A stretch of 64,000 nt of DNA from an uncultured Gammaproteobacteria bacterium. Its GTDB lineage: Bacteria; Patescibacteriota; Patescibacteriia; 2-12-FULL-57-11. The position numbers and the translations under genes were made by a program. The notes beneath the pieces were generated by a model. That model saw nothing but the letters and a program-made list of their open reading frames with translations. It was not told the DNA's origin and did not search any database. The stretch spans positions 33,731 through 97,730 of the forward strand of contig CAZYLV010000003.1 in assembly GCA_964648865.1 (NCBI GenBank). Reading direction: 5' to 3'. This document shows, one piece after another, positions 1 through 64,000 of this stretch (positions within the stretch are counted from its first letter, which is position 1; each line of letters starts with the position of its first letter).

Positions 1-72
1 CGCGTCACGGCGGGAGACGTGGTCGTCGCGGGTACGGCCCGCGACCGGGCGCGACGCCTGTTCGTACCGTAA
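1..72 (+). CDS. 3' end of an unidentified plus-strand CDS, partial at the window edge (reads ...RVTAGDVVVAGTARDRARRLFVP*)
   Basis: Open frame from base 1 to TAA at ~70-72. Too short to identify. The ORF track lists no plus-strand call here. Confidence 0.2.
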   Translation, partial: RVTAGDVVVAGTARDRARRLFVP

Positions 73-102
73 AAAGAAAGGACGGACCACGCGTGGTCCG
101 TC
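73..102 (-). terminator. Rho-independent terminator for minus-strand gene 101..445
   Basis: Perfect 22-nt palindrome GACGGACCACG/CGTGGTCCGTC (~81-102) abutting the stop codon. On the minus strand it is followed by TTTCTTTTT. Coordinates approximate. Confidence 0.45.
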
Positions 103-445
103 AATCCTCCTGGAGGAAGTACCAGGAGAAGAATTCCGTCCGGGCGCTGTTGAGCAGCGTGACGCTGTCCGACAGGACGCCCAAGACGATCTCGTTCCTC
201 AGCTCCTCGGGAAGGCGGCCGACGTACGGCTTGACCCTCTTCTCGAGCGTGCTGAACGCTCCCATCCGCCGCGTGAACTCCGCGCGCCCTCCCTCGAGCG
301 CGTCCCAGCCCGTCTCGCGGATGACCTTGGAGAGCGCCTCGTGCTCGCGGAAGTACCGCAGCAGCATGTTCCACAACTCGTCCGGCTCCAGCCGCCGTTC
401 CGGGGGTATGGACCCGGAACCGATGCGATTCCTGCCCATAGACAC
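101..445 (-). CDS. hypothetical protein (114 aa), divergent from atpA
   Basis: Track ORF 101..445. Non-repetitive composition, unlike the S/R-rich overlapping plus ORF 93..452. A strong SD (AGGAGGTG) sits 4 nt upstream of the ATG on the minus strand. A terminator follows directly downstream. Confidence 0.55.
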   Translation of the reverse strand: MSMGRNRIGSGSIPPERRLEPDELWNMLLRYFREHEALSKVIRETGWDALEGGRAEFTRRMGAFSTLEKRVKPYVGRLPEELRNEIVLGVLSDSVTLLNSARTEFFSWYFLQED

Positions 446-486
446 CTCCTGAACGGAACAGGGGACCCTAGCCCACTATACGTGAT

Positions 487-1992
<1,506 letters not shown>

Positions 1993-2017
1993 TGCATCAC
2001 GCCCCTACGATCTGATT

Positions 2018-4383
<2,366 letters not shown>

Positions 4384-4384
4384 C

Positions 4385-4831
4385 ATGCCTCCCATCCGCT
4401 TCGAGATCACCTCGCCCGAGCGGCAGGTCGCCAAGATGGCGGTCGACCAGGTGTCGATCCCGACCGTGCTAGGCGAGATCACCGTGCTCCCGGGGCACCT
4501 GCCGCTGGTCACGGAGCTGGCGGCGGGCGAACTGCGCCTGCGCGTGGACGGCGAGACCCGTTCCTACGCGGTCGCCGGGGGTTTCGTGCAGGTCCGGCCG
4601 GGCGACCAGGTGGTCATCCTGGCCGACGCGGCAGAGCGAGACGATGAGCTGGACATCAAGGCCATCGAAGCGGCCGAGGAGCGGGCCCGCAAGGCGCTCA
4701 CGGAGCAGGTGCGCCTGGACGACTCGGCCTACGCCTCGGCCGTGGCCGCCCTGGAACATGAGATGGCCCGGTTGCGGGTGGCACGCAAACGCGCTCCGCG
4801 CAGCGCGCCGACGGTCCCCGGCGGCGGATGA
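4385..4831 (+). CDS. atpC: F0F1 ATP synthase subunit epsilon
   Basis: 148 aa. N-terminal beta-sandwich pattern (..VLPGHLPLVTELAAGELRL..) plus a C-terminal helical region. It follows atpD by 1 nt. Confidence 0.92.
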   Translation: MPPIRFEITSPERQVAKMAVDQVSIPTVLGEITVLPGHLPLVTELAAGELRLRVDGETRSYAVAGGFVQVRPGDQVVILADAAERDDELDIKAIEAAEERARKALTEQVRLDDSAYASAVAALEHEMARLRVARKRAPRSAPTVPGGG

Positions 4832-4858
4832 GCAAGACGGCCCTCGGGGCCGTCTTGC
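4832..4858 (+). terminator. Stem-loop immediately after atpC (GCAAGACGGCC-loop-GGCCGTCTTGC), no U-tract. A TTGACG-N17-TAGCCT promoter-like element follows at ~4863-4891.
   Basis: Perfect 11-bp inverted repeat seen in the sequence. The downstream -35/-10-like hexamers sit ahead of gene 4935..5441. Coordinates approximate. Confidence 0.35.
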
Positions 4859-4934
4859 GGTATTGACGCGTCGCCACGCGGCGGGTAGCCTCACGGGGCC
4901 GTCGGCGACGACCGCCGCGGCGGAGAGGAGACCC

Positions 4935-5441
4935 ATGTTCCTGAAGGACCCGACGCCTCGGGAGCGGCACGCCCTGAGCTGCGACATGATCGTGCTCATC
5001 TGCTGCGACTGGCGCATCTGGGAAGCGGAGCTCCGCAGCCACCTCGACCGGTGGCGCGCCGACCGGGCGCGCTACGACCTCCTGGCCGTCCCGGGGGGCA
5101 TCCATCGTCTGATCCACGGTCCGGAGCACCGCTCCAGGACGCTCCTGGAGGACCTCGACGGGCTGGTCGCGCAAGGCATGCCGGAGACCATCATCATGAT
5201 CCAGCACACGCACTGCGCGGTCTACCGCCAGGAGCGCCCGGAGATGGATGAGGGCGAAGAACAGGAGTGGCTGATCGACGACATCGGCGAGGCATGGGGG
5301 ATGCTGGACAGGCGTTACCCGCGGATTTCCGTGCAGGGCTACGTCGCCGAGATCGACGTGCATGCCGGCAAGATGCGCGGGCTCAAGCACACCCGCTACT
5401 CGATCCCGCCCGTCCCACCGGAGATGCCCTCGCGCGTCTGA
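4935..5441 (+). CDS. hypothetical protein (168 aa) with beta-carbonic-anhydrase-like Cys/His motifs (CCDWR ... HTHC)
   Basis: Internal ATG of track ORF 4644..5441, preceded by the SD GGAGAGGAG. The C-x-D-x-R and H-x-x-C motifs are spaced about 60 aa apart, as in beta-CAs. The protein is short and divergent. Confidence 0.55.
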   Translation: MFLKDPTPRERHALSCDMIVLICCDWRIWEAELRSHLDRWRADRARYDLLAVPGGIHRLIHGPEHRSRTLLEDLDGLVAQGMPETIIMIQHTHCAVYRQERPEMDEGEEQEWLIDDIGEAWGMLDRRYPRISVQGYVAEIDVHAGKMRGLKHTRYSIPPVPPEMPSRV

Positions 5442-5454
5442 GGACGGCAGGAAA

Positions 5455-5481
5455 CGGCACCCCGCGCGGTGCCGGTTTTTT
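5455..5481 (+). terminator. Rho-independent terminator after gene 4935..5441
   Basis: CGGCACC-ccgcgc-GGTGCCG stem followed by GTTTTTT. Coordinates approximate. Confidence 0.5.
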
Positions 5482-5520
5482 GTCCACGTCAATCCTCCGG
5501 AAAAAGAAAAACCGTCCCGA

Positions 5521-5913
5521 TCACGGGAGCGGCTGGCCGAGCTGGAGCAGCTCGTCGATGTGATTCTTGTACTCGACGCCCGGGGCGGGTTTGGCGACGG
5601 CCCGCGCGTCGGGGATGTCCGCCGCCGCCGGCGCCAGCGCCTCGTCGTTGCCCGAGGTCAGGATCACCGGCAGGCCCGGCCTGAGGATCCGCATCTCCCG
5701 CGCCACCTCGTCGCCGCGCATCCTGGGCGACTCGAGATCGGCGATGAGGATGTCCGGGAGCTGCGTCCGGCACGCCTCGAGCGCCTCGGATCCCCACCTG
5801 AACCACTCGAACCGCATGCGGACGCCGTAGAGCGCCTGCAGCGTCCGTTTCATCGCCCGTCCGACGAGCTCCTCGTCGTCGACGATGTAGCAGAGCTTCG
5901 TCTCGTCTCCCAC
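5521..5913 (-). CDS. single-domain response regulator (CheY-like receiver), orphan
   Basis: Receiver motifs: an acidic DD pair (IVDDEE), a phospho-acceptor Asp context (LIADLESP) and a T/S..K region. The probable start is GTG at 5913 with AGGAGG 5 nt upstream. The long N-terminal extension in the track ORF lacks any SD. Confidence 0.8.
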   Translation of the reverse strand: MGDETKLCYIVDDEELVGRAMKRTLQALYGVRMRFEWFRWGSEALEACRTQLPDILIADLESPRMRGDEVAREMRILRPGLPVILTSGNDEALAPAAADIPDARAVAKPAPGVEYKNHIDELLQLGQPLP

Positions 5914-5956
5914 GCTTGCCTCCTGGGTGAGGGAGATGGGAACATAGCACCCTCCG

Positions 5957-8884
5957 ATGCCGATGTCAATGCGCCCCGAGGACCTGCTCACCGACCTCAA
6001 CCCGGAGCAGCGGACGGCGGTCACCCACGACCGCGGCCCGTTGCTGATCGTGGCCGGGGCGGGGACCGGCAAGACCAGCGTCATCACCCGGCGCATCGGC
6101 TGGCTGATGGCCTCGGGCAAGGCGCCGGCCGAAGGGATCCTGGCGCTGACCTTCACGGACAAAGCGGCGGCCGAGATGGAGGAGCGGGTCGATCGGCTGC
6201 TGCCGCTCGGTTACGGCGACCTTTGGATGTCGACCTTCCACGGGTTCGGCGAGCGCGTGCTGCGCGAGCGGGGCCTGGAGATCGGCCTGCCCGGCGGCTT
6301 CCGCCTGCTCGACGAGACCGGCCAGTGGATGCTGCTGCGCCGCCACTGGGACGCGCTCAGGCTCGACTACTACCGGCCGCTCGGCAATCCCACCAAGTTC
6401 CTGCAGGCGCTCATCGCGCACTTCTCCCGCGTCCAGGACGAGCTGGTCGCGCCGGCGCAGTACCTGGAGTTCGCCAAGGCGCAGGCGCTGGACACCGACG
6501 CCGACGAGGCGCGCGACAGCGAGGCAAAGAGGCTGGCCGAGGTGGCCGAGACCTATCACGCCTACAAGCGCATCCTCCGCGACGAGGGCGCGCTCGACTT
6601 TTCCGACCTCATCAACGAGACGCTGCGGCTGTTGCGGGAGCGCCCGCAGGTGCTGGCCGAATTCCGGGCGCGCTTCCGGTACGTCCTGGTCGACGAGTTC
6701 CAGGACACCAACTGGGCGCAGTACGAACTGGTGAAGCTGCTGGCCGGGGACGCCAGGAACGTCACCGTGGTCGGCGACGATGACCAGTCCATCTACAAGT
6801 TCCGCGGCGCTTCCGTCTCCAACATCCTGGACTTCACGCGGGACTTCCCGGACGCGGCGCGCGTGGTGCTGACCCGCAACTACCGTTCGCGGCAGGAGAT
6901 CCTGGACTGCGCGCACGCCTTCATCCAACACAACAACCCGGACCGCCTCGAGGCCCGCATGGGTGAGGCGCTCTCCAAGAGGCTCGTCGCCGAGCGGGGG
7001 ACGGGCGGCGCCATCATCCGCCTGCATGGCAAGAGCCTGGGCGACGAGGCCCGGCTGGTGGCCGAGAAGATCCTTGAGCTGCACGAGAAGGACGGCGCCA
7101 GCTGGAACGACTTCGCCATCCTCAGCCGCGCCAACGACCACGCCGAGCCGTTCCTGCAGGCGCTCAGGGCGCGCGGCATCCCGCACGAGTTCGTGGCGGC
7201 GCGCGGGCTCTTCACCGACCCCATCGCCATCGACATCCTGGCCTACCTCCGGTGCCTCACGGACCCGAACGACAGCCCGTCCTTCTACCGGCTGCTGACG
7301 ACGCCGGTGGCGCCCATCGCCCATGACGCGCTGGTGGCGCTCACCCACCACGCGGCCAGGAAGGGCGTGACGCTGTTCGAGGCCGCCCGTCGCGCCGAGG
7401 CCGTGCCCGGGGTGGGGGAGGGGGCCGCCACGGCGTTGCGCACCCTGGTGGCGCTGCTGGAGCGGCATGGGCTCGAGGCGCGCCGCGCGCCGGTCGGACG
7501 CGTGCTGCTCGCCATGCTGCACGAGTCGGGCTACCTCAGGGCGCTGGCCAACCAGAGCGACGAGATGAGCCGCGAGGCCATGCGCGTGCTGCAGCAGTTC
7601 TGGAGGGCCGTCGAGGGCTTTTCCGCGGAGGAACCCGAGCCCACCGCCCAACGCTTCCTGCAACACGTGCGCATGCAGCTCGACGCCGGCGACTCCGGCT
7701 TCTTGCCGCCGGACCCGGAGGCCGGTCCGGAGCTCGTGCGTGTCATGACCTGCCATGCCGCCAAAGGGCTCGAGTTCGCCAACGTCTTCGTGGTCAATCT
7801 CGTGGACCGCCGCTTCCCGACGTCGGAACGCCGCGACGCGATTCCGGTGCCGGAGGCCTTCATCAAGGAACAGTTGCCCGAGGGCGACGCCCACCTCCAG
7901 GAGGAACGCCGCCTGTTCTACGTGGCCATGACGCGCGCCCGGGACCGGCTGTTCCTGACGTCGGCCGAAGACTACGGCGGCAGCCGCGCCAAAAAGCCCT
8001 CGCGCTTCCTGGAGGAGTCCGGCTTCGGGCCGGCGACCGCGGAGAGCCGCGAGCCGATCGTCGAGTTCGACCCGATGCCGCGTCCGGCCTTCGGCGCGCT
8101 GCCCATCCCGGAGCGGATGAGCTTCACGCAGTTCGCGGCCTTCGAGACGTGCCCGCTGCAGTACAAGTACGAGCACCTCCTGCGCATCCCCAAGCGCGGC
8201 AACGAGAACCAGAGCTTCGGACAGTCGGTGCACGGGACGCTGCAGGAGTTCTTCGAGCGTTACCGGGCCCGCGGGGCAGCGGCCGTGCCGACGCTCTTCG
8301 ACCAGGCGCCGGCCGCGGAGCGGAAGCCGGTCGGGCAGGTGGTGCCGCTCGACGAGCTGCTGGAGATCTATCGGGAGAAGTTCGTCGACGAGTGGTATGC
8401 GGATGCCGCGCGGCGCACCGAGCGTTATGAACGCGGCCGCGCGGCGCTCACCGCGTATTGGAACCGCATCGCCGGCGAGACGGTCGACATCGCGGGCATC
8501 GAGGTCGGGTTCACGCTCAAGTTCGGCGATGCCGTGGTCAAGGGCCGCATCGACCGCATCGACCGGCTCCCGGACGGGACGGTCCGCATCGTCGACTACA
8601 AGACCGGCAAACCCAAGGAGCGGCCGGACAAGGACCAGCTGTTCATCTACCAGCTGGCGGCACTGCGTGTCCTCGAGATGAGGCCGTCAGCGCTCACGTA
8701 CCACTATCTCGAGGGAGACGTGGAGACGTCGTTCCTCGGCACCGACGACGATCTCGCTGACCTTGAGGAGCGCATCAACGCGACCGTGGCCAAGATCCGG
8801 GCCAGCCGTTTCGACGCCACCCCCAACGTCTTGGCCTGCAGGTTCTGCGACTTCAAGGACATCTGCGAATCGCGCGTCGTCTAG
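5957..8884 (+). CDS. UvrD/PcrA-family DNA helicase fused to a C-terminal PD-(D/E)xK (RecB/Cas4-like) nuclease domain with a Cys cluster
   Basis: 975 aa. Walker A AGAGTGKTSV, helicase motifs (DEFQDTN, TFHGFG, ..QNYRS) and a C-terminal nuclease region (GRIDRIDR..VDYKTGKP ... CRFCDFKDIC). Ends with TAG. Confidence 0.9.
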   Translation: MPMSMRPEDLLTDLNPEQRTAVTHDRGPLLIVAGAGTGKTSVITRRIGWLMASGKAPAEGILALTFTDKAAAEMEERVDRLLPLGYGDLWMSTFHGFGERVLRERGLEIGLPGGFRLLDETGQWMLLRRHWDALRLDYYRPLGNPTKFLQALIAHFSRVQDELVAPAQYLEFAKAQALDTDADEARDSEAKRLAEVAETYHAYKRILRDEGALDFSDLINETLRLLRERPQVLAEFRARFRYVLVDEFQDTNWAQYELVKLLAGDARNVTVVGDDDQSIYKFRGASVSNILDFTRDFPDAARVVLTRNYRSRQEILDCAHAFIQHNNPDRLEARMGEALSKRLVAERGTGGAIIRLHGKSLGDEARLVAEKILELHEKDGASWNDFAILSRANDHAEPFLQALRARGIPHEFVAARGLFTDPIAIDILAYLRCLTDPNDSPSFYRLLTTPVAPIAHDALVALTHHAARKGVTLFEAARRAEAVPGVGEGAATALRTLVALLERHGLEARRAPVGRVLLAMLHESGYLRALANQSDEMSREAMRVLQQFWRAVEGFSAEEPEPTAQRFLQHVRMQLDAGDSGFLPPDPEAGPELVRVMTCHAAKGLEFANVFVVNLVDRRFPTSERRDAIPVPEAFIKEQLPEGDAHLQEERRLFYVAMTRARDRLFLTSAEDYGGSRAKKPSRFLEESGFGPATAESREPIVEFDPMPRPAFGALPIPERMSFTQFAAFETCPLQYKYEHLLRIPKRGNENQSFGQSVHGTLQEFFERYRARGAAAVPTLFDQAPAAERKPVGQVVPLDELLEIYREKFVDEWYADAARRTERYERGRAALTAYWNRIAGETVDIAGIEVGFTLKFGDAVVKGRIDRIDRLPDGTVRIVDYKTGKPKERPDKDQLFIYQLAALRVLEMRPSALTYHYLEGDVETSFLGTDDDLADLEERINATVAKIRASRFDATPNVLACRFCDFKDICESRVV

Positions 8885-8886
8885 CT

Positions 8887-9204
8887 ATGGCCATGGAACC
8901 GCTCGGCAAGCTGATCAAGAAGCAGATCGCCGCCAAGGCCGACTTGGCCGGGCCGTTGACCGCGGCGCGCATCGTCGCCGCAGCAGGGCAGGAGCTCGCC
9001 GACGCCTACCCGTCGCTCGCCAAGCGCGTCCGTGTGGTCTCCTTCCGCGACGGCATCCTCTCCGTGGCGACGGCCAGCGGCGCGGCGGCCGCGGAACTGC
9101 GGCTGCGCGAGGGCCGGTACCTTGCAGGCCTGCGCGCGCGTCTCGGCAGCGCCGTCCGTGCGTTGCGGTACGGTGTCGGCGCGCGGTACGATGGAGACGC
9201 ATGA
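8887..9204 (+). CDS. DUF721-like small protein (105 aa)
   Basis: Starts 2 nt after the helicase stop. Its pattern (LGKL..., VVSFRDGILSVATASGAAAAELRLRE..L) resembles the DUF721/DciA-like family. This assignment is from memory of the family profile. Confidence 0.45.
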   Translation: MAMEPLGKLIKKQIAAKADLAGPLTAARIVAAAGQELADAYPSLAKRVRVVSFRDGILSVATASGAAAAELRLREGRYLAGLRARLGSAVRALRYGVGARYDGDA

Positions 9205-9584
9205 CCTTCCGTCAGTACATCATGGCCATGGGTCTCGGGACGCTCATCGCCTGGGCGGCCTTCCTGCTGATCGTCGCGCTCGTCGACCCGACGAGCGCCG
9301 GCCTGCTCGGCCTGGCGTTCTTCTACGTCTCGCTGGCCGTGGCCACGTCCGGCACGTTGGCCTTGATCGGACTCTTCGTCCGCACGGTCGTGGTCCGCAC
9401 TCAGGACGTGCTCTCAAAGCAGGTCACCCATGCGTTCCGCGAGGGCATGCTGGTGGCGCTGCTGGTGGTCGTCGCCCTGGCGCTCCAGCGCAACGGGCTC
9501 CTGAACATCCTCAATACCACGCTGCTTCTCGCGGTTTTGGTGCTGACCGAGCTGTTTTTCCTCTCCTATCGGCCCCGCGCCTAG
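9201..9584 (+). CDS. small integral membrane protein (127 aa, ~4 TM helices)
   Basis: The ATG overlaps the upstream stop (ATGA). The protein is strongly hydrophobic with helix-length segments. Ends with TAG. Confidence 0.55.
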   Translation: MTFRQYIMAMGLGTLIAWAAFLLIVALVDPTSAGLLGLAFFYVSLAVATSGTLALIGLFVRTVVVRTQDVLSKQVTHAFREGMLVALLVVVALALQRNGLLNILNTTLLLAVLVLTELFFLSYRPRA

Positions 9585-9629
9585 CCGGCTTGCCAGGCCG
9601 GAGGGGGGTCGGTACACTTTTTCGGCTAT

Positions 9630-10691
9630 ATGCTGAAGCGGTTTTTCGGGGCTTTCTCCCGCGACATCGGCATCGACCTGGGGACGGCCAACACCCTGGT
9701 CTATGCCAAGGATAAGGGGCTCGTCATCAACGAGCCCTCGGTCGTCGCCGTCAACACGCGGACCGGCCAGATCCTCGCCGTCGGCCGCGAGGCCAAGGAG
9801 ATGGCCGGCAAGACGCCGGCCCACATCGTCGTGGTGCGGCCGTTGCTCAAGGGCGTCATCTCGGACTTCGAGGTCACCGAGAAGATGCTCAAGCACTTCA
9901 TCCAGAAGGTCCATGCCGACCGCTCCATGCTCGCGCCGGCGCCGCGCGTCGTCGTCGGCGTGCCGCTCGAGATCACCGAGGTGGAGCGCAAGGCGGTGGA
10001 GGACGCCGTGCTCTCGGCCGGCGCGCGCGAGGTCTACCTCATCGAGGAGCCCATGGCCGCCGCGATCGGCGCCCGACTCCCCATCGAGGACGCCATCGGC
10101 AACATGATCGTCGACATTGGCGGCGGCACCACGGAGATCGCCGTCATCTCGCTGGGCGGCGTGGTCACCTGGAAGTCGCTGCACGTGGCCGGCGACGAGC
10201 TGACCCGCAACATCGTCCAGTACGCCCGCGACGTCTTCTCCATCCTGTTGGGCGAGCGCAACGCGGAACAGGTCAAGATCCGCATCGGCTCCGCGGCCGA
10301 GCTCGACGAGCCGTTGGAGATGGCCTTGCGCGGCCGCGACCTCATCTCCGGCTTGCCCAAGGAGATCGTCGTCACCGACGGGCAGATCCGCGAGGCCCTG
10401 GCGCGTTCCGTGAAGACCGTCATCGAGAACGTCAAGGCGACGCTCGAGAACACGCCGCCGGAGCTCGTCGCCGACATCTACGAGCGCGGCATCGTGCTGA
10501 CCGGCGGCGGCGCCTTGCTCAAGGGCATCGACAAGGCCATCGCCCGGACCGCGCAGATCCCGGTGCGCGTCGCCGACGACCCGCTGACGTGCGTGGTCCG
10601 CGGCACCGGCGTGCTGCTCGAGAACCCCGCCCTGCTCAAGATCATCGCCGTGCCGTCGGCGCGTGACGACCGCGGCCCGGCCGTCGGGTGA
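9630..10691 (+). CDS. mreB: rod shape-determining protein MreB
   Basis: 353 aa. Actin-fold motifs (IGIDLGTANT, LIEEPMAAAIGA, DIGGGTTE). Confidence 0.96.
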   Translation: MLKRFFGAFSRDIGIDLGTANTLVYAKDKGLVINEPSVVAVNTRTGQILAVGREAKEMAGKTPAHIVVVRPLLKGVISDFEVTEKMLKHFIQKVHADRSMLAPAPRVVVGVPLEITEVERKAVEDAVLSAGAREVYLIEEPMAAAIGARLPIEDAIGNMIVDIGGGTTEIAVISLGGVVTWKSLHVAGDELTRNIVQYARDVFSILLGERNAEQVKIRIGSAAELDEPLEMALRGRDLISGLPKEIVVTDGQIREALARSVKTVIENVKATLENTPPELVADIYERGIVLTGGGALLKGIDKAIARTAQIPVRVADDPLTCVVRGTGVLLENPALLKIIAVPSARDDRGPAVG

Positions 10692-10692
10692 C

Positions 10693-11496
10693 ATGCGCCT
10701 GCGCGTCCGCCCCGCGCCCGTCCTCGCCGCCGTCGGCATCCTCGCCGGCGGCGTCGCGCTTGCCGCGCTGCCCGCGGCCGCGCCGGTGCGCGACGGCGCG
10801 GCGCGCCTGCTGTTGGCTCCCGGTGCGGCCCTCGGCGCCGCCGCCCGCGGCCTGGCGACCGGCTGGCGTCAGGCACCCGATGCGGACAGCGCGCGGCTCC
10901 GCGAGGAGCGCGACGCGCTCGTGCTCGAGAACGCCAGGCTGCGCGGCACCGCCCAGGAGGCCGAGGAGCTGCGGGCGTTGCTCGCATACCGGGAGCGGAG
11001 CGGTCAGGAACCGGTCGCCGCGCGCGTCATCGGACGCACCAGCGACCTCGGTCTGGACGGCCTGCTCATCGACCGCGGCACGGACGACGGCGTGGGGGAG
11101 GGGATGGCCGTCATCGCCGGCGACGGCTTCTACCTCGGCCTGGTGCGCCAGGCCGGACCGACGACCGCCGTGGTGCTGCTCGGTACCGACAGCCGCCACC
11201 GCGTCGCGGCCATGCTCCAGAACGGCACGCGCAGCATCGGCTACGTGGAAGGCGGGCGCGGACTCGGCATGGCCATGCGGCTCATCCCGCAGGATGAGCG
11301 CGTCGATGCCGGACAGCTCGTCGTGACGTCCGGGTTGGATCCTGCCATCCCCCGCGGACTGGTCATCGGCCGCGTGGAGCGGGTGACGCGCGCGCCGCAG
11401 GAACCGTTCCAGACGGCGGTCGTCAGCCCGATGGTCGCCGCGGACCGGCAGTCCTTCGTGGCCGTGGTCCGCGTCACGACCCCGGACGCCCTATGA
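10693..11496 (+). CDS. mreC: rod shape-determining protein MreC
   Basis: The ATG lies 2 nt after the mreB stop. It has an N-terminal TM segment, a coiled-coil region (LREERDALVLENARLRG) and a C-terminal beta-rich domain. Its position between mreB and mreD supports the call. Confidence 0.85.
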   Translation: MRLRVRPAPVLAAVGILAGGVALAALPAAAPVRDGAARLLLAPGAALGAAARGLATGWRQAPDADSARLREERDALVLENARLRGTAQEAEELRALLAYRERSGQEPVAARVIGRTSDLGLDGLLIDRGTDDGVGEGMAVIAGDGFYLGLVRQAGPTTAVVLLGTDSRHRVAAMLQNGTRSIGYVEGGRGLGMAMRLIPQDERVDAGQLVVTSGLDPAIPRGLVIGRVERVTRAPQEPFQTAVVSPMVAADRQSFVAVVRVTTPDAL

Positions 11497-11999
11497 TCCT
11501 CGGGTTCCTCCTCCGCCTGACGGCGATCGCCGCCTCGTTTTGGATGGACGTCTTCGTCCTGCCGGCGTTCGGCGTGCCGGAGGCGTTCTGGATCACCGCC
11601 GCCAGCCTGGCCTTCCTGGCACGCGGCCTGCCGCACGGCCGCGCCGCCGCGCTCGGGGCGGCGGCCGGGACGCTCTTTTCGCTGGTCGGCAGCTTGCCGG
11701 CCGTCGCCTATCTCGCCGCGGGGATCGTCGCGGGGTGGGGGACGGCCTGGGTGAGCCGGATGTACCTCAGCCAACGCTCGCTGGTCTCCATGGCCGGGCT
11801 GGCCTTCCTGTGCGCCGCGGCGTTCTGGTCCCCGGCGCTGATCCGCGCCTTCCTCGACGCCGCGCGCGGTGCCGACCCCGGCGCCTTCGCCGCGGCCATG
11901 CGTGCGGTGCTGCTCCAGGCGGCCGCCACCGCGGCGCTTTCCGTGCCGCTGGTGCTCGTCCGGCGCGCCGCCGACGTGCGTATCCATCGCCTGCGCTGA
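11493..11999 (+). CDS. mreD: rod shape-determining protein MreD (polytopic membrane protein)
   Basis: 168 aa, all hydrophobic helices. Overlaps the mreC stop by 4 nt. The canonical mreBCD order supports the call. Confidence 0.7.
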   Translation: MILGFLLRLTAIAASFWMDVFVLPAFGVPEAFWITAASLAFLARGLPHGRAAALGAAAGTLFSLVGSLPAVAYLAAGIVAGWGTAWVSRMYLSQRSLVSMAGLAFLCAAAFWSPALIRAFLDAARGADPGAFAAAMRAVLLQAAATAALSVPLVLVRRAADVRIHRLR

Positions 12000-12000
12000 T

Positions 12001-13959
12001 ATGGACGACGTCCGTACGCCCTTGGGCATGACCGTCCGTCGCAGCGACGAGCGCTGGGACGTGACCGATGCCGCAGCGACCGAGAAGCGTCCCGAGACGT
12101 CGGCCCGCGCACAGTATCTCGGCGTCGCCGTGAGCCGTCGCCGGCTCATCGCCCTCATCGGCGTGCTGATGGCCGCCTTCGGCATCCTCACGGCGCGTGC
12201 GGCCCAACTCCAGGTCTTCTCCGGCGAGGAGCACCGCAGCCAAGCCGACCGCAACCGCGTACGGGTGCTGCCGACGCGCGCCGTGCGCGGCGTCTTCTTC
12301 GACCGCGCCGGCACGCCGCTCGTGACCAACGTCCCGACGTTCGCCCTGATGCTGACCTACGCCGACCTGCCCGTCGACGACCCGCAGCGCATCGCCGTCA
12401 TCGCCGACGCGGCGCGGCTCTCCGGCGTGCCGGTCGAGGAGCTTGCCATGGCCGTCGGCGAGGCCCGCCGTACGCCCTTCGTCCCATACGCCGCGGCCAC
12501 GGACATCCCGTACGACAACGCCTTGCGCGTGGAGGTGGCCGCGGAACGGCTGCCCGGGGTGAGCGTCGTCGTGGATACCGTCCGGCAGTATGCCGGGGGC
12601 GCCGAGGCGCAGTCCCTTGGCCATCTCTTCGGCTACGTCGGGAAGATCACCGAGGGGCTCTATGCGGCCGCGACGCCCGGCACGTACCTGCTCAACGACC
12701 GCGTCGGCCGGGCCGGCATCGAGGCCGCGCTCGAGCCGCTGCTGCGCGGCAGCTACGGCACCCGGCAGGTGGAGGTCGACGCCCTCGGTCGGGAACGGCG
12801 CGTCATCGCCGAGGAGCCGCCCGAGGACGGCGCCAGCGTGCGGTTGACGGTCGACCTCGCCGCGCAGGAGAAGCTCGAGCAGGTGCTGACGGCCGCCATG
12901 CGCCGCATCGGCCGGACGCGGGCCGCGGCCGTGGCCCTGGATCCGCGCGACGGGGGCGTCATCGCTCTCGTCTCGCTGCCGGGCTACGGCCAGAACCTCT
13001 TCTCCGGCGGCGTGGCCTCGAGCACCTACCGCGCCCTGGCCGAGGATCCCGACGCTCCGCTCTTCCCGCGCGCCGTCTCCGGCACCTACCCGTCCGGCTC
13101 GACCATCAAGCCGCTGGTCGCCGCGGCGGCGTTGGAAGAAGGCATCGTCGGCGAGCGGACCACGGTGCTCTCCACCGGCGGCGTGCGCTACGGGGAGTGG
13201 TTCTTCCCGGACTGGCGCACCGGCGGCCACGGCTCGACCGACGTCAAGAAGGCCATCGCCGACTCGGTCAACACGTTCTTCTACATGGTCGGCGGCGGCA
13301 CCGACAGCTTCCCGGGGCTGGGCATCGACCGGCTCGCGCAGTGGTTCCGCCGCTTCGGCCTCGGCGAGGCGACGGGCGTCGAGCTGCCGGGTGAGGCTGC
13401 GGGCCTCGTGCCGACGCCGGACTGGAAGGAACGCACCAAGCGGCAGTCGTGGTTCATCGGCGACACCTATCACGTCTCCATCGGGCAGGGCGACGTGCTG
13501 GTGACGCCGCTGCAGATGGCCACGGTGACCCAGGCCTTCGCCAACGGCGGCACGGTCTACGGGCCGCGGCTGGTGGCCGCGCACGTCGCCGAGGGCACGG
13601 AGACGATCGAGCCGGCCCGCGTGCTGGCGGACGGCTTCCTGGACGCCGAGACGCTGCGCATCGTCCGCGAGGGCATGCGCCAGACCGTCCTTGCGGGCAG
13701 CGCGCCCTCGCTGCAGCTCGTGCCGGTCCCCGTGGCCGGCAAGACCGGCACCGCGCAGTGGCGCGACGGCCGGCCGACGCACGCCTGGTTCACCGGCTTC
13801 GCGCCTTACGACCGCCCGGAAATCGTCGTCGCCATCCTCATCGAGGAAGGCGGCGAGGGTTCGTCGGTGGCCGTGCCTGTGGCACGGGAGTTCCTCAGCT
13901 GGTATTTCGGCGCCCGTCTGTCCACACCGTCGCTTGACGGCGCCGCGGCCGGCCGGTAG
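12001..13959 (+). CDS. mrdA: penicillin-binding protein 2 (peptidoglycan D,D-transpeptidase)
   Basis: Internal ATG of track ORF 11869..13959, 2 nt after the mreD stop. Motifs: STIKP (SxxK), a SGN-like region and KTGTA (KTG), plus an N-terminal TM anchor. Ends with TAG. Confidence 0.9.
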   Translation: MDDVRTPLGMTVRRSDERWDVTDAAATEKRPETSARAQYLGVAVSRRRLIALIGVLMAAFGILTARAAQLQVFSGEEHRSQADRNRVRVLPTRAVRGVFFDRAGTPLVTNVPTFALMLTYADLPVDDPQRIAVIADAARLSGVPVEELAMAVGEARRTPFVPYAAATDIPYDNALRVEVAAERLPGVSVVVDTVRQYAGGAEAQSLGHLFGYVGKITEGLYAAATPGTYLLNDRVGRAGIEAALEPLLRGSYGTRQVEVDALGRERRVIAEEPPEDGASVRLTVDLAAQEKLEQVLTAAMRRIGRTRAAAVALDPRDGGVIALVSLPGYGQNLFSGGVASSTYRALAEDPDAPLFPRAVSGTYPSGSTIKPLVAAAALEEGIVGERTTVLSTGGVRYGEWFFPDWRTGGHGSTDVKKAIADSVNTFFYMVGGGTDSFPGLGIDRLAQWFRRFGLGEATGVELPGEAAGLVPTPDWKERTKRQSWFIGDTYHVSIGQGDVLVTPLQMATVTQAFANGGTVYGPRLVAAHVAEGTETIEPARVLADGFLDAETLRIVREGMRQTVLAGSAPSLQLVPVPVAGKTGTAQWRDGRPTHAWFTGFAPYDRPEIVVAILIEEGGEGSSVAVPVAREFLSWYFGARLSTPSLDGAAAGR

Positions 13960-13986
13960 CGTGAGAGGCGACAACCGAACCATTCC

Positions 13987-14014
13987 GCTGACCCCGTCCG
14001 GGGTCAGCTTTCTT
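13987..14014 (+). terminator. Rho-independent terminator after mrdA
   Basis: GCTGACCCCG-tcc-CGGGGTCAGC perfect stem followed by TTTCTT. Confidence 0.6.
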
Positions 14015-14022
14015 CGTACGAT

Positions 14023-14481
14023 ATGAACGAATACGTCTACGTCACCCCCGCGGGGCTCGAAAAACTCAAGAAGGAGCTCCATGAGCTCAAGACGGTCCGC
14101 AAGCGTGAGGTCGCGGACCGGATCGAGAAGGCCAAGGAGCTCGGCGACCTCTCCGAGAACGCCGAGTACGCGGACGCCAAGGACGAGATGGCCTTCATCG
14201 AGGGACGCATCATGGAACTCGAGGATGCGGTCAACCGCTCCAAGGTCATCGAGAGCGCCGGTACCGAGACCGTCTCCATCGGCCATACGGTGGAGGTCGA
14301 GGTCGGCGGCAAGGCGCGGACCTACACCATCGTCGGCTCGAGCGAGGCCGATCCGGCCGCCGGCCGCATCTCCAACGAGACGCCGCTGGCCCACGCGCTG
14401 CTCGGCAAGAAGGTCGGCGACAGCATCGAGGTCACCTTGCCCGCCGGCAAGACGACCTACGTCATCCGCTCCATTTCCTGA
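14023..14481 (+). CDS. greA: transcription elongation factor GreA
   Basis: 152 aa. An N-terminal coiled-coil with the conserved acidic tip (..DLSENAEY..) and a C-terminal FKBP-like domain. Confidence 0.93.
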   Translation: MNEYVYVTPAGLEKLKKELHELKTVRKREVADRIEKAKELGDLSENAEYADAKDEMAFIEGRIMELEDAVNRSKVIESAGTETVSIGHTVEVEVGGKARTYTIVGSSEADPAAGRISNETPLAHALLGKKVGDSIEVTLPAGKTTYVIRSIS

Positions 14482-14510
14482 AGGTCCGGGGCGCGCTATA
14501 CTGCGTCGAT

Positions 14511-15986
14511 ATGGCCGAAGAGACCGTCGCACGCCGCGAGAAGCTCGAGGCCCTCCGCCAAGAGGGAATCGAGGCCTATCCGCCGGACCCGCTGCGCACC
14601 GCCACGGTGGGCGAGCTGCTGGCATCGTTCGCGGAGCGCGAGAGGGGCGGCGACAACGTCACGATCACCGGTCGGCTGATGACCGTCCGCGTCCATGGCG
14701 CCCTGCTGTTCGCCGACCTGCGGGACGCGACCGGCCGCATCCAGCTGATGCTCAAGGAAGACCAGGTCGGCGCGACGTCCTTCGCCCGCTTCCGGGACCG
14801 CATGGACCCGGGCGACATCGTGGAGGCCACCGGCGCCGCGTTCACCACCAAGCGCGGCGAGCAGTCGCTGCTCGTGGCCGCGTGGCGCCCGCTGGCCAAA
14901 GCCCTCCTCCCCCTGCCCGAGAAGTGGCACGGACTCACGGACGTGGAGACGCGTTTCCGTGAGCGCGAGATCGACCTGCTGGCCAACGACGTCGTCCGTG
15001 AGCGCTTCCTGTTGCGCTCACGGGCCATCCACGCGGTCCGCGCCTTCCTGCACGAGCGCGGGTTCCTGGAAGTGGAGACGCCGATGCTGCACCCCATCGC
15101 CGGCGGTGCCAGCGCCCGGCCGTTCGTCACCCACCACAACGCGCTCGGCGTGGACCTTTTCTTGCGCATCGCCCCGGAGCTGTACCTCAAGCGGCTGCTC
15201 GTGGGCGGCTTCGAGCGCATCTTCGAGCTGGGACGCTGCTTCCGCAACGAGGGCATCGATTACTCGCACAACCCCGAGTTCACGATGCTCGAGCTGTACT
15301 GGGCCTACGCCGAGAAGGACGCCTTCCTGGCCATGCTCGAGGAGATGCTCGGCCGCGTGCTCACCGAGACGGTCGGCGGCACCGTGCTCGAGTACGAAGG
15401 CGAGCGGCTCGACTTCGCCGCGCCCTGGCCGCGCACGACGTTCCGCCAGGCCGTCCTCGACGCCACTGGCATCGACATCGACGAGGCCCGGAACCCCGAG
15501 GCGCTCGCCGCGGCCGCGGCGCGCAAGAGGGTCGCGGTCGACTTCGGCGGCTGCGTGGGCCTCGGCGAGTGCTATGACGAACTCTGGAAGCGCGCCGCAC
15601 GGCCGCGCATCGTCCGGCCCACCTGGGTCCTGGACTACCCGGTGGAGATGAAGCCGCTGACGCGCCGTCATCCGGAGGATCCCGCCAAGAGCGCCTCGGC
15701 GCAGCTCGTGGTGCGCGGCGCCGAGATCATCAACGCCTTCTACCACGAGCTCAACGACCCGCTCGACCAGCGGGCGCGCTTCGAGGAGCAGCAGCGGCTC
15801 AGGGAGCAGGGGAGCGCGGAAGCGCAGCCCATGGATGAGGGCTTCCTGCGCGCGCTCGAGCACGGCATGCCCCCCGCGGCGGGCATGGGCATGGGCATCG
15901 ATCGCCTGGTGTTGCTGCTCACCGGCACGCACAACATCAAGGAGACCATCCTCTTCCCGACGCTGCGGCCCGAGCACCCCGTATGA
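14511..15986 (+). CDS. lysS: lysine--tRNA ligase (class II)
   Basis: 491 aa. An OB anticodon-binding N-terminus and class II motifs (..FRNEG.., ..GMGIDRL..). Confidence 0.95.
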
Positions 15987-16417
15987 AGCGGCGCGTCGTG
16001 GTCTTCGGCACGTTCGACCTGCTCCATCCGGGGCACGCCGCGTTCCTGCGGCGGGCGCGCCGGTTGGGCGACGAGCTGGTCGTGGTGGTGGCCCGGGACG
16101 CCCGCGTGCGCCGGGAGAAGGGCAAGGCGCCCGTCTTCCGCGAACGCGAGCGGCTCGCGCTCGTCGCAGCCCTGCGCTGGGTGGATAAGGCCGTACTCGG
16201 CGACGCCGCCGGCCGCTGGGGCGCGGTACGACGGTTGCGCCCGCGCGTCATCGCCCTGGGGCACGACCAGACCGCCGCGCGGCCCGAGGTCGTCCGCCAG
16301 CTCGCCGACCTCCGCCCGCGCCCACGGCTCGTCCCGCTGCCGCGCATCGGTCCACCCCATCACGCCTCGTCCCGGTTGAAAGCCCGCATCTATGATCGAC
16401 AGAAAACTCGTCCGTGA
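15983..16417 (+). CDS. cytidylyltransferase-fold nucleotidyltransferase, archaeal RibL-like FAD synthase / TagD-like
   Basis: 144 aa. The HxGH motif (GTFDLLHPGH) and the ..ELVVVVARD.. ..VDKAVLG.. pattern match RibL-type FMN adenylyltransferases and glycerol-3-P cytidylyltransferases. The ATG overlaps the lysS stop by 4 nt. The 3' end overlaps serS by 26 nt. Confidence 0.7.
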   Translation: MKRRVVVFGTFDLLHPGHAAFLRRARRLGDELVVVVARDARVRREKGKAPVFRERERLALVAALRWVDKAVLGDAAGRWGAVRRLRPRVIALGHDQTAARPEVVRQLADLRPRPRLVPLPRIGPPHHASSRLKARIYDRQKTRP

Positions 16418-17705
16418 GCGTCCGGACATCCTCAAGAAGGCGGTCGCCGACCGTCGGCTGAAGGTCGACGTGGACGCCATCGTGAAGATGGAAGGACAGC
16501 GGCTCGACGTGCTGCGCAAGGTCGAGGACTTCCGCGCCCTGAAGCGCAAGGCCTCAGACAAGATCGCCAAGGCACCGCCGGCGGAGAAGAAGGCCCTCAT
16601 CGCCGAGATGAAGGACTTCGACAAGGACGCCGACAAGCTGGAGAAGAAGCTGGCCAAGCTCGAGGGAGAGCTCGATGCGCTGCTCAAGCAGCTGCCCAAC
16701 ATCCCGCTGCCTGAGGTGCCGGTGGGTCCGGACGAGAGCGGCAACGTGGAGATCCGCCGCGTCGGCGAACCGCCGACATTCGGTTTCGCCCCCAAGGACC
16801 ACATGGCGCTCGGCACCGCGCTGGGCATCATCGATCAGGAACGCGCCGCCCGCGTCTCCGGCGCACGCTTCACGTATCTCCTCGGCGATCTGGTGCGCCT
16901 CCAGCAGTCGCTGGGCCAGTTCGTCTTCGACCTTCTGACGGACCGTGCGGCCTTGGGCGCGCTCATCAAGAAGGCCGAGCTCGACGTGCCGGACACGCCG
17001 TTCATCCCGGTCGTGCCGCCGCTCATGATCACGCCCGGCGTCTTCGAGCGGATGGGGCGCCTCGAGCCCAAGGACGAGCGCTACCGCATGGATGCCGACG
17101 ACCTGTATCTCATCGGCAGCGCCGAGCACACCCTCGGGCCGTTGCACATGGACGAGATCCTGGCCGAGGCCGACCTGCCGCTGCGCTACGTGGCCCTGAC
17201 CCCGGCCTTCCGCCGCGAGGCGGGCAGCTACGGCAAGGACACGCGCGGCATCCTGCGGCTTCACCAGTTCGACAAGATGGAGATGGAATCCTTCGCGCTG
17301 CCCGAGCGGGCCGTGGCCGAGCAGGACCTCTTCGTGGCCATCCAGGAACATGTCGTCGCTGCGCTGGGCATCCCGTATCGCGTCATGGCGATCTGCACGG
17401 GCGACATGGGCACGCCGGACGCGCGCCAGATCGACATCGAGTGCTGGATGCCGGGGCAGGACACCTACCGCGAGACGCACACCGCGGACCTGATGACCGA
17501 TTTCCAGGCGCGTCGGCTCAATACCCGCGTCAGGCGCGCCGACGGCAGCACGCAGTTCGTCCACATGAACGACGCCACGGCCGTGGCCATGGGGCGCATG
17601 CTCATCGCCATCCTCGAGAATTTCCAACGGGAGGACGGCAGCATCGATGTCCCCGTGGTCCTGCATCCGTACATGCGCGGCGTGACGAGACTCACGCCCC
17701 GCTGA
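16392..17705 (+). CDS. serS: serine--tRNA ligase
   Basis: 437 aa. An N-terminal coiled-coil arm and class II catalytic motifs (..FRREAGS.., ..GDMG..). Confidence 0.95.
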   Translation: MIDRKLVRERPDILKKAVADRRLKVDVDAIVKMEGQRLDVLRKVEDFRALKRKASDKIAKAPPAEKKALIAEMKDFDKDADKLEKKLAKLEGELDALLKQLPNIPLPEVPVGPDESGNVEIRRVGEPPTFGFAPKDHMALGTALGIIDQERAARVSGARFTYLLGDLVRLQQSLGQFVFDLLTDRAALGALIKKAELDVPDTPFIPVVPPLMITPGVFERMGRLEPKDERYRMDADDLYLIGSAEHTLGPLHMDEILAEADLPLRYVALTPAFRREAGSYGKDTRGILRLHQFDKMEMESFALPERAVAEQDLFVAIQEHVVAALGIPYRVMAICTGDMGTPDARQIDIECWMPGQDTYRETHTADLMTDFQARRLNTRVRRADGSTQFVHMNDATAVAMGRMLIAILENFQREDGSIDVPVVLHPYMRGVTRLTPR

Positions 17706-17712
17706 TCCGCCC

Positions 17713-18840
17713 ATGCGCCTGGCGCCGAAAACCTGGGTCGAGGTTTCGCGGGCCGCGCTCCGGCACAACGCGCAGGAGTTCCGCCACGCGCTCGGGCCAG
17801 CCGCGGCCCTCATGGCGGTCGTCAAGAGCAACGCGTACGGCCATGGTCTCACTGAGACCGTCCAGGCCTTGAAAGGCCGTGTCCCGTGGTTCGGTGTCGA
17901 TAGTGTCCCCGAGGCCATCTCGGGACTCCAAAGCGCTCCCCAGGCCCGTTTTTTGGCTCTGGGCGCGTTCCTGCCGGAGTGGTTGGCTCCCGCGGCCAAG
18001 AAGGGCATCCGGCTGAGCGTCTCCAGCCCCGAGGCCGCTGCCGTCCTGGCCCGCAAGGCACCCCGAGCCACCGTCCACCTGGAGGTCGAGACAGGCCTGA
18101 CACGGCAGGGGATCGGGGAGAAGGACCTGCCGTCGACGCTGCGTCTGCTCCGACGCGCCGGGGTGCGCGTCGAGGGGCTGTTCACGCACTACGCCAACAT
18201 CGAGGATACGACCGAGCACAGCTACGCCCGTGGCCAACTGACGCGCTTCCGCAAGGCGTTGTCCATCGCGGAGAAGGTCCTGGGCACGCCGGTGCCGCTG
18301 CCGCACACGGCATGCTCCGCCGCGGCCATCCTCTTTCCGCAGACGCACTTCGCGCTGTCCCGCGTCGGCATCTCCCTCTATGGCCTCTGGCCGAGCAAGG
18401 AGACGCTCGTCTCGGCACGCGCCGCGGGCAAGCCCATCGACCTGCGGCCGGCGCTCGCATGGAAGACGACCGTCGCCCAAGTCAAGCGCGTGCGCGCCGG
18501 GACACCGGTGAGTTACGGCCTCACGGAGCGCATGGCGCGCACCGGCAGGGTCGCCGTGCTGCCGGTGGGATACTGGGACGGCTACGCTCGCGGACTCTCG
18601 TCCGTCGGACAGGCGCTCATCCGCGGGCGGCGCGCAAAGGTGCTCGGCCGCGTCTGCATGAACATGATGATGGTCGACGTCACGGGCGTCCCCGGCGTCC
18701 GCCCGGGCGACGAGGTCGTCCTCCTCGGCCGGCAGGGGAGGGGAGCGGTCAGCGCCGAGGATCTCGCCGCGAAGCTCGGCACCATCAACTACGAAGTCGT
18801 GACGCGCATCAACCCGACGTTGCCGCGTATCCTGGTATGA
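17713..18840 (+). CDS. alr: alanine racemase
   Basis: 375 aa. The PLP-lysine motif (AVVKSNAYGHG) near the N-terminus. Confidence 0.92.
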   Translation: MRLAPKTWVEVSRAALRHNAQEFRHALGPAAALMAVVKSNAYGHGLTETVQALKGRVPWFGVDSVPEAISGLQSAPQARFLALGAFLPEWLAPAAKKGIRLSVSSPEAAAVLARKAPRATVHLEVETGLTRQGIGEKDLPSTLRLLRRAGVRVEGLFTHYANIEDTTEHSYARGQLTRFRKALSIAEKVLGTPVPLPHTACSAAAILFPQTHFALSRVGISLYGLWPSKETLVSARAAGKPIDLRPALAWKTTVAQVKRVRAGTPVSYGLTERMARTGRVAVLPVGYWDGYARGLSSVGQALIRGRRAKVLGRVCMNMMMVDVTGVPGVRPGDEVVLLGRQGRGAVSAEDLAAKLGTINYEVVTRINPTLPRILV

Positions 18841-19946
18841 AGAAACTCCGCATCGGCGTCATCTTCGGCGGCAGGAGCGGCGAGCACGAGGTGAGCTGCG
18901 CGTCGGCACGCAACGTGCTGGCCGCGTTCGACCAGGCGCGCTACGAGGCCGTACCGGTGCTCGTGGCCAAGGACGGCACCTGGCACCGCGGCGAGGCGGC
19001 CGCGCACTATCTGGCGCACGGTTCATTTCCGGAAATCGATGTCCGTGTAGGGGCGCAGCATGCGGCGCCCCTACAGCCGGTACCGGATGCCGGCCGGCCG
19101 TTCGACGTCATCTTCCCGCTCATCCACGGCACCAACGGCGAGGATGGGACGCTGCAGGGTCTCCTGGAGCTCGCCGACGTGCCTTATGTGGGCTGCGGCG
19201 TGCTCGGATCGGCCGTCGGCATGGACAAGATCGCGCAAAAGGCGATGCTGCGTGATGCCGGCATCCCTGTCGCGCCCGCCGTGGCGACCGATGCCGTCGA
19301 GGTCGCCGGTGACTGGCCCGGCGTCGCCGCCCACGCCGCTGCGCTTGACCTGCCGCTGTTCGTGAAGCCGGCCAACGCCGGATCGTCCGTCGGCGTCAGC
19401 AAGGTCAAGACCGCCGATGCGTTGCGCGCCGCGGTGGACGAGGCGTTGCGCCACGACCGCCGGGTGCTCATCGAGGCGGCCGTGCCGGCGGCGCGAGAGC
19501 TGGAGATCGCCGTGCTCGGCAACGAGGCGCCTCGGGCCTCGGTCATCGGCGAGATCGTCCCGTCCGGCGAGTTCTACGACTACGACGCCAAATACGTCGA
19601 CGGCGCCTCGCGTTCCGTCGTGCCGGCCTCGCTCGAACCTGCCGTCGCGGAGCGCGTCACGCGGCTGGCCCTGCACGCCTTCCGCGCCCTGGATCTGGCA
19701 GGCATGGCACGCGTCGACTTCCTGCTCTCCCGGGAGACGGACCAGCTCGTCCTCAACGAGGTCAACACCATCCCGGGGTTCACGGACATCAGCATGTACC
19801 CGACGCTCTGGAAGGCCAGCGGCCTGCCGCAGCCGGCGCTGCTCGACGAGCTGGTGCGTCTGGCCCAGGAGCGGCACGCCGCACGCCGCGCCTTGCTGCG
19901 TTCGCATGCCACCGGCGGCTGGTGGATCGCCGGAACGGGTCCCTGA
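18837..19946 (+). CDS. ddl: D-alanine--D-alanine ligase
   Basis: Internal ATG of track ORF 17979..19946, overlapping the alr stop (ATGA). Motifs MKKLRIGVIFGGRSGEHEVS and an ATP-grasp region. Confidence 0.93.
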   Translation: MKKLRIGVIFGGRSGEHEVSCASARNVLAAFDQARYEAVPVLVAKDGTWHRGEAAAHYLAHGSFPEIDVRVGAQHAAPLQPVPDAGRPFDVIFPLIHGTNGEDGTLQGLLELADVPYVGCGVLGSAVGMDKIAQKAMLRDAGIPVAPAVATDAVEVAGDWPGVAAHAAALDLPLFVKPANAGSSVGVSKVKTADALRAAVDEALRHDRRVLIEAAVPAARELEIAVLGNEAPRASVIGEIVPSGEFYDYDAKYVDGASRSVVPASLEPAVAERVTRLALHAFRALDLAGMARVDFLLSRETDQLVLNEVNTIPGFTDISMYPTLWKASGLPQPALLDELVRLAQERHAARRALLRSHATGGWWIAGTGP

Positions 19947-19948
19947 CC

Positions 19949-20929
19949 ATGCGCCTGCCTTTCTTGCGCCGCGGACCGCGACCGCCGGCGGGCCGCAAGG
20001 TCTACCGCTTGCCGCGCTCCACGCGCGGCCCCTCGGAGAACCCCTACTTCAACCGTCGCGTCCAACGGCGCATGGTACGCGTCCTGCCGCTCGTGACGAC
20101 ATGCGGCGCGGCGCTCGCGCTCGGCGTCGCGGCGATCCTCGGGCTGACGCTGCCCGGCCTCGCCATCGGCCAGATCAGCGTCACGGGACATGGGCGTGTC
20201 GGCCGCGAGGAGATCGACGCCGCCATCCGGGAGGAGTACGACGTCCGGTTCCTCGGCATCTTCCCGCGACGCAACTACTTCCTCTTCCGCGCCGCCGCGC
20301 TGCGCGGGCGCCTGGAAGCGCACCCTTCCATCGCCGCGGCGGACGTCTCCAAGGCCTTCCCGGACCGTCTGAGCGTGCGCGTCGTGGAACGCGAGGCGGA
20401 GTTCCAGGTCCTGACCACCGACGCGCGGGCGCTGGTCGACGACGAGGGCATCGCCTTCGAGGTCTTCCTGGGGGAGGGGGGAGGCCGTCCGCCGACCGTC
20501 ACGCCGCCCCTCGGCTCCACCAGCACGCCGCTCTTCGCGACGTCCACCTGGAAGCTCCCTGATCTCGTGCGCATCGTGCAGCAGCGTGCGACGACGACCT
20601 ATCCGACATTGTACGACACATCAGAGACGGCCTTCCTCAGGGGGGAGGCGATCGTCCCACCGGCCATCGTCGACACGGTGCGGAGGGTCTCCGGGCTCCT
20701 CAACGAGACCGACAGCTCGCTGAACGCCGTCGGCGCCATCTACGACCGCGACCGACGGCATGAGATGAACGTCGTCACGTCCGAGGGCTGGCGTGTGCTC
20801 TTGGACCCCGGGCTCGGTCTGGAGGCGCCGCTCGAGGCGCTGCGTGCCGTCCTGCAGGAGCAGATCACGGACCGCGGCACGCTGGAGTACGTGGACGTGC
20901 GATACCAGGATCGCGTGTACTACAAGTAG
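19949..20929 (+). CDS. ftsQ: cell division protein FtsQ/DivIB-like (POTRA domain)
   Basis: ATG 2 nt after the ddl stop. A basic N-terminus, one TM helix and a POTRA-like region (..RVVEREAEFQV..). The position after ddl is canonical. Ends with TAG. Confidence 0.75.
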   Translation: MRLPFLRRGPRPPAGRKVYRLPRSTRGPSENPYFNRRVQRRMVRVLPLVTTCGAALALGVAAILGLTLPGLAIGQISVTGHGRVGREEIDAAIREEYDVRFLGIFPRRNYFLFRAAALRGRLEAHPSIAAADVSKAFPDRLSVRVVEREAEFQVLTTDARALVDDEGIAFEVFLGEGGGRPPTVTPPLGSTSTPLFATSTWKLPDLVRIVQQRATTTYPTLYDTSETAFLRGEAIVPPAIVDTVRRVSGLLNETDSSLNAVGAIYDRDRRHEMNVVTSEGWRVLLDPGLGLEAPLEALRAVLQEQITDRGTLEYVDVRYQDRVYYK

Positions 20930-21073
20930 GGCCCTACAGAGGCTCACACGAAGAGGCCTATCCCGGGCATTTCCGCAACCTAGCGTCGCATAAGATACAT
21001 TGGGCGACACTAGTAACGCTCTATCGCCTAGCGTCATTTCGAGGAGCGAAGTGACGGTAAATCCCAGGCGTCC

Positions 21074-22375
21074 CTACTTCAGCAGATAATCCAGCGGATT
21101 GACCGGGATGCCGTTCAAACGCGTCTCGAAGTGCAGGTGCGGGCCCGTGGTGAGGTTGCCGGCGCCGGGCGTGCCCGGGGTGCCTCCAGAGAGCGCGATG
21201 ACCTGTCCCCGCTCCACGAACTCCCCTTCCGAGACCATGATGCGCGAGACGTGGCCGTAGACGGTTGAGATGCCGTTGTCGTGGATGAGCATCACGTAGC
21301 TGTAGCCCAAGCCGGCGTTCTTGGCGCGGGCCACGTAGCCGGGCGCGGCGGCGCCGATGCGCGTCCCCTGGTAGGCGCGGACGTCGATTGCCGGATGCTC
21401 GAAGACGTGGCGGAACGGGTAATCCGGATCGTGGAAGTAGGCCGTGATGCCGCGTGACGGGTCGACGGGCCAGGAAAGGACCGTGGAATCGCCCGTCAGG
21501 TTGCGCAGCTTGTCCTGGGACTCGAGCTTGCGCCGCAGCGTGTTCTCGAGCGTCACGATGTCGCTGTCGACCGTCTGCTGCTGCGACCGCAGCGTGGCCA
21601 GGTTCTGTTGCAGCCCCTGCGTCTCCTGCTCCAACGTCTCGGCCAGCTTCTGTTTGCCGGTGCGCGACTCCTCGAGCTCGGCCTGGGAGATCTCCAAGCG
21701 TTTCTTGAGGTCTGAGAGCTTCTGCCGTTGCGCTTCCTTGTCGTCCTGCTGGCCCTCGAGCGTCGTCTTGAGCGCCACGACCTCCTCCAACGCGCGCTGC
21801 AGGTCCTTGCCGATCTCCTCGGAGGTCTTGAGGCGATCGTAGAATTCCGAGAAGGACTCGTTCATCAGCAGCACCTCGAGCGCGCTCCGGTCGCTGGCCC
21901 GGGCGATGGTCCGCAGGAACTCGGAGAGGTATGCCTTCCGCCGTTCGATCTGCGCGCTGCGCTCACCGATATGCAGGTCGAGCGCGGCGATCTCCAGGTT
22001 GACCTGCTCGATCTCGGCCTCGGTCTGCTGGATGTCCAGTTCGGTCTTGGCCAGGCGGTTCTCGAGCAGTCCCAGCTGGTTCTGGAGCGAGACCGTCTGG
22101 CTGCGGCGGTTGGCGATGGTGCCCTGGAGCGTGCCGATGCGCTGCTGCAGGTCTGAGACGGCTTGCTTCTTGCGGGCCACGGCGTCATTGAGCCGCAGGA
22201 TCTCCTCGCGCGTGGCCTCCGAGTACTCTTCCTCGCCTGGTGTCTCCGCGCTCTCCGTCGGCGCCTCCTCCTCAGCGAACGCCTGGTAGACCTGCCAGCC
22301 GGAATATGCCACGAAGAGGCTCAGCGCGATCGCCGCGAGCCCCAGCACGCCGATCCGGTTTTTCGGGTGTTCCAT
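21074..22375 (-). CDS. M23 family metallopeptidase with an N-terminal TM anchor and long coiled-coil (EnvC-like murein hydrolase activator/peptidase)
   Basis: The internal Met (MEHPKN..., aa 131 of track ORF 21074..22765) gives a TM anchor, a ~250-aa coiled-coil and a C-terminal M23 domain (..HDNGISTVYGHVS.. ..GPHLHFE..). The upstream part of the ORF is R/A-rich junk overlapping gltX. Confidence 0.85.
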   Translation of the reverse strand: MEHPKNRIGVLGLAAIALSLFVAYSGWQVYQAFAEEEAPTESAETPGEEEYSEATREEILRLNDAVARKKQAVSDLQQRIGTLQGTIANRRSQTVSLQNQLGLLENRLAKTELDIQQTEAEIEQVNLEIAALDLHIGERSAQIERRKAYLSEFLRTIARASDRSALEVLLMNESFSEFYDRLKTSEEIGKDLQRALEEVVALKTTLEGQQDDKEAQRQKLSDLKKRLEISQAELEESRTGKQKLAETLEQETQGLQQNLATLRSQQQTVDSDIVTLENTLRRKLESQDKLRNLTGDSTVLSWPVDPSRGITAYFHDPDYPFRHVFEHPAIDVRAYQGTRIGAAAPGYVARAKNAGLGYSYVMLIHDNGISTVYGHVSRIMVSEGEFVERGQVIALSGGTPGTPGAGNLTTGPHLHFETRLNGIPVNPLDYLLK

Positions 22376-23817
22376 CACAAGCGCGAGCGGGCTTGTCTGA
22401 TGCGTCGCACGACGTCGTCCCGCGACAGCAACGGAGCGATCTCGAAGGGTCCCGGTGAGGCAGGCAGCCCTGTGAGCGCCACGCGCAACGGCCACAACAC
22501 GTCGCCGTTCTGGAGCCCTTCTGCGGCGATCCAGGCCTTGAGTCCCCCCTCGATCGCTGCGGCGCTCCACTCCCCCGCGTAGGTCTCGAACCAGGCGGCC
22601 AGGCCATCGAGCGCCGCTTGGGTACGCGCGAGGTCCGACTTCTTCCAGATGAGCAGCGACGGATCGTGCTCGGCCGGCCCGCGGAAGAGGAACGAGACGA
22701 GCTCCGGCAGCTGCGGCATGCGCACCAACCGGTCCTTGGCCAATGCTACCACGCCGGCGAGCCACTGCGCATCATCAAGACGGCCGTCGCAGCCCGCTTT
22801 CCTGAGCTCCTCCGCGGCCATCTCGGCAAGCCGATCCTCCGGCAAGGCCCGCAGGTACTGGGCGTTCAGCCAGTCCAGCTTCTCGAAGTTGACGACCGCG
22901 CCCGACGGGTTGACCTTGGCGAGATCGAAACGCTGCGCAAGCTCATCGACCGCGTATATCTCCCGCTCCCCCGTCGGATTCCAGCCGAGCAGCGCGACGA
23001 AGTTGATGAGCGCCTCCGGCAGGTAACCCTTGGCGAGATAGTCCTCCACGGCCACGTCGCCCTGGCGCTTGGACAGCTTGCTGCGGTCGGCGTTGAGCAG
23101 GAGCGGCAGGTGCGCGAAGACCGGCGGCGTCCAGCCGAAGGCCTCGTAGAGCAGCACGTGTTTGGGGGTCGAGGAGATCCACTCCTCGCCGCGGATGACG
23201 TGGCTGATGCGCATGTCATGGTCGTCGACGACGTTGGCCAGGTGATACGTGGGGAATCCGTCGCTCTTGGAGAGCACGGCGTCGTCGATGGAGGACGTCG
23301 GGAAGCGGATGTCGCCGCGGATCGCGTCCGTGAAGGCGACCTCGGCGCGGTCGCGCGGCACGGCGAGGCGGATGACGTGCGGCGTGCCGGCGCCGATGCG
23401 GGCGGTCCGTTGGTCGGCCGTGAGCCTCCGGCAACGGCCGTCGTACATCGGCGGCTCCTTGCGCGCGGCCTGGTGCTGGCGCATGGCCTCGAGTTCCTTC
23501 GACGTGCAGAAGCACGGGTAAGCCTTCCCGGCATCGACGAGCCGCTTCAGGTGCTCGTCATAGAGCGCCAGCCGCTCGCTCTGCACCACGGGCCCTTCGT
23601 CCCAGGTGAGACCCATGGTCGTGAGCGTCTCCATGAGCCTTTCCGCCGCGCCGGGCACGAGCCGGCTGCGGTCCGTGTCCTCGATGCGCAGGGCGAAGAC
23701 GCCGCCATGCTTGCGGGCGAAGAGCGCGTTGTAGAGCGCCGTGCGCAGCCCGCCGATGTGGAGGTATCCCGTGGGACTGGGCGCGAATCGAACACGGATG
23801 GTGTTCGACGATGGCAT
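22375..23817 (-). CDS. gltX: glutamate--tRNA ligase
   Basis: 480 aa from the internal Met of track ORF 22375..24696. HIGH motif (PTGYLHIGG) and KMSKS motif (KLSKRQG). Confidence 0.93.
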   Translation of the reverse strand: MPSSNTIRVRFAPSPTGYLHIGGLRTALYNALFARKHGGVFALRIEDTDRSRLVPGAAERLMETLTTMGLTWDEGPVVQSERLALYDEHLKRLVDAGKAYPCFCTSKELEAMRQHQAARKEPPMYDGRCRRLTADQRTARIGAGTPHVIRLAVPRDRAEVAFTDAIRGDIRFPTSSIDDAVLSKSDGFPTYHLANVVDDHDMRISHVIRGEEWISSTPKHVLLYEAFGWTPPVFAHLPLLLNADRSKLSKRQGDVAVEDYLAKGYLPEALINFVALLGWNPTGEREIYAVDELAQRFDLAKVNPSGAVVNFEKLDWLNAQYLRALPEDRLAEMAAEELRKAGCDGRLDDAQWLAGVVALAKDRLVRMPQLPELVSFLFRGPAEHDPSLLIWKKSDLARTQAALDGLAAWFETYAGEWSAAAIEGGLKAWIAAEGLQNGDVLWPLRVALTGLPASPGPFEIAPLLSRDDVVRRIRQARSRL

Positions 23818-24525
23818 AGGCGGTTTCCGAGAAGAAAACAGGACAGTCAGCGGGAAAATGATAACAGCGCGGACGATGCGCCACAACCGCCGTGGCTGAA
23901 GGACGAGCCGCCACAGCCACTCCAGGCCGAGGCGCTGCATCAGACGTGGCGCGCGCGGTACGCGCCCGGTGAGGAAGTCCAGGCCGCCGCCCACGGCCAT
24001 CAGCAGCCGCGCCTTGGGATACGCCGCGCCGAACCGCGCGATCCAGCGCTCCTGGTGCGGCGCGCCGAAGTTGACGATGATGACCTCCTCATCTCCCCCG
24101 TCCGCACCCACGGAGCGCCGTTCCTCCACGGCGAAGCGGAGCGCCGGCCAACGGGCACGGACCGCGGTGGAGATGTCCGCGGCACCGCTCAACCCGCCAT
24201 GCCGGATGACGAAACGTACCGTGAGCCCCCGGGCGGCCGCTTCGTCCAGGACCGACTCCATCATGTCCGCGCCCGGTACGCGCTCCGCGGCGAGGCCGCG
24301 CAGGAGCAGCGCCCAGACCACGCCGGTGCCGTCAGGCAGCAGCAGTACGGCACGCGCGAGGGCCTCCGCGAGCGCCGGGTCGCGCCTGGCCGCCAGGACG
24401 ATCTCCGGATTCACGGAGAGCGCCGTCACGCCGCGTCCCGTGCGGAGCGCCTCCCGCAACGCCGCTTCGGCGCCGGTGCGGGTCAGCGCGTCCACCGGAG
24501 CGCCGGCGACGGTCGTGCGTATCAT
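23818..24525 (-). CDS. WecB/TagA/CpsF-family glycosyltransferase (N-acetylmannosaminyltransferase-like), in-frame with gltX with no stop between them
   Basis: A ~236-aa region (MIRTTVAG ... VNPEIVL ... NFGAPHQERWIA ... LDFLTGRVPRAP.. EWLWRL) matches the WecG/TagA family. It reads straight into the GluRS Met (..FSSRKPPMPSSN..). Confidence 0.7.
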
Positions 24526-25076
24526 ACGCCGAGCGGGTAGCCGTGGAGCTCGGTATAGCGCGCGCCGCCGCGGCCGATGTCGCTTCGGTAGAGACCGAAT
24601 CGGTCGACGAGGAAGCGCGTCTCCGCTACGTGCGCGCGGAAGGCATCCGCCGGCACCGGCGCCTCGAGCCGGGCCACGGTGAGATGCGGCGCCCAAGGAC
24701 GATGGTCGACGTCGATCCGCAGGCGCTCCAGCTCCTTGCCGACATCCTCGCGCAACGAGGCGACGGCCGATCCGTGCGGCTCGGCGACCCCCACCCAGAC
24801 GACGCGCGGGTGCACCGCGTCCGGGAAGAACCCGACCTCGGTGAGCCGGACCTCGGTCGGGCGATACCGTGCCGCGATGGGCGCCATGGCGGCGTGCACG
24901 GCCGCGACGCTCCCCTCCTCGAGATGCCCGAGGAAATGCAGGGTCATGTGGATGCTCTCGGGCGGCGCCCAGCGCACGCGCGGCCGCACCGAGCGACGCA
25001 TCTGTCGCATCACGTCATCAAGCACCTGCCGGACGCCGGCGGGAATCGGGATGGCCAAGAAGAGGCGCAAGGACAT
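24522..25076 (-). CDS. thpR: RNA 2',3'-cyclic phosphodiesterase (2H family, ThpR/LigT)
   Basis: 184 aa. Two H-x-T/S-x motifs (HMTLHFLG and HLTVARL). Overlaps the WecG-like start by 4 nt. Confidence 0.8.
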   Translation of the reverse strand: MSLRLFLAIPIPAGVRQVLDDVMRQMRRSVRPRVRWAPPESIHMTLHFLGHLEEGSVAAVHAAMAPIAARYRPTEVRLTEVGFFPDAVHPRVVWVGVAEPHGSAVASLREDVGKELERLRIDVDHRPWAPHLTVARLEAPVPADAFRAHVAETRFLVDRFGLYRSDIGRGGARYTELHGYPLGV

Positions 25077-25114
25077 GGCGGAATCGTAAGGAAATCCACG
25101 GCTTCCGTCCACCC

Positions 25115-25142
25115 TTGACGCTCCTCTCCATGATGGTATGCT
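25115..25142 (+). promoter_or_regulatory. sigma70-like promoter for clpB (TTGACG-N16-TATGCT)
   Basis: The hexamers and spacing are visible in the sequence. They are followed by the CIRCE element and the SD GGAGG. Coordinates approximate. Confidence 0.45.
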
Positions 25143-25144
25143 GG

Positions 25145-25171
25145 TTAGCAGTCAAGCATCGAGAGTGCTAA
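25145..25171 (+). promoter_or_regulatory. CIRCE element (HrcA operator) upstream of clpB
   Basis: TTAGCAGTC-N9-GAGTGCTAA versus the consensus TTAGCACTC-N9-GAGTGCTAA (one mismatch). It lies between the -10 and the RBS. Confidence 0.65.
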
Positions 25172-25183
25172 CCGGAGGACCCT

Positions 25184-27823
25184 ATGGCAAACGACCGTTT
25201 CACCAAGAAGGGCGACGAGGCCGTTCGCGCCGCGCGCGAGATCGCCGAGCGGCACCGGCACCGCGCCATCGACGACATGCATCTGCTCTCCGCGCTGGTC
25301 AGCCAGCCGGACGGGTTGGTCCCCGGCGTCCTGGAGCGCATCGGCGTCGATGTCGATGCGTTGCTCGAGGAGACCGACGAGCTCATCCACGAGGGCATGC
25401 CCCCGGGCGAGATCGTCTTCGGTACGACGCGCCGCCTGATCGACGCGCTCTCCGCCGCGGAGACGCTCTCCCAGGAGATGGGCGACCCGGTGGTCGGCAC
25501 CGAACACATGTTCCTCGGGCTGCTCGATAAGGGCGAGCGCCTCATTCCCCTCTTCCAGGACCACGGGGTGGACCGCAAGAGCTTCGAGGCGGCGCTCAAG
25601 GACGCCCGCGAGGCCGGGACGGGGCGAGCCCCGGAGCGCGAGGCGCCCAAGGTGCTCGAGAAGTACGGCCGCAACCTCACGGCACTGGCGCGGCAAAAGA
25701 AGCTCGATCCGGTCATCGGTCGCGACGACGAGATCCGCCGCGTCATCCAGGTGCTCAGCCGCCGCACCAAGAACAACCCGGTGCTGGTGGGCGAGGCCGG
25801 GGTCGGCAAGACGGCCATCGTCGAGGGCCTGGCCCAGCGCATCGCCTCAGGCGACGTACCCGAGTCGCTGGTCGACCGCGACGTCGTGGCGCTGGACCTC
25901 GGCGCCCTCGTGGCCGGCACCAAGTTCCGCGGCGAGTTCGAGGAGCGCCTCTAGGCCGTCATGAAGGAGATCGAGAAATCGAACGGCGGCATCATCCTCT
26001 TCATCGACGAGCTCCACACGCTCGTCGGCGCCGGCGGAGCCGACGGCGGCTCGCTGGACGCCTCCAACATCCTCAAGCCTGCGCTGGCCCGCGGCGAGCT
26101 GCACGCGATCGGCGCCACGACGCTGCGCGAGTTCCAGAAGCATATCGAGAAGGACCCCGCGCTGGAGCGGCGCTTCCAGCCGGTCATGGTCCATGAGCCG
26201 ACGGTCGAGGACACCATCGCCATGCTCCGCGGCATCAAGGAGAAATACGAGGTCCACCACGGCGTCAAGATCACCGACGCCGCCATCGTCGCCGCTGCCG
26301 AGCTCAGCCACCGTTACATCAACGACCGCTCCCTGCCGGACAAGGCCGTCGACCTCGTGGACGAGGCCGCCGCCGCGCTGCGCATGGACGTCGACAGCCA
26401 GCCCGTGGAGATCGAGCGCCTGCGCCGCGACGCCACGCGCCTGGAGATCGAGAAGCGCGCCCTGGAGGCCGAGGACGACCCGGCACAGGCCGAGCGCAAG
26501 ACCCAGGTCGGCCGCGAGCTGGTCGAGCTCAACGAACGCATCGCCGCGCTGGCCGCCAAGTGGACCAAGGAGAAGGAGATCGTCGGCGCGCTGCGCACGG
26601 CCCAAAAGGAGCTGGAACGCCTGCGCACCGAGAGCGACATCGCCGAGCGCCGCGGCGAGCTCGAGCAGGTCGCCGAGATCCGCTACGGCCGCATCCCGGC
26701 GCAGGAAAAGGCCATGGCCGCGCTCGAGGAGAAGCATCGCACCCAGAAGGGCGAACGCTTCATCAAGGACAAGGTCGGCGCCGAGGAGATCGCCGCGGTC
26801 GTCTCGCGCTGGACCGGCATCCCGGTCACCAAGATGCTCGAGACGGAACGGGAGAAGCTCCTGCAGCTCGAGGCCGGACTCGGCAAGCGCGTCGTCGGCC
26901 AGCCCGAGGCCATCGCCGCCGTGGCCAACGCGCTCCGCCGCAACCGCGCCGGGGTGAGCGAGGGCGAACGGCCCATCGGCTCGTTCCTCTTCCTGGGCCC
27001 AACGGGCGTCGGCAAGACGGAGCTGGCCCGCGCGCTGGCCGCCTATCTCTTCAACGACGAGACGGCCATGATCCGGGTGGACATGTCCGAGTTCATGGAA
27101 CGCCACGAGACGGCCAAGCTGATCGGTTCGCCGCCCGGCTACGTCGGCCACGACGAGGGCGGCCAGCTCACCGAGAAGGTCCGCCGCCGGCCGTACAGCG
27201 TGGTGCTCTTCGACGAGGTCGAGAAGGCCCATCCGGACGTCTTCAACCTGCTGTTGCAGATCCTCGACGACGGCCGGCTGACGGACGCCAAGGGCCGCCG
27301 CGTGAACTTCAAGAACACCGTCATCATCATGACCTCCAATGTCGGAAGCCGCTCGCTCAGCCAGGTCACGACCGGCGCGGCGTTGGGCTTCGCCGACGGC
27401 GACGGCGGGCAGGAACCGGAGCAGCGCATGCGCGAGAAGATCCGCGAGGAGCTCGAGGAGCGCTTCCGGCCGGAGTTCCTCAACCGCGTCGACGAGATCA
27501 TCACCTTCCATCCGCTCACGAGGACGCATATCGCCGACATCGTCGACGTGCAGCTCTCGCGGCTCGCCGAGCGGCTCAAGGAGCGCCGCGTCGCCGTGGA
27601 GGTGAGCGACGCCGCCAAGGCCTACCTGGCCGAGAAGGGCTACTCGCCGAGCTTCGGCGCCCGCCCGCTCAAGCGGCTCATCCAGACGGAGGTCGGCAAC
27701 CGCCTGGCCGAGGCATTGCTCAAGGGCGACATCGCCGAGGGCGACACGGCCGCGGTCGACGTCAAGAAGGACGCGCTGACCGTCAACCGCGCCCGCCGCA
27801 AGGTCAAGGCCGCCGTGGCCTGA
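25184..27823 (+). pseudogene. clpB: ClpB disaggregase, interrupted by a single in-frame TAG at 25952-25954 (conserved Lys position of ..[10 protein letters not shown]-..); otherwise intact
   Basis: Track ORFs 25184..25954 and 25961..27823 are contiguous ClpB in one frame. It carries an N-domain, NBD1 Walker A GEAGVGKT, a coiled-coil M-domain, NBD2 Walker A GPTGVGKTE and a sensor-2 region. TAG is a genuine stop elsewhere in this window. Confidence 0.85.
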
Positions 27824-27827
27824 TCCC

Positions 27828-27855
27828 AAAAGACCCCGCCGCGGCGGGGTCTTTT
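27828..27855 (+). terminator. Rho-independent terminator after clpB
   Basis: AAAAGACCCCGCC / GGCGGGGTCTTTT palindrome directly after the TGA stop. Confidence 0.6.
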
Positions 27856-27873
27856 GCTGTAGAATGGACGCGT

Positions 27874-28341
27874 ATGCTACGTGTCCCCTGGTTCCGACAA
27901 TCCCCCGGCCGCTGCGGACCGACGGTCCTGCGGATGGTGCTGGCCTATCATGGCATTTCTGCCTCCGAGCGTCTGCTCGCCAAACTCACCGGCTGCAAAC
28001 CGGTCTGGCATCCGGAAGGCACCTCGGCGGAAGGCATCATCCGCGGCGCCGAACGCTTCGGGCTGCGCGGACGCGTCCTGGACCGAAGCAGCATCCCGGC
28101 GCTGCGCCGGCTGGTCCGTCGCGGCGTCCCGCCCATCGTCGATTGGTTTTCCGTGGACGAAGGCCACTACTCCGTGGTCGTCGACGTGACGGCGGACCGC
28201 GTGGTCCTGCGCGACCCCTCCGTCCCCGGCTTCGTGCGCCTCCCGCACGACACCTTCCTCCGCGTCTGGTTCGACTTCCACGGCGCAGCGCGCTCGCCGA
28301 AGGCGCTCATCGTGCGGCGCGCCATCGTGGTCTCGCTGTGA
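27874..28341 (+). CDS. peptidase C39-like domain protein (papain-fold Cys peptidase-like, 155 aa)
   Basis: Only the last 155 aa of track ORF 26560..28341 are taken as real. The pattern (..WFRQSPGRCGPTVLRMVLAYHG.. ..GHYSVVVD..) matches C39-like peptidases, with a Q/C ... H arrangement. The upstream part of that ORF overlaps clpB out of frame. Confidence 0.55.
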   Translation: MLRVPWFRQSPGRCGPTVLRMVLAYHGISASERLLAKLTGCKPVWHPEGTSAEGIIRGAERFGLRGRVLDRSSIPALRRLVRRGVPPIVDWFSVDEGHYSVVVDVTADRVVLRDPSVPGFVRLPHDTFLRVWFDFHGAARSPKALIVRRAIVVSL

Positions 28342-29777
28342 TGCGCGTGGTATACTCTGCGGGTATGGCATGGCTCAAGAAAGCCATGGGAATCGTGTTG
28401 TCCGGCGCGCTCCTCGCGTCGGGCATGGCCCCGCTTGCCGCCCGCGCCACGGTCGACCCGGAGAACCTCTTCCCGGACAGCGAGCTGGAGCGCGCCGACG
28501 CCATGACCCCCGGGCAGATCGCCGCCTTCCTCGCCAACAAGGGCGGCTTGGGGCAGCTGTCGTTCCAGGACGTCGACGGCGCCACGCGCTCCGCCGCGGA
28601 GATCATCTGGCGCGTCGCCCAGGACTACCGCATCAACCCCAAGTTCCTGCTGGCGCTCCTGCAGCGCGAGCAATCCTTGGTCGAAGCCACGCGGCCCAAC
28701 CAGTACCAGCTCGACTGGGCCGTCGGCTACGCCCGCTGCGACAGTTGCGACGTGGACCATCCGCTGGTCGCCGCCTATCGCGGGTTCGCCCGGCAGCTCG
28801 AGGGCGCCGCCGCACGCATCCGCGACCACTACCTGGCCGATCTGGCGCGCACCGGCGCCACGCAGACCGGCTGGGGGCCGGGCATCACCAAGGTCGTCGA
28901 CGGTCTGGCGGTGACGCCGCTCAACCGCGCCACGGCCATCCTCTACACGTACACCCCGCACCTCAACGGCAACCTCAACTTCGCCCGTATCCTCAAGCGC
29001 TGGTTCGAGAAGGAGATCCCCGACGGGACGGTGGTCCGCTCCGAGGACGGCAAACGGTTCTGGCTGATCTCCGGCGGCCAGCGCCGACCGTTCGGCTCGA
29101 TGACCGCCTACCTCTCCCGGTATTCCACGACGCAGGCCGTGACCATCCGCGACGCCGAGCTCGACGACTACGAGGAGGGCGCGCCCATCCGTTTCCCCAA
29201 CTACTCGCTGCTGCATGAGCCGGACGGCGCCATCTGGCTGCTCGACGGCGACACGCTGCGCCATATCAGCTCGATGGAGGTCTTCCGCAAGATCGGCTTC
29301 TCGCTCGACGAGCTGCTCGAGGTGGAACGGGTCGACCTCGAGGCCTACGCCGTCGGCGAACCGGTGACGCTCGCCTCGGCATACCCCACCGGGGCGCTGC
29401 TGCAGGACAACACCACCGGCGGCGTCTGGTGGGTCAAGGACGGTCGGCGCGCGCCCATCGTCTCGCGTGAGATCATGCTGGCCTCATTCCCGGGCCGACG
29501 CGTCCTGCCGGTCTCGCCGAGAACCCTGGAGGGCTACGAGATGGCGCCGCCGCTGACCTTCAAGGACGGCACGCTGGTCGGAGCGGCCGGCGACCCCTCG
29601 GTCTACGTGGTCTCCAAAGGCAAGCGTCGGCCGATCGTCTCCGAGGACGCCTTCCGCGTCTACGGCTGGGACTTCAGGAACGTCATCTGGACCAACCGCG
29701 CCGCGCTCGCCGTGCATCCGCTCGGCGAGGCGGTCGACGTCAAACCGACGCCGGAGGTGCTGACCGCCGGTTTCTGA
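28341..29777 (+). CDS. secreted protein with a signal peptide and four ~45-aa repeats (consensus DG..W.(I/V)..G.RRPI.S...F...G(F/W))
   Basis: The ATG overlaps the upstream TGA (TGATG). An alternative start at 28365 gives a cleaner signal peptide (MAWLKKAMGIVLSGALLASGMAPLAARA|TVD). The repeats are visible in the sequence. Confidence 0.6.
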   Translation: MRVVYSAGMAWLKKAMGIVLSGALLASGMAPLAARATVDPENLFPDSELERADAMTPGQIAAFLANKGGLGQLSFQDVDGATRSAAEIIWRVAQDYRINPKFLLALLQREQSLVEATRPNQYQLDWAVGYARCDSCDVDHPLVAAYRGFARQLEGAAARIRDHYLADLARTGATQTGWGPGITKVVDGLAVTPLNRATAILYTYTPHLNGNLNFARILKRWFEKEIPDGTVVRSEDGKRFWLISGGQRRPFGSMTAYLSRYSTTQAVTIRDAELDDYEEGAPIRFPNYSLLHEPDGAIWLLDGDTLRHISSMEVFRKIGFSLDELLEVERVDLEAYAVGEPVTLASAYPTGALLQDNTTGGVWWVKDGRRAPIVSREIMLASFPGRRVLPVSPRTLEGYEMAPPLTFKDGTLVGAAGDPSVYVVSKGKRRPIVSEDAFRVYGWDFRNVIWTNRAALAVHPLGEAVDVKPTPEVLTAGF

Positions 29778-29782
29778 CCCCT

Positions 29783-30571
29783 ATGATCGTCTTCGGCGCC
29801 ATCATCCCCCACTCCCCGCTGCTCATCCCCGAGATCGGCAAGACGCACGCCAAGAAGCTGGCCAAGACCGTCGCCGCGGTGACGGACATCGAGCAGCGTC
29901 TGTACGTGACGCGTCCCGACACGCTGCTCATCATCTCGCCGCACGGCGACGTCATGCCGGACGCCTTCGGCATCAACCTCTCGGCGTCGTACAGGACGTC
30001 CTTCAAGGATTTCGGCAACTTCCGCGCGACCAAGACGTTCCGCTCGGACTTCATGCTCATCGACAAGATCCAGCGTTCCATCCGCAAGGACATCCCCCTG
30101 GCCCTGCACAGCGCCGAGACGCTGGACTACGGCTTCGGCGTGCCGCTGCATCTCCTCACCGAGCACATCCCCAACCCGGCCGTGGTCCCGGTGACCACCT
30201 CCGGCCTCGACCTCAGGACGCATTTCGAGTTCGGCCGCGCCATGCGCGAGGAGATCCTCACGTCCAACAAGCGCGTCGCGGTGATCGCCTCAGGCGACCT
30301 CGCGCACACCCTCAAGAACGACGCGCCGGGCGGCTTCTCGCCCAGGGGCGCCGAGTTCGATGCCAAGGTCCAGGAGCTGCTCGCCCAGCGCAACGTCGCG
30401 GCCCTGCTGCAGCTCGACCCGGGACTCTGCGAGGAGGCCAAGGAATGCGGCCTGCGCGGCATCCTCACGGCGCTCGGCGTCCTCGACGGCATCGATTACA
30501 CGCCGCGCATCCTCTCCTACGAGGGGCCGCTCGGCATCGGCTACCTGGTGGGCCACCTGCAGTTCTCCTGA
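29783..30571 (+). CDS. class III extradiol dioxygenase (LigB/YgiD)-fold protein, Memo-like
   Basis: 262 aa. A His-containing motif series (IIPHSP, ISPHGD, SGDLAHT) matches the LigB-fold pattern (HGSP, SAHW, GSGNxxHN). Confidence 0.6.
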   Translation: MIVFGAIIPHSPLLIPEIGKTHAKKLAKTVAAVTDIEQRLYVTRPDTLLIISPHGDVMPDAFGINLSASYRTSFKDFGNFRATKTFRSDFMLIDKIQRSIRKDIPLALHSAETLDYGFGVPLHLLTEHIPNPAVVPVTTSGLDLRTHFEFGRAMREEILTSNKRVAVIASGDLAHTLKNDAPGGFSPRGAEFDAKVQELLAQRNVAALLQLDPGLCEEAKECGLRGILTALGVLDGIDYTPRILSYEGPLGIGYLVGHLQFS

Positions 30572-32382
30572 TGCGCATCGTCCGCGCCGTCCCCGCCTTG
30601 CGCCTGCCGCCGCGCATCGGCTGGCTGGATTATGCGTGCCCGGACGACGCGGCCGTGGCGCCGGGCGACGTGGTCTGGGTGCCGTTCCGCCGCCGGCAGG
30701 TGGCCGCGCTCCTGCTTGAGGAAGCGCGGACGAGCGCGGTGCCGACGGTCAAGCTCGCCGTCCTGCCCGAGGCGCTGCGTCCGCTCTCGCGTCTCGAGGC
30801 GCCGACGCTCCAGGCCTTCCGCGAGACGGCCGCGCTCTTCCATGCGCCCTTGCCCTGGCTGCTGGCCTCGACCCTGCCGACGGTCCCCCGCCGCGCGCTG
30901 CCGCTGCCGGAGAGCCTGCGGTCGGCCGAGCTTGGTGCCGGCTCCACTGGTGCGCTCGTGCGCCATCGCGGCGACGTCGTCGAACGCTACCTCGACGTGA
31001 TCCGGGAGACCGGCGCGGCCGCACGGCAGACGCTCATCGTGGTTCCGGACATCCTGCGCGGGACGGATCTGTGGGAGGCGTTTTCCCGGGCGCGGTTGTG
31101 CGTGGCCTTTTGTCATCACGAGCTCGCCGCCGGCGCGCGCTGGAAGGCGTGGAATGCGCTGGCCCGCCAGGAGGCGGACGCGCTGATCGTCACCAAGTCC
31201 GGAGTCTTCGCGCCTGCGCCGCTGCTCGGCCAGGTCATCGTCGACGGCGAGGACGACGCCGACCATGTGCAACGCGACGCCTTCCCCTACCTGGACGCAC
31301 GGGACGCCGCCGAGCGCCGCGCACGCCTGTCCCGCGCCGCGCTGCTGCTCGCCTCGGAGACGCCGCGCTTCGCGACGGCCTGGCGGGCGCGGGAGTCGCG
31401 GTGGGAGTCCACGGCGCCGCCCCCGGCACCGCCGGAGACGCGCTTGGTCCCGCTCCGGCAGGAGCCGATGGGATTCCGCCGGAGCCTGCTCTCCGGCGCC
31501 CTCCTGGACGCGGCCCGCGAGGCTGGACAGAGCGGAAAAAACGTGGTAGCGTTGCTCAACCGTACGGCCAACGCACGGAGCGTCTCCTGCGCCGATTGCG
31601 GCCTCGTCCTGCGCTGTCCCACGTGCGGACTGGCGCAGGCCGTGCGCGACGGTCGATTGGCCTGCGGCCGCTGCGCGACGCGCGTCGCCATGCCCGGATC
31701 CTGCCCGCGTTGCGGCGGCCAGCGGCTCACCGAGCGCGGCCCAGGCATCGATGCCGTGCGCACGGCGTTGGCCAGGGCGTTGCCGGAACTGCCGGTGCAT
31801 GCGCTGACCCGGGATCGCGACGTCCCTGCCGACGACGCGCCCGCGGTGTTCCTGACCACGGAGACGCTCTTCAAGAACGCCCGCGGCATCCTCTCCCGCC
31901 CCCTGGGCCTGGTGGCTGCGCTGGAAGCCGACACCGGCCTGCGTCTGCCCGAGTATCGAGCGGCAGAGCAGGCTTGGGCGCTCCTGGAGCGTCTGGCGAA
32001 CGTGGCCCGCCGCGCCGAGGCCCCGCTGCTGCTCCAGGCCTGGGAGCCGGACCATCCGGTGCTTGCGGCAGTGCAGAGCGGCAACCCTGCCGCGCTCGTC
32101 GCACAGGAACTGACGGACCGCAAAGCCTACGGTTATCCGCCGTTCGCCGCGCTCTGGACCCTCTACCCGACCTCGACCGCCGATGCGGCGGCTGCGACGC
32201 TGCGCCGCGCGCTCCCCGATGCCGACGTCTTCCCGATCGAACGCGCGGAGGGACGGCGCGCGGTCCGCGGACGTCCGGCGCTGCGCCTGCGCACCGCGGC
32301 TGCGGAACAAGACGTGCGTCGCGCCTTCGCGGCGCTGCCGCCGGACTGGATCGTCGAGCCCGAACCCGAACGGTTTTCCTGA
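30571..32382 (+). CDS. priA: PriA-like primosomal protein with degenerate helicase ATPase motifs
   Basis: 603 aa from the Met at a TGATG overlap. An N-terminal 3'-DNA-binding-domain-like region (GDVVWVPFRRRQVAALL) and the PriA Cys-rich Zn region (CADCG...CPTCG...CGRC...CPRCGG). Walker A is replaced by HRGDVVERYL and DEEH by DGEDDADH. Confidence 0.7.
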   Translation: MRIVRAVPALRLPPRIGWLDYACPDDAAVAPGDVVWVPFRRRQVAALLLEEARTSAVPTVKLAVLPEALRPLSRLEAPTLQAFRETAALFHAPLPWLLASTLPTVPRRALPLPESLRSAELGAGSTGALVRHRGDVVERYLDVIRETGAAARQTLIVVPDILRGTDLWEAFSRARLCVAFCHHELAAGARWKAWNALARQEADALIVTKSGVFAPAPLLGQVIVDGEDDADHVQRDAFPYLDARDAAERRARLSRAALLLASETPRFATAWRARESRWESTAPPPAPPETRLVPLRQEPMGFRRSLLSGALLDAAREAGQSGKNVVALLNRTANARSVSCADCGLVLRCPTCGLAQAVRDGRLACGRCATRVAMPGSCPRCGGQRLTERGPGIDAVRTALARALPELPVHALTRDRDVPADDAPAVFLTTETLFKNARGILSRPLGLVAALEADTGLRLPEYRAAEQAWALLERLANVARRAEAPLLLQAWEPDHPVLAAVQSGNPAALVAQELTDRKAYGYPPFAALWTLYPTSTADAAAATLRRALPDADVFPIERAEGRRAVRGRPALRLRTAAAEQDVRRAFAALPPDWIVEPEPERFS

Positions 32383-32383
32383 C

Positions 32384-32866
32384 ATGCCCAAGCGTCTGCC
32401 CATCATCGCGCTGCCGAACCCTGTCCTCCGCAAGAGGACGGCTTCGGTTCGTCCGGAGGAGATCGTCACGCCGGAGTTCCAGGCGTTCCTCGAGGACATG
32501 ACCAAGACGATGTTCGAGGCCGACGGCGTGGGGCTCGCCGCCAATCAAGTGGCCGTCTCCAGGCAGGTCACGGTCATCTCCACCAAGGACGGCCCGTTGG
32601 CGCTCATCAATCCGCGCGTCACCCGCATGTCCAAGAAGACGGAACGCGGCGAGGAGGGCTGCCTGTCCGTGCCCGGCGTCTGGGGACTCGTGGACCGCTC
32701 GGTGGAGCTCGACGTGGAGGCCCTCGGCCGTGACGGCACGCCGCTGTCCTTCACGGCCAAGGGCTTCTTCGCCCGCGTCATCCAGCACGAGACCGACCAC
32801 CTCAACGGGACGCTGTTCATCGACCGCGCGGTCGAGGTCCACGAGGCCGAGCCGCGCGACGCCTGA
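32384..32866 (+). CDS. def: peptide deformylase
   Basis: 160 aa. Motifs GVGLAANQV, EGCLSVPG and QHETDHLNG. Confidence 0.94.
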   Translation: MPKRLPIIALPNPVLRKRTASVRPEEIVTPEFQAFLEDMTKTMFEADGVGLAANQVAVSRQVTVISTKDGPLALINPRVTRMSKKTERGEEGCLSVPGVWGLVDRSVELDVEALGRDGTPLSFTAKGFFARVIQHETDHLNGTLFIDRAVEVHEAEPRDA

Positions 32867-32869
32867 GCC

Positions 32870-33805
32870 ATGCGCATCGTCTTTTGGGGGACCTCGACCT
32901 TCGCCGTCCCGGCCTTGCGCGCGCTGCACGCCGCTGATGGCGTCGAGCTCGTCGCCGTGGTCACCCAACCGGACAAGCCGCACGGCCGTCATGGCGACAT
33001 CCTGCCGGGCCCCGTGGCCGCCGCCGCGCGAGAGCTCGGCCTGACGCTGCTCCAGCCGGAGACCGTGAGGGACGAGACGCTCCGGCAGACGCTCGAGGAT
33101 GCGGCGCCCGACGTCGCGGTCGTGGCCGCCTACGGCCGCATCATCCCGGAGGCGCTGCTGGCGATCCCGCGGCTGGGCACGCTCAACATCCACCCGTCAT
33201 TGCTGCCCCGCTGGCGCGGTCCCTCACCCATCCAGGCGGCCATCGCGCACGGCGACGCCGAGACCGGGGTGAGCATCATGCTGCTCGACGCCGAGATGGA
33301 CCACGGTCCCCTGCTCGCGCAGCGCCGCGTCCCGCTCTCCGGGACCGAACGGTACCCCACGCTCGAGACGCACCTTGCCGAGGTCGGGGCCGCGCTGCTC
33401 TTGGAGACGGTCCCGCGGTACGTCTCAGGCGGACTGCGACCCGTGTCGCAGGACCACGACCAGGCCGTCTTCTGCGGCATGCTGGACCGGGACAGCGGCC
33501 GCGTGGACTGGAGCGCGTCCGCCGTCTCCATCGCCCGTCTCGACCGTGCCTACGATCCGTGGCCCGGCATCTGGACCGAGTGGACCGACGGCACGGCGAC
33601 GCTGCGCGTCAAGCTCTTCGATGCGCGCGTCGAGGACGTGGTCGCCGACTTGGGAGCCCTGTCGCAGCGGCAGGACCGGCTCCTCGTGGGAGCCCATGCG
33701 GAATCCGTGTCCTTCGGCGAACTGCAGGTCGAAGGCAAGAAGCGCCTGACCCTCACGGAGCTGCTGCGCGGGATGCCGATGTTCCTGGACGGACGGTTCC
33801 GCTGA
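32870..33805 (+). CDS. fmt: methionyl-tRNA formyltransferase
   Basis: 311 aa. An N-terminal formyltransferase domain (..LNIHPSLLPRWRG..) and a C-terminal domain. The def-fmt order supports the call. Confidence 0.93.
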   Translation: MRIVFWGTSTFAVPALRALHAADGVELVAVVTQPDKPHGRHGDILPGPVAAAARELGLTLLQPETVRDETLRQTLEDAAPDVAVVAAYGRIIPEALLAIPRLGTLNIHPSLLPRWRGPSPIQAAIAHGDAETGVSIMLLDAEMDHGPLLAQRRVPLSGTERYPTLETHLAEVGAALLLETVPRYVSGGLRPVSQDHDQAVFCGMLDRDSGRVDWSASAVSIARLDRAYDPWPGIWTEWTDGTATLRVKLFDARVEDVVADLGALSQRQDRLLVGAHAESVSFGELQVEGKKRLTLTELLRGMPMFLDGRFR

Positions 33806-35243
33806 TCCCGTACGCCAACAGCAGCACGCCTATCCCCAACGGATGGTTGAGCCACGGCGAGAGCAGATGCGCTCCCGCGGTGCCGAGCACGGCCAGGCCC
33901 AAACCGATATGCAGCCACGGACCGTCAGGGTCCGTTTTTGCCGCCTGCCAGGAGCGCCATAAGACCACGCAAAGGAAGAAGGCGAAGGCGATCGGACCGA
34001 CGAGACCCATCTTCAACCAGAAGTCCAGCCAGCCCCACTCGAAGGCGCTGGTCGTGTAATTGCCGTCAGGGAAATACGCGAGCAGACGCGGGTCACGCGT
34101 CACGTACGTCAGCTCCTTGCCGAAGCCGTGGCCGAGCAGCGGCTGCTCACGGATCGCCGGCCACATCACCCGCAGCAGGTTCATGCGGCTGTCGGCCGCG
34201 GGCTCGCCGGCGACCGCGCCGACGCGAGAGAACGCCGCGCCGCTCACCGAGCGCGAGAGCAGGAACGGCAACCCGATGCCCAACGCGGCGAACACGAGCA
34301 GGGCGAGCAGGTACGCGCCGAGCTTGGGACGCGTGACATGCCATGCGGCGACGGTCAGCGCGCCGAGCGCGGCGGCGACGGCGGCCGCGAGCCAGAAGGT
34401 CCGCGAGAAGGAGACGAAGACCACGGCGGCCGCGAGGATGCCCGAGACCTCGATGATGAGGCGGTTCGGCAGCGTCGGATCGCCTGGCGCCGCGCGGTCA
34501 CGCTCGGTGCGGGCGGCGACGTACAGCGCCGGTGCCATCAGGAACACGGCGAAGGTCCAGAGATGCGCCTGGAAGAAGACACGATAGAACCCGCCGGGCG
34601 CGCGCGTGATTTCCCCGAAGCCGAAATCGCGGATCCAGACGTACGAGGCGCGCAGCACCGGCTCCGGCGTCGCGTGGGTGTAGAGGAAGAACAGCAGCAG
34701 CGTCTGCACGGCACCGGCGGCGACCGCGCCGAGGACCGCGGAGAGGAGCATGGCGCGATCTTTGGCGTTCCGCAGCGCCAAGACGTACGTCGGCAGGAGC
34801 AGCAGGTACAGGTAGGCGTTGAGGTCCGAGAACACCCGGCCGAACGGCCGCTGCGTGAGGCCCCACGTCGCGCCCCAGGCCACGGCTGCGGCAAGCAGGA
34901 GCGTGGCCGGATGACGCAGGACGGGCGTGAGATGCCGCCGCAGGTCGGGGCGGCGCAGCTCCCAGGCCGTTGCCGCGAGCGCGACCGCGAACAGCACCAT
35001 GCGGACCGAGAGCCCTCCCCAGGGAAGGACGAAGCTCCGGCCCAAGGACCCTGCCGCGAGCTCCACGAGGACGACGGCCGTCCCGAGCGCGAATGACCGA
35101 CGGTACAGGAGCGCGGCCACGCCGGCCACGACGACGACGCCCACCGGCTCCAGCCCCCGCGCCTGCGAAGCGCCGAAGGAGGCGAGAAGCGCGAGGGACG
35201 TCGCCCCGAACGCGAGGAGATAGGGTCGCAGGGGAACCGTCAT
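33753..35243 (-). CDS. O-antigen ligase (Wzy_C) family polytopic membrane protein
   Basis: Internal Met of track ORF 33753..35285. About 12 TM segments and a Wzy_C-like loop (..RMNLLRVMWPAIREQPLLGHGFG..). Confidence 0.75.
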   Translation of the reverse strand: MTVPLRPYLLAFGATSLALLASFGASQARGLEPVGVVVVAGVAALLYRRSFALGTAVVLVELAAGSLGRSFVLPWGGLSVRMVLFAVALAATAWELRRPDLRRHLTPVLRHPATLLLAAAVAWGATWGLTQRPFGRVFSDLNAYLYLLLLPTYVLALRNAKDRAMLLSAVLGAVAAGAVQTLLLFFLYTHATPEPVLRASYVWIRDFGFGEITRAPGGFYRVFFQAHLWTFAVFLMAPALYVAARTERDRAAPGDPTLPNRLIIEVSGILAAAVVFVSFSRTFWLAAAVAAALGALTVAAWHVTRPKLGAYLLALLVFAALGIGLPFLLSRSVSGAAFSRVGAVAGEPAADSRMNLLRVMWPAIREQPLLGHGFGKELTYVTRDPRLLAYFPDGNYTTSAFEWGWLDFWLKMGLVGPIAFAFFLCVVLWRSWQAAKTDPDGPWLHIGLGLAVLGTAGAHLLSPWLNHPLGIGVLLLAYGISGTVRPGTSASRAAAP

Positions 35244-36109
35244 GCGTAGGTGGAACGCTTCATGCCGAGCATGCCGATGCCCCAAGCCAGAAGCATTGCC
35301 ACGGGGTGCAGGAGACGGACCAGGGCCCAGGCGAACGGTCCGTGATGCTTGCGCATGTACGCGGCCAGGCTCGCGTCATAGAAGCGTTGGCGCTGCGGCG
35401 CGAAGACCTGGGCGAAGCTCTGCCCGCCATGATGGATGACGGCCGTCTCCGCGTCGTACCAGACCTCCAGTCCGGCGTCGACCGCTTGCTTGCACCAGTC
35501 GACTTCCTCGAACCAGATGAAGTAGCGCTCATCCAGGGGCCCCAGGCGGTCCAGGCCGACGCGCGTCATCAGGAAGGCCGCGCCGATGACCTGCTCGGCC
35601 CGTTGCGTCTTGGCGTAGTCGAAGCCGTCGCGGAAATACCGCCGCAGGAACGGGAGGGAACGCGAGACGTGCTGCAGCTTGAGCATGATCATGGCCTGAT
35701 CGGCGGGGCGCGGGAAGTCCAGCACCGATCGCTGCGTGCTGCGGTCCGCGTTGAGCACGTGGCAGCCGACCACGGCGGCCTGCGGATGCGCGTCCGCGAA
35801 CCGTACCAGCGCGGCCGGCGCATCCTCGATGAGCTCGGTGTCCGGATTGAGGAGCAGCACGTGGCGGCCGGACGCCGTGCGGATGCCTTGGTTGCATGCG
35901 GCGGCGAATCCCCTGTTTTCGGCGTTGCCGATGAAGCGGACCTCAGGGAACGAGCGGCGCAGTTCGTCGCCGAGACCGTCGCCGCTGGCGTTGTCGATGA
36001 CCAGGGTCTCATGCGGGACACGCACATGCGCACGGATGGAGGCCAACAGCCGCAACACCAACGGCTTGACCCTGTAATTGACGATGACGATGGAGACCTC
36101 AGGCGTCAT
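35240..36109 (-). CDS. family 2 glycosyltransferase
   Basis: 289 aa from the internal Met (MTPEVSIVIVNYR). GT2 motifs (VIDNASGDG, DTE...). A 4-nt overlap with the ligase gene. Confidence 0.8.
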   Translation of the reverse strand: MTPEVSIVIVNYRVKPLVLRLLASIRAHVRVPHETLVIDNASGDGLGDELRRSFPEVRFIGNAENRGFAAACNQGIRTASGRHVLLLNPDTELIEDAPAALVRFADAHPQAAVVGCHVLNADRSTQRSVLDFPRPADQAMIMLKLQHVSRSLPFLRRYFRDGFDYAKTQRAEQVIGAAFLMTRVGLDRLGPLDERYFIWFEEVDWCKQAVDAGLEVWYDAETAVIHHGGQSFAQVFAPQRQRFYDASLAAYMRKHHGPFAWALVRLLHPVAMLLAWGIGMLGMKRSTYA

Positions 36110-36801
36110 AGGCGTCCGGCCCGCAGGGATTCCTTGAACGCCAACCAGACGTCCGAGACGCGCCAGGGCAGCCGGTGCTTGCGGCGGATGCGCGCCGTGG
36201 CCCTGAGCCGCGAGAGGCCGCCGCGTCGGCTCATGGTCCCCTCGCTCCGCACGCGGAACAGCACCTCCGGCACGCCGACGCCGACCTTCCCCTGCCCAAT
36301 CATGGTCAGCCACAGGTCCCAGTCCTGGAAACGTTCGAGCGACGCGTCGAATCCCGGGAAGTCGCGGCGACGGATGAGCGACATGGTGCTGATGAAGTTG
36401 TTGCGTCGCACCGCCGCCGCATCGAAGGGCCGCATGCCGAAGGCCTTGCCGCCCCACTCGAAGCCGCAGTACGCGAAGGCGGCCTCCGGATGCGCGGCGA
36501 GCGCCGCCGTGAGCCGCTCCAGCAGGCGCGGGTCGAGGGCCAGGTCGGCGTCGCAGAAGAAGAGCAGCTCTCCCGTCGCCATGCCGGCGCCGACGTTGCG
36601 TGCCGCGGCCGCGCCGCAGTGCGGCACGCTGCGCACCGCGGCACCGGCAGCGCGCGCGATGTCGGGCGTGCCGTCGGTGGAACCGTCGTCGACGACGATG
36701 ACCTCGTCGGCCCGTCGCGTCTGCGCCTGGACGCTCGCCAAGCAGGCGCCGAGCGTCTCCGCGGCGTCATGGGCCGGCACGATCACGCTGATGCGCTCCA
36801 T
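36106..36801 (-). CDS. family 2 glycosyltransferase
   Basis: 231 aa from the internal Met (MERISVIVPAHD). A DDGSTDGT motif and an FFCDADL (DxD-like) motif. Confidence 0.8.
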   Translation of the reverse strand: MERISVIVPAHDAAETLGACLASVQAQTRRADEVIVVDDGSTDGTPDIARAAGAAVRSVPHCGAAAARNVGAGMATGELLFFCDADLALDPRLLERLTAALAAHPEAAFAYCGFEWGGKAFGMRPFDAAAVRRNNFISTMSLIRRRDFPGFDASLERFQDWDLWLTMIGQGKVGVGVPEVLFRVRSEGTMSRRGGLSRLRATARIRRKHRLPWRVSDVWLAFKESLRAGRL

Positions 36802-37886
36802 AGCCGGTTCCAGGCGTCGACGAGCGGTTGGATGGCGTGGATGTAGCGGAAGCGCTCGGCGACGCGGCGGCGCCCCGTCTCGCCGAGCAGCGCGGCGTAG
36901 GCAGGGTCGCGCCACAGCGCGAGCAGGGCCTGGGCGATGGCGTTGGGGTCCTTGCCGTCAACGAGCAGGCCGGTCTCCTTGTCGAGCACCGCCTCGCCCA
37001 CCCCACCGCCGACGCCGGCGACCACGGCCTTGCCGAAGCCCGCCGCCTCGATGAACACGATGCCGAAGCCCTCGGGGTCGGCATCCGAGCTCTGCGTGGG
37101 AAGCGCGAAGAAGGCGCACTGCGCGAAGAGCGTCCGCAGCTCGTCGTCCGTCGCCGAACGGACCTCGACCGCGTCCTCAAGCCCGAGATGCGCACGGTCG
37201 TCGAGCACCTCGGCGCGTTCCGGACCGTCGCCGACCATGACCAGCCGGAAGTCCGGCGCCTCCGCGCGGAGCTGCGCCACGGCCCGCAGCAGCGTGCGGA
37301 AGCCCTTGCGCGGCACCATGCGGCCGGCCGCGAGCACGAAGCGTCGCGCCGGCGGCGGCTCGTCGCCCTTGGGATCCACGGCCGGACAGGGATAGACGAC
37401 GACGCCGTCCTTGAGCGGAGCCAGCGCCTTGGCCCGGGAGAGCGTGTACTCGCTGTTGGCGACGACGATGTCGGCGTCGCCGAGCACCCGGGCCGCCAGG
37501 GAGCGCTTGCGCGGCTGCAGCTCGGCACGGGCGATGTCCAGCCCGTGCACGAAGACCACGGTCTTCTTCTTGGAGAGGCGCGACGCCAGCCAGGCGGCGG
37601 TACCGTACGGCAAGAGGTGGCTGGCGGCGTAGGCGTCGCCGGAGACGTCCGCTTGGAGACGCAGGAGCGCGGGGACCAGCCCGATCCAGCGCGGCACCAG
37701 CCACCGGCTGCGGAACGGCGCGGGCACGACCGGGAACGGCGCCACAGCCTTCTCCGCCAGGTCCGGCGGCGCCAGAAGGCGGACGTCGGCGTACGTGCAG
37801 AAGGCCTCCAAGACGCCGTGCAGGTAGTTGGCGACGCCGCCGCGCACCGGAGGGTATTCGTCGCTGATGACGAGGAGACGCTTCAT
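36783..37886 (-). CDS. family 4 (GT-B) glycosyltransferase
   Basis: 367 aa from the Met (MKRLLVISDEYPP). C-terminal GT4 signature (..EGFGIVFIEAAGFGKAVVAG..). Confidence 0.85.
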   Translation of the reverse strand: MKRLLVISDEYPPVRGGVANYLHGVLEAFCTYADVRLLAPPDLAEKAVAPFPVVPAPFRSRWLVPRWIGLVPALLRLQADVSGDAYAASHLLPYGTAAWLASRLSKKKTVVFVHGLDIARAELQPRKRSLAARVLGDADIVVANSEYTLSRAKALAPLKDGVVVYPCPAVDPKGDEPPPARRFVLAAGRMVPRKGFRTLLRAVAQLRAEAPDFRLVMVGDGPERAEVLDDRAHLGLEDAVEVRSATDDELRTLFAQCAFFALPTQSSDADPEGFGIVFIEAAGFGKAVVAGVGGGVGEAVLDKETGLLVDGKDPNAIAQALLALWRDPAYAALLGETGRRRVAERFRYIHAIQPLVDAWNRLWSASA

Positions 37887-39346
37887 AGGGGCTGGGTCGG
37901 CTCGCCGGTCCGGCGGACGCTGCGCAGGAAGGCGGCCCAATCGTCCCCGGTGACGACACGCAGCACCCGGACGCAGAGCGCGTAGGCGGCCGCGCCGAGG
38001 ACGACCGAGAGCGGCAGCGGCAACGCACCGGACGTGAGCGTGACGAGAAGCCCCATGGCCGCGGCGGCCAGCGCGATGCGCGCCACGAGCGACGGCAGGG
38101 CATGGAGCGCCTTGCCCAGGTAGCGTGCCGTGGCCAGGAAGTCCATGAGGAACAAGGCGGCGTTCGAGGCGGCGAAGGCCAGGGCCGCGCCGACCACGCC
38201 GAAGCGCGGGATGAGCGCGACGTTGAGCGCGACGTTGAGGGCGGTCGTGACCCCTCGGTGCACGGAGCTGCGCTTCTCCATGCCGATGGCGTTCAAGAGC
38301 GATCCGGTGGGATACGAAAGGAAGACCACCGGCAGCGCCGCGACCATGATCAGGAAGGGCATGCGCGCGTCCCCGTACTGCGGCCAGATCGTCGTCAGGA
38401 TGTCGTCGGTGAGCACGAAGAGCCCAACGGCCATCGGCAACACGACCATGAGCAGATAGGCGAAGCTCCGCTCGAAGAGCGCGGCCAACCGCTCACGGGC
38501 ATGCGCCGCGTAGTTGGACATCGAGGGGTAGATGGCCGTGGCGAAGGCGCCGGGCACCAGCGTCTGCAGTGCCGTCGTGACCTTCGCCGGGATGGCGTAG
38601 ATGCCGACGTCGCGCTCCGTGGCGAGGAAGAGCAGCAGCACCGAGTCGGCCACGTTGTAGACCTTCTGGAAGACGTTCGAGGCGGCGAAGGCCGGGAGCA
38701 TGCGCAGCAGGTGCCGGGCGCGCGCCGGGTGGAAGTCCGGATGCACGACGGTGCCGAACTGCCGCGCGCCCATCGAGAACAGGAAGACGGCGTTGACGCC
38801 GCTCGCGGCGGCCAGCGCGCACATCAGCCAGAAGGGATCGCGCGTGGCAAGGAGCGCCGTCGTCCCGAGGGCCAGCGTCACGCTCTGGAAGAACAGCAGC
38901 GCAAGGGCCTCGACCCAGACCATCTGCCGCGCCCGGAAGAGCGCGTAGAAGACCATGGCGACGGCGTCGAACAGCAGGATGGCCGATGCCGGCGCCAGGA
39001 TGCGCAGCAGCTCCGGCGAGCTGCCCCGCCCGAGCATCACCAGCCAAAGCACGATGAGCGTGACCACGACCAGCGGGAGCTTGACGGCCAAGGCGGTGCG
39101 CACCAGGGGGACGGCCTCCTGCTCATGCTTGGCGGCCTCGCGGGTCAGGAGCGGCAGGAGCCCGAGGTCGGTGCCGACCTGCGCCAGGGAGACCACGGAG
39201 AGGACCCCGATGTAGGCGCCGAGCGTCTCCGGCGGCAGCTGGCTCGAAAGCAGCCAAAAGTAGCCGAAGGAGATGACCTTCTGGCCGACGACGGCCCCGG
39301 TGTACCAGAGCGTGTTGCGCACGATGCTGCCGGCGGAATGGGCCAT
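37883..39346 (-). CDS. Wzx-type oligosaccharide flippase (MOP superfamily polysaccharide biosynthesis protein)
   Basis: About 487 aa from the Met (MAHSAG..RNTLWY.. is a typical Wzx N-terminus). About 12-14 TM helices. Overlaps the GT4 start by 4 nt. Confidence 0.8.
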   Translation of the reverse strand: MAHSAGSIVRNTLWYTGAVVGQKVISFGYFWLLSSQLPPETLGAYIGVLSVVSLAQVGTDLGLLPLLTREAAKHEQEAVPLVRTALAVKLPLVVVTLIVLWLVMLGRGSSPELLRILAPASAILLFDAVAMVFYALFRARQMVWVEALALLFFQSVTLALGTTALLATRDPFWLMCALAAASGVNAVFLFSMGARQFGTVVHPDFHPARARHLLRMLPAFAASNVFQKVYNVADSVLLLFLATERDVGIYAIPAKVTTALQTLVPGAFATAIYPSMSNYAAHARERLAALFERSFAYLLMVVLPMAVGLFVLTDDILTTIWPQYGDARMPFLIMVAALPVVFLSYPTGSLLNAIGMEKRSSVHRGVTTALNVALNVALIPRFGVVGAALAFAASNAALFLMDFLATARYLGKALHALPSLVARIALAAAAMGLLVTLTSGALPLPLSVVLGAAAYALCVRVLRVVTGDDWAAFLRSVRRTGEPTQPL

Positions 39347-39435
39347 TGGGGAGGCGGGTTTCCCGATGATTTTCGCAGATTGCGGCGGCATTGACAAACG
39401 CGGCCCGAGCAGGTAGGACGTGTCCGAGGAGAAGC

Positions 39436-39645
39436 ATGAAGAGGACTGCGATCCCGCTCGAGGTCAGCATCCGGTTCCGCTGCCGCGCCGGCACGGGATG
39501 CCCGGTCGAGAAGGCGACCACCGACGCGCGAGACGAGCACGACCTGCTCACCGTCATCGCCGAAGCGCGGCGGCTCCGTCTGTTCTGCGGCCACTGCGGC
39601 TGCCAGGACATCGAGAACGAGATCACCATCCGACGAAAGTCGTGA
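39436..39645 (+). CDS. small Cys-rich (CxxxxxC ... CxxC) zinc-ribbon-like protein, 69 aa, divergent from wzx
   Basis: Internal ATG of track ORF 39391..39645 with GAGGAG 6 nt upstream. A consensus -35 TTGACA sits at ~39391-39396. A stem-loop plus T-run follows the stop. No family recognised. Confidence 0.35.
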   Translation: MKRTAIPLEVSIRFRCRAGTGCPVEKATTDARDEHDLLTVIAEARRLRLFCGHCGCQDIENEITIRRKS

Positions 39646-39693
39646 CGCGGACGCGAAAGCCGCTCCCCTCCCGGGAAGCGGCTCTTTTCTTTC

Positions 39694-40218
39694 CTAGCGC
39701 TTGGAGAACTGCGGAGCGCGGCGGGCGGACTTGAGCCCGTACTTCTTGCGTTCCTTGACGCGCGCATCGCGCGTGAGGTAGCCCATCTTGCGCATCGTCG
39801 GCCGGAGCGCGTCGCTCATCTCCGTGAGCGCGCGGGCGATGCCGAGACGCACCGCCTCGGCCTGGCCGCGGATGCCGCCGCCCTTGACCAGCACGGAGAC
39901 GTCGAGGTTGGCGTCCTGGGCAGCCGCCTTGAGCGGGCCGAGCACGGTCCACTGCAGCTCCTCGACCGTGAAATAGCCCTCGTACGGCTTGCCGTTGACG
40001 ACGATCTTGCCCGTCCCCTTGCCGACGCGGACCTGGGCGACGGCCTCCTTGCGGCGGCCGATGGCACGGACGGTACCTTCCGCCGTGAGGACGACCGGGG
40101 CGGCCTCCTGCTCGGTCTTCGGCGCCTCGACCTTCTTTGTCACGGCAGGCTTCTTGGCCGCGCGCGGCGCGACGGCCTTCCTCGCCGCGGGCTTCTTGGC
40201 TGCGGTCTTCTTTTCCAT
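39694..40218 (-). CDS. rpsI: 30S ribosomal protein S9 with a ~55-aa Lys/Ala/Pro-rich N-terminal extension
   Basis: The C-terminus (..GGGIRGQAEAVRLGIARAL.. ..KKYGLKSARRAPQFSKR) is canonical S9. The extension is visible in the sequence. Confidence 0.93.
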   Translation of the reverse strand: MEKKTAAKKPAARKAVAPRAAKKPAVTKKVEAPKTEQEAAPVVLTAEGTVRAIGRRKEAVAQVRVGKGTGKIVVNGKPYEGYFTVEELQWTVLGPLKAAAQDANLDVSVLVKGGGIRGQAEAVRLGIARALTEMSDALRPTMRKMGYLTRDARVKERKKYGLKSARRAPQFSKR

Positions 40219-40220
40219 AA

Positions 40221-40580
40221 TCAGGCGCTGATCTTCAACCGCTTCATGCGGGGTGCGCGCAGCTTGTTGTGCGGCAGCATGTTGAGCACGGCCTTGCGCA
40301 CGACCTCGGTCGGCTTCTGGGCCATGAGGCGCGCGTAGGGCGTCTCTTTGAGCCCGCCCTGATAGCCGGTGTAGTGCTTGTAGACCTTCTGGTCGGCCTT
40401 CTTGCCGGTGACGCGGACCTTGGCGGCGTTGGTCACCTCGACGATGTCGCCGCCGTCGACGTGCGGGGCATAGCCCGGCTTGTGCTTGCCGATGAGCAGC
40501 GTGGCGATGCGGGTGGCCATGCGGCCGAGCGTCTGGCCGGAGGCGTCGATGGTGTGGGTGGCGCGGACGATCTTCTGCAT
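40221..40580 (-). CDS. rplM: 50S ribosomal protein L13 (short, 119 aa)
   Basis: Internal Met of track ORF 40221..40808. L13 motifs (..GRMATRIA..GKHKP.YAPH.D.GD..). Confidence 0.9.
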   Translation of the reverse strand: MQKIVRATHTIDASGQTLGRMATRIATLLIGKHKPGYAPHVDGGDIVEVTNAAKVRVTGKKADQKVYKHYTGYQGGLKETPYARLMAQKPTEVVRKAVLNMLPHNKLRAPRMKRLKISA

Positions 40581-40581
40581 A

Positions 40582-40932
40582 TCAGACCAATTCGAGCATG
40601 ACCATCTCCGCGGCATCGCCCTGGCGGCGGCCGATCTTGGTGATGCGGGTGTAGCCTCCGGCGCGCGCCTGGTAGCGCGGACCGAGCACCTCGAGCACCT
40701 TCTTGACGGCGCCCTCGGTGTAGAGCTGCTCGGCCAGGCGGCGGCGCGTGGCCACCGAGCTCTCCTTTCCGGTGGTGATGAGGCGCTCCACCAGCGGCTG
40801 CACGGCATGCGCCTTGGCCTTGGTGGTACGGACCCGCTCGTAGAGCACGACGCTCGTGGCCAGCCCGCGGAGCAACGCCTCGCGGGGGCCTTTCACGCGT
40901 CCCAGGATTTTTCCGGTCTTCCGGTGCCGCAT
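40582..40932 (-). CDS. rplQ: 50S ribosomal protein L17
   Basis: 116 aa. Begins MRHRKTGKILGR as L17 does. The upstream R-rich part of the track ORF is excluded. Confidence 0.92.
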   Translation of the reverse strand: MRHRKTGKILGRVKGPREALLRGLATSVVLYERVRTTKAKAHAVQPLVERLITTGKESSVATRRRLAEQLYTEGAVKKVLEVLGPRYQARAGGYTRITKIGRRQGDAAEMVMLELV

Positions 40933-40933
40933 A

Positions 40934-41773
40934 TCAGGAGGACTTCTTCTTGGCCTTCTTCTTGGGCGCCTCCTCGCCCGCTTCCTCGACCTCGGCGGTC
41001 TCCTCGGCCGGCGCCTCCTCAAGCTCCGGCGCCTGGGCCATCATGGTGTCGTCGGCGACGATGTCCGTGGAGCCGTCGCCGGCGCCTTCCAGCCCGTTGA
41101 GCAGGCTGAAGTGGCGCAGCAGGATCTTGTTGGCCTCGAGCACGGCGTCCTTGGGCGTGATGGTGCCGTCGGTCTCGATGGTCATCATCAGCTTGTCGTA
41201 GTTGGTGATGTCGCCGACGCGGGTGTTCTCCACCTGGAAGCCGACGGTGCGGACCGGGGAGAACAGGGCGTCCACGGCGATCGTGCCGAGCTCCATCTTC
41301 TCCTTGTCGCGCTCCTCGGTGGGACGCCAACCGCGGCCGCGCTCGACGGTCACCTCCATCTCGAGCGAGCCCTTCTTGTCCGTGATGGTGCACAGGTGCA
41401 GGTCCGGATTGGCGATCTCGACCTGGGCATCCTTGGAGAAGTCTCCGGCCGTGACGTCGCGTTCGCCGTCCACGGAGAGGGTCAGCTTGACCGGCTCCTC
41501 GGAGAAGGACGAGATGCGCACCTGCTTGAGGTTGAGGATGAGCTCGAGCACGTCCTCCTTGACGTCGGGGATGGCCGAAAACTCGTGCTGCACGCCCTTG
41601 ATGCGCACCGCGGTGATGGCGGCACCGGGCAAGGAGGACAGCAGGGCACGGCGCAGGGCGTTGCCGATGGTCGTGCCGTAGCCCTGGGTGAACGGTTCCA
41701 CGACGAGCATGGCCTCGTTGGCGTGGCTCCCGGGGCGCAGCTCGATCTTGGACGGGTAGAGGATGTCCTCCAT
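40934..41773 (-). CDS. rpoA: DNA-directed RNA polymerase subunit alpha, N-terminal domain only (no alpha-CTD)
   Basis: 279 aa. Alpha-NTD motifs (..EPFTQGYGTTIGNALRR..). It ends in an acidic/Lys-rich tail (..EEAPAEETAEVEEAGEEAPKKKAKKKSS). No helix-hairpin-helix CTD is encoded. Confidence 0.9.
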   Translation of the reverse strand: MEDILYPSKIELRPGSHANEAMLVVEPFTQGYGTTIGNALRRALLSSLPGAAITAVRIKGVQHEFSAIPDVKEDVLELILNLKQVRISSFSEEPVKLTLSVDGERDVTAGDFSKDAQVEIANPDLHLCTITDKKGSLEMEVTVERGRGWRPTEERDKEKMELGTIAVDALFSPVRTVGFQVENTRVGDITNYDKLMMTIETDGTITPKDAVLEANKILLRHFSLLNGLEGAGDGSTDIVADDTMMAQAPELEEAPAEETAEVEEAGEEAPKKKAKKKSS

Positions 41774-41774
41774 A

Positions 41775-42386
41775 TTAGCGGCTATAGAATTCGACGATGA
41801 CCTTGGGGTCGAACGGCTGGCGGAGCTCCTCGCCTGCCGGTTCGGCGACGACCTTGCCGGAGAAGGCGGCGGCGTCCAGCGAGAGCCAGCTCGGGAGCTG
41901 GGCGTCCTTGATCCGCTCCGTGAGGTCGCCGAACAGCGGCGACTTCCGGATGCGCTCGCGCACCGAGACGACGTCGCCGACGCGCACCTGCGCGCTCGGG
42001 ACGTCCACGCGCGTGCCGTTCACCTCGAAGTGCCCGTGCGAGACCATCTGGCGGGCCTGGCGGCGGTTGGCGGCGAAGCCCAGGCGGAAGACCACGTTGT
42101 CCAGGCGCATCTCGAGCATCCGGACGATCATCTCGGCGGTGTTGCCACGGGTCTTGGAGGCCTTCTTGAAATAGTTGAAGAACTGGCGCTCGTTGACGCC
42201 GAAGATGTGCTTGGCCATCTGCTTCTCGCGCAGCTGGAGCGCGAAGGGGGTCAGACGCGGACGGCGGCTCGGCCCGTGGGCGCCCGGCGGGAAGCTGCGG
42301 CGCAGCGCGGCGCACTTCTTGCGTCCGCAGAGCGAGACGCCGGCGCGGCGGCAAGGTTTGCAGGTGTTGGCGAGGGTGCGCGGCAT
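41775..42386 (-). CDS. rpsD: 30S ribosomal protein S4
   Basis: 203 aa. An N-terminal Cys4 zinc finger (CKPCRR...CGRKKC) and an S4 domain. Confidence 0.95.
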   Translation of the reverse strand: MPRTLANTCKPCRRAGVSLCGRKKCAALRRSFPPGAHGPSRRPRLTPFALQLREKQMAKHIFGVNERQFFNYFKKASKTRGNTAEMIVRMLEMRLDNVVFRLGFAANRRQARQMVSHGHFEVNGTRVDVPSAQVRVGDVVSVRERIRKSPLFGDLTERIKDAQLPSWLSLDAAAFSGKVVAEPAGEELRQPFDPKVIVEFYSR

Positions 42387-42390
42387 AGGA

Positions 42391-42861
42391 TCAGATGCGG
42401 CGGGCGCCCGGCGCGCGGCAGCCGTTATGCGGGATCGGCGTGACGTCCTTGATGGAGGTCACGGTCAGCCCGTTGGCGTTGAGGGCGCGCACCGCGCCTT
42501 CGCGGCCGGCGCCGATGCCCTTGACGAAGACCGAGACCTCGCGCAGCCCGACGTCCTTGAGGCGGTCGCAGACGTCCTTGACCGTGACGGAGGCGGCGTA
42601 CGGCGTGGCCTTCTTGGGGCCGGTGAAGCCCATCTTCCCGGAGGACGACCAGCCCAGCACGTTGCCGTTGGCGTCGGCCAGGGTGACGATGGTGTTGTTG
42701 TAGGTGGCCTGGATGTAGGCGCGGCCGATCGGGACCGTGCGCACGGCCTTCTTGCGCCGCGCGCGCGGCGCGGCCTTCTCCTTCTTGGCGCCCGTGCCCT
42801 CCGTGGCGGGGGTCTCGGCGGCGGGCGCGGCGGTGGTCGTCTCGAGTTCGTCCATAGTCAT
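42391..42861 (-). CDS. rpsK: 30S ribosomal protein S11
   Basis: 156 aa. Conserved S11 core (..GIAHIQATYNNTIVT-like, ..TPIPHNGCR.. C-terminus). Confidence 0.95.
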   Translation of the reverse strand: MTMDELETTTAAPAAETPATEGTGAKKEKAAPRARRKKAVRTVPIGRAYIQATYNNTIVTLADANGNVLGWSSSGKMGFTGPKKATPYAASVTVKDVCDRLKDVGLREVSVFVKGIGAGREGAVRALNANGLTVTSIKDVTPIPHNGCRAPGARRI

Positions 42862-43256
42862 CAGGTCTTGAGGCCGGCCTTGACGCGACCGCTGCCCATC
42901 GTCTTGCGGACGTTGCCGCGCACGGTGCGGGAGTTGGTCTTGGTGCGCTGGCCACGGACCGGCAGGCGCTTGATGTGGCGCGTGCCGCGCCAGCTGCCGA
43001 TCTCCTTGAGCCGCTTGATGTTGCTGAGCGTCTCACGGCGCAGCTCGCCCTCCACACGGAAGGTCTTCTCGATGAACTCACGCAGACGGTTGACCTCGTC
43101 CTCGGTCAGCGTCTGGACGCGCTTGGTGCCGTCGATCTTGGTCTTGTCCAAGGCTTCGGCGGCTCGATGCGCCCCGACGCCGTGGATGTACTGCAAGGCG
43201 ACCAAGGTGCGCTTGTTCTGCGGGAGCGTGATACCGGCGATGCGTGCGACAGCCAT
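42861..43256 (-). CDS. rpsM: 30S ribosomal protein S13
   Basis: 131 aa. Begins MAVARIAGI (third Met of the track ORF), as S13 does. Confidence 0.93.
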   Translation of the reverse strand: MAVARIAGITLPQNKRTLVALQYIHGVGAHRAAEALDKTKIDGTKRVQTLTEDEVNRLREFIEKTFRVEGELRRETLSNIKRLKEIGSWRGTRHIKRLPVRGQRTKTNSRTVRGNVRKTMGSGRVKAGLKT

Positions 43257-43272
43257 AATCAAGAGATGCGGC

Positions 43273-43386
43273 TCAACCCTGCCGCTGCTTGTGCTTCGGG
43301 GTCTTGCAGACGACCATCAGCCGACGGTTGCGGCGGATGACCTTGCAGTCCCGGCAGATCTTTTTCACCGACGAGCGGACTTTCAT
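43273..43386 (-). CDS. rpmJ: 50S ribosomal protein L36
   Basis: Not in the ORF track. Reverse-complement translation gives [37 protein letters not shown], 37 aa with a Cys3His Zn ribbon, between infA and rpsM. Coordinates +/-2 nt. Confidence 0.85.
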
Positions 43387-43388
43387 GC

Positions 43389-43619
43389 TCAGTACCGATA
43401 GATGATGCGGCCTTTGGTGAGGTCGTACGGCGTGAGTTCGACTTTCACCTCATCGCCCGGAAGGATGCGGATGCGATGCATGCGCATGCGACCCGAGAGG
43501 TGGCCGATGATGGTGTGTCCGTTCTCCAACGTGATCTTGAACGCCGCCGCGGGCAGCATCTCGATCACTTTGCCGCGGACCTCGATGAAGTCCTTGGACG
43601 GACTCTGCTGTTCACCCAT
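43389..43619 (-). CDS. infA: translation initiation factor IF-1
   Basis: 76 aa. An S1-like OB fold (..[26 protein letters not shown]..). Confidence 0.95.
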
Positions 43620-43708
43620 GTGCGGGAGAATCTAACACAACAGAAAAGCTCGGGCAACCCCCCTGGACACGGGGGCAGGGACGCCCAGACGACGTCGAAA
43701 CTGGCGAA

Positions 43709-43737
43709 ACTATACCGGTTGCCGGAAATCCCGTCAA
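43709..43737 (-). promoter_or_regulatory. sigma70-like promoter for the infA-rpmJ-rpsMKD-rpoA-rplQ operon (TTGACG-N17-TATAGT on the minus strand)
   Basis: Near-consensus hexamers about 90 nt upstream of infA. The 5' leader contains a G/C-rich stem (CCCCC..GGGGGG). Coordinates approximate. Confidence 0.5.
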
Positions 43738-43781
43738 TAGAGCCAGTGTGGACGGAATCGCCCGCGCAACAGAGCGCAAAA

Positions 43782-45635
43782 TCATGCTCCGGAGGGACCC
43801 GCCACGGTGGCCTTGATGCGTCGGATTCCGGCGGCCACGGCTTCTTCCTTCTGGATCCTGAAGCTCCCCAGCTCCCCGGTGTGGGTGACGTGCGGTCCGC
43901 CGCAGATCTCCACGGAGTAGTAACCCTTCTCCGGGCTGCCGGCGCGGTAGACCTTCACCTTGCCGCCGATTTGGGCGTACTTGTCGTCGAAGTAACCGAT
44001 GGCTCCGGCGGCCTTGGCCTCCTCCGTGGTCATCTCCACGTATCCCATCGGCAGGTCGTCGGCGATGGCTTTGTTGACCATGTCCTCGACGGCCTTGATC
44101 TCCTCAGGCGTCATCTTCTGCGGGTGCGTGAAGTCGAACCGCAGCCGCTCGGCGGTGATGTTGCTCCCCTTCTGCTGCACGTGCTCGCCGAGCACGTTCT
44201 TGAGCGCGCGGTGCAGGAGGTGGGTCGCGGTGTGCAGGCGCGTCGTCTCCGCGGAGCTGTCGGCCAGCCCGCCCTTGAAGACGCCGGCCGCCGCACGCGA
44301 CTTCTCCTGGTGCGCACGGAACTCGTCCCAAAAACCAGGCTCGTCCACGCCGCGCCCGCGCTCCTTGGCCAGCTCGACGGTCATCTCGAGCGGGAATCCG
44401 TAGCTCTGGAAGAGGTCGAAGGCGTCCTTGCCGGCGATCGTCTCGGTCGCGCTGGACTCCTCGGCGAGCCGCTCGAACGCCGCGAGCCCGCGCTCGATGG
44501 TCCGTTCGAACTTCTCCTCCTCCTTGCTGAATTCGGCCAGGATGGCGTCCCGCTTCTCCCGCAAGTTGGGATACGCGTCGCCGTAGAGGTCGATGACCAC
44601 GTCGAGCAGTCCCGCCAGACGGTTCTGCCCGAAGCCGAGCGTGCGGCCGTACCGGATGGCGCGGCGGATGAGCCGGCGCAGGATGTAACCGCGGTCGACG
44701 TTGGTCGGCACGACGCCATCGGAGAGCATGAAGCAGGCCGTGCGCACGTGGTCGGCCACGATGCGCTCGGCGCGGTCGTCGCGGCTCCCCGCCTCCCGGG
44801 CGATCCAGTCCATGAGCGGCGAAAAGAGATCCGTCCCGAAGACCGTGCGCTTGCCCTGCATGACCATGGCGATGCGCTCCAGCCCCATGCCGGTGTCGAC
44901 GTTCTTCTGGGTCAGCGGCTCGAAGCGCCCGTCCTCCGTCTTGCGGTACTCCATGAAGACGTCGTTCCAGACCTCAATGAAGCGTCCGCAGTCGCAGTTG
45001 GGATGGCAGCGCTCGCCGAAGGCCGCGTCGTGCGGCGTCCCCAAATCGATGAACATCTCGGTGTCCGGACCGCACGGGCCGGTCTGCCCGGCCGGACCCC
45101 ACCAGTTCTTGCTCTTGCCGTAGGGATAGATGCGCGCACCGCTGCCGATATCCGGTGCGGCGGCGTCCCCTACCGTGGCGTCGATGCCGACGGAGCGGAA
45201 GCGCTCCTGCCAGACGCGGATGGACTCCTCGTCCTTGGGCGCGTCCTCGTCGCCCGAAAAGACGGAGACATACAGACGCTGCGGGTCGATGCCGAGCCAC
45301 TCCGTGCCGGTGAGGAAGGTGAAGCTCCACTCGATGGCTTCCTTCTTGAAGTAATCGCCCAATGACCAGTTGCCGAGCATCTCGAAGAACGTGTCGTGGC
45401 GGTTGTCACCGACCTCGTCGATGTCCTGCGTGCGGACGCACTTCTGGACGTTGGCAAGCCGCTTGCCGCCCGGGTGCGGCTCGCCGAGCAGGTACGGGAC
45501 AAGCGGATGCATCCCGGCCGTGGTGAACAGCACGGTCGGGTCGTTCTCGGGCACCAGCGAGGCGCTCGGGATGATGGTATGGCCGCGCTCCTCGAAGAAG
45601 CGCAGGAACAGCTGGCGAAGTTCGGCACCGGTCAT
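43782..45635 (-). CDS. alaS: alanine--tRNA ligase, short form (catalytic, tRNA-recognition and editing domains; no C-Ala domain)
   Basis: 617 aa. N-terminal class II AlaRS motifs. Editing-site motifs HTATHLLH and CGGPH. Confidence 0.92.
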   Translation of the reverse strand: MTGAELRQLFLRFFEERGHTIIPSASLVPENDPTVLFTTAGMHPLVPYLLGEPHPGGKRLANVQKCVRTQDIDEVGDNRHDTFFEMLGNWSLGDYFKKEAIEWSFTFLTGTEWLGIDPQRLYVSVFSGDEDAPKDEESIRVWQERFRSVGIDATVGDAAAPDIGSGARIYPYGKSKNWWGPAGQTGPCGPDTEMFIDLGTPHDAAFGERCHPNCDCGRFIEVWNDVFMEYRKTEDGRFEPLTQKNVDTGMGLERIAMVMQGKRTVFGTDLFSPLMDWIAREAGSRDDRAERIVADHVRTACFMLSDGVVPTNVDRGYILRRLIRRAIRYGRTLGFGQNRLAGLLDVVIDLYGDAYPNLREKRDAILAEFSKEEEKFERTIERGLAAFERLAEESSATETIAGKDAFDLFQSYGFPLEMTVELAKERGRGVDEPGFWDEFRAHQEKSRAAAGVFKGGLADSSAETTRLHTATHLLHRALKNVLGEHVQQKGSNITAERLRFDFTHPQKMTPEEIKAVEDMVNKAIADDLPMGYVEMTTEEAKAAGAIGYFDDKYAQIGGKVKVYRAGSPEKGYYSVEICGGPHVTHTGELGSFRIQKEEAVAAGIRRIKATVAGPSGA

Positions 45636-45669
45636 AAGAGGAGGACTCTACCGGAAACGACCGGACCTG

Positions 45670-46209
45670 TCACCGGCACTCCCCGCTCTGATCCTGGTAA
45701 CACCGCCATTTCTGCGTGGAACCCTCGATCCGGATCTCCGGCACGGAACCCAGCGTCATCTCCGCGGTCTTCTCGACCATCTCCTTGATCCGCGGATCGT
45801 CGCAGGTGCCGGCGGAGATGGGATACGGCGCGATGTCGACGACGGTCTTACCGTCCTCCTCGGTGACCGTCGCCCGGACGTCCTGGGCGCCGAGCGGGTT
45901 GTACAGCCCGAGCAGCTCGGCCTCGGCGTGCCGCACGGCGAACATGGTGTTGAGGTTGGTCTCGAGCGCCGGACGGTCGCTGCGCGGCACGGCCGTGCGC
46001 TGCAGGGTCAAGCGGTCGCCGCAGCCGAAGGTCGTCGGGACCGGCGCACGGTCGTAGGCGGTGGTGTCGTTGACGGCCACCAGGAAGTAGACGGCCTCGA
46101 CGGTCGTGGACGGCGCGGGAGCGGGACCGGGCGCGATCCCCTCCCGGGCGCAGCCGGCACCGATGAGGACGATGGCGGCGGCGATGATGGACAGGTTCTT
46201 ACCAGACAT
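45670..46209 (-). CDS. putative lipoprotein (179 aa), possibly GerMN-like
   Basis: Internal Met (MSGKNLSIIAAAIVLIGAGCA) gives a lipobox LIGAGC. Resemblance to the GerM domain is weak. Confidence 0.45.
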   Translation of the reverse strand: MSGKNLSIIAAAIVLIGAGCAREGIAPGPAPAPSTTVEAVYFLVAVNDTTAYDRAPVPTTFGCGDRLTLQRTAVPRSDRPALETNLNTMFAVRHAEAELLGLYNPLGAQDVRATVTEEDGKTVVDIAPYPISAGTCDDPRIKEMVEKTAEMTLGSVPEIRIEGSTQKWRCYQDQSGECR

Positions 46210-47071
46210 AGTTCTTGAAGGCCCAGTGCGCGAGCGCCTTGGTTTCATCAAAGGATCCCTCCCGCGTCTCCGCACCCAACGTGACGACGATGACCTCACG
46301 GCCGTTCTGCCGGGCACGGATGGCGAGGTTATAGCGGGATTCGTCCAGGTAGCCGGTCTTGCCGCCGGTGATGTAGATGTCAGGATCGACGACCAGGAGC
46401 CGGTTGGTGTTCTTGACGTCCTTCCGCTCGGCGCCCGGCGCGTAGGCCGTGAAGCGGTACGTGAAGGTCGTGGTGTAGCGGCGGATGTTGTCGTTGGCGA
46501 AGGCGTAGCGCGCAAGCGCCGCGACGTCGCGGGCGGAGGTCATGTTGCGCACGTCCATGCCCGAGGGGTCGACGTACCGGGTCTGCGTCATCCCGAGCGT
46601 CGCCGCGCGGATGTTCATCTCGCGCAGGAACGCCGCCTCGGACAGCCCGGAGACGCGCATCAGGAGCATCGCGGCGTTGTTGGCGGAGCCCACCAGCGTG
46701 CTGGCGAAGGCGTCGCGCCAGGTGAAGCGCGCGCCCTCCGGCAGGCGCAAGCGCCCGCCGCCGACTTCGTCCGCGGCAGCGAGCGTCACCGTGCGGTTCC
46801 AGGAGGGCTTCTGCTCCAGGGCGATGACCGCGGTCATCAGCTTGGTGAGCGAGGCGGCCACGTGCGGATCGTCCGCCCGCTGGCTGAAGAGTTCCTCACC
46901 GGTCGCGGCGTCGATGACGATGGCGGACCGGGTGGTCAGCGTCTCGCGCGGGAACTTGGCATAGTCCGCCTTGAGCGTCGGCGGCCTTGGCGGCACATGC
47001 GCGGCCAGTGCGGCCTGCGGCAGCACAAGCGCGGCGAGAGCCGTCAAGACAATGGCGTATCGGGACGTCAT
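46199..47071 (-). CDS. D-alanyl-D-alanine carboxypeptidase (S11 family, PBP5/6-like)
   Basis: 290 aa from the internal Met with a signal peptide (MTSRYAIVLTALAALVLPQAALA). Motifs SxxK (ASLTKLM), SGN-like and KTG (GGKTGY). Confidence 0.8.
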   Translation of the reverse strand: MTSRYAIVLTALAALVLPQAALAAHVPPRPPTLKADYAKFPRETLTTRSAIVIDAATGEELFSQRADDPHVAASLTKLMTAVIALEQKPSWNRTVTLAAADEVGGGRLRLPEGARFTWRDAFASTLVGSANNAAMLLMRVSGLSEAAFLREMNIRAATLGMTQTRYVDPSGMDVRNMTSARDVAALARYAFANDNIRRYTTTFTYRFTAYAPGAERKDVKNTNRLLVVDPDIYITGGKTGYLDESRYNLAIRARQNGREVIVVTLGAETREGSFDETKALAHWAFKNYVW

Positions 47072-47174
47072 GTCCCTACCGTACCAGATTCCCGCGCCTG
47101 TGGAAAGATGCGTTTGACCGCGGACGAGAGGCTGTGGTACGCCGGAAACAGAACCCTTCACCGCAGGAGACCTA

Positions 47175-47527
47175 TGTCCGGCATCGCCGACATCATCTCT
47201 GCCTGCGGCTACGCGCTCGCCGACAAGCACGGCGCAGCGCTCGGGCAGATCTGGCGCGAGATGCGCCACTACGCGATCCTCAAGGAGGAACGCCGCGCGC
47301 ACGGGCGGCTCCTCCGGCTGTTGCGGCACCGGCGCCGACGCCGGCTGCTCATCGCCCGGCTCAGCGAACAGGGCGGTTTCTGGCTGCTCGGCGTCTACGG
47401 ACGCCGCTTCGTGCCGGAGATGGAGGAACTGGCGGCGCGGCTCGCCGCCGAGGCCCGGGTGCGCTGCGAGGTCCGGCTCTCCAACGAGGGCCCGCACTTC
47501 GAGTCGCTCCCGGATTTCACGTGCTGA
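47175..47527 (+). CDS. hypothetical protein (117 aa)
   Basis: ATG with AGGAGA 5 nt upstream, inside the antisense track ORF 46106..47527. An R-rich middle and a ..GGFWLLGVYGRRFVPEME.. segment. No family recognised. Confidence 0.4.
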
Positions 47528-47528
47528 A

Positions 47529-47553
47529 CAAAAAGACCGTCACGGGGTGACGG
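47529..47553 (-). terminator. Terminator hairpin (CCGTCAC-ggg-GTGACGG) between the convergent genes 47175..47527 (+) and 47554..47994 (-), with a U-tract on the minus-strand side
   Basis: Perfect 7-bp inverted repeat. The A-run on the plus side gives a U-tract for the minus transcript. Confidence 0.45.
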
Positions 47554-47994
47554 CTAGGCCTGGAAGTCAGCGAGCGTCAGCTCGCCAGACCCGATACGTC
47601 GGAGGAGATGGCGCACCGGTTGCACGTCCTCCTCGAAGGACAGCAGGCCTTTCATCCTCCCATGGCGATGCTGCGCCACCACCGACTCGATCGTGAACAC
47701 CGCATCCCGGATCCCCTCTGCGTTGGCGCGCAGGAACGGATACAGGAGCTTGGCGTAGACGTCGAGATGCGGGATCCGCCTGGGAATCCGCGTGGCGAGC
47801 CGCGAGCATGAGATCCACCCGACGACGTCGCAGAGCACCTGGTGCGTCTTCTCGACGTCGAGGCCGAGGGGGTTGTCCTCCGCGAACCACTCGGGGTGCG
47901 CCCGCCAGTTCTCGATGGGCCAGGTGCCGATATCGATCACGTTGAGCGCAAGGAGCAGCTGATCGCCACGGATGGTGGCTTCGGTCTTTGGCAT
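47554..47994 (-). CDS. hypothetical protein (146 aa)
   Basis: Internal Met of track ORF 47554..48342 with a strong SD (GCAGGAGGT) 6 nt upstream. No family recognised. Confidence 0.55.
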   Translation of the reverse strand: MPKTEATIRGDQLLLALNVIDIGTWPIENWRAHPEWFAEDNPLGLDVEKTHQVLCDVVGWISCSRLATRIPRRIPHLDVYAKLLYPFLRANAEGIRDAVFTIESVVAQHRHGRMKGLLSFEEDVQPVRHLLRRIGSGELTLADFQA

Positions 47995-48035
47995 GGTACC
48001 TCCTGCGTGCATTGAAGATCCGCCGGCGCGCGCCA

Positions 48036-48332
48036 TCAACCCCCGGCGATGTCCGAGAAGAAAGCCTCGACCGATGCGCGGTCGGCCTTCCGGGCCAGGA
48101 GCCGAGCGACCGTGTCGACCTCGAAGACGGCAGAGACGATGCCCTCCCTGGCAGGCCCCAAGGTCAGGCGCATCCTCTCGAGCTCGGCGCGCTCGAAGTA
48201 GACCAGGCGTGTCGGACGATACAGGTGCCGGATCCGCGCGAGCACCCTCGGCTCGATGGGCTCCATGCATGCCTGGAGCATGTCGAGGGCGAACACGAGA
48301 CGCGCACCGGTGATGATCCTTGTCTCCATCAT
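48036..48332 (-). CDS. hypothetical protein (98 aa)
   Basis: Track ORF with GAGGAGG upstream of the ATG. It sits directly upstream of the 146-aa gene as a probable two-gene unit. Confidence 0.5.
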   Translation of the reverse strand: MMETRIITGARLVFALDMLQACMEPIEPRVLARIRHLYRPTRLVYFERAELERMRLTLGPAREGIVSAVFEVDTVARLLARKADRASVEAFFSDIAGG

Positions 48333-48372
48333 TCCTCCTCACGGAGGAGCTAACCCGATGCGGAGAGGGCCG

Positions 48373-49449
48373 TCAAGCGCCGGCGATCGTCCCGCCGCCG
48401 AGGCAGACCTCGCCGTCGTAGAAGACCGCGGCCTGACCGGGGGTCACGGCGCGCACCGGCTGGGCGAAACGCACCGCAAGCCCATGCTCGCCTGCGGCGA
48501 CCTGTGCGGGGACGATCTCTTGCCGATGCCTGATGCGGACCCCGAGCGTCGCCGGCAGCGGGGGGGCGGCGCCGATCCAATGCGCGTCGACGACCGTGGC
48601 GCGCCCGCTCTCGAGAAGCCCCTCGTCCTGCGCCACGACCACGTGCCGCGTCGCGGGCTGCGTGGCCACGACGTACCACGGCTCCCCGCCGCCGACGCCA
48701 AGCCCGTGCCGCTGGCCGACGGTGAAACGGTGCACGCCCTGATGCCTTCCCACGACCTCCCCGGACACGGTGACGATGTCGCCCGGCGCGTCCGGGATGC
48801 GCTGCCGCAGGAACTCGGGCAGGGAGATCTTGCCGACGAAGCAGATGCCCATGCTCTCCGCCTTGTCCGCCGTCGGCAGGCCGCGGCCGCGCGCCGCCGC
48901 GCGCACCTGCGCCTTGGTGAGATGGCCGATCGGAAAGAGCGTGCGACGCAAGAGCCGCTGCGGCAACCGGTTGAGGAAGTACGTCTGGTCCTTGTCGACG
49001 TCGACCGCCTGCAGCAACGCGCTCCCGTCCGCGCCGTGGCGGACCTGGGCGTAGTGGCCGGTGGCGATCCAGCGGCAGCCAAGCCGGTCGGCCGCGGCGG
49101 CCAACGCCGGGAACTTGACGTGTTCGTTGCAGCGCACGTCCGGATTGGGCGTGCGACCGGCGGCGTACTCGGCATAGAGCGGATCGACGACCGCGGCGCG
49201 GAAGGCCGCCTCGGCGTCCACCGTGACCAGGGGGACCCCCAAACGCGCGGCCACGGCCAGGGCATCGCGCCGTTCGCTCTTCCAGGCGCACTCCCCCTTC
49301 TCATCCTTGGTGTCCGACCAGTTCTTGAGGAAGCAGCCGACCACGTCGAAACCCGCGGCGACGAGCAGCGCCGCGGCGGACGAGGAATCCACCCCGCCGG
49401 ACATGCCGACGAGGACGCGCCCCTCCTGCTGGGTGTGGGATGTCGTCAT
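48373..49449 (-). CDS. mnmA: tRNA-specific 2-thiouridylase MnmA
   Basis: 358 aa. PP-loop SGGVDSS and the catalytic Cys context (..ATGHYA.. ..MGICFVG..). Confidence 0.93.
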   Translation of the reverse strand: MTTSHTQQEGRVLVGMSGGVDSSSAAALLVAAGFDVVGCFLKNWSDTKDEKGECAWKSERRDALAVAARLGVPLVTVDAEAAFRAAVVDPLYAEYAAGRTPNPDVRCNEHVKFPALAAAADRLGCRWIATGHYAQVRHGADGSALLQAVDVDKDQTYFLNRLPQRLLRRTLFPIGHLTKAQVRAAARGRGLPTADKAESMGICFVGKISLPEFLRQRIPDAPGDIVTVSGEVVGRHQGVHRFTVGQRHGLGVGGGEPWYVVATQPATRHVVVAQDEGLLESGRATVVDAHWIGAAPPLPATLGVRIRHRQEIVPAQVAAGEHGLAVRFAQPVRAVTPGQAAVFYDGEVCLGGGTIAGA

Positions 49450-49483
49450 CTCAGAAAAAAGAGGGGCGCGCAGGCGGCCCCTT

Positions 49484-49963
49484 TCATCGGCCGTCGACCT
49501 GGCCGAGCAGCTTGCGGTATCGCCGCAGCAGGTTGATGGTCGTGTACCGGAAGTCTCCGGTCAGCTCTTCCGCCGCCCAGGGCGGGATCTCCAAGGTCTC
49601 ATCCCCGGCCACCTCCACGAAGCCGAGCGCCAGGCCGCAGTCGGGCTTGGTGATGCGGTCGACCGTCCAGACGCGTCCCCGGCCTTCACGGAGGTCCGTC
49701 TCGGCGCGGCTGACGACGATGTGGAACGTGTCCTCCCGCTTCTCGATGGCGCCGCGGATCGTCTCCACGGACCACTCGATGCTGCGGATCTCCTCGTCGC
49801 CCTCGTAGATGCGGACCAGGCCCGTAGGCCGGGTCCAGTCGTACTCGGCCGTCGTGTCCTCCGAGAACAACGCGAAGGTGATGATCTCTTGCGCCGCCAG
49901 GGTCGTGTCGATCCGCCCTGGGAGCACGCGGAAGACCCGGAATGTCCTTTGGGTTTCGTCCAT
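49484..49963 (-). CDS. hypothetical protein (159 aa)
   Basis: Internal Met with a strong SD (GGGAGGAAGG). No family recognised. Confidence 0.5.
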   Translation of the reverse strand: MDETQRTFRVFRVLPGRIDTTLAAQEIITFALFSEDTTAEYDWTRPTGLVRIYEGDEEIRSIEWSVETIRGAIEKREDTFHIVVSRAETDLREGRGRVWTVDRITKPDCGLALGFVEVAGDETLEIPPWAAEELTGDFRYTTINLLRRYRKLLGQVDGR

Positions 49964-50023
49964 GCTTCCTTCCTCCCAGGAAGAAAAGACCCTACCAGCG
50001 GATACGCATGTCGTCAACCCTGG

Positions 50024-50692
50024 TTACGCGAGGCGCGCCGCGATCCAGTCGGCGATTTCCTCGAGGAAATCGGGGTATGCCTCGAACATGCGCGTGCCAT
50101 GGCCGGCGTCCGCGAATCGCTTGACGTCCGTCCGCGCGAGCGAACGTTCCGCCAGCTTCTCCACCGCCGGACCGGAGATCTCGTCATCGGAACTGCTCGC
50201 CAGATACACGTGCCTATCACGTGTCAACGACTGGATGAGCGGCATGGTCGCGACGTCGCGGTAATTCAGGCCCGGGGACAGCGCGACGATGCCAGGCACC
50301 TCGGCATGCGCCGCGCCGTACTGGATCGCAAGGTTCGCGCCGATCGATGCGCCGACCAACACCAGCCGCGTGGTCGTGGCGCCATAGGCACGCTCCAGGA
50401 AAGCGACGGCCGCCTCGATATCCTTGATCTTCGCCTGATGTTCCGGATGCGTGAACGTCTGATAATCGAGCGTGCGCCCGTCCTTGGTGCGGCGGCTGCC
50501 TCCATGGCCGCGGAAGTCGATGGCCAGTGAGGAGACGCCGCGCGCCGCGAGCGCCTCCTGAAGGGGACCGTACGATTCCTTCGTGGCCGGCATCATGTGC
50601 AGCAACAGGGCCCAACGGCTCCCGTCCCCGACCTCGCGCACCAGGCCGTGGATGTCGACGCCGTCTTCCGTGGAAAACGAGACAGGTTTCAT
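50024..50692 (-). CDS. alpha/beta-hydrolase fold protein (dienelactone hydrolase/S9-like)
   Basis: 222 aa. Nucleophile elbow GASIG and an oxyanion HMMP region. Confidence 0.75.
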   Translation of the reverse strand: MKPVSFSTEDGVDIHGLVREVGDGSRWALLLHMMPATKESYGPLQEALAARGVSSLAIDFRGHGGSRRTKDGRTLDYQTFTHPEHQAKIKDIEAAVAFLERAYGATTTRLVLVGASIGANLAIQYGAAHAEVPGIVALSPGLNYRDVATMPLIQSLTRDRHVYLASSSDDEISGPAVEKLAERSLARTDVKRFADAGHGTRMFEAYPDFLEEIADWIAARLA

Positions 50693-50709
50693 AACGAGAC
50701 AGGTTTCAT
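50676..50709. repeat. Perfect 17-bp tandem direct repeat (AACGAGACAGGTTTCAT x2) spanning the hydrolase start codon
   Basis: On the minus strand this gives two ATGAAACCTGTCTCG copies. The upstream copy is out of frame and terminates after 6 codons. Confidence 0.8.
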
Positions 50710-50730
50710 GGCGACGGGACAGGATGCATC

Positions 50731-52938
50731 TCACTCCACAGGTTCGGCGGGCGTCGACGTGGCACCCTGCAGACGGTCGATACGCGCGCGCAGCTCGCGG
50801 TTGTCCGGAGCCAGGGCGGCGGCGGCCTCGTACCAGCGCTGCGCGGCCGCGTTCTCCCCTTTCTGCTCCAACAGCTCGGCGATGCGGATGAGCGGCGTGG
50901 GATCCCCGCCGAGGAGCTGCGCGGCGCGGCGGGCAAGCGTCTCGGCCGCGGCCAGGTCGCCGTCCGCGCCCCGGCCGGTGAGCACGCCGGCGAGCAGGGT
51001 GAGCGGCGCGGCGTCGAGCGGCGCGGCCCGCACGCCGTCCTCGGCTGCGGCCACGGCCTCGTCCGTGCGGCCGGTCTCGATGAGCAGGGCCACGAGCCGC
51101 GCCCGTGCCGGGAAGACGGCCGGCGCCAGACCGACCGCCGCGCGGTAGGCCTCCTCCGCGCCGGCGGCGTCGCCGCGCAGGGAGCGCAGGTCGCCGAGGG
51201 CGATGGGGAACGTGGGGTTGGCGGGTTCCGCGGCGCGGGCGGCGGCGATCCAGGCGTCGAGCTCCGGGACGTCGCGGCCGGCGCGCACGGCCTGCATGCC
51301 GACGGTCACGGCGGCCTCGAGCAACGAGGCGCGGCCGGAGGACGCCGCCAGCCGGGCGCGGACAAGCGCCGCATCCAACGCGACGGTCGGGTCTTCCGCG
51401 GCGGCGGCGCGCTCCAGGGCGACCAGCGCGCCGACGGCATGGATCTCCGGCGGCGGGGTCCGGCCGAGCGCGGCGGCGTAGGCGGCTTCGGCATCGTCCG
51501 GCGTCCGCGACCGCAGGACGGCACCGAAGGCCCGGCCCGCGACGCAGGACCAGACGGTCGCGGCCAGGGCGATGGCCGCCAGCACGAGCAGCGCGGTACC
51601 GGTCCAGCCGAGCAGCAAGGCACGACGCCCGTCCTCGGTCTTCGCGGGCTTCTCCGTCTCAGGACGCGCACCGAGCAGCCAACCGACGCCGAGGGCGGAC
51701 ACGAACAGCCCGGCGGGGGGCACCATGCTCCAGGCGGCAGCGGCGACCAACGCGACGACGAGCGCGGCCATGCCGGCCGCCGCAAGACCGACATCGTCCG
51801 CGGGCGCGGTACGGCGGGCGAAGGCGCGCCGCACGCCACGCGCCGCCGGCACGGCCGCCGAGGTGCGGACCACGGAGACCAGCGACACGCCGACGAGCAC
51901 GAGGGACGCCGCGAGTCCCGCCAGGCCGAGGTCGTACAGCCATTGCAGGAGCACGTTCGGCGCCACCGGGAACCGCACGTTCCAGATGGCCGGACCGTTG
52001 AGCGATGCGGGCCGGACGCGGCCGAAGGCGTCGAGGAAGGTCCCCGGGCCGCTGCCGAAGACGGCGGCGAGCGGATCCTGACGCCAGAGGCCGGGGGCGG
52101 CGGCGAGCACGTCCATGGGGCGCAGATCCACCTCCGCCGGAACCGTGGCGACCAGCGGCGCAGGGAGACGCACCACGGCGAGCAGCAACGACACCGCGGC
52201 CAGCGCGAAGACGGCATTCGCCCCCGGCCGCCAGAGTCCGCCGAAGCGGCGCAACGCGGCGGCGAGCAGGACCACCAGCCCCAGGCACAGCACGCCCCAG
52301 ACGAGGCCGCGGTCCACGCGCACCAGGACGGCCAGGTGCAGCAGCGCCGACGCGACCCAGAGGGCGCGGGACGCGGGGGGCTGGCCGGCGCGGACGAGCG
52401 CGGCGGCGGCGATCACGATCGCCGGGAGGGAAAGCAGCGCGGCATGCGTCGGGACGGCCGCGGCGAAGGACAGCACGTCGCCGGAGGGCAGCGGCCACGA
52501 CGGGAAGAAGGTATGCAGCAGGAGCGACGCCTGGTGGAGACTCAGCGACGCGACGATCCCGACCGGGAGCGTGCGCCGTGCCGCAGGGACGCCGGCCGCC
52601 GGGACGGCCGCGGCCAGGGCGAGCAGCAGTGAGCCGGAGGCCGTCCAGAACACCGGACGGCCCCAGAACGCGGCCAGGACATCGCCCGAACGCAGGACCG
52701 AGACGAGCGTCACCAGAACGAAGGCGCCCAAGGCCGCTGCGGCGATCCGCGACGGTGGCCGCGCGGCGACGACCGGCAGGGCGCCCCACAGCGCGAGCAG
52801 GGACAACGTCAGGACGGCTGCGGCGCGCGCGGCGCCGATGTCGGCGGAGCCGGGGCCTACCCAGAACAACGCGGCGGCCAGTGCCGACAGGAGGAAGACG
52901 CCGGGCAGGTGCGGACGCGCGTCGGACAGGCGTTTCAT
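50731..52938 (-). CDS. Wzy_C (O-antigen ligase / O-oligosaccharyltransferase-like) polytopic membrane domain fused to a long C-terminal TPR array (735 aa)
   Basis: Internal Met of track ORF 50731..53481. About 10-12 TM helices containing the ..AVFGSGPGTFLDAF.. Wzy_C-type loop. The last ~300 aa are Ala-rich TPR-like repeats (..AEEAYRAAVGLAP.. ..AQRWYEAAAALAP..). Confidence 0.7.
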   Translation of the reverse strand: MKRLSDARPHLPGVFLLSALAAALFWVGPGSADIGAARAAAVLTLSLLALWGALPVVAARPPSRIAAAALGAFVLVTLVSVLRSGDVLAAFWGRPVFWTASGSLLLALAAAVPAAGVPAARRTLPVGIVASLSLHQASLLLHTFFPSWPLPSGDVLSFAAAVPTHAALLSLPAIVIAAAALVRAGQPPASRALWVASALLHLAVLVRVDRGLVWGVLCLGLVVLLAAALRRFGGLWRPGANAVFALAAVSLLLAVVRLPAPLVATVPAEVDLRPMDVLAAAPGLWRQDPLAAVFGSGPGTFLDAFGRVRPASLNGPAIWNVRFPVAPNVLLQWLYDLGLAGLAASLVLVGVSLVSVVRTSAAVPAARGVRRAFARRTAPADDVGLAAAGMAALVVALVAAAAWSMVPPAGLFVSALGVGWLLGARPETEKPAKTEDGRRALLLGWTGTALLVLAAIALAATVWSCVAGRAFGAVLRSRTPDDAEAAYAAALGRTPPPEIHAVGALVALERAAAAEDPTVALDAALVRARLAASSGRASLLEAAVTVGMQAVRAGRDVPELDAWIAAARAAEPANPTFPIALGDLRSLRGDAAGAEEAYRAAVGLAPAVFPARARLVALLIETGRTDEAVAAAEDGVRAAPLDAAPLTLLAGVLTGRGADGDLAAAETLARRAAQLLGGDPTPLIRIAELLEQKGENAAAQRWYEAAAALAPDNRELRARIDRLQGATSTPAEPVE

Positions 52939-53384
52939 GGGCGGCTGAGGTTCTCGGAAATCAGGGACTCGATGTCGTCGACCCAACGGGCGTCGCCCGG
53001 CGTCGGCTCCTCGTCTTGCCGAGGAGCGGCCGGGGGGAGTGCCCGCGCATCGGACCGCGGCAGGGATGGCCGTGCGAAGGCACCGCGGATGAAGGCGGCC
53101 GCGGCGCGGTCGGCGGCGTCGGCGACCTCGATGCTGCCGAGCGCCACTCTCCCCCACCACAACGCCGCCGTCTCGGAGACGCGGAAGGCGAACTCGTCCC
53201 AGGCGGCGACGCCTCGGGTGAGTGCGCTGCGCGCATCGGCCAGCGGGTGCCAGCGGGAGACGGTCTGGACCGCGCGCCACGGCGCGGCCGCCACGTCGAT
53301 GCGCAGGTCCTCGAAGCCGCGCGCCGCGACAGGTGCGGGCAGGAGCACGGCGGCAAGCAGTACGGCGACGACGACCCCCCTCAT
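52935..53384 (-). CDS. small secreted protein (149 aa, signal peptide MRGVVVAVLLAAVLLPAPVAARG)
   Basis: Internal Met of track ORF 52935..53867. Its ATG overlaps the upstream ATPase stop (ATGA) and its stop overlaps the next gene's start by 4 nt. Confidence 0.5.
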   Translation of the reverse strand: MRGVVVAVLLAAVLLPAPVAARGFEDLRIDVAAAPWRAVQTVSRWHPLADARSALTRGVAAWDEFAFRVSETAALWWGRVALGSIEVADAADRAAAAFIRGAFARPSLPRSDARALPPAAPRQDEEPTPGDARWVDDIESLISENLSRP

Positions 53385-55150
53385 GGCTGCGGCGGTCCGT
53401 CGAATTCGACCACTTCGCCCGGCGCCGGGCGGCCGCTCTTGGCCGAGAACGGCACCGGCTCCTGCTCCTTGAGCGCGGCAAGCGGCGCCGGCGGCTGCGC
53501 GGCCTCCTCGACGCGCTTGCGCTCGTCCTTGACGATCTTGAAGCAGTCGTCGCAGTAGTACGGGCGGCTGGGGTCCGGCTGGAAGGTCAGCTGGAGCTTC
53601 TTGCCGCAGCGTGCGCATGTGGCGTCGTGGAGCTTCTTGGCTTGCTTCGCCGGGGCGGGCGCCGACTTCTCGCCAGCGGGCGCCGGCTGGGGCGCGGGCG
53701 CTGCGGGCCTCGGGGCAGGCCGGGCAGGCGACGCGCTGCGGGGCGGCATCCGCCGCGCGGGAGCGGCGGATGCGGCACGCGGCGCCGGTCGCGGCGCGGC
53801 GCCCGTACGCGCGGGGGACGCGGCCGGCGTGCTGACGAAGGTCTCCCCGCCCGCCAGCCCGGACCACTGCAGGATCTTCTCCTCGATGACGGCGCGCGGC
53901 GTGGCGTAGCGCTCCCGCGACACCTTGATGACCTTGTCCGTGCTGCCGGTGCGGACGTTGATGGGCGGCAGCGTATTGGCGGAGAAGATCTCCGAGGCCA
54001 CGCCGTCGATCATCAGTTTGACGTAGACCTCGAACTTGGTGAGGTTGACAAGGTCCTCCGGCAGGAAACGCGGCGCCACCTCCTGCTCCAGGAACAGGGC
54101 GTCCGAGGCGCCGACGCGGAAGAAGACCATCGTGCCGACGTTGCCGAAGACGGCCGGCCGCACGTAGTCCTCGTCGAGCTGCTCGATGTACTGGTGGGCG
54201 ATGACCAGGTTGAGCCGGTACTTGCGCGCCTCGGAGAGGATGTTGGCGAAGCTGGCCGTGGCGAAGTTCTGGAACTCGTCGACGTACAGGTAGAAGTCGC
54301 GGCGGTCCTCCTCCGGCATGTCGACGCGCTCCATGGCGGCGAGCTGCAGCTTGGTGATGAGCATGCCGCCGAGCAGGCGCGAGGAGTCCTCGCCGATGCG
54401 GCCTTTGGCCAGGTTGATGATTAGGATCTTGCCCTCGTCCATGACCTGCCGCATGTCGATGGTCGACTTCACCTGGGCCACGATGTTGCGGATGATGGTC
54501 GCCGCCAGGAACTGTCCGACCTTGTTCTGGATCGGGGCGATGGCCTCGTTGCGGAAGCGGTCCTCCCAGCGCGCGTACTCGTCCTGCCAGAAGGCCTTGA
54601 CCACCGGATCCCTGACCACCGCGAGCACGCGCTTGCGGAACTCCTTGTCCACGAGGATGCGGTTGATGCCGAGCAACGTCGAGCCGGGGTACTCGAGCAG
54701 CGTCAGGATGCAGTTGTTGAGGATGTGCTCCATCCGCGGGCTCCAGACGTCGGGCCAGATCTTCTTGAAGACGCCCATCAGGCCCTGGGCCGCGAGCGGC
54801 CGGGTGCGCTCGTCCACGGCCTCGAGCACGTTGAAGCCGATCGGGAAGTCGAGGTCGGCCGGGTTGAAGTAGACGACGTCGTTGATGCGGTGCGCCGGGA
54901 TGAAATCCAGGAGCTTCTCGGCGGTGTCGCCGTGCGGGTCGACGTAGGCCACGCCATGCCCCGCGGCGATGTCGTTGAGGATCATGTTCTCGAGCAGGGT
55001 CGTCTTGCCCATGCCCGTCTTGCCGAGCACGTAGACGTGCCGGCGGCGGTCGTCGGTCTTGATGCCGAACTTCCGCCGGGCGTTGCGGAAGTTGGTCTCG
55101 GCGAAGAAGTTGATCTCGCTGTCGTGGTCGTGGTCGTACTGCAGCGCCAT
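53381..55150 (-). CDS. type IV secretion coupling-protein-like ATPase (VirD4/TraG/TraD family, soluble) with a Pro/Ala-rich linker and C-terminal C4 zinc ribbon
   Basis: 589 aa. Walker A LGKTGMGKTTL and Walker B LYVDEFQNF. A T4CP C-terminal signature (..IAHQY.. ..FGNVGTMVFFRVG..). A C-terminal zinc ribbon CARCGKK...CDDC. No N-terminal TM helices. Confidence 0.75.
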   Translation of the reverse strand: MALQYDHDHDSEINFFAETNFRNARRKFGIKTDDRRRHVYVLGKTGMGKTTLLENMILNDIAAGHGVAYVDPHGDTAEKLLDFIPAHRINDVVYFNPADLDFPIGFNVLEAVDERTRPLAAQGLMGVFKKIWPDVWSPRMEHILNNCILTLLEYPGSTLLGINRILVDKEFRKRVLAVVRDPVVKAFWQDEYARWEDRFRNEAIAPIQNKVGQFLAATIIRNIVAQVKSTIDMRQVMDEGKILIINLAKGRIGEDSSRLLGGMLITKLQLAAMERVDMPEEDRRDFYLYVDEFQNFATASFANILSEARKYRLNLVIAHQYIEQLDEDYVRPAVFGNVGTMVFFRVGASDALFLEQEVAPRFLPEDLVNLTKFEVYVKLMIDGVASEIFSANTLPPINVRTGSTDKVIKVSRERYATPRAVIEEKILQWSGLAGGETFVSTPAASPARTGAAPRPAPRAASAAPARRMPPRSASPARPAPRPAAPAPQPAPAGEKSAPAPAKQAKKLHDATCARCGKKLQLTFQPDPSRPYYCDDCFKIVKDERKRVEEAAQPPAPLAALKEQEPVPFSAKSGRPAPGEVVEFDGPPQP

Positions 55151-55153
55151 ACG

Positions 55154-56635
55154 CTAGACCGGAAGGTTCTCGGGCGGCGCGCCGGTGCCGGCCTGGGAGG
55201 GCGCCGGCTGCTGCTTGGGGCGGATCGGCGGGGCCGCGGGCTCCACGGGCAGACGCAGCGGCGGCTCGGCGCGCTTGGACTCGGCCTTCTTGACGGTCGG
55301 GGTCTTCACCAGGAGCGACGGGAAGTGCCAGAGCGACGCCAGCTCCTCGGTCGACAGGATGTAGGGCGTGGCGCCGCGGAAGTTATGCCGGTACTTGTAC
55401 GCCCAGAAGATGGACTTGATGCGCTCGTTGGTCGTCTTGTAGAACGTGCCGGACAGGTAGAAGAAGATCGGATTGAGCTGCCAGAAGTAATCGTACTTGG
55501 TGGTCACCGGGCCGTAGAAGCCGAGCTTGTTGAGGTTGAGGGTGGTGAACTGCTGCAGCGCGCCGCGCACGAAGGAGATGATCGTGCCGGTGCGGAAGTT
55601 CTTCTTGGGGGCGATGTAGATGAAGCGGATCTTGGTCTTGAGCCCGATCTTGGAGAGCTTCTGCTCGACGCGCTCCACGACGAACCGCTCGCCCGGGGAG
55701 AGGTGCAGCATCTGGGAGCGCGGCTCCTCCTTCTTCTGCTGCGGTTTGGCCGGCTCGCCGCCGATCAGCCCGGAGACGCCGATGTCCAGCGCTTGGAGCG
55801 GCAGGTCCATGGCCTTGTCGAGCGCCGTCACCTTGGGCGCGACCTTGGCGCCGATGAGCTTCTTGACCAAGGTCTCGCCGGCGTCCTTCCAGTCCTGGCT
55901 GCAGGTCGTCACCAGGATCTGCAGCCAGACCTGCTCGCCCGCGCCCAGCTTGGCCAAGCCCTCGAGCAGACCGGCCATGGGATCCTTGAACTCGCCCGAG
56001 ATGGGATCGCTGAAATCGAGGTAGGTCTTGATGGGGTAGAACTCCGGCTTGCTCGGCACGAACTCCGAGCCGAAGAAACCCCACTCCTTGTTCGGCCAGG
56101 GCCACTGCTGCGGCACGTTGAGCACGTAGTCCTCGACCTCGGTGATCTCCGCCTCGGGATACTGCGCGTAGATGGTGGCCTCGACGAGGTCGCGGTACTT
56201 CTCCCAGACGCGCACCAGGAACTGCACGTACCCTTCGATGGAGACGATCTCGAAGCTGAAGACGGGCGGCATCTTGCCGTCCCAGAACCGCTCCTTGCGC
56301 GTGAAGCTGGAGTGCGCGCCGAGGAGTTGGGCGAAGATGTTCTCGACGGCCTTGGGTGTCTGCTCCGTGGACTTGGGCACGTCGACCGCCAAGAGCACCG
56401 GGTTGACCGAGTTGATGAACAGGAACTGGCGCTCGTTGATCCAGATCCACCAGAAACCGCGCAGGAAGACGATGAGTACGGGGATCCAGCCGCCGGCGCG
56501 GAACAGCTCCCACATGACGATCACCGGATGCTGGGCGCCGAGCCAGTCGATATACGCCAGAAAGGCACCGACGTCGATGGAGATCATCGGCATATGCGCA
56601 ACCAGTATAACACAGGAAAGACAAAGGAGGGGCAT
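55154..56635 (-). CDS. membrane protein (493 aa): N-terminal TM helices plus a large soluble domain; partner of the T4CP-like ATPase
   Basis: Track ORF. A hydrophobic N-terminus (..WIPVLIVFLRGFWWIWI..). No family recognised. Separated from the ATPase gene by 3 nt. Confidence 0.6.
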   Translation of the reverse strand: MPLLCLSCVILVAHMPMISIDVGAFLAYIDWLGAQHPVIVMWELFRAGGWIPVLIVFLRGFWWIWINERQFLFINSVNPVLLAVDVPKSTEQTPKAVENIFAQLLGAHSSFTRKERFWDGKMPPVFSFEIVSIEGYVQFLVRVWEKYRDLVEATIYAQYPEAEITEVEDYVLNVPQQWPWPNKEWGFFGSEFVPSKPEFYPIKTYLDFSDPISGEFKDPMAGLLEGLAKLGAGEQVWLQILVTTCSQDWKDAGETLVKKLIGAKVAPKVTALDKAMDLPLQALDIGVSGLIGGEPAKPQQKKEEPRSQMLHLSPGERFVVERVEQKLSKIGLKTKIRFIYIAPKKNFRTGTIISFVRGALQQFTTLNLNKLGFYGPVTTKYDYFWQLNPIFFYLSGTFYKTTNERIKSIFWAYKYRHNFRGATPYILSTEELASLWHFPSLLVKTPTVKKAESKRAEPPLRLPVEPAAPPIRPKQQPAPSQAGTGAPPENLPV

Positions 56636-56665
56636 GGTCCGCCATGCCCCTCCCGGTATGGATGC

Positions 56666-57562
56666 CTAGCGTCTGGCGGACCAGCGCTGCCAGGTCACGA
56701 GCAGCGGTGACGCCAGGAACATGGAGGAATAAGTGCCGACGCTGATGCCGATGATGAGCGCCAGGACGAACATCCGGGTGGACGCGCCGCCGAAGAGCGC
56801 CACGGCGGCCAGGACCAGCAGGGTCGTGAGCGAGGTGTTGAGCGAGCGGACGAAGGTCTGCCGCACGGAATCGGCGACCACCTGCTCGAAGTCGCCGGCA
56901 CCGCGGCGCCGCAGGTTCTCCCGGACGCGGTCGAAGACCACGATGGTGTCATGGACCGAGAAGCCGAGCACGGTCAGCAGCGCCGTGACGAAGAGCACGT
57001 CGACCTCGACCCCGGCGAAGGTCCCCAGCGCGGCGAAGACGCCGGTCGGGATGAGGACGTCGTGGATGAGCGCGACGATGGCCACGAGGCCGTACTTCCA
57101 GGAGGCCACCGGCTTGGAGACGTGGCGGAAGACGAAGGCGATGTACAGCACGATGGCGAGCACCACCAGCGCGATGGCACGCAGCGAGCGGCCGCGCAGC
57201 TCCGAGCCCACCGACGGTCCCACGGTCTGGTAGGACAGCTCGGCGACGGCGGCCTCGTCTTCGCCGCGCAGCGCCGCGAGCAGCGCCTTGCGGCTGGCGT
57301 CGTCCGTGGCCTGGTAGCGCAGGTTGGCCTCGCGCTCCCCCACCGGCTGCACCAGCACCGTGCCGATGCCCGCGCCGGCGGCCGCGGCCTCGATCTCCTG
57401 CACCGCAGGGCGGCCGTGCGCGAACTCCACCTGCAGCAGCGAGCCGCCGGTGAAGTCGATGCCCAAGCGCAGCCCCCAGACGCCGATCGCCAGGAGCGAC
57501 GCGGCCACCAGGATGCCGGAGATGGCGTACCAGAGCTTCCTCAATCGGATGATGTTCGGCAT
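56666..57562 (-). CDS. secF: protein translocase subunit SecF
   Basis: 298 aa. Motif ..GIDFTGGSLLQVEF.. and six TM helices. Confidence 0.93.
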   Translation of the reverse strand: MPNIIRLRKLWYAISGILVAASLLAIGVWGLRLGIDFTGGSLLQVEFAHGRPAVQEIEAAAAGAGIGTVLVQPVGEREANLRYQATDDASRKALLAALRGEDEAAVAELSYQTVGPSVGSELRGRSLRAIALVVLAIVLYIAFVFRHVSKPVASWKYGLVAIVALIHDVLIPTGVFAALGTFAGVEVDVLFVTALLTVLGFSVHDTIVVFDRVRENLRRRGAGDFEQVVADSVRQTFVRSLNTSLTTLLVLAAVALFGGASTRMFVLALIIGISVGTYSSMFLASPLLVTWQRWSARR

Positions 57563-57572
57563 AGGGATGGCG

Positions 57573-59321
57573 TCAGCCCTTCCGGACGCCCACGAGCCAG
57601 GCGTGCTTCTCCATCCACGGCCCGGCGATCGACAGCAGGAAGCCGCGCGTCACGAGGATGGCCGTGAACATGGACACCAGGATGCCGATGGCCAGCGTCA
57701 CGGCGAAGCCCTTGACCAGCGAGGTGCCGAGCCAGACCAGGATGGCGCAGGTGATGAGCGAGGAGACGTTGGAGTCGCGGATGGACAGCCAGGCGCGGCG
57801 GAAGCCCTCCTCGATGGCCTCGCGCACCGGCTTGCCGGACCGCAGCTCCTCCTTGAACCGCTCGAAGATGAGGATGTTGGCGTCCACGGCCATGCCGATG
57901 GACAGGATGAACCCGGCGATGCCCGCGAGCGTCAGCGTGACGTCGATACCCTTGAAGACCGCCAGGGTGAGCGCCGCGTAGACGGCCAGCGCCAGCGAGG
58001 CCACGAGCCCCAGGAAGCGGTAGAAGACGAGCATGAAGGCCACGACCAGCGCGAAGCCGATGAGCCCTGCCATGAGCGACTTCTCGAGCGAGGCGGCGCC
58101 GAGCGTCGGGCCGACGGTCTGCTGGGTGATGAGCGAGATGGGCACGGGGAGCGCGCCGGCGTTGAGGTTGCGCACCATCTGCTTGGCCTCGGGGATGGTG
58201 AAGGTGCCGGTGATCTGCGCCTCGCCGCCGAGGATCTCCTGCTGGACGATGGGGTCGGAGAGCTTGACGCCGTCCAGGAAGATGGCCAGCGGCCGGCCGA
58301 CGTTGCGCTTGGTGATGTCGGCGAACAGCTGGGCGCCCTCGGCGTCGAACTGCAGGCCGATCTGCACCGCACCCGTCTGCTGGTCGAAGAGCACGTTGGC
58401 GCGCTTGAGGTTCTTGCCGGTCAGGCCGCTGCCCTTCCATTCCTCGGGCGGGACGATGTCCGTCTCCGCGAGCTTGCCGATGAGGATGTGGCTGGCCTGC
58501 CATTCCGGCACGGTCGAGCCGAGGGTCTCGCCCTCCGTCGTCTCGACCTCAGGTCCTGCGACCTCGCGCTCGTCGGTCTTGAGGATGACGTGGTACCCGA
58601 ACTCCGTGGCCACCGGCGTCTTGGTGTATGCGCCCTTCTCGAGCCCGTCGACGGCCTGCTGGAACGCCGGAATCATCGCGCCTTGGCCGAACCAGCCCAG
58701 GTCGCCGCCCTGCTCCTTGCTGCCCGGGTCGTCCGAGAGTTCCTTGGCGAGCGCGGCGAAGTCCTCGCCCGCGTCGAGACGCGCGATGACCTCCTCGGCC
58801 TTCTTCTTGGCATCGGCGTCGCTCTCGGCGAGCTGCTGCCGCTCCTCTTCCGTGAGGGCGCGCGACGGCTCGGTGCTGACTTCCTTGAATTCCAGGAGCG
58901 GCGTCTCGCCGATCTTGCGGATGGCCTCCTCGACGTCCAGGATGCCGGCCAGGTCCACGATCAGCCGGTGGTCGTCGCCGACGATGGCCGTCTGCACCAG
59001 CGGCTCGGAGACGCCGAAGGCGTTGACCCGGCGCTCGATGACCTCACGGAGCCCGTTCAACTGCTCGCGCCGCTCGCCCTCGATGATGCCGGACATGTCG
59101 GCCTGGTAGACGAGATGCGAGCCGCCCTGCAGGTCGAGCCCGAGGCGGAACGGTTTGCTCGGGAAGCCGGCCACCGGGTACGCGAAGAGCGCGGCCAGGA
59201 CGCCGAACAGGATGACGCCCGCGGACAGCGCGCGGAAGCGCAGCGCGCCGCCGCGGAAGAACGAGGCCAACGGCGGACCGGATTTCCTGGAGGACTGGGG
59301 ATTCGCCATATCGCGCGGCAT
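57573..59321 (-). CDS. secD: protein translocase subunit SecD
   Basis: The start is taken at the Met (MPRDMANPQ...) of track ORF 57573..59465. Motif ..LGLDLQGGSHLVY.., a periplasmic domain and C-terminal TM helices. Confidence 0.9.
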   Translation of the reverse strand: MPRDMANPQSSRKSGPPLASFFRGGALRFRALSAGVILFGVLAALFAYPVAGFPSKPFRLGLDLQGGSHLVYQADMSGIIEGERREQLNGLREVIERRVNAFGVSEPLVQTAIVGDDHRLIVDLAGILDVEEAIRKIGETPLLEFKEVSTEPSRALTEEERQQLAESDADAKKKAEEVIARLDAGEDFAALAKELSDDPGSKEQGGDLGWFGQGAMIPAFQQAVDGLEKGAYTKTPVATEFGYHVILKTDEREVAGPEVETTEGETLGSTVPEWQASHILIGKLAETDIVPPEEWKGSGLTGKNLKRANVLFDQQTGAVQIGLQFDAEGAQLFADITKRNVGRPLAIFLDGVKLSDPIVQQEILGGEAQITGTFTIPEAKQMVRNLNAGALPVPISLITQQTVGPTLGAASLEKSLMAGLIGFALVVAFMLVFYRFLGLVASLALAVYAALTLAVFKGIDVTLTLAGIAGFILSIGMAVDANILIFERFKEELRSGKPVREAIEEGFRRAWLSIRDSNVSSLITCAILVWLGTSLVKGFAVTLAIGILVSMFTAILVTRGFLLSIAGPWMEKHAWLVGVRKG

Positions 59322-59500
59322 GGTAACGGATGCCGCGGCATCCCTGCAAGCTTGGGCACTTGCCAAGCCCTGGAGGCGTGGTAGGTTGGGAGTGGTCACG
59401 GCATGCCCCGCCCCACCCCAACTACCCCGGGGTTCGCCGCGACCCCGCCGCTTCCGGTCTCGCAACCCTCCCCCCGAGAGACCGTGGAACGGCGGTTTTT

Positions 59501-60097
59501 CTATTTCCTACCGACGACCTGGATCCATATCCCTGCGTGGTCGGCGTGAACGATGCGGAAGCCGGCGTCGGAGACGAACTGCCGCATCTCGTCCAGCGTG
59601 TGATAGCTGAAGAAGCGGGTATACGCATACCCATAGTCGTCCTCGGTCTTCTGTTCCTCCTCCGCCTGTCCCGGACGGATGTGTTTGACGGTCACGGAGA
59701 TCAGACCGCCGGGGTTCAGGCGGTCGCGACAGGCGCGCAGGACCCCCAGGACCTCGGACTTCTTGAGGTGCAGGAAGGACGCCCACGCCGTGATGGCGTC
59801 GTACGTCTCAGGCAGCGTCCCGACGTCCCGCATGTCCAGGACCTGGAACGCGATGCCCGGATACTCGCGCTGCGCGATCTCGATCATCTTCTCCGAGATG
59901 TCGACGCCGGTGACGGAAAACCCGCGGTCAGCGAGCCACCGCGCCTTGGTGCCGCCGCCGCAACCGACGTCGAGGACGCGCGCGCCGTCGGGCAGCAGGC
60001 CGACGAGCTTCTCGGCCCAGGCAAACCACCAGTCGTCCTTGAGGTGGTCGCGGTGCCAGTCCTCGGCGATGCGGTCGTAGGTGTCCTTAAGATCCAT
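59501..60097 (-). CDS. class I SAM-dependent methyltransferase (198 aa)
   Basis: Internal Met (MDLKDTYDRIAEDW..). Motif I VLDVGCGGG and acidic motif II. The upstream part of track ORF 59501..60424 is antisense junk. Confidence 0.75.
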   Translation of the reverse strand: MDLKDTYDRIAEDWHRDHLKDDWWFAWAEKLVGLLPDGARVLDVGCGGGTKARWLADRGFSVTGVDISEKMIEIAQREYPGIAFQVLDMRDVGTLPETYDAITAWASFLHLKKSEVLGVLRACRDRLNPGGLISVTVKHIRPGQAEEEQKTEDDYGYAYTRFFSYHTLDEMRQFVSDAGFRIVHADHAGIWIQVVGRK

Positions 60098-60101
60098 ATC
60101 G

Positions 60102-60698
60102 TCACTTGCCGAAGTAATGGGCGTGGCGTTCCTGCACCTGCGCCGCCAACTGCTCGAGGTACGCGAGGAGCTGAGGGTGCCCGGCCATCCTTTCGCGTTT
60201 GTGGGCGAGGAGCCGCTCCAGGGTGAGGCCGTGCTTGCGCCAGATGCGCCCGCCGTCGGCCTCCACGGCCAGCATCGGCTCGAGCTTGTCGAGCGCGTAG
60301 ATGAAGCGGCTCTCGTCGTCGGCGCGCGCCTCGTAGGCGGCGATGGCCTCGTGCAGCTCGGGGAACTCCGCGAACTCCGCACGCAAGCGCGCGGCGGCGG
60401 CATGTTCGCGGTCGGCCTTGGCATCCAACGCGGCGGTGTCTGTGGTGAATGCGAAGACGTCGCCGGCGTAGACCTCCACCAGATCGTGCACCAAGGCGTA
60501 GCGCATCAGCTTGTCCTGGCTGAGCGGGGGCTTGAGCGTCGCGGCCACGTACCATGCGAGCATGGCCAGCGCGTAACTGTGCTCGACGTCGTTCTCCATG
60601 CGCTCCTCGCCGACGACGTAGAGCTCGCGGACCACGCGACGGTACTCCGTGAGCATCCGATAGAAACGCTGGAGCTGCGGCAACCCGACCATAGTCAT
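60102..60698 (-). CDS. HD-domain phosphohydrolase (YfbR-like 5'-deoxynucleotidase family)
   Basis: 199 aa from the internal Met. An H...HD...D pattern (..VEHSYALAMLAWY.. ..HDLVEVYAGD..). Confidence 0.75.
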   Translation of the reverse strand: MTMVGLPQLQRFYRMLTEYRRVVRELYVVGEERMENDVEHSYALAMLAWYVAATLKPPLSQDKLMRYALVHDLVEVYAGDVFAFTTDTAALDAKADREHAAAARLRAEFAEFPELHEAIAAYEARADDESRFIYALDKLEPMLAVEADGGRIWRKHGLTLERLLAHKRERMAGHPQLLAYLEQLAAQVQERHAHYFGK

Positions 60699-60949
60699 GC
60701 TTCCCGCAGCCAGGTGAATCGCGGTCCACGGTACTCGCCCAAGGCGACGTCCTCCAAGAACATCCCGAGCGGCCGGATCCAATAGAGTCCCGGATCGACC
60801 AACGACTGATAGACGACGAACTCCTGTGCCGCATCTTCGCTGCTGCGCCCGACGAAGCGCGCGTGATACATGCCGCCTTTGTAGTGGCGGTAGATGCCGG
60901 GACGGAAGTTTTGAGCGGCCTCGGAAAGCGGCGGAAGCGGCAGCATCAT
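60695..60949 (-). CDS. DUF1653 family small protein (84 aa)
   Basis: Signature ..YRHYKGGMY.. Its stop overlaps the HD gene start (ATGA). Confidence 0.6.
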   Translation of the reverse strand: MMLPLPPLSEAAQNFRPGIYRHYKGGMYHARFVGRSSEDAAQEFVVYQSLVDPGLYWIRPLGMFLEDVALGEYRGPRFTWLREA

Positions 60950-60956
60950 GGTTCTT

Positions 60957-61958
60957 TCATTTCCCCTCGCACGTGAAAGCCGCGTGCCAGGCCTCCGTCT
61001 GCAGACCCGCGTCCTTGAAGACCGAATACGGATACCGGTCAGGCAATCGCGCCAAGAGCGCATTATCGTTCTCCTTGAAGAACCATGCGATCGATTTCAC
61101 GTTCGGTATGGAGAGCAAGGATCCGATCAGGCGACCCTGCTCGTCCGACCGGATACCGGATTCCGCGATGAAGATCGGCGCGTCGCCCACGGGGATGCCG
61201 TATCCCTGGAAGCCGTATCCTTCGGGAACGTCGCGGATTTCCGGATACGTGGAGAACGCGAACCCATCCCCCAGCTCGCCCCACTGCGCGACCATCGACT
61301 CCATCATCTCCCTGTCGCCATGGAGCCACGCGTCCTTATAGAACTCCCATTGGATGGTCGGTCCCGCGGAACTCCTGATGTCCTTGAGCAAGGAGATCAG
61401 GTTGCCGAAGTCGTCGGGCGCGGCGGCCGCATACATGTTGATCTCGATCCCCTGCGAGAAGGAATCGGGCGACAGCTTCTTCTGCACGAAAGCGGCCCAG
61501 CGCCTGTACCCCTCGCGTATGGCCTCGTCCGCGAACGTCCGTGCGGGTGCCGGCGTACCGTCCCAATCGGTCGCGATCCCGTCACGGCCGTTGTTCAGCG
61601 GGCTGATCGAGACATGGACCTTACCCGGGAAGTCCCGCGCGTGGACGGCAAGCTGGTCCATCGTCGCCTTGAGATCGGCGTCGGCATCGCAGGCGTCGAG
61701 ATCGGCGCACGCCCGGAGCGCCGACCACGGCACCTTGTCGCCGAAGTGCAGGAGCATGAGGTCGGCGTCCTGGCCGTACGTGGCGATGAACCGCTGGGGG
61801 TCGTTGCTGATGACGGCACCGGGGTAGAACGCGAATCCCATGGCGGGACGCCCGCAGGAGAGCGGCAGGTCCCGATCGTCTCGGGAAAAGGAAAAGGACG
61901 CGACGGCAACGAGCAACGCCACCGCGGATCCCGCGATGAGGAGCGATTTCCTGTTCAT
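60957..61958 (-). CDS. secreted hydrolase-like protein (333 aa), possibly a GH-A-clan TIM-barrel glycoside hydrolase
   Basis: Signal peptide MNRKSLLIAGSAVALLVAVASFSFS. Candidate catalytic Glu motifs (..GIEINMY.. and ..IFIAESGI..). The family assignment is tentative. Confidence 0.45.
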   Translation of the reverse strand: MNRKSLLIAGSAVALLVAVASFSFSRDDRDLPLSCGRPAMGFAFYPGAVISNDPQRFIATYGQDADLMLLHFGDKVPWSALRACADLDACDADADLKATMDQLAVHARDFPGKVHVSISPLNNGRDGIATDWDGTPAPARTFADEAIREGYRRWAAFVQKKLSPDSFSQGIEINMYAAAAPDDFGNLISLLKDIRSSAGPTIQWEFYKDAWLHGDREMMESMVAQWGELGDGFAFSTYPEIRDVPEGYGFQGYGIPVGDAPIFIAESGIRSDEQGRLIGSLLSIPNVKSIAWFFKENDNALLARLPDRYPYSVFKDAGLQTEAWHAAFTCEGK

Positions 61959-61968
61959 GCGACAGGGT

Positions 61969-62550
61969 TCATGCGACTCGGTCGGCGACAACATCATGCA
62001 TCAACCTCCCGAGAAGCGCGAGCGGAAGGCCCGATGTGCTGTCTTCCGTCCCCTCCAACCTGCTCACGAACGCGCGCAGCGGAGGATCCTCATTCCGCAT
62101 CGCGCCTGCACACTCGAGGACACGTCCGATGGCGATCGCCTCCTCGATGACCTCTTCCGGGATGGGGCGGAAGTGAATCCGCGCGACGTCGACGCCTCCC
62201 GCCCTTTTCCTCGTCGCGACATCGGTCACGACCACCGCGCTTACGGTCTCGAGCGGATGCCTCGCGTAGGAGCGGATGAACTCCCTTGCCTGGTCCGCAT
62301 CCTTGGGCTTGCCGCGTATCGCGCCGTCGCAGACGACGACCTGGTCGGCGGTGATGAGCAGCGCCGGCTCCGTGATGCGCCCGAGGAGCGCATCGGCTTT
62401 GGCGTGCGCGACGCGCAAGGCGAGCCGGATGGGATCGGATCCGAGGATCGCCTCTTCTTCGATGTCAGCCGTCACCACCTCAAAACCGTAACCCGCTTCC
62501 CTGAGCACGGACTGCCGCCCCTTCGAACTGGAGCCGAGGACAAGCTTCAT
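61969..62550 (-). CDS. maf: Maf-like nucleoside triphosphate pyrophosphatase
   Basis: 193 aa from the Met (MKLVLGSSSKGRQSVL.. matches the Maf SxxR motif) with AGGAAAG upstream. ..ITADQVVVCDG.. and ..KPKD.. motifs. Confidence 0.85.
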   Translation of the reverse strand: MKLVLGSSSKGRQSVLREAGYGFEVVTADIEEEAILGSDPIRLALRVAHAKADALLGRITEPALLITADQVVVCDGAIRGKPKDADQAREFIRSYARHPLETVSAVVVTDVATRKRAGGVDVARIHFRPIPEEVIEEAIAIGRVLECAGAMRNEDPPLRAFVSRLEGTEDSTSGLPLALLGRLMHDVVADRVA

Positions 62551-62770
62551 GTCTTTCCTGGATTCCGGCCACCGCGGGGATGACACGGCACGGATGCCTC
62601 TCGAAGTCGCTCCAAGCGACCTGCCAAGTTCCGACACGCCCCGAAGCGTACCCGGTGCAAGCTCGTGATGCAACGGGACGATCGTCGTGGCCCTCCGGCC
62701 GTCATCCGATGTCCGCAGGATGTTTGTCATCCTGGACGGCGGCGAAGAATCGTGCAAAACGGATCCAAGC

Positions 62771-63199
62771 TCATCGCGCGAGCCGGATGTCGGCGATGTC
62801 CGGCACGGTCAGCCAGGCGTTGGCGTTACCGAAGCCGCGCTTGTCGATGACAAACGGCGGCACGGACTGCGGATCCGCGAGCCGGACGAGCACGGCGTAC
62901 GTGGGCACGGTCGACCAGGTGCGTGCATCCGGGTTCTTGAAACCGATCTCTCCGCCGTACCGTTTGGCGATGGCATCGACCTCCTCCACGTCCTTGAAGG
63001 TGAACTGGAACACCTCGGTGACGGTCGCTTTCGCGGTCACCGGCTTGGCGGCATCCTTGAACCAGACCGTATCCCCTGCCGCGATGCGGTCCCACGGCGT
63101 GCGGCGCGTTTGGTACCAGCGGCTCTCGATGGTCTTCTCGCCCGAGAGGATCTTCGGGATCAGCCGCCAGCGGGGGTTCATGATGGCGACGTGGTGCAT
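62771..63199 (-). CDS. ASCH-domain (PUA-like fold) protein
   Basis: 142 aa. ..ILSGEKTIESRW.. and the downstream pattern match the ASCH domain. Confidence 0.65.
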   Translation of the reverse strand: MHHVAIMNPRWRLIPKILSGEKTIESRWYQTRRTPWDRIAAGDTVWFKDAAKPVTAKATVTEVFQFTFKDVEEVDAIAKRYGGEIGFKNPDARTWSTVPTYAVLVRLADPQSVPPFVIDKRGFGNANAWLTVPDIADIRLAR

Positions 63200-63214
63200 A
63201 GCCGCACGACATCT

Positions 63215-63706
63215 TTACTTGCGCACGGACTCCAGCCACTCGTTGAACGCGCGGTAGAAGGCGCCGTTCTTCTCCAGGTCCGCGCGGATCTCGTCGGCGT
63301 CGCCCGCCTTATCCATGATTTCCGCGCTCTTCTCGAGCGAGTACGTCTCGCGCACCGGAACGGCGATGGTCGTGTCGGAAACGCCGTCCCAATCGTTGAC
63401 CGCGAAGATGCTCCGCAGTCCAGAATCCCAGGTTGGGTCGACGATCTTCCACGCATCTCCGACCTTCACTTCGAGATAGACATGTGTGGATTCATCCTCG
63501 TGCGGAACAGCTGCGACCGACTCGGGCAACTTCACATCGCTCCAGCGGAACGTGACGACGCGATAACGCGCCTCGACCCCGGCCGCCTTTAACGCCTCAA
63601 GCAGCCGCTTCGCTTTGCCCGAGCAGCAGTCATCCGGTTCCGCCACGGCCAGCGGGATGCGGTATGGGATGTCGCGAATTTCCCGGAACGACAAAACCGT
63701 GTCCAT
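63215..63706 (-). CDS. transglutaminase-like Cys-protease-fold protein (163 aa)
   Basis: Internal Met. A C...H...D arrangement (..DCCSGKAKRLLEALKAAGVEARYV.. ..HVYLEVKVGDAWKIVDPTWD..). Confidence 0.55.
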   Translation of the reverse strand: MDTVLSFREIRDIPYRIPLAVAEPDDCCSGKAKRLLEALKAAGVEARYRVVTFRWSDVKLPESVAAVPHEDESTHVYLEVKVGDAWKIVDPTWDSGLRSIFAVNDWDGVSDTTIAVPVRETYSLEKSAEIMDKAGDADEIRADLEKNGAFYRAFNEWLESVRK

Positions 63707-63708
63707 GT

Positions 63709-64000
63709 TCACGACAGGATACCCGCCTCGACCAGCTTCTGTTTCATCGCGACATATCCGAGATAGCGGTACGAGAGCGTGCTCATCTTGCCCGCGCCCA
63801 TCTCGGCGTAGGTCAGCTCGTGTCCGTCCGGGATGAAGTACGGATCGAACCCCCACGACTCCATCCGTTTGGGGACGAGGGTCCCATGGACGACGCCTTC
63901 CGTGTAGAGAGTCCGTCCGCCGTCACAAAAACCGACGCCGCAGCGGAGGGTAGCGCGCCGGTCCCCCATCTTCATGGCGATGTCGACGGCGCGGTCGTAG
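63709..64000 (-). CDS. rdgB: RdgB/HAM1-family non-canonical purine NTP pyrophosphatase, C-terminal part (gene continues beyond the window)
   Basis: ..GFDPYFIPDGHELTYAEMGAGKMSTLSYR.. matches the HAM1 C-terminal signature. The frame stays open to base 64000. Confidence 0.75.
   Translation of the reverse strand, partial: YDRAVDIAMKMGDRRATLRCGVGFCDGGRTLYTEGVVHGTLVPKRMESWGFDPYFIPDGHELTYAEMGAGKMSTLSYRYLGYVAMKQKLVEAGILS

Follow-up and report, generated by a model that had tools for sequence, protein, structure and literature searches.

The clpB gene of an uncultured Patescibacteria bacterium is interrupted by one in-frame TAG codon at the place of an invariant lysine, and the explanation that we favour, with a little better than even confidence, is a very young A-to-T transversion (AAG to TAG at Lys257) that is real in the sampled population and makes the allele an effectively fresh clpB null. 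Throughout this text, the window is the whole stretch of DNA that was analysed, 64 kb in length. The data outlined below exclude an old pseudogene as well as global recoding and conserved programmed readthrough, and what is left is one very young base difference. The main competitor is a sequencing, polishing or consensus error that placed a T at 25952, in which case the organism has an intact 879-aa ClpB with Lys257; we regard this as a serious possibility, somewhat short of an even chance. It is improbable that the TAG is real and tolerated through a working ClpB, be it made by appreciable readthrough of the UAG or by the non-covalent assembly of a 256-aa and a 620-aa fragment. A preliminary description of this DNA had framed the locus as a very recent nonsense mutation, an error or a case of low-level readthrough, and this framing is supported, the stop being unique to this assembly and the gene being free of decay.

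The Interrupted clpB Reading Frame

The TAG at 25952-25954 stands in frame in the sequence GAG GAG CGC CTC TAG GCC GTC ATG AAG and is the sole break in a clpB frame of 879 sense codons that occupies window positions 25184..27823 on the plus strand (Table 1). Translation of 25184-27823 gives no second stop and no frameshift, and a product of 879 aa, a figure that replaces the ~876 aa put forward in the preliminary description. In the ORF map the gene appears as two pieces in one shared frame, 25184..25954 (256 aa) and 25961..27823 (620 aa), which had been read as parts of one continuous ClpB. Both the family model and the structural alignment agree with this reading. The upstream piece covers positions 1-254 of TIGR03346 (NCBIfam ClpB) and the downstream piece positions 258-852; once joined, they span positions 1-852 of 853 and have ClpB as the best-scoring family, at a score that misses the equivalog cut-off of the model (1197 bits vs 1232.1). 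The best relative with a solved structure is ClpB of Thermus thermophilus (1QVR, E 2e-280), whereas matches to the structures of ClpC and ClpA are confined to two separate stretches.

The hallmarks of ClpB are present on both sides of the stop, namely an N-domain and two AAA+ modules, with GEAGVGKT and FIDELH in the first nucleotide-binding domain (NBD1) and GPTGVGKT and LFDEVEKAH in the second (NBD2), so that the Walker A and Walker B motifs of both modules are there, as had been noted for the two halves of the gene. Residues ~400-530 align without gaps to the coiled-coil M-domain of 1QVR, and Clp_N and AAA are the Pfam families recorded on the orthologues. In the 1QVR alignment the stop falls on Lys252, nine residues after the aromatic residue of pore loop 1 (Phe248 in the window ClpB, Tyr243 in the T. 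thermophilus protein) and 18 residues before the Asp-Glu of Walker B. It is thus located between Walker A and Walker B, and the break is within the NBD1 core.

Table 1. Positions of the clpB features and of the CTAG tetranucleotides in the window.
Feature	Position	Strand	Basis or remark
Sigma-70-type clpB promoter: -35 TTGACG, 16-nt spacer, extended -10 TG-n-TATGCT	25115..25142	+	
CIRCE (HrcA binding site) TTAGCAGTC-N9-GAGTGCTAA	25145..25171	+	Between -10 and ribosome binding site
Shine-Dalgarno GGAGGA, 4 nt 5' of clpB ATG	25174..25179	+	Read from sequence
clpB codons 1-256: Clp_N domain, linker, start of NBD1	25184..25951	+	TIGR03346 1-254, 1QVR alignment
Walker A GEAGVGKT	25790-25813	+	clpB residues 203-210
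Pore-loop-1 Phe248 codon	25925-25927	+	1QVR alignment
In-frame TAG at invariant Lys (Lys257; T. thermophilus ClpB K252)	25952..25954	+	Relatives all AAG
clpB codons 258-879 and TGA stop: rest of NBD1, M-domain, NBD2, C-terminal small domain	25955..27823	+	TIGR03346 258-852
Met260 codon, sole candidate restart ATG	25961..25963	+	6 nt past stop
Walker B Asp-Glu, NBD1	26006-26011	+	
NBD2 Walker A GPTGVGKT	26996-27019	+	
CTAG sites	468, 4469, 8881, 9581, 20980, 21010, 21028, 25951, 39694, 47554, 55154, 56666		

The position of the break bears directly on the idea that clpB is a working split gene, with a 256-aa product and a 620-aa product of restart at ATG 25961 that together would form an active, non-covalent disaggregase complex. 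The nearness of an ATG to the stop speaks for this idea, as do the half-size Clp genes of ~438 aa that occur on long contigs in other phyla. Moreover, Beinker et al. 2005 (J Biol Chem 280:37965) are reported to have recovered activity from two halves of the T. thermophilus ClpB that had been made separately. However, the functional split in that work was reportedly a cut between NBD1-M and NBD2, and both this split and the natural 438-aa genes break at a domain boundary, while the clpB stop breaks the alpha/beta core of NBD1 and parts Walker A and pore loop 1 from Walker B. The ATG at 25961 is also without a proper Shine-Dalgarno sequence, having AGG alone at -6 nt and a GAGGAG as far away as -15 nt. 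In the codon alignment the same Met260 ATG is found in L005 and L001, two of the related loci used for comparison (a third, L006, has CTC), which makes it ancestral and not created for restart. The split itself is common to no relative. A functional split gene is for these reasons very unlikely; if fragment assembly were true, it would mean that an AAA+ core tolerates a cut separating Walker A from Walker B.

The ~438-aa proteins are an observation in their own right. Recorded as 'Clp N-terminal domain' proteins (P0154, P0158, P0174, P0228 and others), they consist of an N-domain and NBD1 only, and many of them are encoded on contigs of up to 1.6 Mb from Ignavibacteria and other phyla. Their genes appear to be Clp ATPase genes that are half-size or split by nature.

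Promoter and CIRCE Operator

The preliminary description had placed clpB behind a CIRCE-regulated promoter. Both elements are real and conserved 5' of clpB in the relatives, with the reservation that the CIRCE of the window is not a perfect copy: it deviates in one position from the consensus TTAGCACTC-N9-GAGTGCTAA. In a promoter search of positions 24900-28100 the clpB site was the sole promoter-like match (shuffled sequences average 0.2), and its -35 TTGAC is unchanged across the alignment with L005, L006 and L001. The operator begins 3 nt past the -10 element and is the one match in a CIRCE scan of the 64 kb, a scan in which 0/100 shuffles matched. A CIRCE with 0-2 mismatches is found at the equivalent place 5' of clpB in each of the six loci compared (L001-L006). 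The HrcA repressor itself is absent among the window ORFs scanned against Pfam. Conservation of the operator in these Patescibacteria points to clpB as a member of their HrcA regulon, as in Mollicutes, for which CIRCE control of clpB has already been described (PMC5138195).

The Ancestral Codon and the Uniqueness of the Stop

The column of the stop is Lys in 119/119 full-length homologues, and each of the five independent related loci compared (L001/L002, L003, L004, L005 and L006) has AAG as the homologous codon, with an identical 20-letter protein context around the site in three of them. The earlier claim of an amber codon at a conserved Lys, derived from AAG, is therefore confirmed. The accompanying statement that one transition restores Lys needs correction, since the change from AAG to TAG is an A to T at 25952 and thus a transversion. 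The window has a GC content of 64-75%, and the genome is described as high-GC (69%).

No relative compared shares the split clpB. The closest proteins come from Patescibacteria MAGs, the best full-length relatives being P0001 (79% identity) and P0002 (78%), and a protein search with the 273 residues centred on the stop returned no match above 80% identity. A degenerate DNA pattern for the peptide starting FEERL matched one genome contig, belonging to a groundwater MAG from Hainich, and three contigs from metagenomes, among which the Hainich contig itself reappears; AAG is present in all of them. The pattern matches in the genome and metagenome collections belong to other species only, at ~73-79% nucleotide identity. 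In a collection of 15 billion proteins each of the two fragments is present once, both on the same 100,895-bp contig from NCBI, and exact-protein look-ups of the 256-aa fragment, the 620-aa fragment and P0003 returned no contig. Exact-protein, cluster, DNA-pattern and protein searches found no second assembly of the species. Because the fragments are known from one public assembly only, a consensus or base-call error fits these data equally well as a real mutation, and the Lys in every one of the homologues likewise counts for an error. Such an error could originate from a minor strain variant or a miscalled base in the MAG consensus.

The surroundings of the gene are conserved as well, the order LigT, clpB, hypothetical gene, LigB, PriA, Def and Fmt being kept in the P0001 and P0002 contigs. 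Between clpB and the conserved hypothetical gene (473 aa) the window carries a small Peptidase_C39-like ORF at 27874-28341 on the plus strand (PF03412, E 1.4e-11). At this place the nearest two relatives, L005 and L006, show no more than a short spacer, and the ORF hence looks like a lineage-specific insertion.

Selection on clpB and Quality of the Assembly

Apart from the stop, the gene has evolved like an intact one. dN/dS against L005 and L006 is 0.16-0.22 (~0.18) both before and after the stop, and 0.13 when these two intact genes are compared with each other. Measured to the outgroup L001, the clpB of the window has a dN of 0.384 and the intact relatives have 0.405 and 0.410; the value of the window is not above theirs, which means that there has been no acceleration of rate. 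Of 261 columns with a conservation of 97% or more, the window protein departs from 8, the stop being one of the 8, and the nearest intact relatives depart from 11, 10 and 8. A long-standing pseudogene is rejected by dN/dS, by the relative rate, by the conserved-column counts and by the lack of a second lesion. By these sequence comparisons, clpB appears to have been under purifying selection until very recently.

The absence of decay is what a sequence error predicts, and it is compatible also with a very young mutation. A gene intact in all but one base and under purifying selection, whose sequence comes from a single public assembly, is thus part of the case for an error. Against it stands the state of the neighbouring genes: 15 other genes syntenic with L006 give single unbroken matches, with no internal stop and no frameshift, which implies a low local error rate. 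In addition, substitutions that create a stop are a small share of all errors. A generally poor assembly is rejected for the 20-kb syntenic block, in which these 15 other genes are intact. The low local error rate makes us lean slightly to a real mutation as the origin of the TAG.

TAG as a Terminator, Recoding and Readthrough

An in-frame stop at an invariant residue might also reflect a genome-wide reassignment of TAG, e.g., to Lys, pyrrolysine or another amino acid. The one fact on the side of reassignment is the in-frame TAG of clpB, which is alone in this respect, since only 1/16 of the genes syntenic with L006 has an internal stop and that gene is clpB. TGA is the main stop codon in the window, and TAG is a true stop as well. 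The genes of FtsQ and the M23 peptidase terminate at a TAG-G that coincides precisely with the C-terminal end of their orthologues, and TAG also terminates the helicase, PBP2 and SecF genes. This agrees with what had been claimed earlier, i.e., that TAG terminates other genes here and that global recoding is unlikely. It also speaks against recoding of the pyrrolysine or selenocysteine type. None of the other conserved genes of the 64 kb contains an internal TAG, and the window has no tRNA gene of any kind and therefore no tRNA(CUA). Reassignment is refuted for the window, and for the genome we give it a negligible probability.

Two candidates for further in-frame TAGs, at 13957 and at 55154/56666, were suggested by ORF pairs lying in the same frame and were rejected after translation, as each TAG proved to be the normal end of one gene, after which another gene begins at a start codon of its own. 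In the first pair PBP2 is followed by GreA, and the second run consists of SecF, then an unknown protein and then a VirD4-like ATPase. In this run secDF, the unknown protein (503 aa, no Pfam match) and the ATPase share one frame and are separated by TAG stops. The ATPase, a coupling ATPase of the VirD4/TrwB-like type with a treble-clef zinc finger (PF23477) at its C-terminus, lies within 53384-56665 on the minus strand after the 503-aa protein, and both are directly downstream of secDF. In SecD itself (57576-59507, minus strand) the periplasmic P1 region contains, as an insertion, a peptidyl-prolyl isomerase domain of the PpiC type (Rotamase_3, E 3e-25).

Two other proteins of the window were also noted. 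RpoA (40937-41773, minus strand) is only ~279 aa long and consists of the N-terminal dimerisation and insert domains followed by a tail that is first acidic and then lysine-rich; no match to the alpha-CTD was obtained even at E<=10. Glutamyl-tRNA synthetase (22378-24522, minus strand) carries a WecG/TagA-type glycosyltransferase domain as an N-terminal fusion, which is also found in L006.

Readthrough of the clpB stop, through a tRNA(CUA), a weak release factor 1 or a near-cognate tRNA, would yield useful full-length ClpB from the heat-shock promoter. The promoter, the CIRCE, the ribosome binding site and the catalytic motifs are all intact, as this explanation would have it, and basal UAG readthrough is general in bacteria; to our knowledge, there is some of it in all of them. 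Several observations argue against a leaky or suppressed stop. The TAG is found in no relative; its TAG-G context is the same tetranucleotide as at the genuine ftsQ and M23 terminators; the fold of the 121 nt that surround and follow the stop is no better than that of shuffled sequences (z -0.75), with no sign of a readthrough-stimulating RNA structure; the window is without a tRNA gene; and this is the single in-frame TAG among the genes checked. A leaky stop that supplies useful ClpB is accordingly very unlikely, if a shade less so than a working split gene. Taken together, the use of TAG as terminator of the neighbouring genes, a stop that is unshared, and the lack of a stimulating structure and of a suppressor tRNA in the window exclude global recoding and conserved programmed readthrough.

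The tetranucleotide CTAG, which is created by the clpB stop, is strongly under-represented across the window, with 12 copies seen vs 41.6 expected from trinucleotides (Table 1). Four of the other copies are at confirmed stops, three are in the ftsQ-M23 spacer and four were placed by comparison with the ORF map only; with this reservation for the last four, the clpB copy is the sole one placed within a gene. An intragenic CTAG in clpB fits a young change. It also counts for a sequence error, as far as the 12 copies are placed.

A Probable Fresh Nonsense Allele of clpB

In the explanation that we favour, a young nonsense mutation, clpB would have been an ordinary HrcA/CIRCE-controlled gene of a high-GC Patescibacteria genome before the change, and the TAG allele would be fixed or in the majority in the sampled population. 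Release factor 1 would stop at the clpB TAG, as may be expected from the normal use of TAG stops elsewhere in the window, and the main product would be a 256-aa fragment that contains the N-domain, Walker A and pore loop 1. Being without Walker B, sensor 1, the arginine fingers, the M-domain and NBD2, this fragment should be inactive. Near-cognate readthrough would produce traces of full-length protein at most, and restart at ATG 25961 traces at most of a 620-aa fragment devoid of the NBD1 Walker A. With an inactive fragment and only traces of other products, the allele would be effectively a clpB null, which would be tolerable because ClpB is needed mainly under heat stress.

A real stop would amount to the recent loss of a disaggregase by a bacterium of the groundwater type with a reduced genome, which is unsurprising for a heat-stress gene. 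In practical terms, the locus should be annotated as clpB with an internal stop, as a pseudogene or a possible sequence error, and not as two genes, and the stop is no hint of an altered genetic code. The finding is of an already known kind and carries little weight beyond annotation.

Comparison With Known Systems

Apart from its interruption, the protein corresponds to the bacterial ClpB/Hsp104 disaggregases (1QVR, TIGR03346), with which it aligns end to end, in the order N-domain, NBD1, M-domain and NBD2 and with all Walker motifs. It differs from them in the interrupted frame, in the Phe for Tyr in pore loop 1 and in the GEAGVGKT of the first Walker A. The last two differences are typical of the Patescibacteria ClpB homologues, of which 108/119 have Phe in pore loop 1, where E. 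coli and Thermus have Tyr, and 96/119 have GEAGVGKT and not GEPGVGKT as first Walker A.

Within the Patescibacteria, UGA is reassigned to Gly in Gracilibacteria and Absconditabacteria. The clpB locus resembles these cases in the superphylum and in having an in-frame stop in a conserved gene, but here the codon is TAG and occurs once, TGA is the main stop and TAG also terminates. Regulation of the gene is reminiscent of the HrcA/CIRCE-controlled clpB of Mollicutes (PMC5138195), in which the CIRCE inverted repeat is likewise located directly at the clpB promoter; here, however, the phylum is Patescibacteria and no hrcA gene is present in the window.

The defect itself has two counterparts. Consensus or base-call errors of MAGs, which appear as 'internal stop' pseudogenes, share with it the isolated one-base lesion in a conserved gene, the lack of decay and the restriction to one assembly, and differ in that the 15 neighbouring syntenic genes are error-free here. 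The other counterpart is the amber (TAG) at codon 33 of rpoS in some E. coli K-12 stocks (PMC2700278). In both genes a single base change creates a TAG in a dispensable stress-response gene, while the remaining gene, the promoter and the regulation are intact and the allele is limited to some lineages. In contrast to rpoS, the clpB allele is known from one metagenome-assembled genome, and its stop lies within the ATPase core, which makes a working restart product unlikely.

Follow-up and report, generated by a model that had tools for sequence, protein, structure and literature searches.

A PriA homolog with replaced helicase motifs in an uncultivated Patescibacteria lineage

The ORF at 30571..32382 encodes a true PriA homolog, as seen from its sequence, its predicted fold and synteny, and alignments with canonical PriAs showed that SF2 motifs I, II, III, V, and VI have all been replaced in this protein. 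We consider it probable (approximately 0.8) that the gene represents the PriA ortholog of this organism and that purifying selection has kept it as a pseudohelicase, which would serve as a fork-recognition and assembly scaffold without ATP use, translocation or unwinding. The window referred to below is the whole 64-kb stretch of DNA that was analysed, and the features discussed are listed in Table 1.

Table 1. Coordinates of the priA-like gene, its domains and motifs, and neighboring genes in the window
Feature	Position	Strand	Remarks
DciA (DnaB-loading factor)	8887..9204	+	PF05258, 41.7 bits (cutoff 24); candidate partner
LigB-family gene (class III extradiol dioxygenase-like)	29783..30571	+	PF02900, 126.9 bits
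priA-like gene	30571..32382	+	603 aa; same protein as P0001 in the database
3' DNA-binding domain	30571..30900	+	aa 1-110; PF17764
Short linker	30901..30945	+	aa 111-125; stands where long PriAs have a winged-helix domain of ~100 aa
Degenerate motif I/Walker A	30955..30993	+	LVRHRGDVVERYL replaces LxGVTGSGKTEVYL; 2-residue deletion, no Lys or Thr
Degenerate motif II/Walker B and aromatic-rich loop remnant	31234..31302	+	VIVDGEDD replaces VVIDEEHD; loop HVQRDAFPYLDAR
Motif III remnant	31345..31368	+	LLASETPR replaces xLGSATPS (SAT to SET)
Cys-rich region	31579..31725	+	four CxxC pairs, 8 Cys, predicted two Zn
Motif V remnant	31849..31893	+	FLTTETLFKNARGIL replaces LVGTQMxAKGHxFP (GTQMxAKG to TTETLFKNARG)
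Motif VI remnant	31984..32016	+	LERLANVARRA replaces LxQVAGRAGRA; Q, G, first R, and G lost
C-terminal domain	32146..32379	+	aa 526-603, shortened; pLDDT 78-93
def (peptide deformylase)	32384..32866	+	PF01327, 150.9 bits; 1 nt past the priA stop codon
fmt (methionyl-tRNA formyltransferase)	32870..33805	+	PF00551 and PF02911

PriA identity, gene neighborhood and selection

A sequence-only reading of this DNA had described a PriA-like protein that keeps the 3'-DNA-binding and Cys zinc regions while its Walker A and B motifs have degenerated, and this description was borne out by the PF17764 match (31.2 bits, cutoff 22.7, aa 18-103), by the 8 Cys and by the agreement of the alignments. A phmmer search matched the protein to PriA in the PDB with E=6e-40 (alignment to K. 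pneumoniae PriA, 4nl4), and a canonical-PriA HMM gave 284 bits. The NCBIfam equivalog model for PriA, TIGR00595, scored 214.1 bits, narrowly under its curated cutoff of 230.35, as would follow from the loss of the motif columns. PF00270, PF00271, and PF04851, which are present in every canonical PriA match, had no match in the priA-like protein.

The AF2 model of the protein (pLDDT 85.5, pTM 0.84) contains two RecA-like lobes with PriA-specific topology, as indicated by the model together with the Foldseek search. The top Foldseek match was E. coli PriA (8fak_H, TM 0.78, E=2.4e-39; alignment of 660 columns), and ranks 1-9 were all PriA structures with TMq of 0.65-0.78; the next family, Mfd, reached only E=2e-7. 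Membership in another Zn-ribbon helicase family, an alternative that had been raised beforehand, is ruled out by the PriA matches in Foldseek, NCBIfam, and Pfam.

The start codon was assigned to ATG 30571, not to the in-ORF ATG 30445 further upstream, on the basis of the N-termini of nine homologs, all of which read M-R-I/F-L/V-R. The LigB-family gene upstream ends in a TGA that shares bases with this ATG (tcctgATGcgc; TGATG overlap), and the stop codon of the priA-like ORF lies at 32380-32382. The segment GDVVWVPFRRRQVAALLL, quoted in the sequence-only reading, was found at aa 32-49. LigB upstream and def and fmt downstream are kept in the relatives L001-L004; the conserved gene block is ClpC-hyp-LigB-PriA-def-fmt, present in relatives at 56-90% identity, and the gene order is retained even at 52-57%, with full-length orthologs that are 52-90% identical. 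The priA-def-fmt order is common in bacteria, e.g., in B. subtilis. Close family carriers are restricted to two GTDB species representatives in a scan of genome contigs. Across the 64 kb no Rfam match was found at the gathering threshold.

Comparison of the priA-like gene with its 90%-identical ortholog in L001 gave a dN/dS of 0.155 at a dS of 0.37 (0.07-0.33 for the neighbors LigB, def, and fmt). The gene could in principle be a decaying relic or pseudogene, or a chance long ORF of a high-GC genome: its GC3 (0.87) is under that of the adjoining genes (0.91-0.95), its product is rich in Ala, Arg, Leu, and Pro with 1% Lys, and numerous long, spurious ORFs run across the locus in other frames. 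This is scarcely credible, and is effectively refuted by the dN/dS ratio and by the syntenic full-length orthologs; the confident PriA-like model and the 152 invariant columns in the nine-member family, all Cys among them, also speak against it. We concluded that the priA-like gene is not decaying and is under purifying selection.

Replacement of the helicase motifs

The positions of motifs I and II were taken from three independent alignments, i.e., phmmer against 4nl4, MAFFT with canonical PriAs, and MAFFT with E. coli K-12 PriA. All three placed HRGDVVERYL (aa 132-141, nt 30964-30993) where canonical PriAs have GSGKTEVYL, and DGEDDADH (aa 225-232, nt 31243-31266) at the position of motif II, where DEEH has become DGED, in agreement with the earlier assignment of these two segments. 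In the alignment with E. coli K-12 PriA, V136 and V137 stand at the positions of K230 and T231, and G226 at that of the first E in DEEH. HRG is invariant across the nine-member family. In the aromatic-rich loop (ARL) that follows motif II, E. coli W333 and Y335 align with F238 and Y240, and Q234 and R244 are conserved; the AF2 pLDDT is <50 at aa 227-235 in the motif II region. The core of motif VI has changed from QVxGRAGR to RLANVARR.

The sequence-only reading had also named a shifted but intact P-loop as a possibility. Regular-expression searches over the whole length of the protein found neither G.GK[ST] nor GxxG[SAT]GK[TS]. The sole GK dipeptide, in SGKN (aa 321-324), falls within lobe 2, where the motif IV strand begins and G-E/N-Q is found in canonical PriAs, and because of this position it is not a Walker A motif. 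On these alignments the priA-like protein is predicted to have lost ATP binding.

A cryptic ATPase, in which nucleotide would be bound and hydrolysed at a non-canonical site to drive a slow motor, is very improbable. Such an activity would be in keeping with the strand-loop-helix topology at motif I, which is kept in the model (strand 127-131, loop 132-136, helix 137-149), with the persistence of D225, E227, and R481, and with studies, covered in a review, in which E. coli PriA was proposed to have a second and weaker nucleotide site. The P-loop, however, is two residues shorter and carries no Gly-Lys-Thr, with no G.GK[ST] elsewhere to take its place. Throughout the family Gly, Ala, Arg, or Met stands in for the catalytic Glu; motifs III, V, and VI have also been lost, including the first arginine of motif VI. 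In E. coli PriA, K230R or K230A alone abolishes the ATPase activity.

DNA-binding, zinc and C-terminal regions

In the 3'-end pocket, D20 and Y21 align with D17 and Y18 of E. coli PriA, while G37 and K61 of the E. coli protein are changed to R40 and A63, respectively. Across all PriA classes, conservation at Y21 and G32 is 94% or more. The winged-helix (WH) domain is absent, which appears as a gap of ~100 columns in comparison with canonical PriAs. The WH is also missing from many other short PriAs, canonical ones included (P0164, P0166, and P0030), and it is therefore not universal to the PriA family. The four CxxC pairs are formed by C340/343, C349/352, C365/368, and C378/381 (nt 31588-31713); all 8 Cys are invariant in every alignment, and in the class of degenerate PriAs described below their conservation is 99% or higher.

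The C-terminal domain (CTD) ends in a conserved W-I-x-E/D-P motif, and PF18074 had no match in the priA-like protein. In K. pneumoniae PriA, R697 of the CTD (E. coli R698) was reported to be crucial for binding of the SSB tail (PMC4129139). The corresponding position is Glu in the priA-like protein and Glu or Asp in the nine-member family, which suggests that the SSB-contact arginine has been lost in this family; the assignment is tentative since the alignment there runs through a loop. The expectation of the sequence-only reading that SSB recognition would be kept was to this extent not upheld. With the SSB-contact arginine and K61 of the 3' DNA-binding domain (3'BD) unconserved, some canonical PriA contacts may be lost.

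A neofunctionalised PriA derivative would act outside restart, e.g., as a DNA-structure sensor or regulator, with the former ATP pocket re-used as a ligand or metal site built from H132-R133-G134, C181-H182-H183, and D225/E227/D228/D229/D231/H232. Besides the unconserved SSB arginine and K61, this reading can draw on the His, Asp, and Cys residues, which are invariant in the nine-member family despite the loss of catalytic residues, and on HRGD and EDDxDH, which are not shared by the wider degenerate class and so point to a family-specific innovation under constraint. We nevertheless regard it as improbable: the protein keeps the D/Y of the 3'-end pocket, remnants of the ARL and the Cys-rich region (CRR), its gene still sits in the ancestral priA-def-fmt position, and a six-frame translation of the window searched with an HMM of 98 canonical PriAs returned only the ORF at 30571..32382, i.e., there is no second PriA within the window to perform restart instead.

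Most likely, the priA-like protein is an ATP-independent fork-recognition scaffold for reloading of DnaB. Indirect indications that binding of forks and ssDNA and contact with DnaB may persist are the conserved 3'BD pocket, the ARL remnants, the CRR, and the occurrence of DciA in the window. The inert RecA lobes of the protein, together with the aromatic loop and the Zn region, would keep hold of the junction and of the template for the lagging strand. The PriA complex would then recruit DnaB, probably with DciA, onto the lagging-strand template that is already single-stranded, and the nascent lagging strand, if removed, would be left to another helicase. DnaB and DciA are thus putative partners of the protein. 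The DUF721 protein that had been put forward as DciA was identified as such by PF05258; its gene is 21 kb from the priA-like gene and is the only candidate partner seen in the window.

Degenerate short PriAs and known motor-dead PriAs

GK[ST] is missing from 83 of the 181 PriAs that we collected. These degenerate PriAs are shorter (median 625 vs. 768 aa), and all nameable members are CPR/Patescibacteria (Uhrbacteria, Falkowbacteria, and Parcubacteria). Within this class Y21, G32, N330, R331, E466, R517, and PP523-524 each reach a conservation of at least 89%, compared with 46% for K136 and no more than 14% for the arginines of motif VI. Pairwise identity in the degenerate class relative to the canonical one was 1.04 for the 3'BD, 0.87 for the CRR, and 0.84 for the CTD, vs. 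0.54 and 0.59 for lobes 1 and 2, respectively. In an NJ tree built with the motif columns excluded, 79 of the 83 degenerate sequences fell outside the canonical clade and 4 inside; this tree is crude and carries no support values, and the degenerate class could look more coherent in it than it is because of long-branch effects. The midpoint root lies inside the degenerate class, and monophyly was therefore assessed as a bipartition.

The nearest canonical sequence in this tree is the PriA of Ca. Torokbacteria (PIZ56789.1, P0164, 665 aa). It has in common with the degenerate class a one-residue insertion in the ARL (KQWDQNPRYDAR; WDQNPRYDAR) and a shortened CTD ("NWIVDVDP"), and its motif I is located at aa ~151 instead of ~218, a short N-terminal region consistent with loss of the WH. 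Unlike the degenerate class, it keeps VTGSGKTEVYL, DEEH, SAT, GTQMITKG, and QVSGRTGRG, and it is therefore presumably an active helicase. The motor was most likely lost inside the CPR radiation, from a short, WH-less, active PriA such as that of Ca. Torokbacteria. An engineered counterpart is the WH-deletion variant of E. coli PriA (6DCR), the second-best Foldseek match (E=1.3e-37, TMq 0.74), which lacks the WH like the window protein but has an intact ATPase core.

Although the sequence-only reading implied that an ATPase-dead PriA would be novel, such PriAs are known already. D. radiodurans PriA has non-consensus Walker A and B motifs and lacks ATPase and helicase activity, yet it still binds ssDNA, forks, and DnaB, and in Deinococcus-Thermus PriAs an Arg replaces the catalytic Lys of GKT (Lopper et al., 2015; PMC4504706). 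The functional concept, a motorless restart scaffold, would be the same for the window protein, whose part in it is predicted. Compared with the published description of D. radiodurans PriA, the loop of the window protein is two residues shorter and GKT is wholly gone; the window protein also lacks motifs III, V, and VI and the WH, and it comes from another phylum. E. coli PriA K230R (priA300) supports restart via the PriA-PriB pathway (PMC5778457), and K230R and K230A proteins that are dead as ATPase, helicase and translocase can still assemble primosomes (PMC5778457, PMC5175346). Those are laboratory point mutants in which the other motifs, the WH and the PriB, DnaT, and DnaC partners are intact, whereas the loss in the window protein is natural, complete, and fixed in a DciA-carrying lineage. 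The window protein is a predicted case of this kind in an uncultivated Patescibacteria (CPR) lineage.

Actinobacterial PriAs (PRK14873 group) are flagged in UniProt as being without detectable helicase domains. In our alignment those of Microbispora rosea (P0262) and Acidimicrobiales (P0253) also lack GKT and DEEH and keep the 3'BD and 8 Cys, with PF17764 as the sole domain detected; actinobacterial PriAs are 22-30% identical to the window protein. With the actinobacterial models NF011452, NF011453, and NF011454 the window protein scored 72.5, 109.7, and 56 bits against curated cutoffs of 980, 812, and 951, respectively, i.e., 110 bits for NF011453 vs. 214 bits for TIGR00595. PF27106 is precomputed for five actinobacterial-type matches and is not listed for the priA-like protein. 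On the CPR-class profile, actinobacterial PriAs (166-279 bits) score below most canonical PriAs (370-530 bits), which argues for a separate loss; the CPR loss was most likely independent of those in Deinococcus-Thermus and in Actinobacteria. Literature searches on mycobacterial PriA motifs and on PriA in CPR/Patescibacteria found nothing useful for the former and nothing relevant for the latter.

Among short PriAs of CPR/Patescibacteria, complete loss of the motor is seen in a large and diverse set, and it is visible in Actinobacteria too. In the CPR/Patescibacteria set the 3'BD, Zn region, and CTD are constrained about as in canonical PriAs, and conservation of the RecA lobes is roughly halved. 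In annotation, degenerate PriAs often appear as "hypothetical", and the priA equivalog model narrowly misses them. A natural minimal PriA with no WH and a predicted lack of ATPase, from DciA-type organisms, offers a test case for restart without PriB, DnaT, and DnaC. A bolder reading, which we hold to be improbable, is that motor loss is ancestral in a large part of the CPR (Parcubacteria-type, including Uhrbacteria and Falkowbacteria), that restart there relies on a structural, WH-less PriA with DciA-DnaB, and that in the high-GC family of the window the pocket was rebuilt as an invariant His/Asp/Cys site (HRGD, CHH, and DxEDDxDH) binding a metal or a partner. If ancestral CPR motor loss is true, a major bacterial branch would restart replication with a purely structural PriA and DciA-DnaB. 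The results support the view that what is universally selected in PriA is its role in recognizing forks and as a scaffold for helicase loading, not unwinding.

Genomic setting and PriA identity

The window is an ordinary stretch of chromosome with housekeeping genes (ATP synthase, MreBC/PBP2, aminoacyl-tRNA synthetases, ribosomal proteins/RpoA and SecDF), and its GC content is 64-75% throughout, very high for a Patescibacteria (CPR) genome. The whole 64 kb encodes about 50 proteins, yet an Rfam scan of it detected no tRNA, rRNA, riboswitch or other family at gathering score. The features discussed here are listed in the table.

Coordinates of features in the window
Feature	Position	Strand	Description
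UvrD/nuclease fusion	5948..9204 (with DciA)	+	978 aa; UvrD-type helicase and PD-(D/E)XK nuclease, AddA/AdnB-like
DciA	8887..9204	+	105 aa; PF05258, 41.7 bits; 2 nt past the fusion gene
Glutamyl-tRNA synthetase	22375..25014	-	PF00749 and PF19269, N-terminal WecG/TagA/CpsF glycosyltransferase domain PF03808; single ORF
ClpC-like AAA+ chaperone	25172..27823	+	in-frame TAG, stop at 25952-25954
LigB family	29783..30571	+	class III extradiol dioxygenase / AmmeMemoRadiSam-B-like; TGATG overlap with priA-like gene
ORF of priA-like gene	30445..32382	+	645 aa
ORF	50695..52632	+	645 aa; first-position GC 0.91 (extreme), no Pfam match; in highest-GC part (0.73-0.75)
TrwB/TraG-like ATPase	53381..55153	-	type IV coupling protein; C-terminal treble-clef zinc finger PF23477
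ORF	55154..56665		503 aa; adjoins TrwB/TraG-like ATPase; no Pfam match
SecD	57573..59507	-	PPIC-type peptidyl-prolyl isomerase (rotamase) domain PF13616/PF00639, aa 225-312, inserted between P1 subdomains

Several other genes deserve comment. The DUF721 gene, proposed as DciA from the sequence, was confirmed as such, and its UvrD/nuclease neighbor may link end-processing or fork repair functionally to helicase loading. The ClpC ortholog in L003, a related locus (5092..7734, 880 aa), is uninterrupted and carries Lys at the TAG position ('EERLKSVLKEIEK'); the TAG thus looks like a single AAG-to-TAG change, either a nonsense mutation or a sequencing/assembly error, and conceivably it is read through. 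The unusual combination of PF03808 with glutamyl-tRNA synthetase recurs in L003 (2245..4434), called as one 729-aa gene. The TrwB/TraG-like locus may be what is left of a DNA-transfer module of conjugative or competence-like type, and the ORF at 50695 may encode a low-complexity Ala/Gly/Pro-rich surface protein or be no gene at all.

All strings quoted from the priA-like gene in the sequence-only reading were located by a sequence check. The start used is ATG 30571 rather than the ORF 5' end, as supported by its overlap with the stop codon (TGA) of the gene upstream (…tcctgATGcgc…) and by alignments in which all nine close homologs have the equivalent N-terminus M-R-I/F-L/V-R. The 603-aa product is identical to database protein P0001; Ala, Leu, Arg and Pro abound in it, and Lys makes up only 1%. 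GC by codon position is 0.78/0.57/0.87, a coding pattern, with GC3 below that of neighboring genes (0.91-0.95).

The sole Pfam match of the protein is the PriA 3' DNA-binding domain (3'BD; PF17764, 31.2 bits, over cutoff), and no helicase-domain match was found in it. Twelve of 13 NCBIfam matches are PriA models (top NF004067, 227 bits), the priA equivalog TIGR00595 falling narrowly under its cutoff (214.1 vs 230.35 bits). Phmmer against PDB sequences returned PriA structures only (Klebsiella pneumoniae 4nl4, E=6e-40; E. coli 8fak, E=1.4e-34). A Foldseek search of the PDB with a confident AlphaFold2 model (32-sequence alignment, mean pLDDT 85.5, pTM 0.84) placed PriA structures at ranks 1-9 (8fak_H, E=2.4e-39, TMq 0.78); E. 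coli PriA with the winged helix deleted (6dcr) matched at E=1.3e-37, and the next family, Mfd, only at E=2e-7. Directly downstream lie def (1-nt gap) and fmt, and priA-def-fmt is a classic gene arrangement. We concluded that fold, domain order, Zn region and synteny mark the protein as a PriA ortholog. The helicase motifs and the winged helix of PriA are absent from it.

Motor motifs and DNA-recognition features

Motif correspondences were taken from alignments with canonical PriAs, which have intact helicase motifs, and with E. coli K-12 PriA (from NC_000913.3).

Helicase motifs of canonical PriA and the window protein
Motif	Canonical	Window protein	Change
I	LxGVTGSGKTEVYL	LVRHRGDVVERYL	2-residue deletion; K230 to V136, T231 to V137
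II	VIDEEHD	VIVDGEDD	catalytic Glu to Gly; Gly/Ala/Arg/Met across nine-member family
III	GSATPS	ASETPR	
V	GTQMxAKGHxFP	TTETLFKNARGIL	
VI	QVAGRAGRA	RLANVARRA	

As judged from these alignments, the motor is gone, and the loss extends beyond the degenerate Walker A and B motifs of the earlier reading. A shifted but intact P-loop is eliminated, since G.GK[ST] is absent from the entire protein. A 15-residue linker stands in place of the winged-helix domain (~100 residues) that long PriAs carry between the 3'BD and lobe 1. In the model, the strand-loop-helix topology is retained at motif I (strand 127-131, loop 132-136, helix 137-149), and pLDDT is <50 at aa 227-235, directly past motif II.

The eight Cys that form the CxxC-CxxC-CxxC-CxxC region never vary in the alignments made. 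D20/Y21 are the counterparts of the E. coli 3'-end pocket residues D17/Y18 (PMC5778457); E. coli K61 aligns with A63, with a basic residue two positions upstream. E. coli PriA contacts the fork junction through an aromatic-rich loop (K328-Y335; PMC5175346), of which Q329, W333 and Y335 have Q234, F238 and Y240 as their equivalents in the window protein. Retention of SSB recognition, suggested earlier, was not supported: the C-terminal domain (CTD) arginine R697 reported as crucial for SSB-tail binding in K. pneumoniae PriA (PMC4129139), equivalent by alignment to E. coli R698, aligns with Glu/Asp in the nine-member family, in a loop region where the alignment is insecure.

Maintenance, wider class and origin of the motor loss

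A search of 5.8 billion proteins returned eight close homologs (52-90% identity, 100% coverage), all of them without helicase Pfam domains. Both homolog locus types retrieved keep the block ClpC - 475-aa hypothetical - LigB - priA-like gene - def - fmt. The LigB-family gene is translationally coupled to the priA-like gene through the TGATG overlap and is its conserved upstream neighbor in four of four related loci (L001-L004); we know of no functional link between LigB-family proteins and PriA. Against the 90%-identical ortholog, dN/dS (Nei-Gojobori) is 0.155 at dS 0.37, inside the range of neighboring housekeeping genes (def 0.07, LigB 0.21, fmt 0.33), and the gene is maintained. Across the nine-member family 152 columns are invariant; among them are H132-R133-G134, C181-H182-H183 and D225/E227/D228/D229/D231/H232, so that what now stands in the dead motifs is constrained in turn.

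The family profile gave 16,733 matches among 1.84 billion cluster representatives, and motif columns were taken from the best 150 together with earlier ones (n=181). Ninety-eight were canonical (median 768 aa; GVTGSGKTEVYL, DEEH, SAT, QVAGRAGR); the 83 lacking GK[ST] (median 625 aa), here called degenerate, nearly always lacked the other motifs too. Among the distant degenerate members (n=71), conservation is 99-100% for the Cys and 89-100% for Y21, G32, P159, P215, P265, N330, R331, G333, T430, E466, Q489, R517 and P523-P524, with the motif I Lys at 46%, the catalytic Glu at 28% and the motif VI arginines at ≤14%. Divided by the canonical value, mean pairwise identity in the degenerate class reaches 1.04 in the 3'BD, 0.87 in the Cys-rich region and 0.84 in the CTD, and in RecA lobes 1 and 2 only 0.54 and 0.59. 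Such a pattern is the signature of DNA-recognition and Zn modules still under selection, the motor serving only as a scaffold.

All degenerate members with a source name are from CPR: Patescibacteria group bacterium (SCUL01000002.1, JBBUJK010000040.1, EPN90_02805), Ca. Uhrbacteria (OGL72312.1, OGL78957.1), Ca. Falkowbacteria and Parcubacteria group, a lower-bound impression of the breadth within CPR, not a census. The Ca. Torokbacteria protein P0164 is a canonical short PriA in a CPR genome; it shares with the degenerate class the short N-terminal region, the one-residue aromatic-loop insertion 'KQWDQNPRYDAR' and the shortened CTD. In a neighbor-joining tree without motif columns it was the canonical sequence closest to the degenerate class, and 79 of the 83 degenerate sequences fell outside the canonical clade. 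The simplest reading is that a short, still active PriA lost its motor within CPR. In Actinobacteria, the aligned PriAs (Acidimicrobiales P0253, Microbispora P0262) are Walker-less too and retain the 3'BD and Cys. The CPR class is nevertheless less close to the actinobacterial proteins than to most canonical PriAs, both on the CPR profile (166-279 bits vs 370-530 bits) and by the scores of the window protein (110 bits with the actinobacterial model NF011453 vs 214 bits with TIGR00595), and the actinobacterial loss is therefore separate.

Proposed function

The most likely function of the PriA-like protein, by analogy, is ATP-independent recognition of forks and D-loops followed by DnaB recruitment. 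It would work like the Deinococcus pseudohelicase and E. coli priA300 (K230R): D. radiodurans PriA has no ATPase or helicase activity and binds ssDNA (Kd 215 nM), forks (Kd 109 nM) and DnaB (PMC4504706), and K230R PriA supports restart through the PriA-PriB pathway (PMC5778457). The single substitution K230A renders E. coli ATPase activity undetectable (PMC5175346). The 3'BD, together with the inert lobes and their aromatic loop, would recognize abandoned forks and D-loops; DnaB would then be recruited, plausibly with DciA, and restart would occur only where the lagging-strand template is already single-stranded or has been cleared by another helicase. Within the 64-kb window there is no second PriA.

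A motor-less PriA is already known and experimentally characterized, with Actinobacteria as a second example from nature. The novelty here lies in the lineage and in an indication that, across a large CPR assemblage, losing the motor is the rule; no mention of PriA motor loss in CPR was found in the searchable literature. Such a loss goes against the review-level statement that PriA helicase activity is conserved 'except in Deinococcus'.

Follow-up and report, generated by a model that had tools for sequence, protein, structure and literature searches.

In bacterial RNA polymerase (RNAP), the N-terminal domain of the alpha subunit (alpha-NTD) suffices for dimerisation and for assembly of beta and beta′, and the C-terminal domain (alpha-CTD) binds the minor grooves of UP elements as well as sigma region 4 and provides the docking site for class I and class II activators. 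The alpha-CTD is the textbook hub of activation, where UP elements, CRP-type class I/II activators and many response regulators act, and it is indispensable for the life of E. coli. The NTD-only E. coli alphas from the Ishihama laboratory, alpha-235 and alpha-256, reportedly assemble core enzyme and support factor-independent transcription in vitro; these are laboratory constructs, and E. coli is said not to be viable on them alone. Two further elements are relevant to what follows. The delta subunit (RpoE) of Firmicutes combines a HARE-HTH domain with an intrinsically disordered tail that is acidic and includes a lysine tract, and the AT-hook binds AT-rich DNA in the minor groove, a mode of binding that alpha-CTD also uses at UP elements.

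Here we describe an rpoA gene that encodes the alpha-NTD and a charged tail but no alpha-CTD. It lies in a 64-kb stretch of DNA, analysed in full and referred to below as the window, from a high-GC genome of the Patescibacteria (CPR) whose closest taxon-named relatives are Uhrbacteria, Falkowbacteria and Veblenbacteria. A full-text literature search of incomplete coverage found no report of alpha-CTD loss in Patescibacteria or of a naturally CTD-less bacterial alpha. The gene belongs to a tightly packed cluster of canonical order, infA-rpsM-rpsK-rpsD-rpoA-rplQ-rplM-rpsI, in which the conserved slot rpsM-rpsK-rpsD-rpoA-rplQ is present. The relevant features are as follows.

43709..43737, minus strand: candidate sigma-70-like promoter TTGACG-17-TATAGT upstream of infA, by consensus match only
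43389..43619, minus strand: infA (IF-1), first gene of the cluster; PF01176
42861..43262, minus strand: rpsM (S13); PF00416
42391..42861, minus strand: rpsK (S11); PF00411
41775..42386, minus strand: rpsD (S4), directly upstream of rpoA; PF00163 and PF01479
40934..41773, minus strand: rpoA, ATG start, 279 aa and a TGA stop; RNA polymerase alpha without a C-terminal domain
41081..41773, minus strand: alpha N-terminal domain, residues 1-231; platform on which alpha dimerises and beta and beta′ assemble
40967..41080, minus strand: acidic linker, predicted to be disordered, residues 232-269, GDGSTDIVADDTMMAQAPELEEAPAEETAEVEEAGEEA; 14 D/E (37%) and no K/R in 38 aa
40937..40966, minus strand: basic C-terminal patch PKKKAKKKSS, residues 270-279; 6 K in 10 aa
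40582..40932, minus strand: rplQ (L17, 116 aa); PF01196, E 1e-31; identical gene call in Logan contigs
40221..40580, minus strand: rplM (L13, 119 aa), downstream of rplQ; PF00572; the 119-aa call agrees with the Logan contigs
39694..40218, minus strand: rpsI (S9), last gene of the run; PF00380 at residues 54-174

By sequence and gene context the protein classes as a bacterial RpoA. Its Pfam matches are PF01000 at residues 56-172 (E 8e-33, 113.6 bits) and PF01193 at residues 26-222 (E 1e-24, 86.4 bits), both above cut-off, and it exceeds the cutoffs of the NCBIfam rpoA equivalog NF003519 (292.5 bits against 277) and of TIGR02027 (268.1 bits against 227.8). The NCBIfam rpoA models, 298-344 positions long, are matched only up to position 240 or about 241, alignments with alphas in the PDB are restricted to residues ~3-250 of the window protein, and alignment with the B. 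subtilis protein joins residues 17-232 of the latter to the NTD (E 4.6e-61). The NTD is conserved in an alignment of 26 relatives, where the NALRR motif (R41/R42) is invariant, and AlphaFold2 models residues 1-231 from a 26-sequence alignment with pLDDT mostly >90. PF03118, the alpha-CTD family, gives no match to the protein in Pfam even at E ≤ 10. The window alpha thus lacks one defining feature of RpoA, the CTD with its PF03118 helix-hairpin-helix and flexible linker. It is encoded by the only rpoA-like gene in the 64-kb window.

Both ends of the gene are closely bounded. A single nucleotide separates the rpsD stop from the rpoA ATG (junction CGC TAA T ATG), and another separates the rpoA TGA at 40936-40934 from the rplQ ATG at 40932-40930 (junction TCC TGA T ATG), so that rplQ occupies the slot where a CTD-coding segment or a split CTD ORF would otherwise stand. 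The 3′ end of rpoA is rich in AAG, with an AAGAAG run that finishes 10 nt upstream of the rplQ ATG, and its sequence may be shaped in part by a role in ribosome binding. Elsewhere in the cluster, rpsI has a K/A-rich N-terminal extension of 53 aa, and rpsI and rpsK both carry K/A/E-rich low-complexity extensions, from which it follows that charged, disordered extensions may be a general compositional habit of the genome.

The missing domain could in principle be an artefact or could reside elsewhere, and the same searches bear on both alternatives. That rpoA has been truncated artefactually, by a frameshift, a premature stop or misassembly, we consider next to impossible: some error-prone contigs do carry fragmented rpoA genes, yet nothing specific was found in favour of such an origin here, and the architecture is common to 139 orthologues. 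Read in its two remaining frames, the 3′ end of rpoA contains GC-rich noise and nothing CTD-like, which, given the 1-nt gap to rplQ, excludes a frameshift or an adjacent split CTD, and the identical 279-aa protein with the same rpsD, rplQ and rplM neighbours and spacing recurs in four independent Logan assemblies from four sequencing runs, which excludes an assembly error. The gene in the window is therefore intact and native. The other alternative, a CTD that has its own gene at another site in the genome and joins RNAP in trans, has some precedent in that short ORFs matching PF03118 alone exist in public data, and in one Paceibacterota cluster the NTD (220 aa) and the CTD (84 aa) are on different ORFs. 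Every CTD ORF that was examined, however, stands directly between an NTD ORF and rplQ, a location which indicates that these are broken or recoded rpoA genes, whereas in the window the corresponding gap is 1 nt. Two stand-alone CTD ORFs on long contigs (P0325 and P0339), considered as possible trans-acting CTDs, proved to be pieces of fragmented rpoA in front of rplQ. A protein-database search with a CTD alignment returned only proteins of at most 151 aa, many of them on very short contigs. Six-frame search of the whole 64-kb window with the CTDs of E. coli and B. subtilis, query sequences that are validated by a positive control on non-CPR rpoA genes, gave a best E of 0.14, and a profile of 80 CTD sequences that included divergent CPR CTDs gave a best E of 0.12 in the same six-frame space. 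These matches, at 63400-63552 and inside rpsM respectively, are at chance level, and the former site was not recovered by the 80-sequence profile. The flanks of related loci, described below, are likewise devoid of a CTD, and we know of no mechanism for attaching a free CTD to RNAP. A CTD acting in trans is accordingly highly improbable. The initial annotation of this DNA had described rpoA as coding for an alpha-NTD with no alpha-CTD there or nearby, and had described the product of 279 aa as ending in an acidic and Lys-rich tail; it had called for alignment with B. subtilis RpoA and had named a frameshift at the 3′ end of rpoA as an observation that would overturn the claim. With PF01000 and PF01193 but no PF03118 in the protein, an alignment that covers the NTD only, no frameshift where one was sought, and two six-frame searches of the 64-kb window without a CTD, the description stands, as does that of the tail, in which 14 acidic residues among 38 precede six lysines among ten.

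The absence of the CTD is a property of a lineage. Among the 120 best 90%-identity clusters drawn from a collection of 5.8 billion proteins, every homologue is 231-297 aa long and contains the two NTD families only, with no CTD, and the members that carry a name are assigned to the 'Patescibacteria group', Uhrbacteria or Parcubacteria. With each GTDB species represented by one genome, a pattern scan yielded at least 80 rpoA loci, comprising 19 from CPR, 60 complete loci from outside CPR and one cut by a contig end. In all 19 CPR species representatives among the matches listed the alpha, of 232-273 aa, lacks a CTD, and no CTD is found within ±3 kb of rpoA in these 19 loci; their titles read Uhr-, Falkow- or Veblenbacteria or 'Patescibacteria group', and several read 'uncultured Gammaproteobacteria' or 'bacterium'. 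As a positive control, the CTD was detected in each of the 60 complete non-CPR loci listed (E 1e-14 to 1e-42). Sampling more widely, a profile search finds the CTD in 80 of the best 150 50%-identity cluster representatives, and it is kept in alphas from Giovannonibacteria (326 aa), Paceibacterota (309 aa) and other members of the 'Patescibacteria group' (346 aa). A loss throughout CPR is thereby rejected. Uhrbacteria and Giovannonibacteria both fall inside NCBI's Parcubacteria group.

When 339 NTDs were placed in a neighbour-joining (NJ) tree, the window protein fell within a clade of 142 members, none of which has a CTD; other CTD-less, basic-tailed sequences are interspersed among CTD-bearing CPR sequences. 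The CTD was lost in an ancestor of the large clade and not by recent mutation. The interspersed sequences hint at several independent losses, for the count of which a single-protein NJ tree at ~45-50% identity is a weak guide; the loss marks a single large clade and perhaps some others. To the initial annotation the loss was what one would expect of a lineage with a reduced genome, an explanation that does not hold up: Giovannonibacteria and Paceibacterota keep the domain, as does a locus labelled Rickettsiaceae (L053), and since other Patescibacteria keep the CTD, genome reduction does not in general bring about its loss.

In place of the CTD the window protein has a tail of 48 aa (residues 232-279), which reads GDGSTDIVADDTMMAQAPELEEAPAEETAEVEEAGEEA followed by PKKKAKKKSS. 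AlphaFold2 assigns these residues a pLDDT <50 and no secondary structure, and the tail is predicted to be disordered. A similar design recurs among relatives. At least five K/R are found in the last 15 aa of 101 of 120 close homologues (mean 7.4), and the linker ahead of the basic end is variable in length in those relatives and consists of ~30% D/E and 4% K/R. KPKK occurs in 60 of 139 sequences, commonly as (D/E)KPKK. When all 350 alphas collected are considered, six or more K/R in the last 15 aa are present in 137 of 210 CTD-less proteins versus 6 of 140 that bear a CTD, a 15-fold enrichment of the basic terminus among the CTD-less alphas, and such termini are spread over several distinct branches of the NJ tree. 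The acidic-then-basic order and (D/E)KPKK persist in relatives that are 54-78% identical to the window protein and over locus GC contents from 0.42 to 0.69, and tail type shows no clear relation to locus GC. The tail is not universal. It is reduced to little or nothing in 19 of the 120 close relatives and is almost absent in 14 of the 19 CPR species representatives listed, which indicates that it is dispensable in many lineages. CTD-bearing CPR alphas already possess an interdomain linker, 4-47 aa long and in some cases acidic, as in P0130, and on this basis a plausible history, offered as inference, is that the CTD was deleted, the linker retained or expanded, and a basic end gained.

In ten CTD-less alphas (P0080, P0089, P0092, P0100, P0127, P0129, P0184, P0245, L010 and L015) the protein ends in a KKRGRPKK-type sequence containing the canonical AT-hook core. 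Pfam AT_hook (PF02178) matches four of these over positions 1-11 of its 13, with scores of 7.9-11.2 bits that lie below the threshold of 17.4. The window patch resembles an AT-hook of the HMGA type in position and basic character and differs in being a plain Lys run, PKKKAKKK, with no G-R-P core and hence without the R-G-R-P flanked by K/R that identifies an AT-hook.

Several readings of the tail have to be weighed against these data. It may be that the CTD was truly lost and that the tail has no function, being a leftover or expanded interdomain linker subject to low-complexity drift in which lysines were favoured only by composition or by the initiation region of rplQ. The absence of a tail from so many relatives (19 of 120 and 14 of 19 listed), the pre-existing and in part acidic linkers of CTD-bearing CPR alphas such as P0130, the similar charged extensions on rpsI and rpsK, and the AAGAAG run just ahead of rplQ all agree with such drift. 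It does not easily account for the retention of the acidic-then-basic order and of (D/E)KPKK over wide ranges of identity and GC content, for the 15-fold enrichment of the basic terminus in alphas without a CTD, or for its occurrence on separate NJ branches, and a ribosome-binding site needs ~6 nt and not 8-15 Lys/Arg codons. We therefore regard a functionless tail as unlikely. The idea that the tail is a mere remnant fares no better than the appeal to genome reduction, because the acidic-then-basic layout has been conserved, goes strongly with loss of the CTD, and in some relatives closes with an AT-hook. Another possibility is that the polyanionic segment mimics nucleic acid in the manner of Bacillus delta, sweeping non-specific DNA and RNA off the enzyme and sharpening promoter selectivity, with the Lys patch folding back to tune it. 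A predicted disordered segment of 38 residues with 37% D/E and no K/R, ahead of a Lys tract, has the composition that such a role would call for. The order of the charges is nevertheless reversed, as the K-tract comes first in delta, and the acidic linker varies in length. Moreover, some relatives swap the Lys run for an AT-hook, a sequence typical of DNA binding, and this replacement points to DNA contact by the basic end and not to self-masking. A delta-like mimic is, on these grounds, improbable.

The explanation we favour overall, and judge to be probable, is a native alpha consisting of an NTD with a 48-residue disordered tail, a product of clade-ancestral CTD loss that serves as a scaffold. 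From the established roles of alpha, the NTD would still dimerise and scaffold beta and beta′; that the protein assembles the alpha2-beta-beta′ core is suggested by its standing as the sole rpoA-like gene product of the window and by conservation of the NTD and NALRR. Such an enzyme would be unable to read UP elements via alpha-CTD and would not be recruited by activators that dock on this domain, and therefore regulation would have to proceed through sigma, surfaces of beta and beta′, repression or promoter strength. Within this scaffold model a more specific role for the tail can be envisaged. The acidic segment would be a flexible spacer, possibly with an autoinhibitory effect as well, and the lysines at the end would form a tethered polycation that touches DNA on the upstream side of the -35 element without sequence specificity. 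Together they might constitute an arm on upstream DNA that takes over, in minimal form, the anchoring of DNA by the CTD but not its docking of activators. We put this arm forward tentatively, with more doubt than confidence. Its best support comes from the AT-hook variants in relatives; on the opposite side are the many tailless relatives, the want of G-R-P in the window patch, the charged extensions of rpsI and rpsK, and the AAG-rich end near rplQ. A broader generalisation, namely that in a large Patescibacteria clade, and possibly several times independently, the alpha-CTD was replaced by a polycationic or AT-hook arm on an acidic spacer, is somewhat unlikely in our assessment.

The promoter-like sequences of the window are compatible with transcription that makes no use of UP elements. 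No A/T-rich, UP-like sequence lies upstream of the candidate infA promoter, where the AT fraction at -59..-38 is 0.36, and over eight unvalidated promoter-like sites, a small sample, the AT fraction at -59..-38 is 0.31, equal to the window background. A search for tRNA and Rfam elements, which would have given access to rRNA and tRNA promoters, found none in the window. The CRP/FNR activator family is absent from CPR in a published survey (PMC12531629). The lack of AT enrichment at the eight sites and the absence of CRP/FNR are consistent with a lack of UP-element and class I activation. The loss of alpha-CTD-dependent activation proposed in the initial annotation follows from the established role of the domain, and both observations fit it.

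The domain missing from this alpha is one that is generally regarded as a universal part of transcription control in bacteria. A species-rich natural clade whose sole alpha is CTD-less would indicate that bacterial RNAP can function without its activation hub, with a predicted regulatory logic built on sigma, repression and promoter strength. If the tail is indeed an arm on upstream DNA, the clade would have a different, activator-independent hold on promoters, and the system of alpha-CTD, UP elements and class I activators would not be universal in Bacteria; the acidic-plus-basic tail is in this respect a candidate for an upstream DNA anchor of minimal form, simple and open to test. There are practical implications as well. 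Alphas of 230-297 aa should be annotated as complete genes and not as partial ones, and the CTD-less alpha can serve as a clade marker within the Parcubacteria group.

The window alpha can be compared with several known systems. With canonical RpoA of E. coli and B. subtilis (PF01193, PF01000 and PF03118) it shares an orthologous NTD, the slot between rpsD and rplQ, and NALRR; where the canonical protein has a helix-hairpin-helix CTD of ~80 residues, it has instead 48 aa of predicted disordered acidic tail and Lys patch. The CTD-bearing Patescibacteria alphas (Giovannonibacteria P0156, Paceibacterota P0168, and P0130) are from the same broad lineage, with an NTD of 47-50% identity, and differ in keeping a divergent CTD (E 1e-6 to 1e-12 versus the E. 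coli and B. subtilis CTDs) and in having no basic terminus. Archaeal Rpo3 (subunit D) and eukaryotic Rpb3-AC40 are likewise alpha-like assembly platforms without an alpha-CTD. Membership in the subunit D/Rpb3 family was considered for the window protein and rejected on the scores (NF001988, 34.7 bits against 153; NF011548, 14 against 194), and bacterial alpha is a homodimer encoded in a bacterial operon whereas the archaeal system is a D/L heterodimer. With delta it has in common an RNAP-attached polyanionic disordered region and a short Lys tract, a likeness of composition only: the protein and fold are different, the order of basic and acidic segments is opposite, Pfam finds no HARE-HTH domain in the window alpha, and there is no evidence of homology. 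In architecture and in inferred behaviour there is also a parallel with alpha-235 and alpha-256, from which the window protein differs in being the only alpha of a natural lineage and in bearing a conserved charged tail.

In the Paceibacterota rpoA cluster comprising the alpha homologues P0168, P0284 and P0288, two kinds of gene call are found. Some calls give a 309-aa alpha that includes the C-terminal domain (CTD), and others give a 220-aa N-terminal domain (NTD) with an adjoining 84-aa 'alpha CTD domain-containing protein'. The stop of the 220-aa NTD coincides exactly with the position of a tryptophan in the 309-aa version, and this correspondence implies an in-frame TGA at the junction between the two domains. 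Recoding or read-through of such a codon is one possible cause; it is also possible that the two ORFs represent a genuine split, which could be an intermediate toward CTD loss.

CTD-only ORFs also occur at two rpoA-containing loci on JGI contigs:

L085, 3398-4369: CTD-only ORF P0325, 325-kb contig
L086, 3531-4306: CTD-only ORF P0339, 164-kb contig

Each of these ORFs has a fragment of the rpoA NTD on one side and rplQ on the other, and neither is an independent CTD gene. The two contigs carry rpsK, rpsD and rpoA only in pieces, a breakage that may stem from error-prone assemblies or from an alternative genetic code.

The tail-less CPR alphas of loci L004, L006, L008, L011, L013, L016, L017 and L019 are 232-236 aa long and have in common a short C-terminal motif, roughly L-K-D-L-T-Y-S-E. 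This ending constitutes a third C-terminal type, alongside the acidic plus basic tail and the plain acidic stub. Larger forms are found among the cluster representatives, where P0122 (569 aa), P0126 (526 aa) and P0133 (664 aa) contain two alpha-like stretches or alpha with extra fused sequence; tandem genes, gene fusion or errors in gene calling may account for them. Several public MAGs, L004, L010, L011 and L016-L018, carry CPR-type rpoA under the record title 'uncultured Gammaproteobacteria bacterium'; their rpoA products are without a CTD and show 56-63% identity to the window protein, and the records are probably mislabelled.

Observations on other genes in the window concern the following:

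25184-25954, plus strand: ClpC/ClpB-type ATPase, first ORF, 256 aa, Clp_N repeats and start of AAA domain
25961-27823, plus strand: ClpC/ClpB-type ATPase, second ORF, 620 aa, AAA_lid_9, AAA_2 and D2-small
39694-40218, minus strand: rpsI, S9 domain from residue 54
42391-42861, minus strand: rpsK, S11 domain from residue 46
43782-45635, minus strand: alaS, 617 aa only, catalytic domain and SAD editing-associated domain
53381-55150 and 55154-56635, both minus strand: VirD4/TraG-like type IV coupling protein and neighbouring ORF
56666-57562: SecF, after SecD
57573-59465, minus strand: SecD, 630 aa

Both rpsI and rpsK encode N-terminal K/A/E-rich low-complexity extensions of 45-53 aa preceding the respective Pfam domains, and thus charged disordered extensions in the window are not restricted to rpoA. 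The alaS product gives no match to the C-terminal C-Ala/DHHA1 domain, and is a further housekeeping protein, besides that of rpoA, seemingly shortened at its C-terminus in this genome. The ClpC/ClpB-type ATPase is encoded by two successive ORFs with a gap of 6 nt, and may be a split gene or contain an in-frame stop. In SecD a PPIC-type peptidyl-prolyl isomerase (rotamase) domain occupies residues 211-298, between the P1 subdomains. The coupling protein carries a treble-clef zinc finger close to its C-terminus, and the adjoining 493-aa ORF has no Pfam match.

The 64-kb window contains no tRNA genes or Rfam matches and only 7 runs of at least six successive A/T bases. Its GC content is 64-75% across the whole length (1-64000), and Patescibacteria genomes are not usually so GC-rich.

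Follow-up and report, generated by a model that had tools for sequence, protein, structure and literature searches.

A candidate split type IV coupling protein encoded downstream of secDF in the Patescibacteria

The DNA analysed here, a stretch of 64 kb referred to below as the window, is part of the high-GC chromosome of a member of the Patescibacteria (CPR). Its minus strand carries four tightly packed open reading frames (ORFs), and an ORF check agreed with the ends given for them in a first-pass annotation. Gene 1 (55154..56587) encodes a 477-aa DUF8128 (PF26449) protein, gene 2 (53381..55150) a soluble P-loop ATPase of 589 aa of the type IV coupling protein (T4CP) type, gene 3 (52935..53384) a 149-aa protein with a signal-like N-terminus, and gene 4 (50731..52938) a 735-aa polytopic membrane protein with C-terminal TPR repeats. 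The spacing by overlaps or gaps of 3-4 nt was also recovered: the stop codon of gene 1 and the ATG of gene 2 are separated by 3 nt, a distance at which their translation would readily be coupled, and 4-nt ATGA overlaps are found at both the gene 2/3 and the gene 3/4 junctions. The start of gene 1, previously placed at 56635, was moved to M17 (56587), with M15 (56593) as the alternative, since the public call of 477 aa and the homologues start likewise. Moreover, the gene chain does not end at 50731 as proposed, since an alpha/beta-hydrolase ORF would, from its first candidate start (a GTG at 50734), overlap gene 4 by 4 nt.

The genes lie directly after secD-secF, as annotated: secF (56666-57562) and secD (57573-59465, with an inserted PPIC rotamase domain) are located upstream on the same minus strand and are regarded as conserved neighbours outside the module. 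The spacer of 78 nt between secF and gene 1 contains a terminator-like, GC-rich hairpin just 3′ of the secF stop codon (56625..56654, minus strand; z = -3.5), which consists of a 13-bp stem followed by the T-run TTTGTCTTT. It also contains an extended -10-like element, TGtTATACT (56604..56612, minus strand), about 10 nt 5′ of the first ATG of gene 1. This putative promoter was read from the sequence, and a two-hexamer promoter scan made no call for it. Both hairpin and element are conserved in the closest relative (locus L002), the element identically. Coupling of gene 1 to secF is not supported, since the hairpin intervenes and the link to secDF is one of conserved gene order. Genes 1 and 2 probably have a promoter of their own, after secDF in a housekeeping neighbourhood.

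The gene 1 product consists of an N-terminal membrane helix (approximately aa 22-52), a cytoplasmic alpha/beta region and a disordered tail. The fold of the alpha/beta region resembles the VirB4 N-terminal domain, and the top 11 Foldseek matches were all TrwK chains. In the tail the motifs EELAxxWHFP...KRAEPPxxLP and a terminal PPxNLP are conserved.

In the gene 2 product, the motor core (aa 1-430) contains a helical insertion and is followed by a disordered Pro/Ala-rich linker, then by the zinc ribbon and a tail that is conserved. Its annotation as a VirD4/TraG-like ATPase was borne out by Pfam scans, with PF10412 at 39.9 bits (cut-off 20.5), PF12696 at 30.7 bits (cut-off 22) and PF02534 at 25.5 bits (cut-off 20.1), and by TrwB and DotL as top sequence relatives in the PDB. 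None of the NCBIfam equivalog cut-offs for named T4CPs was reached, the best score being 41 bits vs 366. The reported signatures are present: Walker A (GKTGMGKT, aa 43-50; 55001..55024, minus strand), the Walker B region (YLYVDEF, aa 287-293; 54272..54292, minus strand), in which D291 and E292 are invariant, and the AHQ...GNVGT..FFRVG motif were without exception conserved in an alignment of 20 homologues. As stated before, transmembrane segments are absent, a hydrophobicity scan of the protein having found no hydrophobic segment. The Pro/Ala linker and the C4 zinc ribbon were likewise found; the latter (CxxC-x17-CxxC, aa 505-538; 53537..53638, minus strand) matched PF23477 (9.3e-12) and TIGR04272 (7.1e-11), and its cysteines C512, C515, C533 and C536 are conserved among the homologues. 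The C-terminal tails cannot be aligned apart from the closing motif PGExVxFD, here PGEVVEFD (aa 577-584; 53399..53422, minus strand). Judged by its sequence, gene 2 belongs to the FtsK/HerA superfamily as a predicted P-loop motor of T4CP type (TrwB/VirD4/TraD).

The remaining two genes stand apart from this pair. The hydrophobic N-terminus of gene 3 (aa 1-24) looks signal-like in a hydrophobicity scan, in line with its annotation as a small secreted protein; no Pfam or NCBIfam family was matched, and the only homologue found, with 37% identity, is that in L002. For gene 4, annotated as a Wzy_C-TPR protein, the TPR part stood and the Wzy_C part did not: no Wzy_C HMM match was obtained even at E <= 1, nor is there similarity to the genuine Wzy_C protein encoded in the window. 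Homologues of gene 4 follow the ATPase gene in few loci (L002, L013, L048, L091 and L116). The proposed four-gene module was therefore reduced to genes 1 and 2, which are kept together across loci; genes 3 and 4 are lineage-specific, unrelated local passengers.

The pairing of the ATPase with the membrane protein encoded upstream is conserved in both genomes and metagenomes. Of 80 genome loci, 64 have a DUF8128 gene immediately before that of the ATPase, and among the 75 metagenome loci with enough sequence to show the downstream gene, the ATPase gene directly follows that for DUF8128 in 63; the partner is not adjacent in the other 16 and 12 loci, respectively. Where lineages lack a neighbouring DUF8128 gene, the ATPase gene is followed by one for a distinct protein that carries two such zinc ribbons. 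Housekeeping neighbours recur around the pair (secDF, a sigma-like gene and MnmA), and this placing is stable over approximately 130 loci. Upstream secD/secF genes could be identified in 85 of 137 clustered loci, and a Sigma70_r4+HARE-HTH gene is inserted between secF and the pair in 45 loci. Searches with DUF8128 yielded one marginal match in viral contigs and none in plasmids. The pair is chromosomal, widespread in the Patescibacteria and free of mobile-element association in the collections searched. Within the window, Pfam scans of the larger ORFs found housekeeping and cell-envelope families only and, in agreement with the first-pass annotation, neither VirB4 nor other families of type IV secretion systems (T4SS); no second ORF matched the ATPase or DUF8128 family HMMs.

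The two parts occur in one chain elsewhere. The 812-aa protein WP_331738717.1, encoded on plasmid unnamed2 of Embleya sp. NBC_00896, matches the ATPase HMM with its C-terminal half (2e-80) and, collinearly, the DUF8128 HMM with its N-terminal half (7e-7), and it carries the linker motif ELAxLxHxP...PPxxxP just before the P-loop. A VirB4-like gene (AAA_10, TraC_F_IV) flanks its gene on one side and a Replic_Relax gene on the other, and genes resembling PrgI/VirB3 and TrbL/VirB6 are close by. Among actinobacteria, proteins homologous to the N-terminal half of the Embleya protein combine PF26449 with PF10412, PF01935 or PF12696 in a single chain, that is, the same two parts in the same order as in the pair. 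Additionally, DUF8128-like and ATPase parts are fused in an ORF of a Priestia plasmid, whereas the split form is found on a haloarchaeal plasmid, where a 395-aa DUF8128-like gene is located directly upstream of the ATPase gene. The gene 1/gene 2 boundary falls within the disordered linker that unites both halves in the single-chain relatives, and gene 1 is the counterpart of the N-terminal part of those actinobacterial T4CPs that form one chain. In contrast to the Embleya protein, the pair is split, chromosomal and without T4SS neighbours, and it has an additional zinc ribbon and C-terminal tail.

A fused form is also implied for SEML1_0293 (921 aa) of the cultivated Saccharibacterium Ca. Southlakia epibionticum ML1, in which PF10412 spans residues 402-719 (PMC10633639 supplements; Wang et al. 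2023). Like the pair in 45 loci, its gene is preceded by a Sigma70_r4+HARE-HTH gene, and lies far from the T4SS cluster; its listed neighbours comprise the sigma-like gene plus a GNAT/CRISPR block, while secDF is not among the immediate ones (PMC10633639 supplements). From the domain layout and the one shared neighbour, SEML1_0293 is judged to be a probable orthologue of the pair. Presumably it is also the 't4cp homologue' given without locus tag by Quinonero-Coronel et al. 2025. In transposon sequencing SEML1_0293 was non-essential, whereas its T4CP-like paralogue SEML1_0142 (PMC10633639 supplements) and the T4SS (PMC10633639) were essential. That T4CP homologues of Patescibacteria lie distant from virB4 has been known since 2025: 5,713 homologues were reported in 2,918 of 3,035 genomes, 148 of them near virB4, which itself was found in 2,417 genomes or about 80% of the assemblies (PMC12102498).

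We favour, with moderate confidence, the reading that genes 1 and 2 together constitute a split T4CP of the VirD4/TraD/TrwB family. Canonical T4CPs carry just two transmembrane helices ahead of the motor in the same chain and recognise their partners through a C-terminal extension. Gene 2 shares with TrwB of R388, VirD4, TraD and DotL the P-loop motor with helical insertion, the T4CP families above cut-off, the best PDB sequence matches and a long C-terminal extension; unlike them, it relies for anchoring on a second protein, the 477-aa gene 1 product, which has a domain resembling the N-terminal one of VirB4, and it scores far under all T4CP equivalog cut-offs. Further points against this reading are the loci without an adjacent partner, the dispensability of SEML1_0293 despite an essential T4SS, and a core conservation unusual for accessory conjugation proteins: median identity across lineages is 68-70% for the ATPase core vs 49-51% for SecD/SecF of the same loci.

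The same conservation would fit a translocase exapted to act without a T4SS, a possible if clearly less probable reading by analogy with CedD, in which the split motor would transport nucleic acid into or out of cells throughout the phylum, either unaided or together with a different channel (such as Sec, ComEC or an unknown pore). The housekeeping surroundings, the dispensable orthologue, and zinc ribbons that may bind nucleic acid are consistent with it, as is the small number of T4CP homologues near virB4, for which exaptation was raised by the authors themselves (PMC12102498). CedD/TedD, the VirD4-like ATPase of archaeal Ced/Ted DNA import, offers a precedent of a chromosomal T4CP homologue repurposed from conjugation, encoded in Sulfolobales at a distance from the other components of its system and missing the transmembrane segment in some orthologues (PMC11823120). 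The NCBIfam match to CedD, however, is weak and confined to the P-loop region (1.4e-6; 27 bits vs a cut-off of 600), neither a DUF8128 partner nor a zinc ribbon is reported for CedD, and its own partner is a VirB4-type machine. Gene order aside, nothing connects the pair with a candidate for another channel, and T4CP genes are often distant from mating-pore genes. Nor does prevalence part the pair from the T4SS: T4CP homologues in 96% of genomes (about two per genome), against virB4 in about 80%, are what our own arithmetic gives for two copies, each with a recovery rate of about 80%.

A second, divergent split VirB4, acting in assembly or pilin extraction instead of substrate coupling, appears unlikely. 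The membrane segment, VirB4-type N-terminal domain and FtsK/HerA-type ATPase do form the architecture of VirB4 (TrwK of R388) and of VirB3-VirB4 fusions, not that of canonical T4CPs, and the VirB4-N-terminal-like TrsD is encoded beside virB4 at MPF-FATA and Patescibacteria T4SS loci (PMC12102498). Against this, at the sequence level gene 2 matched T4CP families and none of the VirB4-specific HMMs (no PF03135; TIGR00929 at 16.8 bits vs a cut-off of 643), PF12846 (E 0.13) being found only in a tandem ATPase paralogue of locus L057 and not in gene 2; moreover, the fused Embleya homologue coexists with a canonical VirB4-like gene and adjoins a relaxase-type gene, the slot of a T4CP.

It is more improbable still that the position after secDF reflects partnership with the Sec translocon, as a motor for protein export or membrane-protein handling. 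The upstream secD/secF genes and, in 15 loci, a secA gene some 5.8 kb before the pair speak for such a role; the hairpin and promoter-like element, the intervening sigma-like gene, the 52 of 137 loci in which secD/secF were undetected, the missing secF in 26 of 65 metagenome loci with room upstream, and the neighbours of the S. epibionticum orthologue speak against it. We know of no Sec accessory in this T4CP-type ATPase family. Finally, a functionless, decaying remnant of an integrated conjugative element, suggested by the origin of all non-Patescibacteria homologues seen from a plasmid-collection search, is effectively refuted by the invariant catalytic motifs, the core identity above that of the neighbouring Sec genes, the stable housekeeping placing and the lack of integrase, relaxase or repeat signatures nearby in window scans.

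In the favoured split T4CP, gene 1 contributes the anchor in the membrane together with a cytoplasmic domain of the VirB4 N-terminal fold, and gene 2 the motor. DUF8128 would hold a ring of ATPase subunits at the membrane, and ATP would drive handover of a substrate to a channel there; the conserved tail, together with the zinc ribbon that some lineages encode as a distinct protein, may form the substrate- or adaptor-binding end. The partnership with a T4SS is an inference, as the window holds no T4SS component; the pair is homologous to a single-chain T4CP encoded beside VirB4-, VirB3- and VirB6-like and relaxase-type genes on an actinobacterial plasmid. Since virB4 occurs elsewhere in about 80% of Patescibacteria assemblies (PMC12102498), the pair may be the ordinary T4CP of a T4SS encoded outside the window, and the contrast with a classical conjugation system drawn in the first-pass annotation may not hold. 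The channel would most likely be the MPF-FATA-like T4SS that most Patescibacteria encode elsewhere, and the cargo most likely nucleic acid or nucleoprotein, with the substrate of this paralogue probably dispensable for growth in laboratory co-culture.

The four minus-strand genes downstream of secD (57573-59465) and secF (56666-57562), which the first-pass annotation had drawn together as one module, were found to contain a real and interesting pair within a module drawn too wide and with one gene mislabelled. The G+C content of the window is approximately 69%. All four open reading frames are present with the ends given previously, namely gene 1 for a membrane protein, gene 2 for an ATPase (53381-55150), gene 3 for a signal-bearing protein of 149 aa (52935-53384) and gene 4 for a further membrane protein (50731-52938). 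The junctions were confirmed as well, with 3 nt between the stop codon of gene 1 and the ATG of the ATPase gene and ATGA overlaps between genes 2 and 3 and between genes 3 and 4. The start of gene 1 was moved from 56635 to 56587 (M17) or 56593 (M15), because the identical public protein comprises 477 aa and all homologues begin at the M17/M15 start, so that gene 1 extends over 55154-56587. The spacer of 78 nt between secF and gene 1 contains on the minus strand a hairpin (56654-56625) with a 13-bp GC-rich stem followed by TTTGTCTTT, and the folding of this spacer beat 200 of 200 shuffles (z = -3.5). After the hairpin, approximately 10 nt 5′ of the ATG of gene 1, lies the promoter-like element TGtTATACT (minus strand), and both features are retained in the closest relative (L002). 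This arrangement suggests that the genes downstream of secDF, those of the pair included, probably form a transcription unit of their own. A translational or transcriptional coupling of gene 1 to secF is unlikely, since the hairpin, the T-run and the promoter-like element lie between them and are conserved in L002. At the other end the chain of overlaps runs past gene 4, as the first candidate start of a hydrolase ORF, a GTG at 50734, overlaps gene 4 by 4 nt.

Gene 1 was identified as DUF8128 by the precomputed PF26449 matches of its identical 477-aa protein (P0121) and of nearly all homologues listed for it. Clustering at 50% leaves 3,256 representatives of the family, and no paper on DUF8128 was found in a literature search. 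The AF2 model of the protein (pLDDT 78.8) comprises N-terminal helices with one strongly hydrophobic stretch, two alpha/beta regions and a disordered tail carrying conserved motifs. The modelled fold is VirB4-like, with chains of TrwK, the VirB4 protein of R388, on ranks 1 to 11 of the Foldseek search. As the Foldseek lists contained neither another P-loop ATPase nor an Hcp-like protein, the matched part of TrwK would have to be the VirB4 N-terminal domain.

The ATPase encoded by gene 2 had been described as being of the T4CP type, and HMM searches upheld this, with scores over the Pfam cut-offs for PF10412 (TrwB_AAD_bind; 39.9 bits, cut-off 20.5), PF12696 (TraG-D_C; 30.7 bits, cut-off 22) and PF02534 (T4SS-DNA_transf; 25.5 bits, cut-off 20.1). 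TrwB and DotL were the sole matches when PDB sequences were searched with a profile of 20 ATPase homologues. None of the named NCBIfam T4CP equivalogs was reached, the best score being 41.1 bits for SXT_TraD against a cut-off of 366, with 40.5 bits against 250 for CD1115 and 27.3 bits against 600 for CedD, and therefore the ATPase belongs to no named T4CP subfamily. An FtsK-like chromosome pump, the identity against which the T4CP assignment had been set, was rejected, the FtsK profile remaining below its cut-off and FtsK being weaker as a fold match. In the moderate AF2 model (pLDDT 63.9) a RecA-like core is predicted, with an insertion between Walker A (43-50) and Walker B (287-293) that is all-helical from approximately aa 117 to 238; the local confidence there is moderate to low. 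Past residue 430 a variable disordered linker is followed by a zinc ribbon and by a conserved PGExVxFD tail. The C4 ribbon at the C-terminal end (CxxC-x17-CxxC) scored over the cut-offs of TIGR04272 (41.7 bits, cut-off 36) and PF23477 (zf_Tbcl_2; 44.9 bits, cut-off 27), as expected from the earlier reading, and its four cysteines are conserved in the alignment of the 20 homologues. The ATPase is indeed without a hydrophobic segment; the N-terminal TM anchor is not on its chain but on the separately encoded DUF8128 protein, and on the same chain in fused homologues. The extreme N-terminus of the ATPase (aa 1-16, 55103-55150) carries, before the first strand, a His/acidic motif (Y-x-H-D-H-E/D-x-E) that is invariant in the same alignment and might bind a metal or serve for the docking of DUF8128.

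The relationship between the two proteins became evident from fused homologues. In a tblastn search of plasmids with the ATPase (563 records), an Embleya plasmid was found to encode a homologue as a single protein of 812 aa, the C-terminal half of which matched the ATPase profile at 2e-80, while the N-terminal half was collinear with the DUF8128 profile at 7e-7 (E value for that single comparison). The motif LSVPELAALAHLP...PPARIP immediately before the Embleya P-loop corresponds to EELAxxWHFP...EPPxxLP of DUF8128. The Embleya gene has a VirB4-like gene on one side and a Replic_Relax gene on the other, and PrgI/VirB3, TrbL/VirB6-like and NlpC/P60 genes lie close by, so that it occupies the coupling-protein slot of a conjugative cluster; the coupling protein of actinobacterial conjugative clusters is made of the same two parts as the pair. 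According to precomputed Pfam matches, homologues of the Embleya N-terminal half combine PF26449 with PF10412, PF01935 or PF12696 in one chain. Both parts are likewise fused in an ORF of a Priestia plasmid, and on a haloarchaeal plasmid the ATPase gene directly follows a DUF8128-like gene. In the window the boundary between genes 1 and 2 falls within a disordered linker. DUF8128 and the ATPase are two halves of one protein, homologous to T4CP-type proteins.

The pairing and its gene order are conserved. DUF8128 lies directly upstream of the ATPase in 64 of 80 genome loci when the search is started from the ATPase, and the ATPase directly downstream of DUF8128 in 63 of the 75 metagenome loci with room when it is started from DUF8128. 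This survey bore out the proposed four-gene order for genes 1 and 2 and not for genes 3 and 4; the four-gene module was rejected, as only the first two genes travel together across genomes, homologues of the latter two being limited to the closest relative and to a small number of dispersed loci. Gene 4, which encodes a protein with some ten hydrophobic segments or more and with TPR repeats at the C-terminal end, had been labelled as a Wzy_C protein; an O-antigen ligase identity was rejected, since PF04932 was not matched at E <= 1 and the protein is unlike the Wzy_C protein of the window itself (33753-35375). A gene for a Sigma70_r4+HARE-HTH protein of about 390 aa, no copy of which is present in the window, stands between secF and DUF8128 in 45 of 137 loci (e.g. 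L053, 5105-6268), and MnmA is found downstream in 46 loci. In tandem with the ATPase and directly downstream of it, a further T4CP-like paralogue of about 470-510 aa, without a zinc ribbon, is encoded in seven loci (L018, L021, L025, L031, L038, L057, L152). In the lineages without adjacent DUF8128 the ATPase is ribbon-less, and 10 of the 16 genome loci concerned (L034, L040, L048, L056, L060, L061, L066, L070, L074, L080) encode downstream a distinct protein of about 105 aa that has two CxxC-x17-CxxC ribbons in tandem, just after the ATPase in eight of them and approximately 2 kb (L061) or 4 kb (L048) away in the others; the ribbon thus behaves like a partner that can be detached. Upstream, in place of DUF8128, several of these 16 loci have HIT, NUDIX-like and ~700-aa polytopic membrane protein genes.

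The motor is unusually conserved. The median identity to the protein of the window amounts to 68-70% for the ATPase core, compared with 49-51% for SecD/SecF, 42-46% for MnmA and 39-40% for DUF8128 in the same loci. In a set chosen by DUF8128 similarity, the identity of the ATPase core was higher than that of SecF in 31 of 32 loci and than that of SecD in 23 of 24. Wherever the source names them, homologues of both proteins derive from Patescibacteria, Uhrbacteria or Parcubacteria. The pair is essentially absent from viral contigs, and a phage or plasmid origin in CPR was rejected with one marginal viral match and no match of DUF8128 in tblastn against plasmids.

No T4SS genes are nearby, in line with the first-pass annotation: Pfam scans of the larger ORFs of the 64 kb detected no VirB4, VirB6 or relaxase family, and the window contains no second copy of the ATPase or of DUF8128. 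Most of the ORFs scanned elsewhere in the window belong to housekeeping or cell-envelope functions, including those for ATP synthase, an AddA-like helicase-nuclease, MreB, PBP2, several aminoacyl-tRNA synthetases, ClpB, Fmt, RpoA, MnmA and AlaRS. SecD (minus strand) has a PPIC-type parvulin/rotamase domain (aa 211-298) inserted between the first periplasmic domain and the P1 head, which would bring a foldase to the periplasmic side of the Sec motor. A ClpB/ClpC-like gene is interrupted by an in-frame TAG (25952-25954, plus strand) at the conserved Lys of GEFEERL(K)AV, beyond which coding-like sequence and Clp domains go on in frame; the TAG may reflect an error of assembly or a nonsense mutation, or it may be read through. 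The stop-free ORF at 22375-25014 (minus strand) encodes a WecG/TagA-type glycosyltransferase domain (aa 223-380) and then a complete glutamyl-tRNA synthetase with catalytic and anticodon domains, and represents either a fusion or two genes without a stop between them.

The ATPase class has been reported earlier in Patescibacteria; new here are the identity of the partner and the split architecture, together with the link to conjugative T4CPs of Actinobacteria and archaea and the extent to which the motor is conserved. Quinonero-Coronel et al. 2025 counted 5,713 VirD4-type T4CP homologues, which were spread over 2,918 of 3,035 Patescibacteria genomes and lay close to virB4 in just 148 cases, virB4 itself being present in 2,417 genomes, and reported that TrsD, a VirB4-N-terminal-like protein, adjoins virB4; DUF8128 and the split architecture were not described (PMC12102498). 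In S. epibionticum, SEML1_0293 (921 aa, PF10412 at residues 402-719) is non-essential by Tn-seq and lies directly after the gene of the Sigma70_r4+HARE-HTH counterpart, SEML1_0294, which is essential, as is the T4CP-like paralogue SEML1_0142 with its ATPase at residues 381-800 (Wang et al. 2023 supplements, PMC10633639). From its domain layout and the shared neighbour, we infer that SEML1_0293 is the fused orthologue of the pair. The ATPase core is much more conserved than SecD/SecF, MnmA and DUF8128 (L002-L161), yet its presumed orthologue is dispensable in laboratory co-culture.

In the favoured reading, at moderate confidence, the pair is a split T4CP. It would assemble as a ring that DUF8128 holds at the membrane, the cargo, presumably nucleic acid, might be recognised by the zinc ribbon and the tail, and the channel would be a T4SS encoded elsewhere. 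A more far-reaching proposal, at low confidence and by analogy with archaeal CedD, is that split DUF8128 and the T4CP-like ATPase may constitute a phylum-wide translocation motor of the Patescibacteria, which would be under strong purifying selection, would no longer take part in conjugation and would carry nucleic acid or nucleoprotein from or to the host of the epibiont or its surroundings. The retained VirB4-type N-terminal domain would then make the family an evolutionary intermediate that connects VirB4 with the coupling proteins. CedD of the Sulfolobales, a VirD4-like ATPase with a chromosomal gene remote from the rest of its system, shows that such a protein can serve DNA import (PMC11823120).

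The main alternative to the split T4CP is a T4SS-independent, exapted role of the pair. Exaptation could not be ruled out by the authors of the earlier survey (PMC12102498), but the prevalence figures give no argument for independence from T4SS: the comparison of virB4 in 80% with T4CP homologues in 96% of the assemblies was dropped because two copies per genome, each recovered at ~80%, give ~96%. The contrast drawn earlier between the pair and conjugation systems is likewise not established. Less likely than an exapted role is a divergent VirB4 split into two chains, with which the modelled fold of DUF8128 is consistent; among the VirB4-specific profiles (PF03135, PF12846, TIGR00929), neither protein gave a match other than to TIGR00929, with 16.8 bits against a cut-off of 643. 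A Sec-linked function, suggested by the detection of secD/secF upstream in 85 of 137 loci, is less probable than the split VirB4, and in the window a hairpin and a promoter-like element separate the pair from secF. Least likely of all is a dead mobile-element remnant, with homologues on plasmids on one side and the strongly conserved motor on the other.

Should the pair prove to be no more than the remote T4CP of a T4SS, the result is a useful annotation, not a discovery. Patescibacteria are unable to synthesise nucleotides, amino acids or lipids and presumably live at the expense of host cells, and the pair matters for the question of how material passes between the cells. In the only species of the group amenable to genetics a T4SS is essential, and to our knowledge its T4SS cluster contains no recognisable coupling protein. 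The scattered T4CP homologues of Patescibacteria genomes have so far been without explanation; one of them is a two-gene unit, of which DUF8128 is the missing membrane half. The comparison of SEML1_0293 with its essential paralogue SEML1_0142 offers a concrete target for Saccharibacteria genetics, and the findings bear on how VirB4 and coupling proteins diverged.
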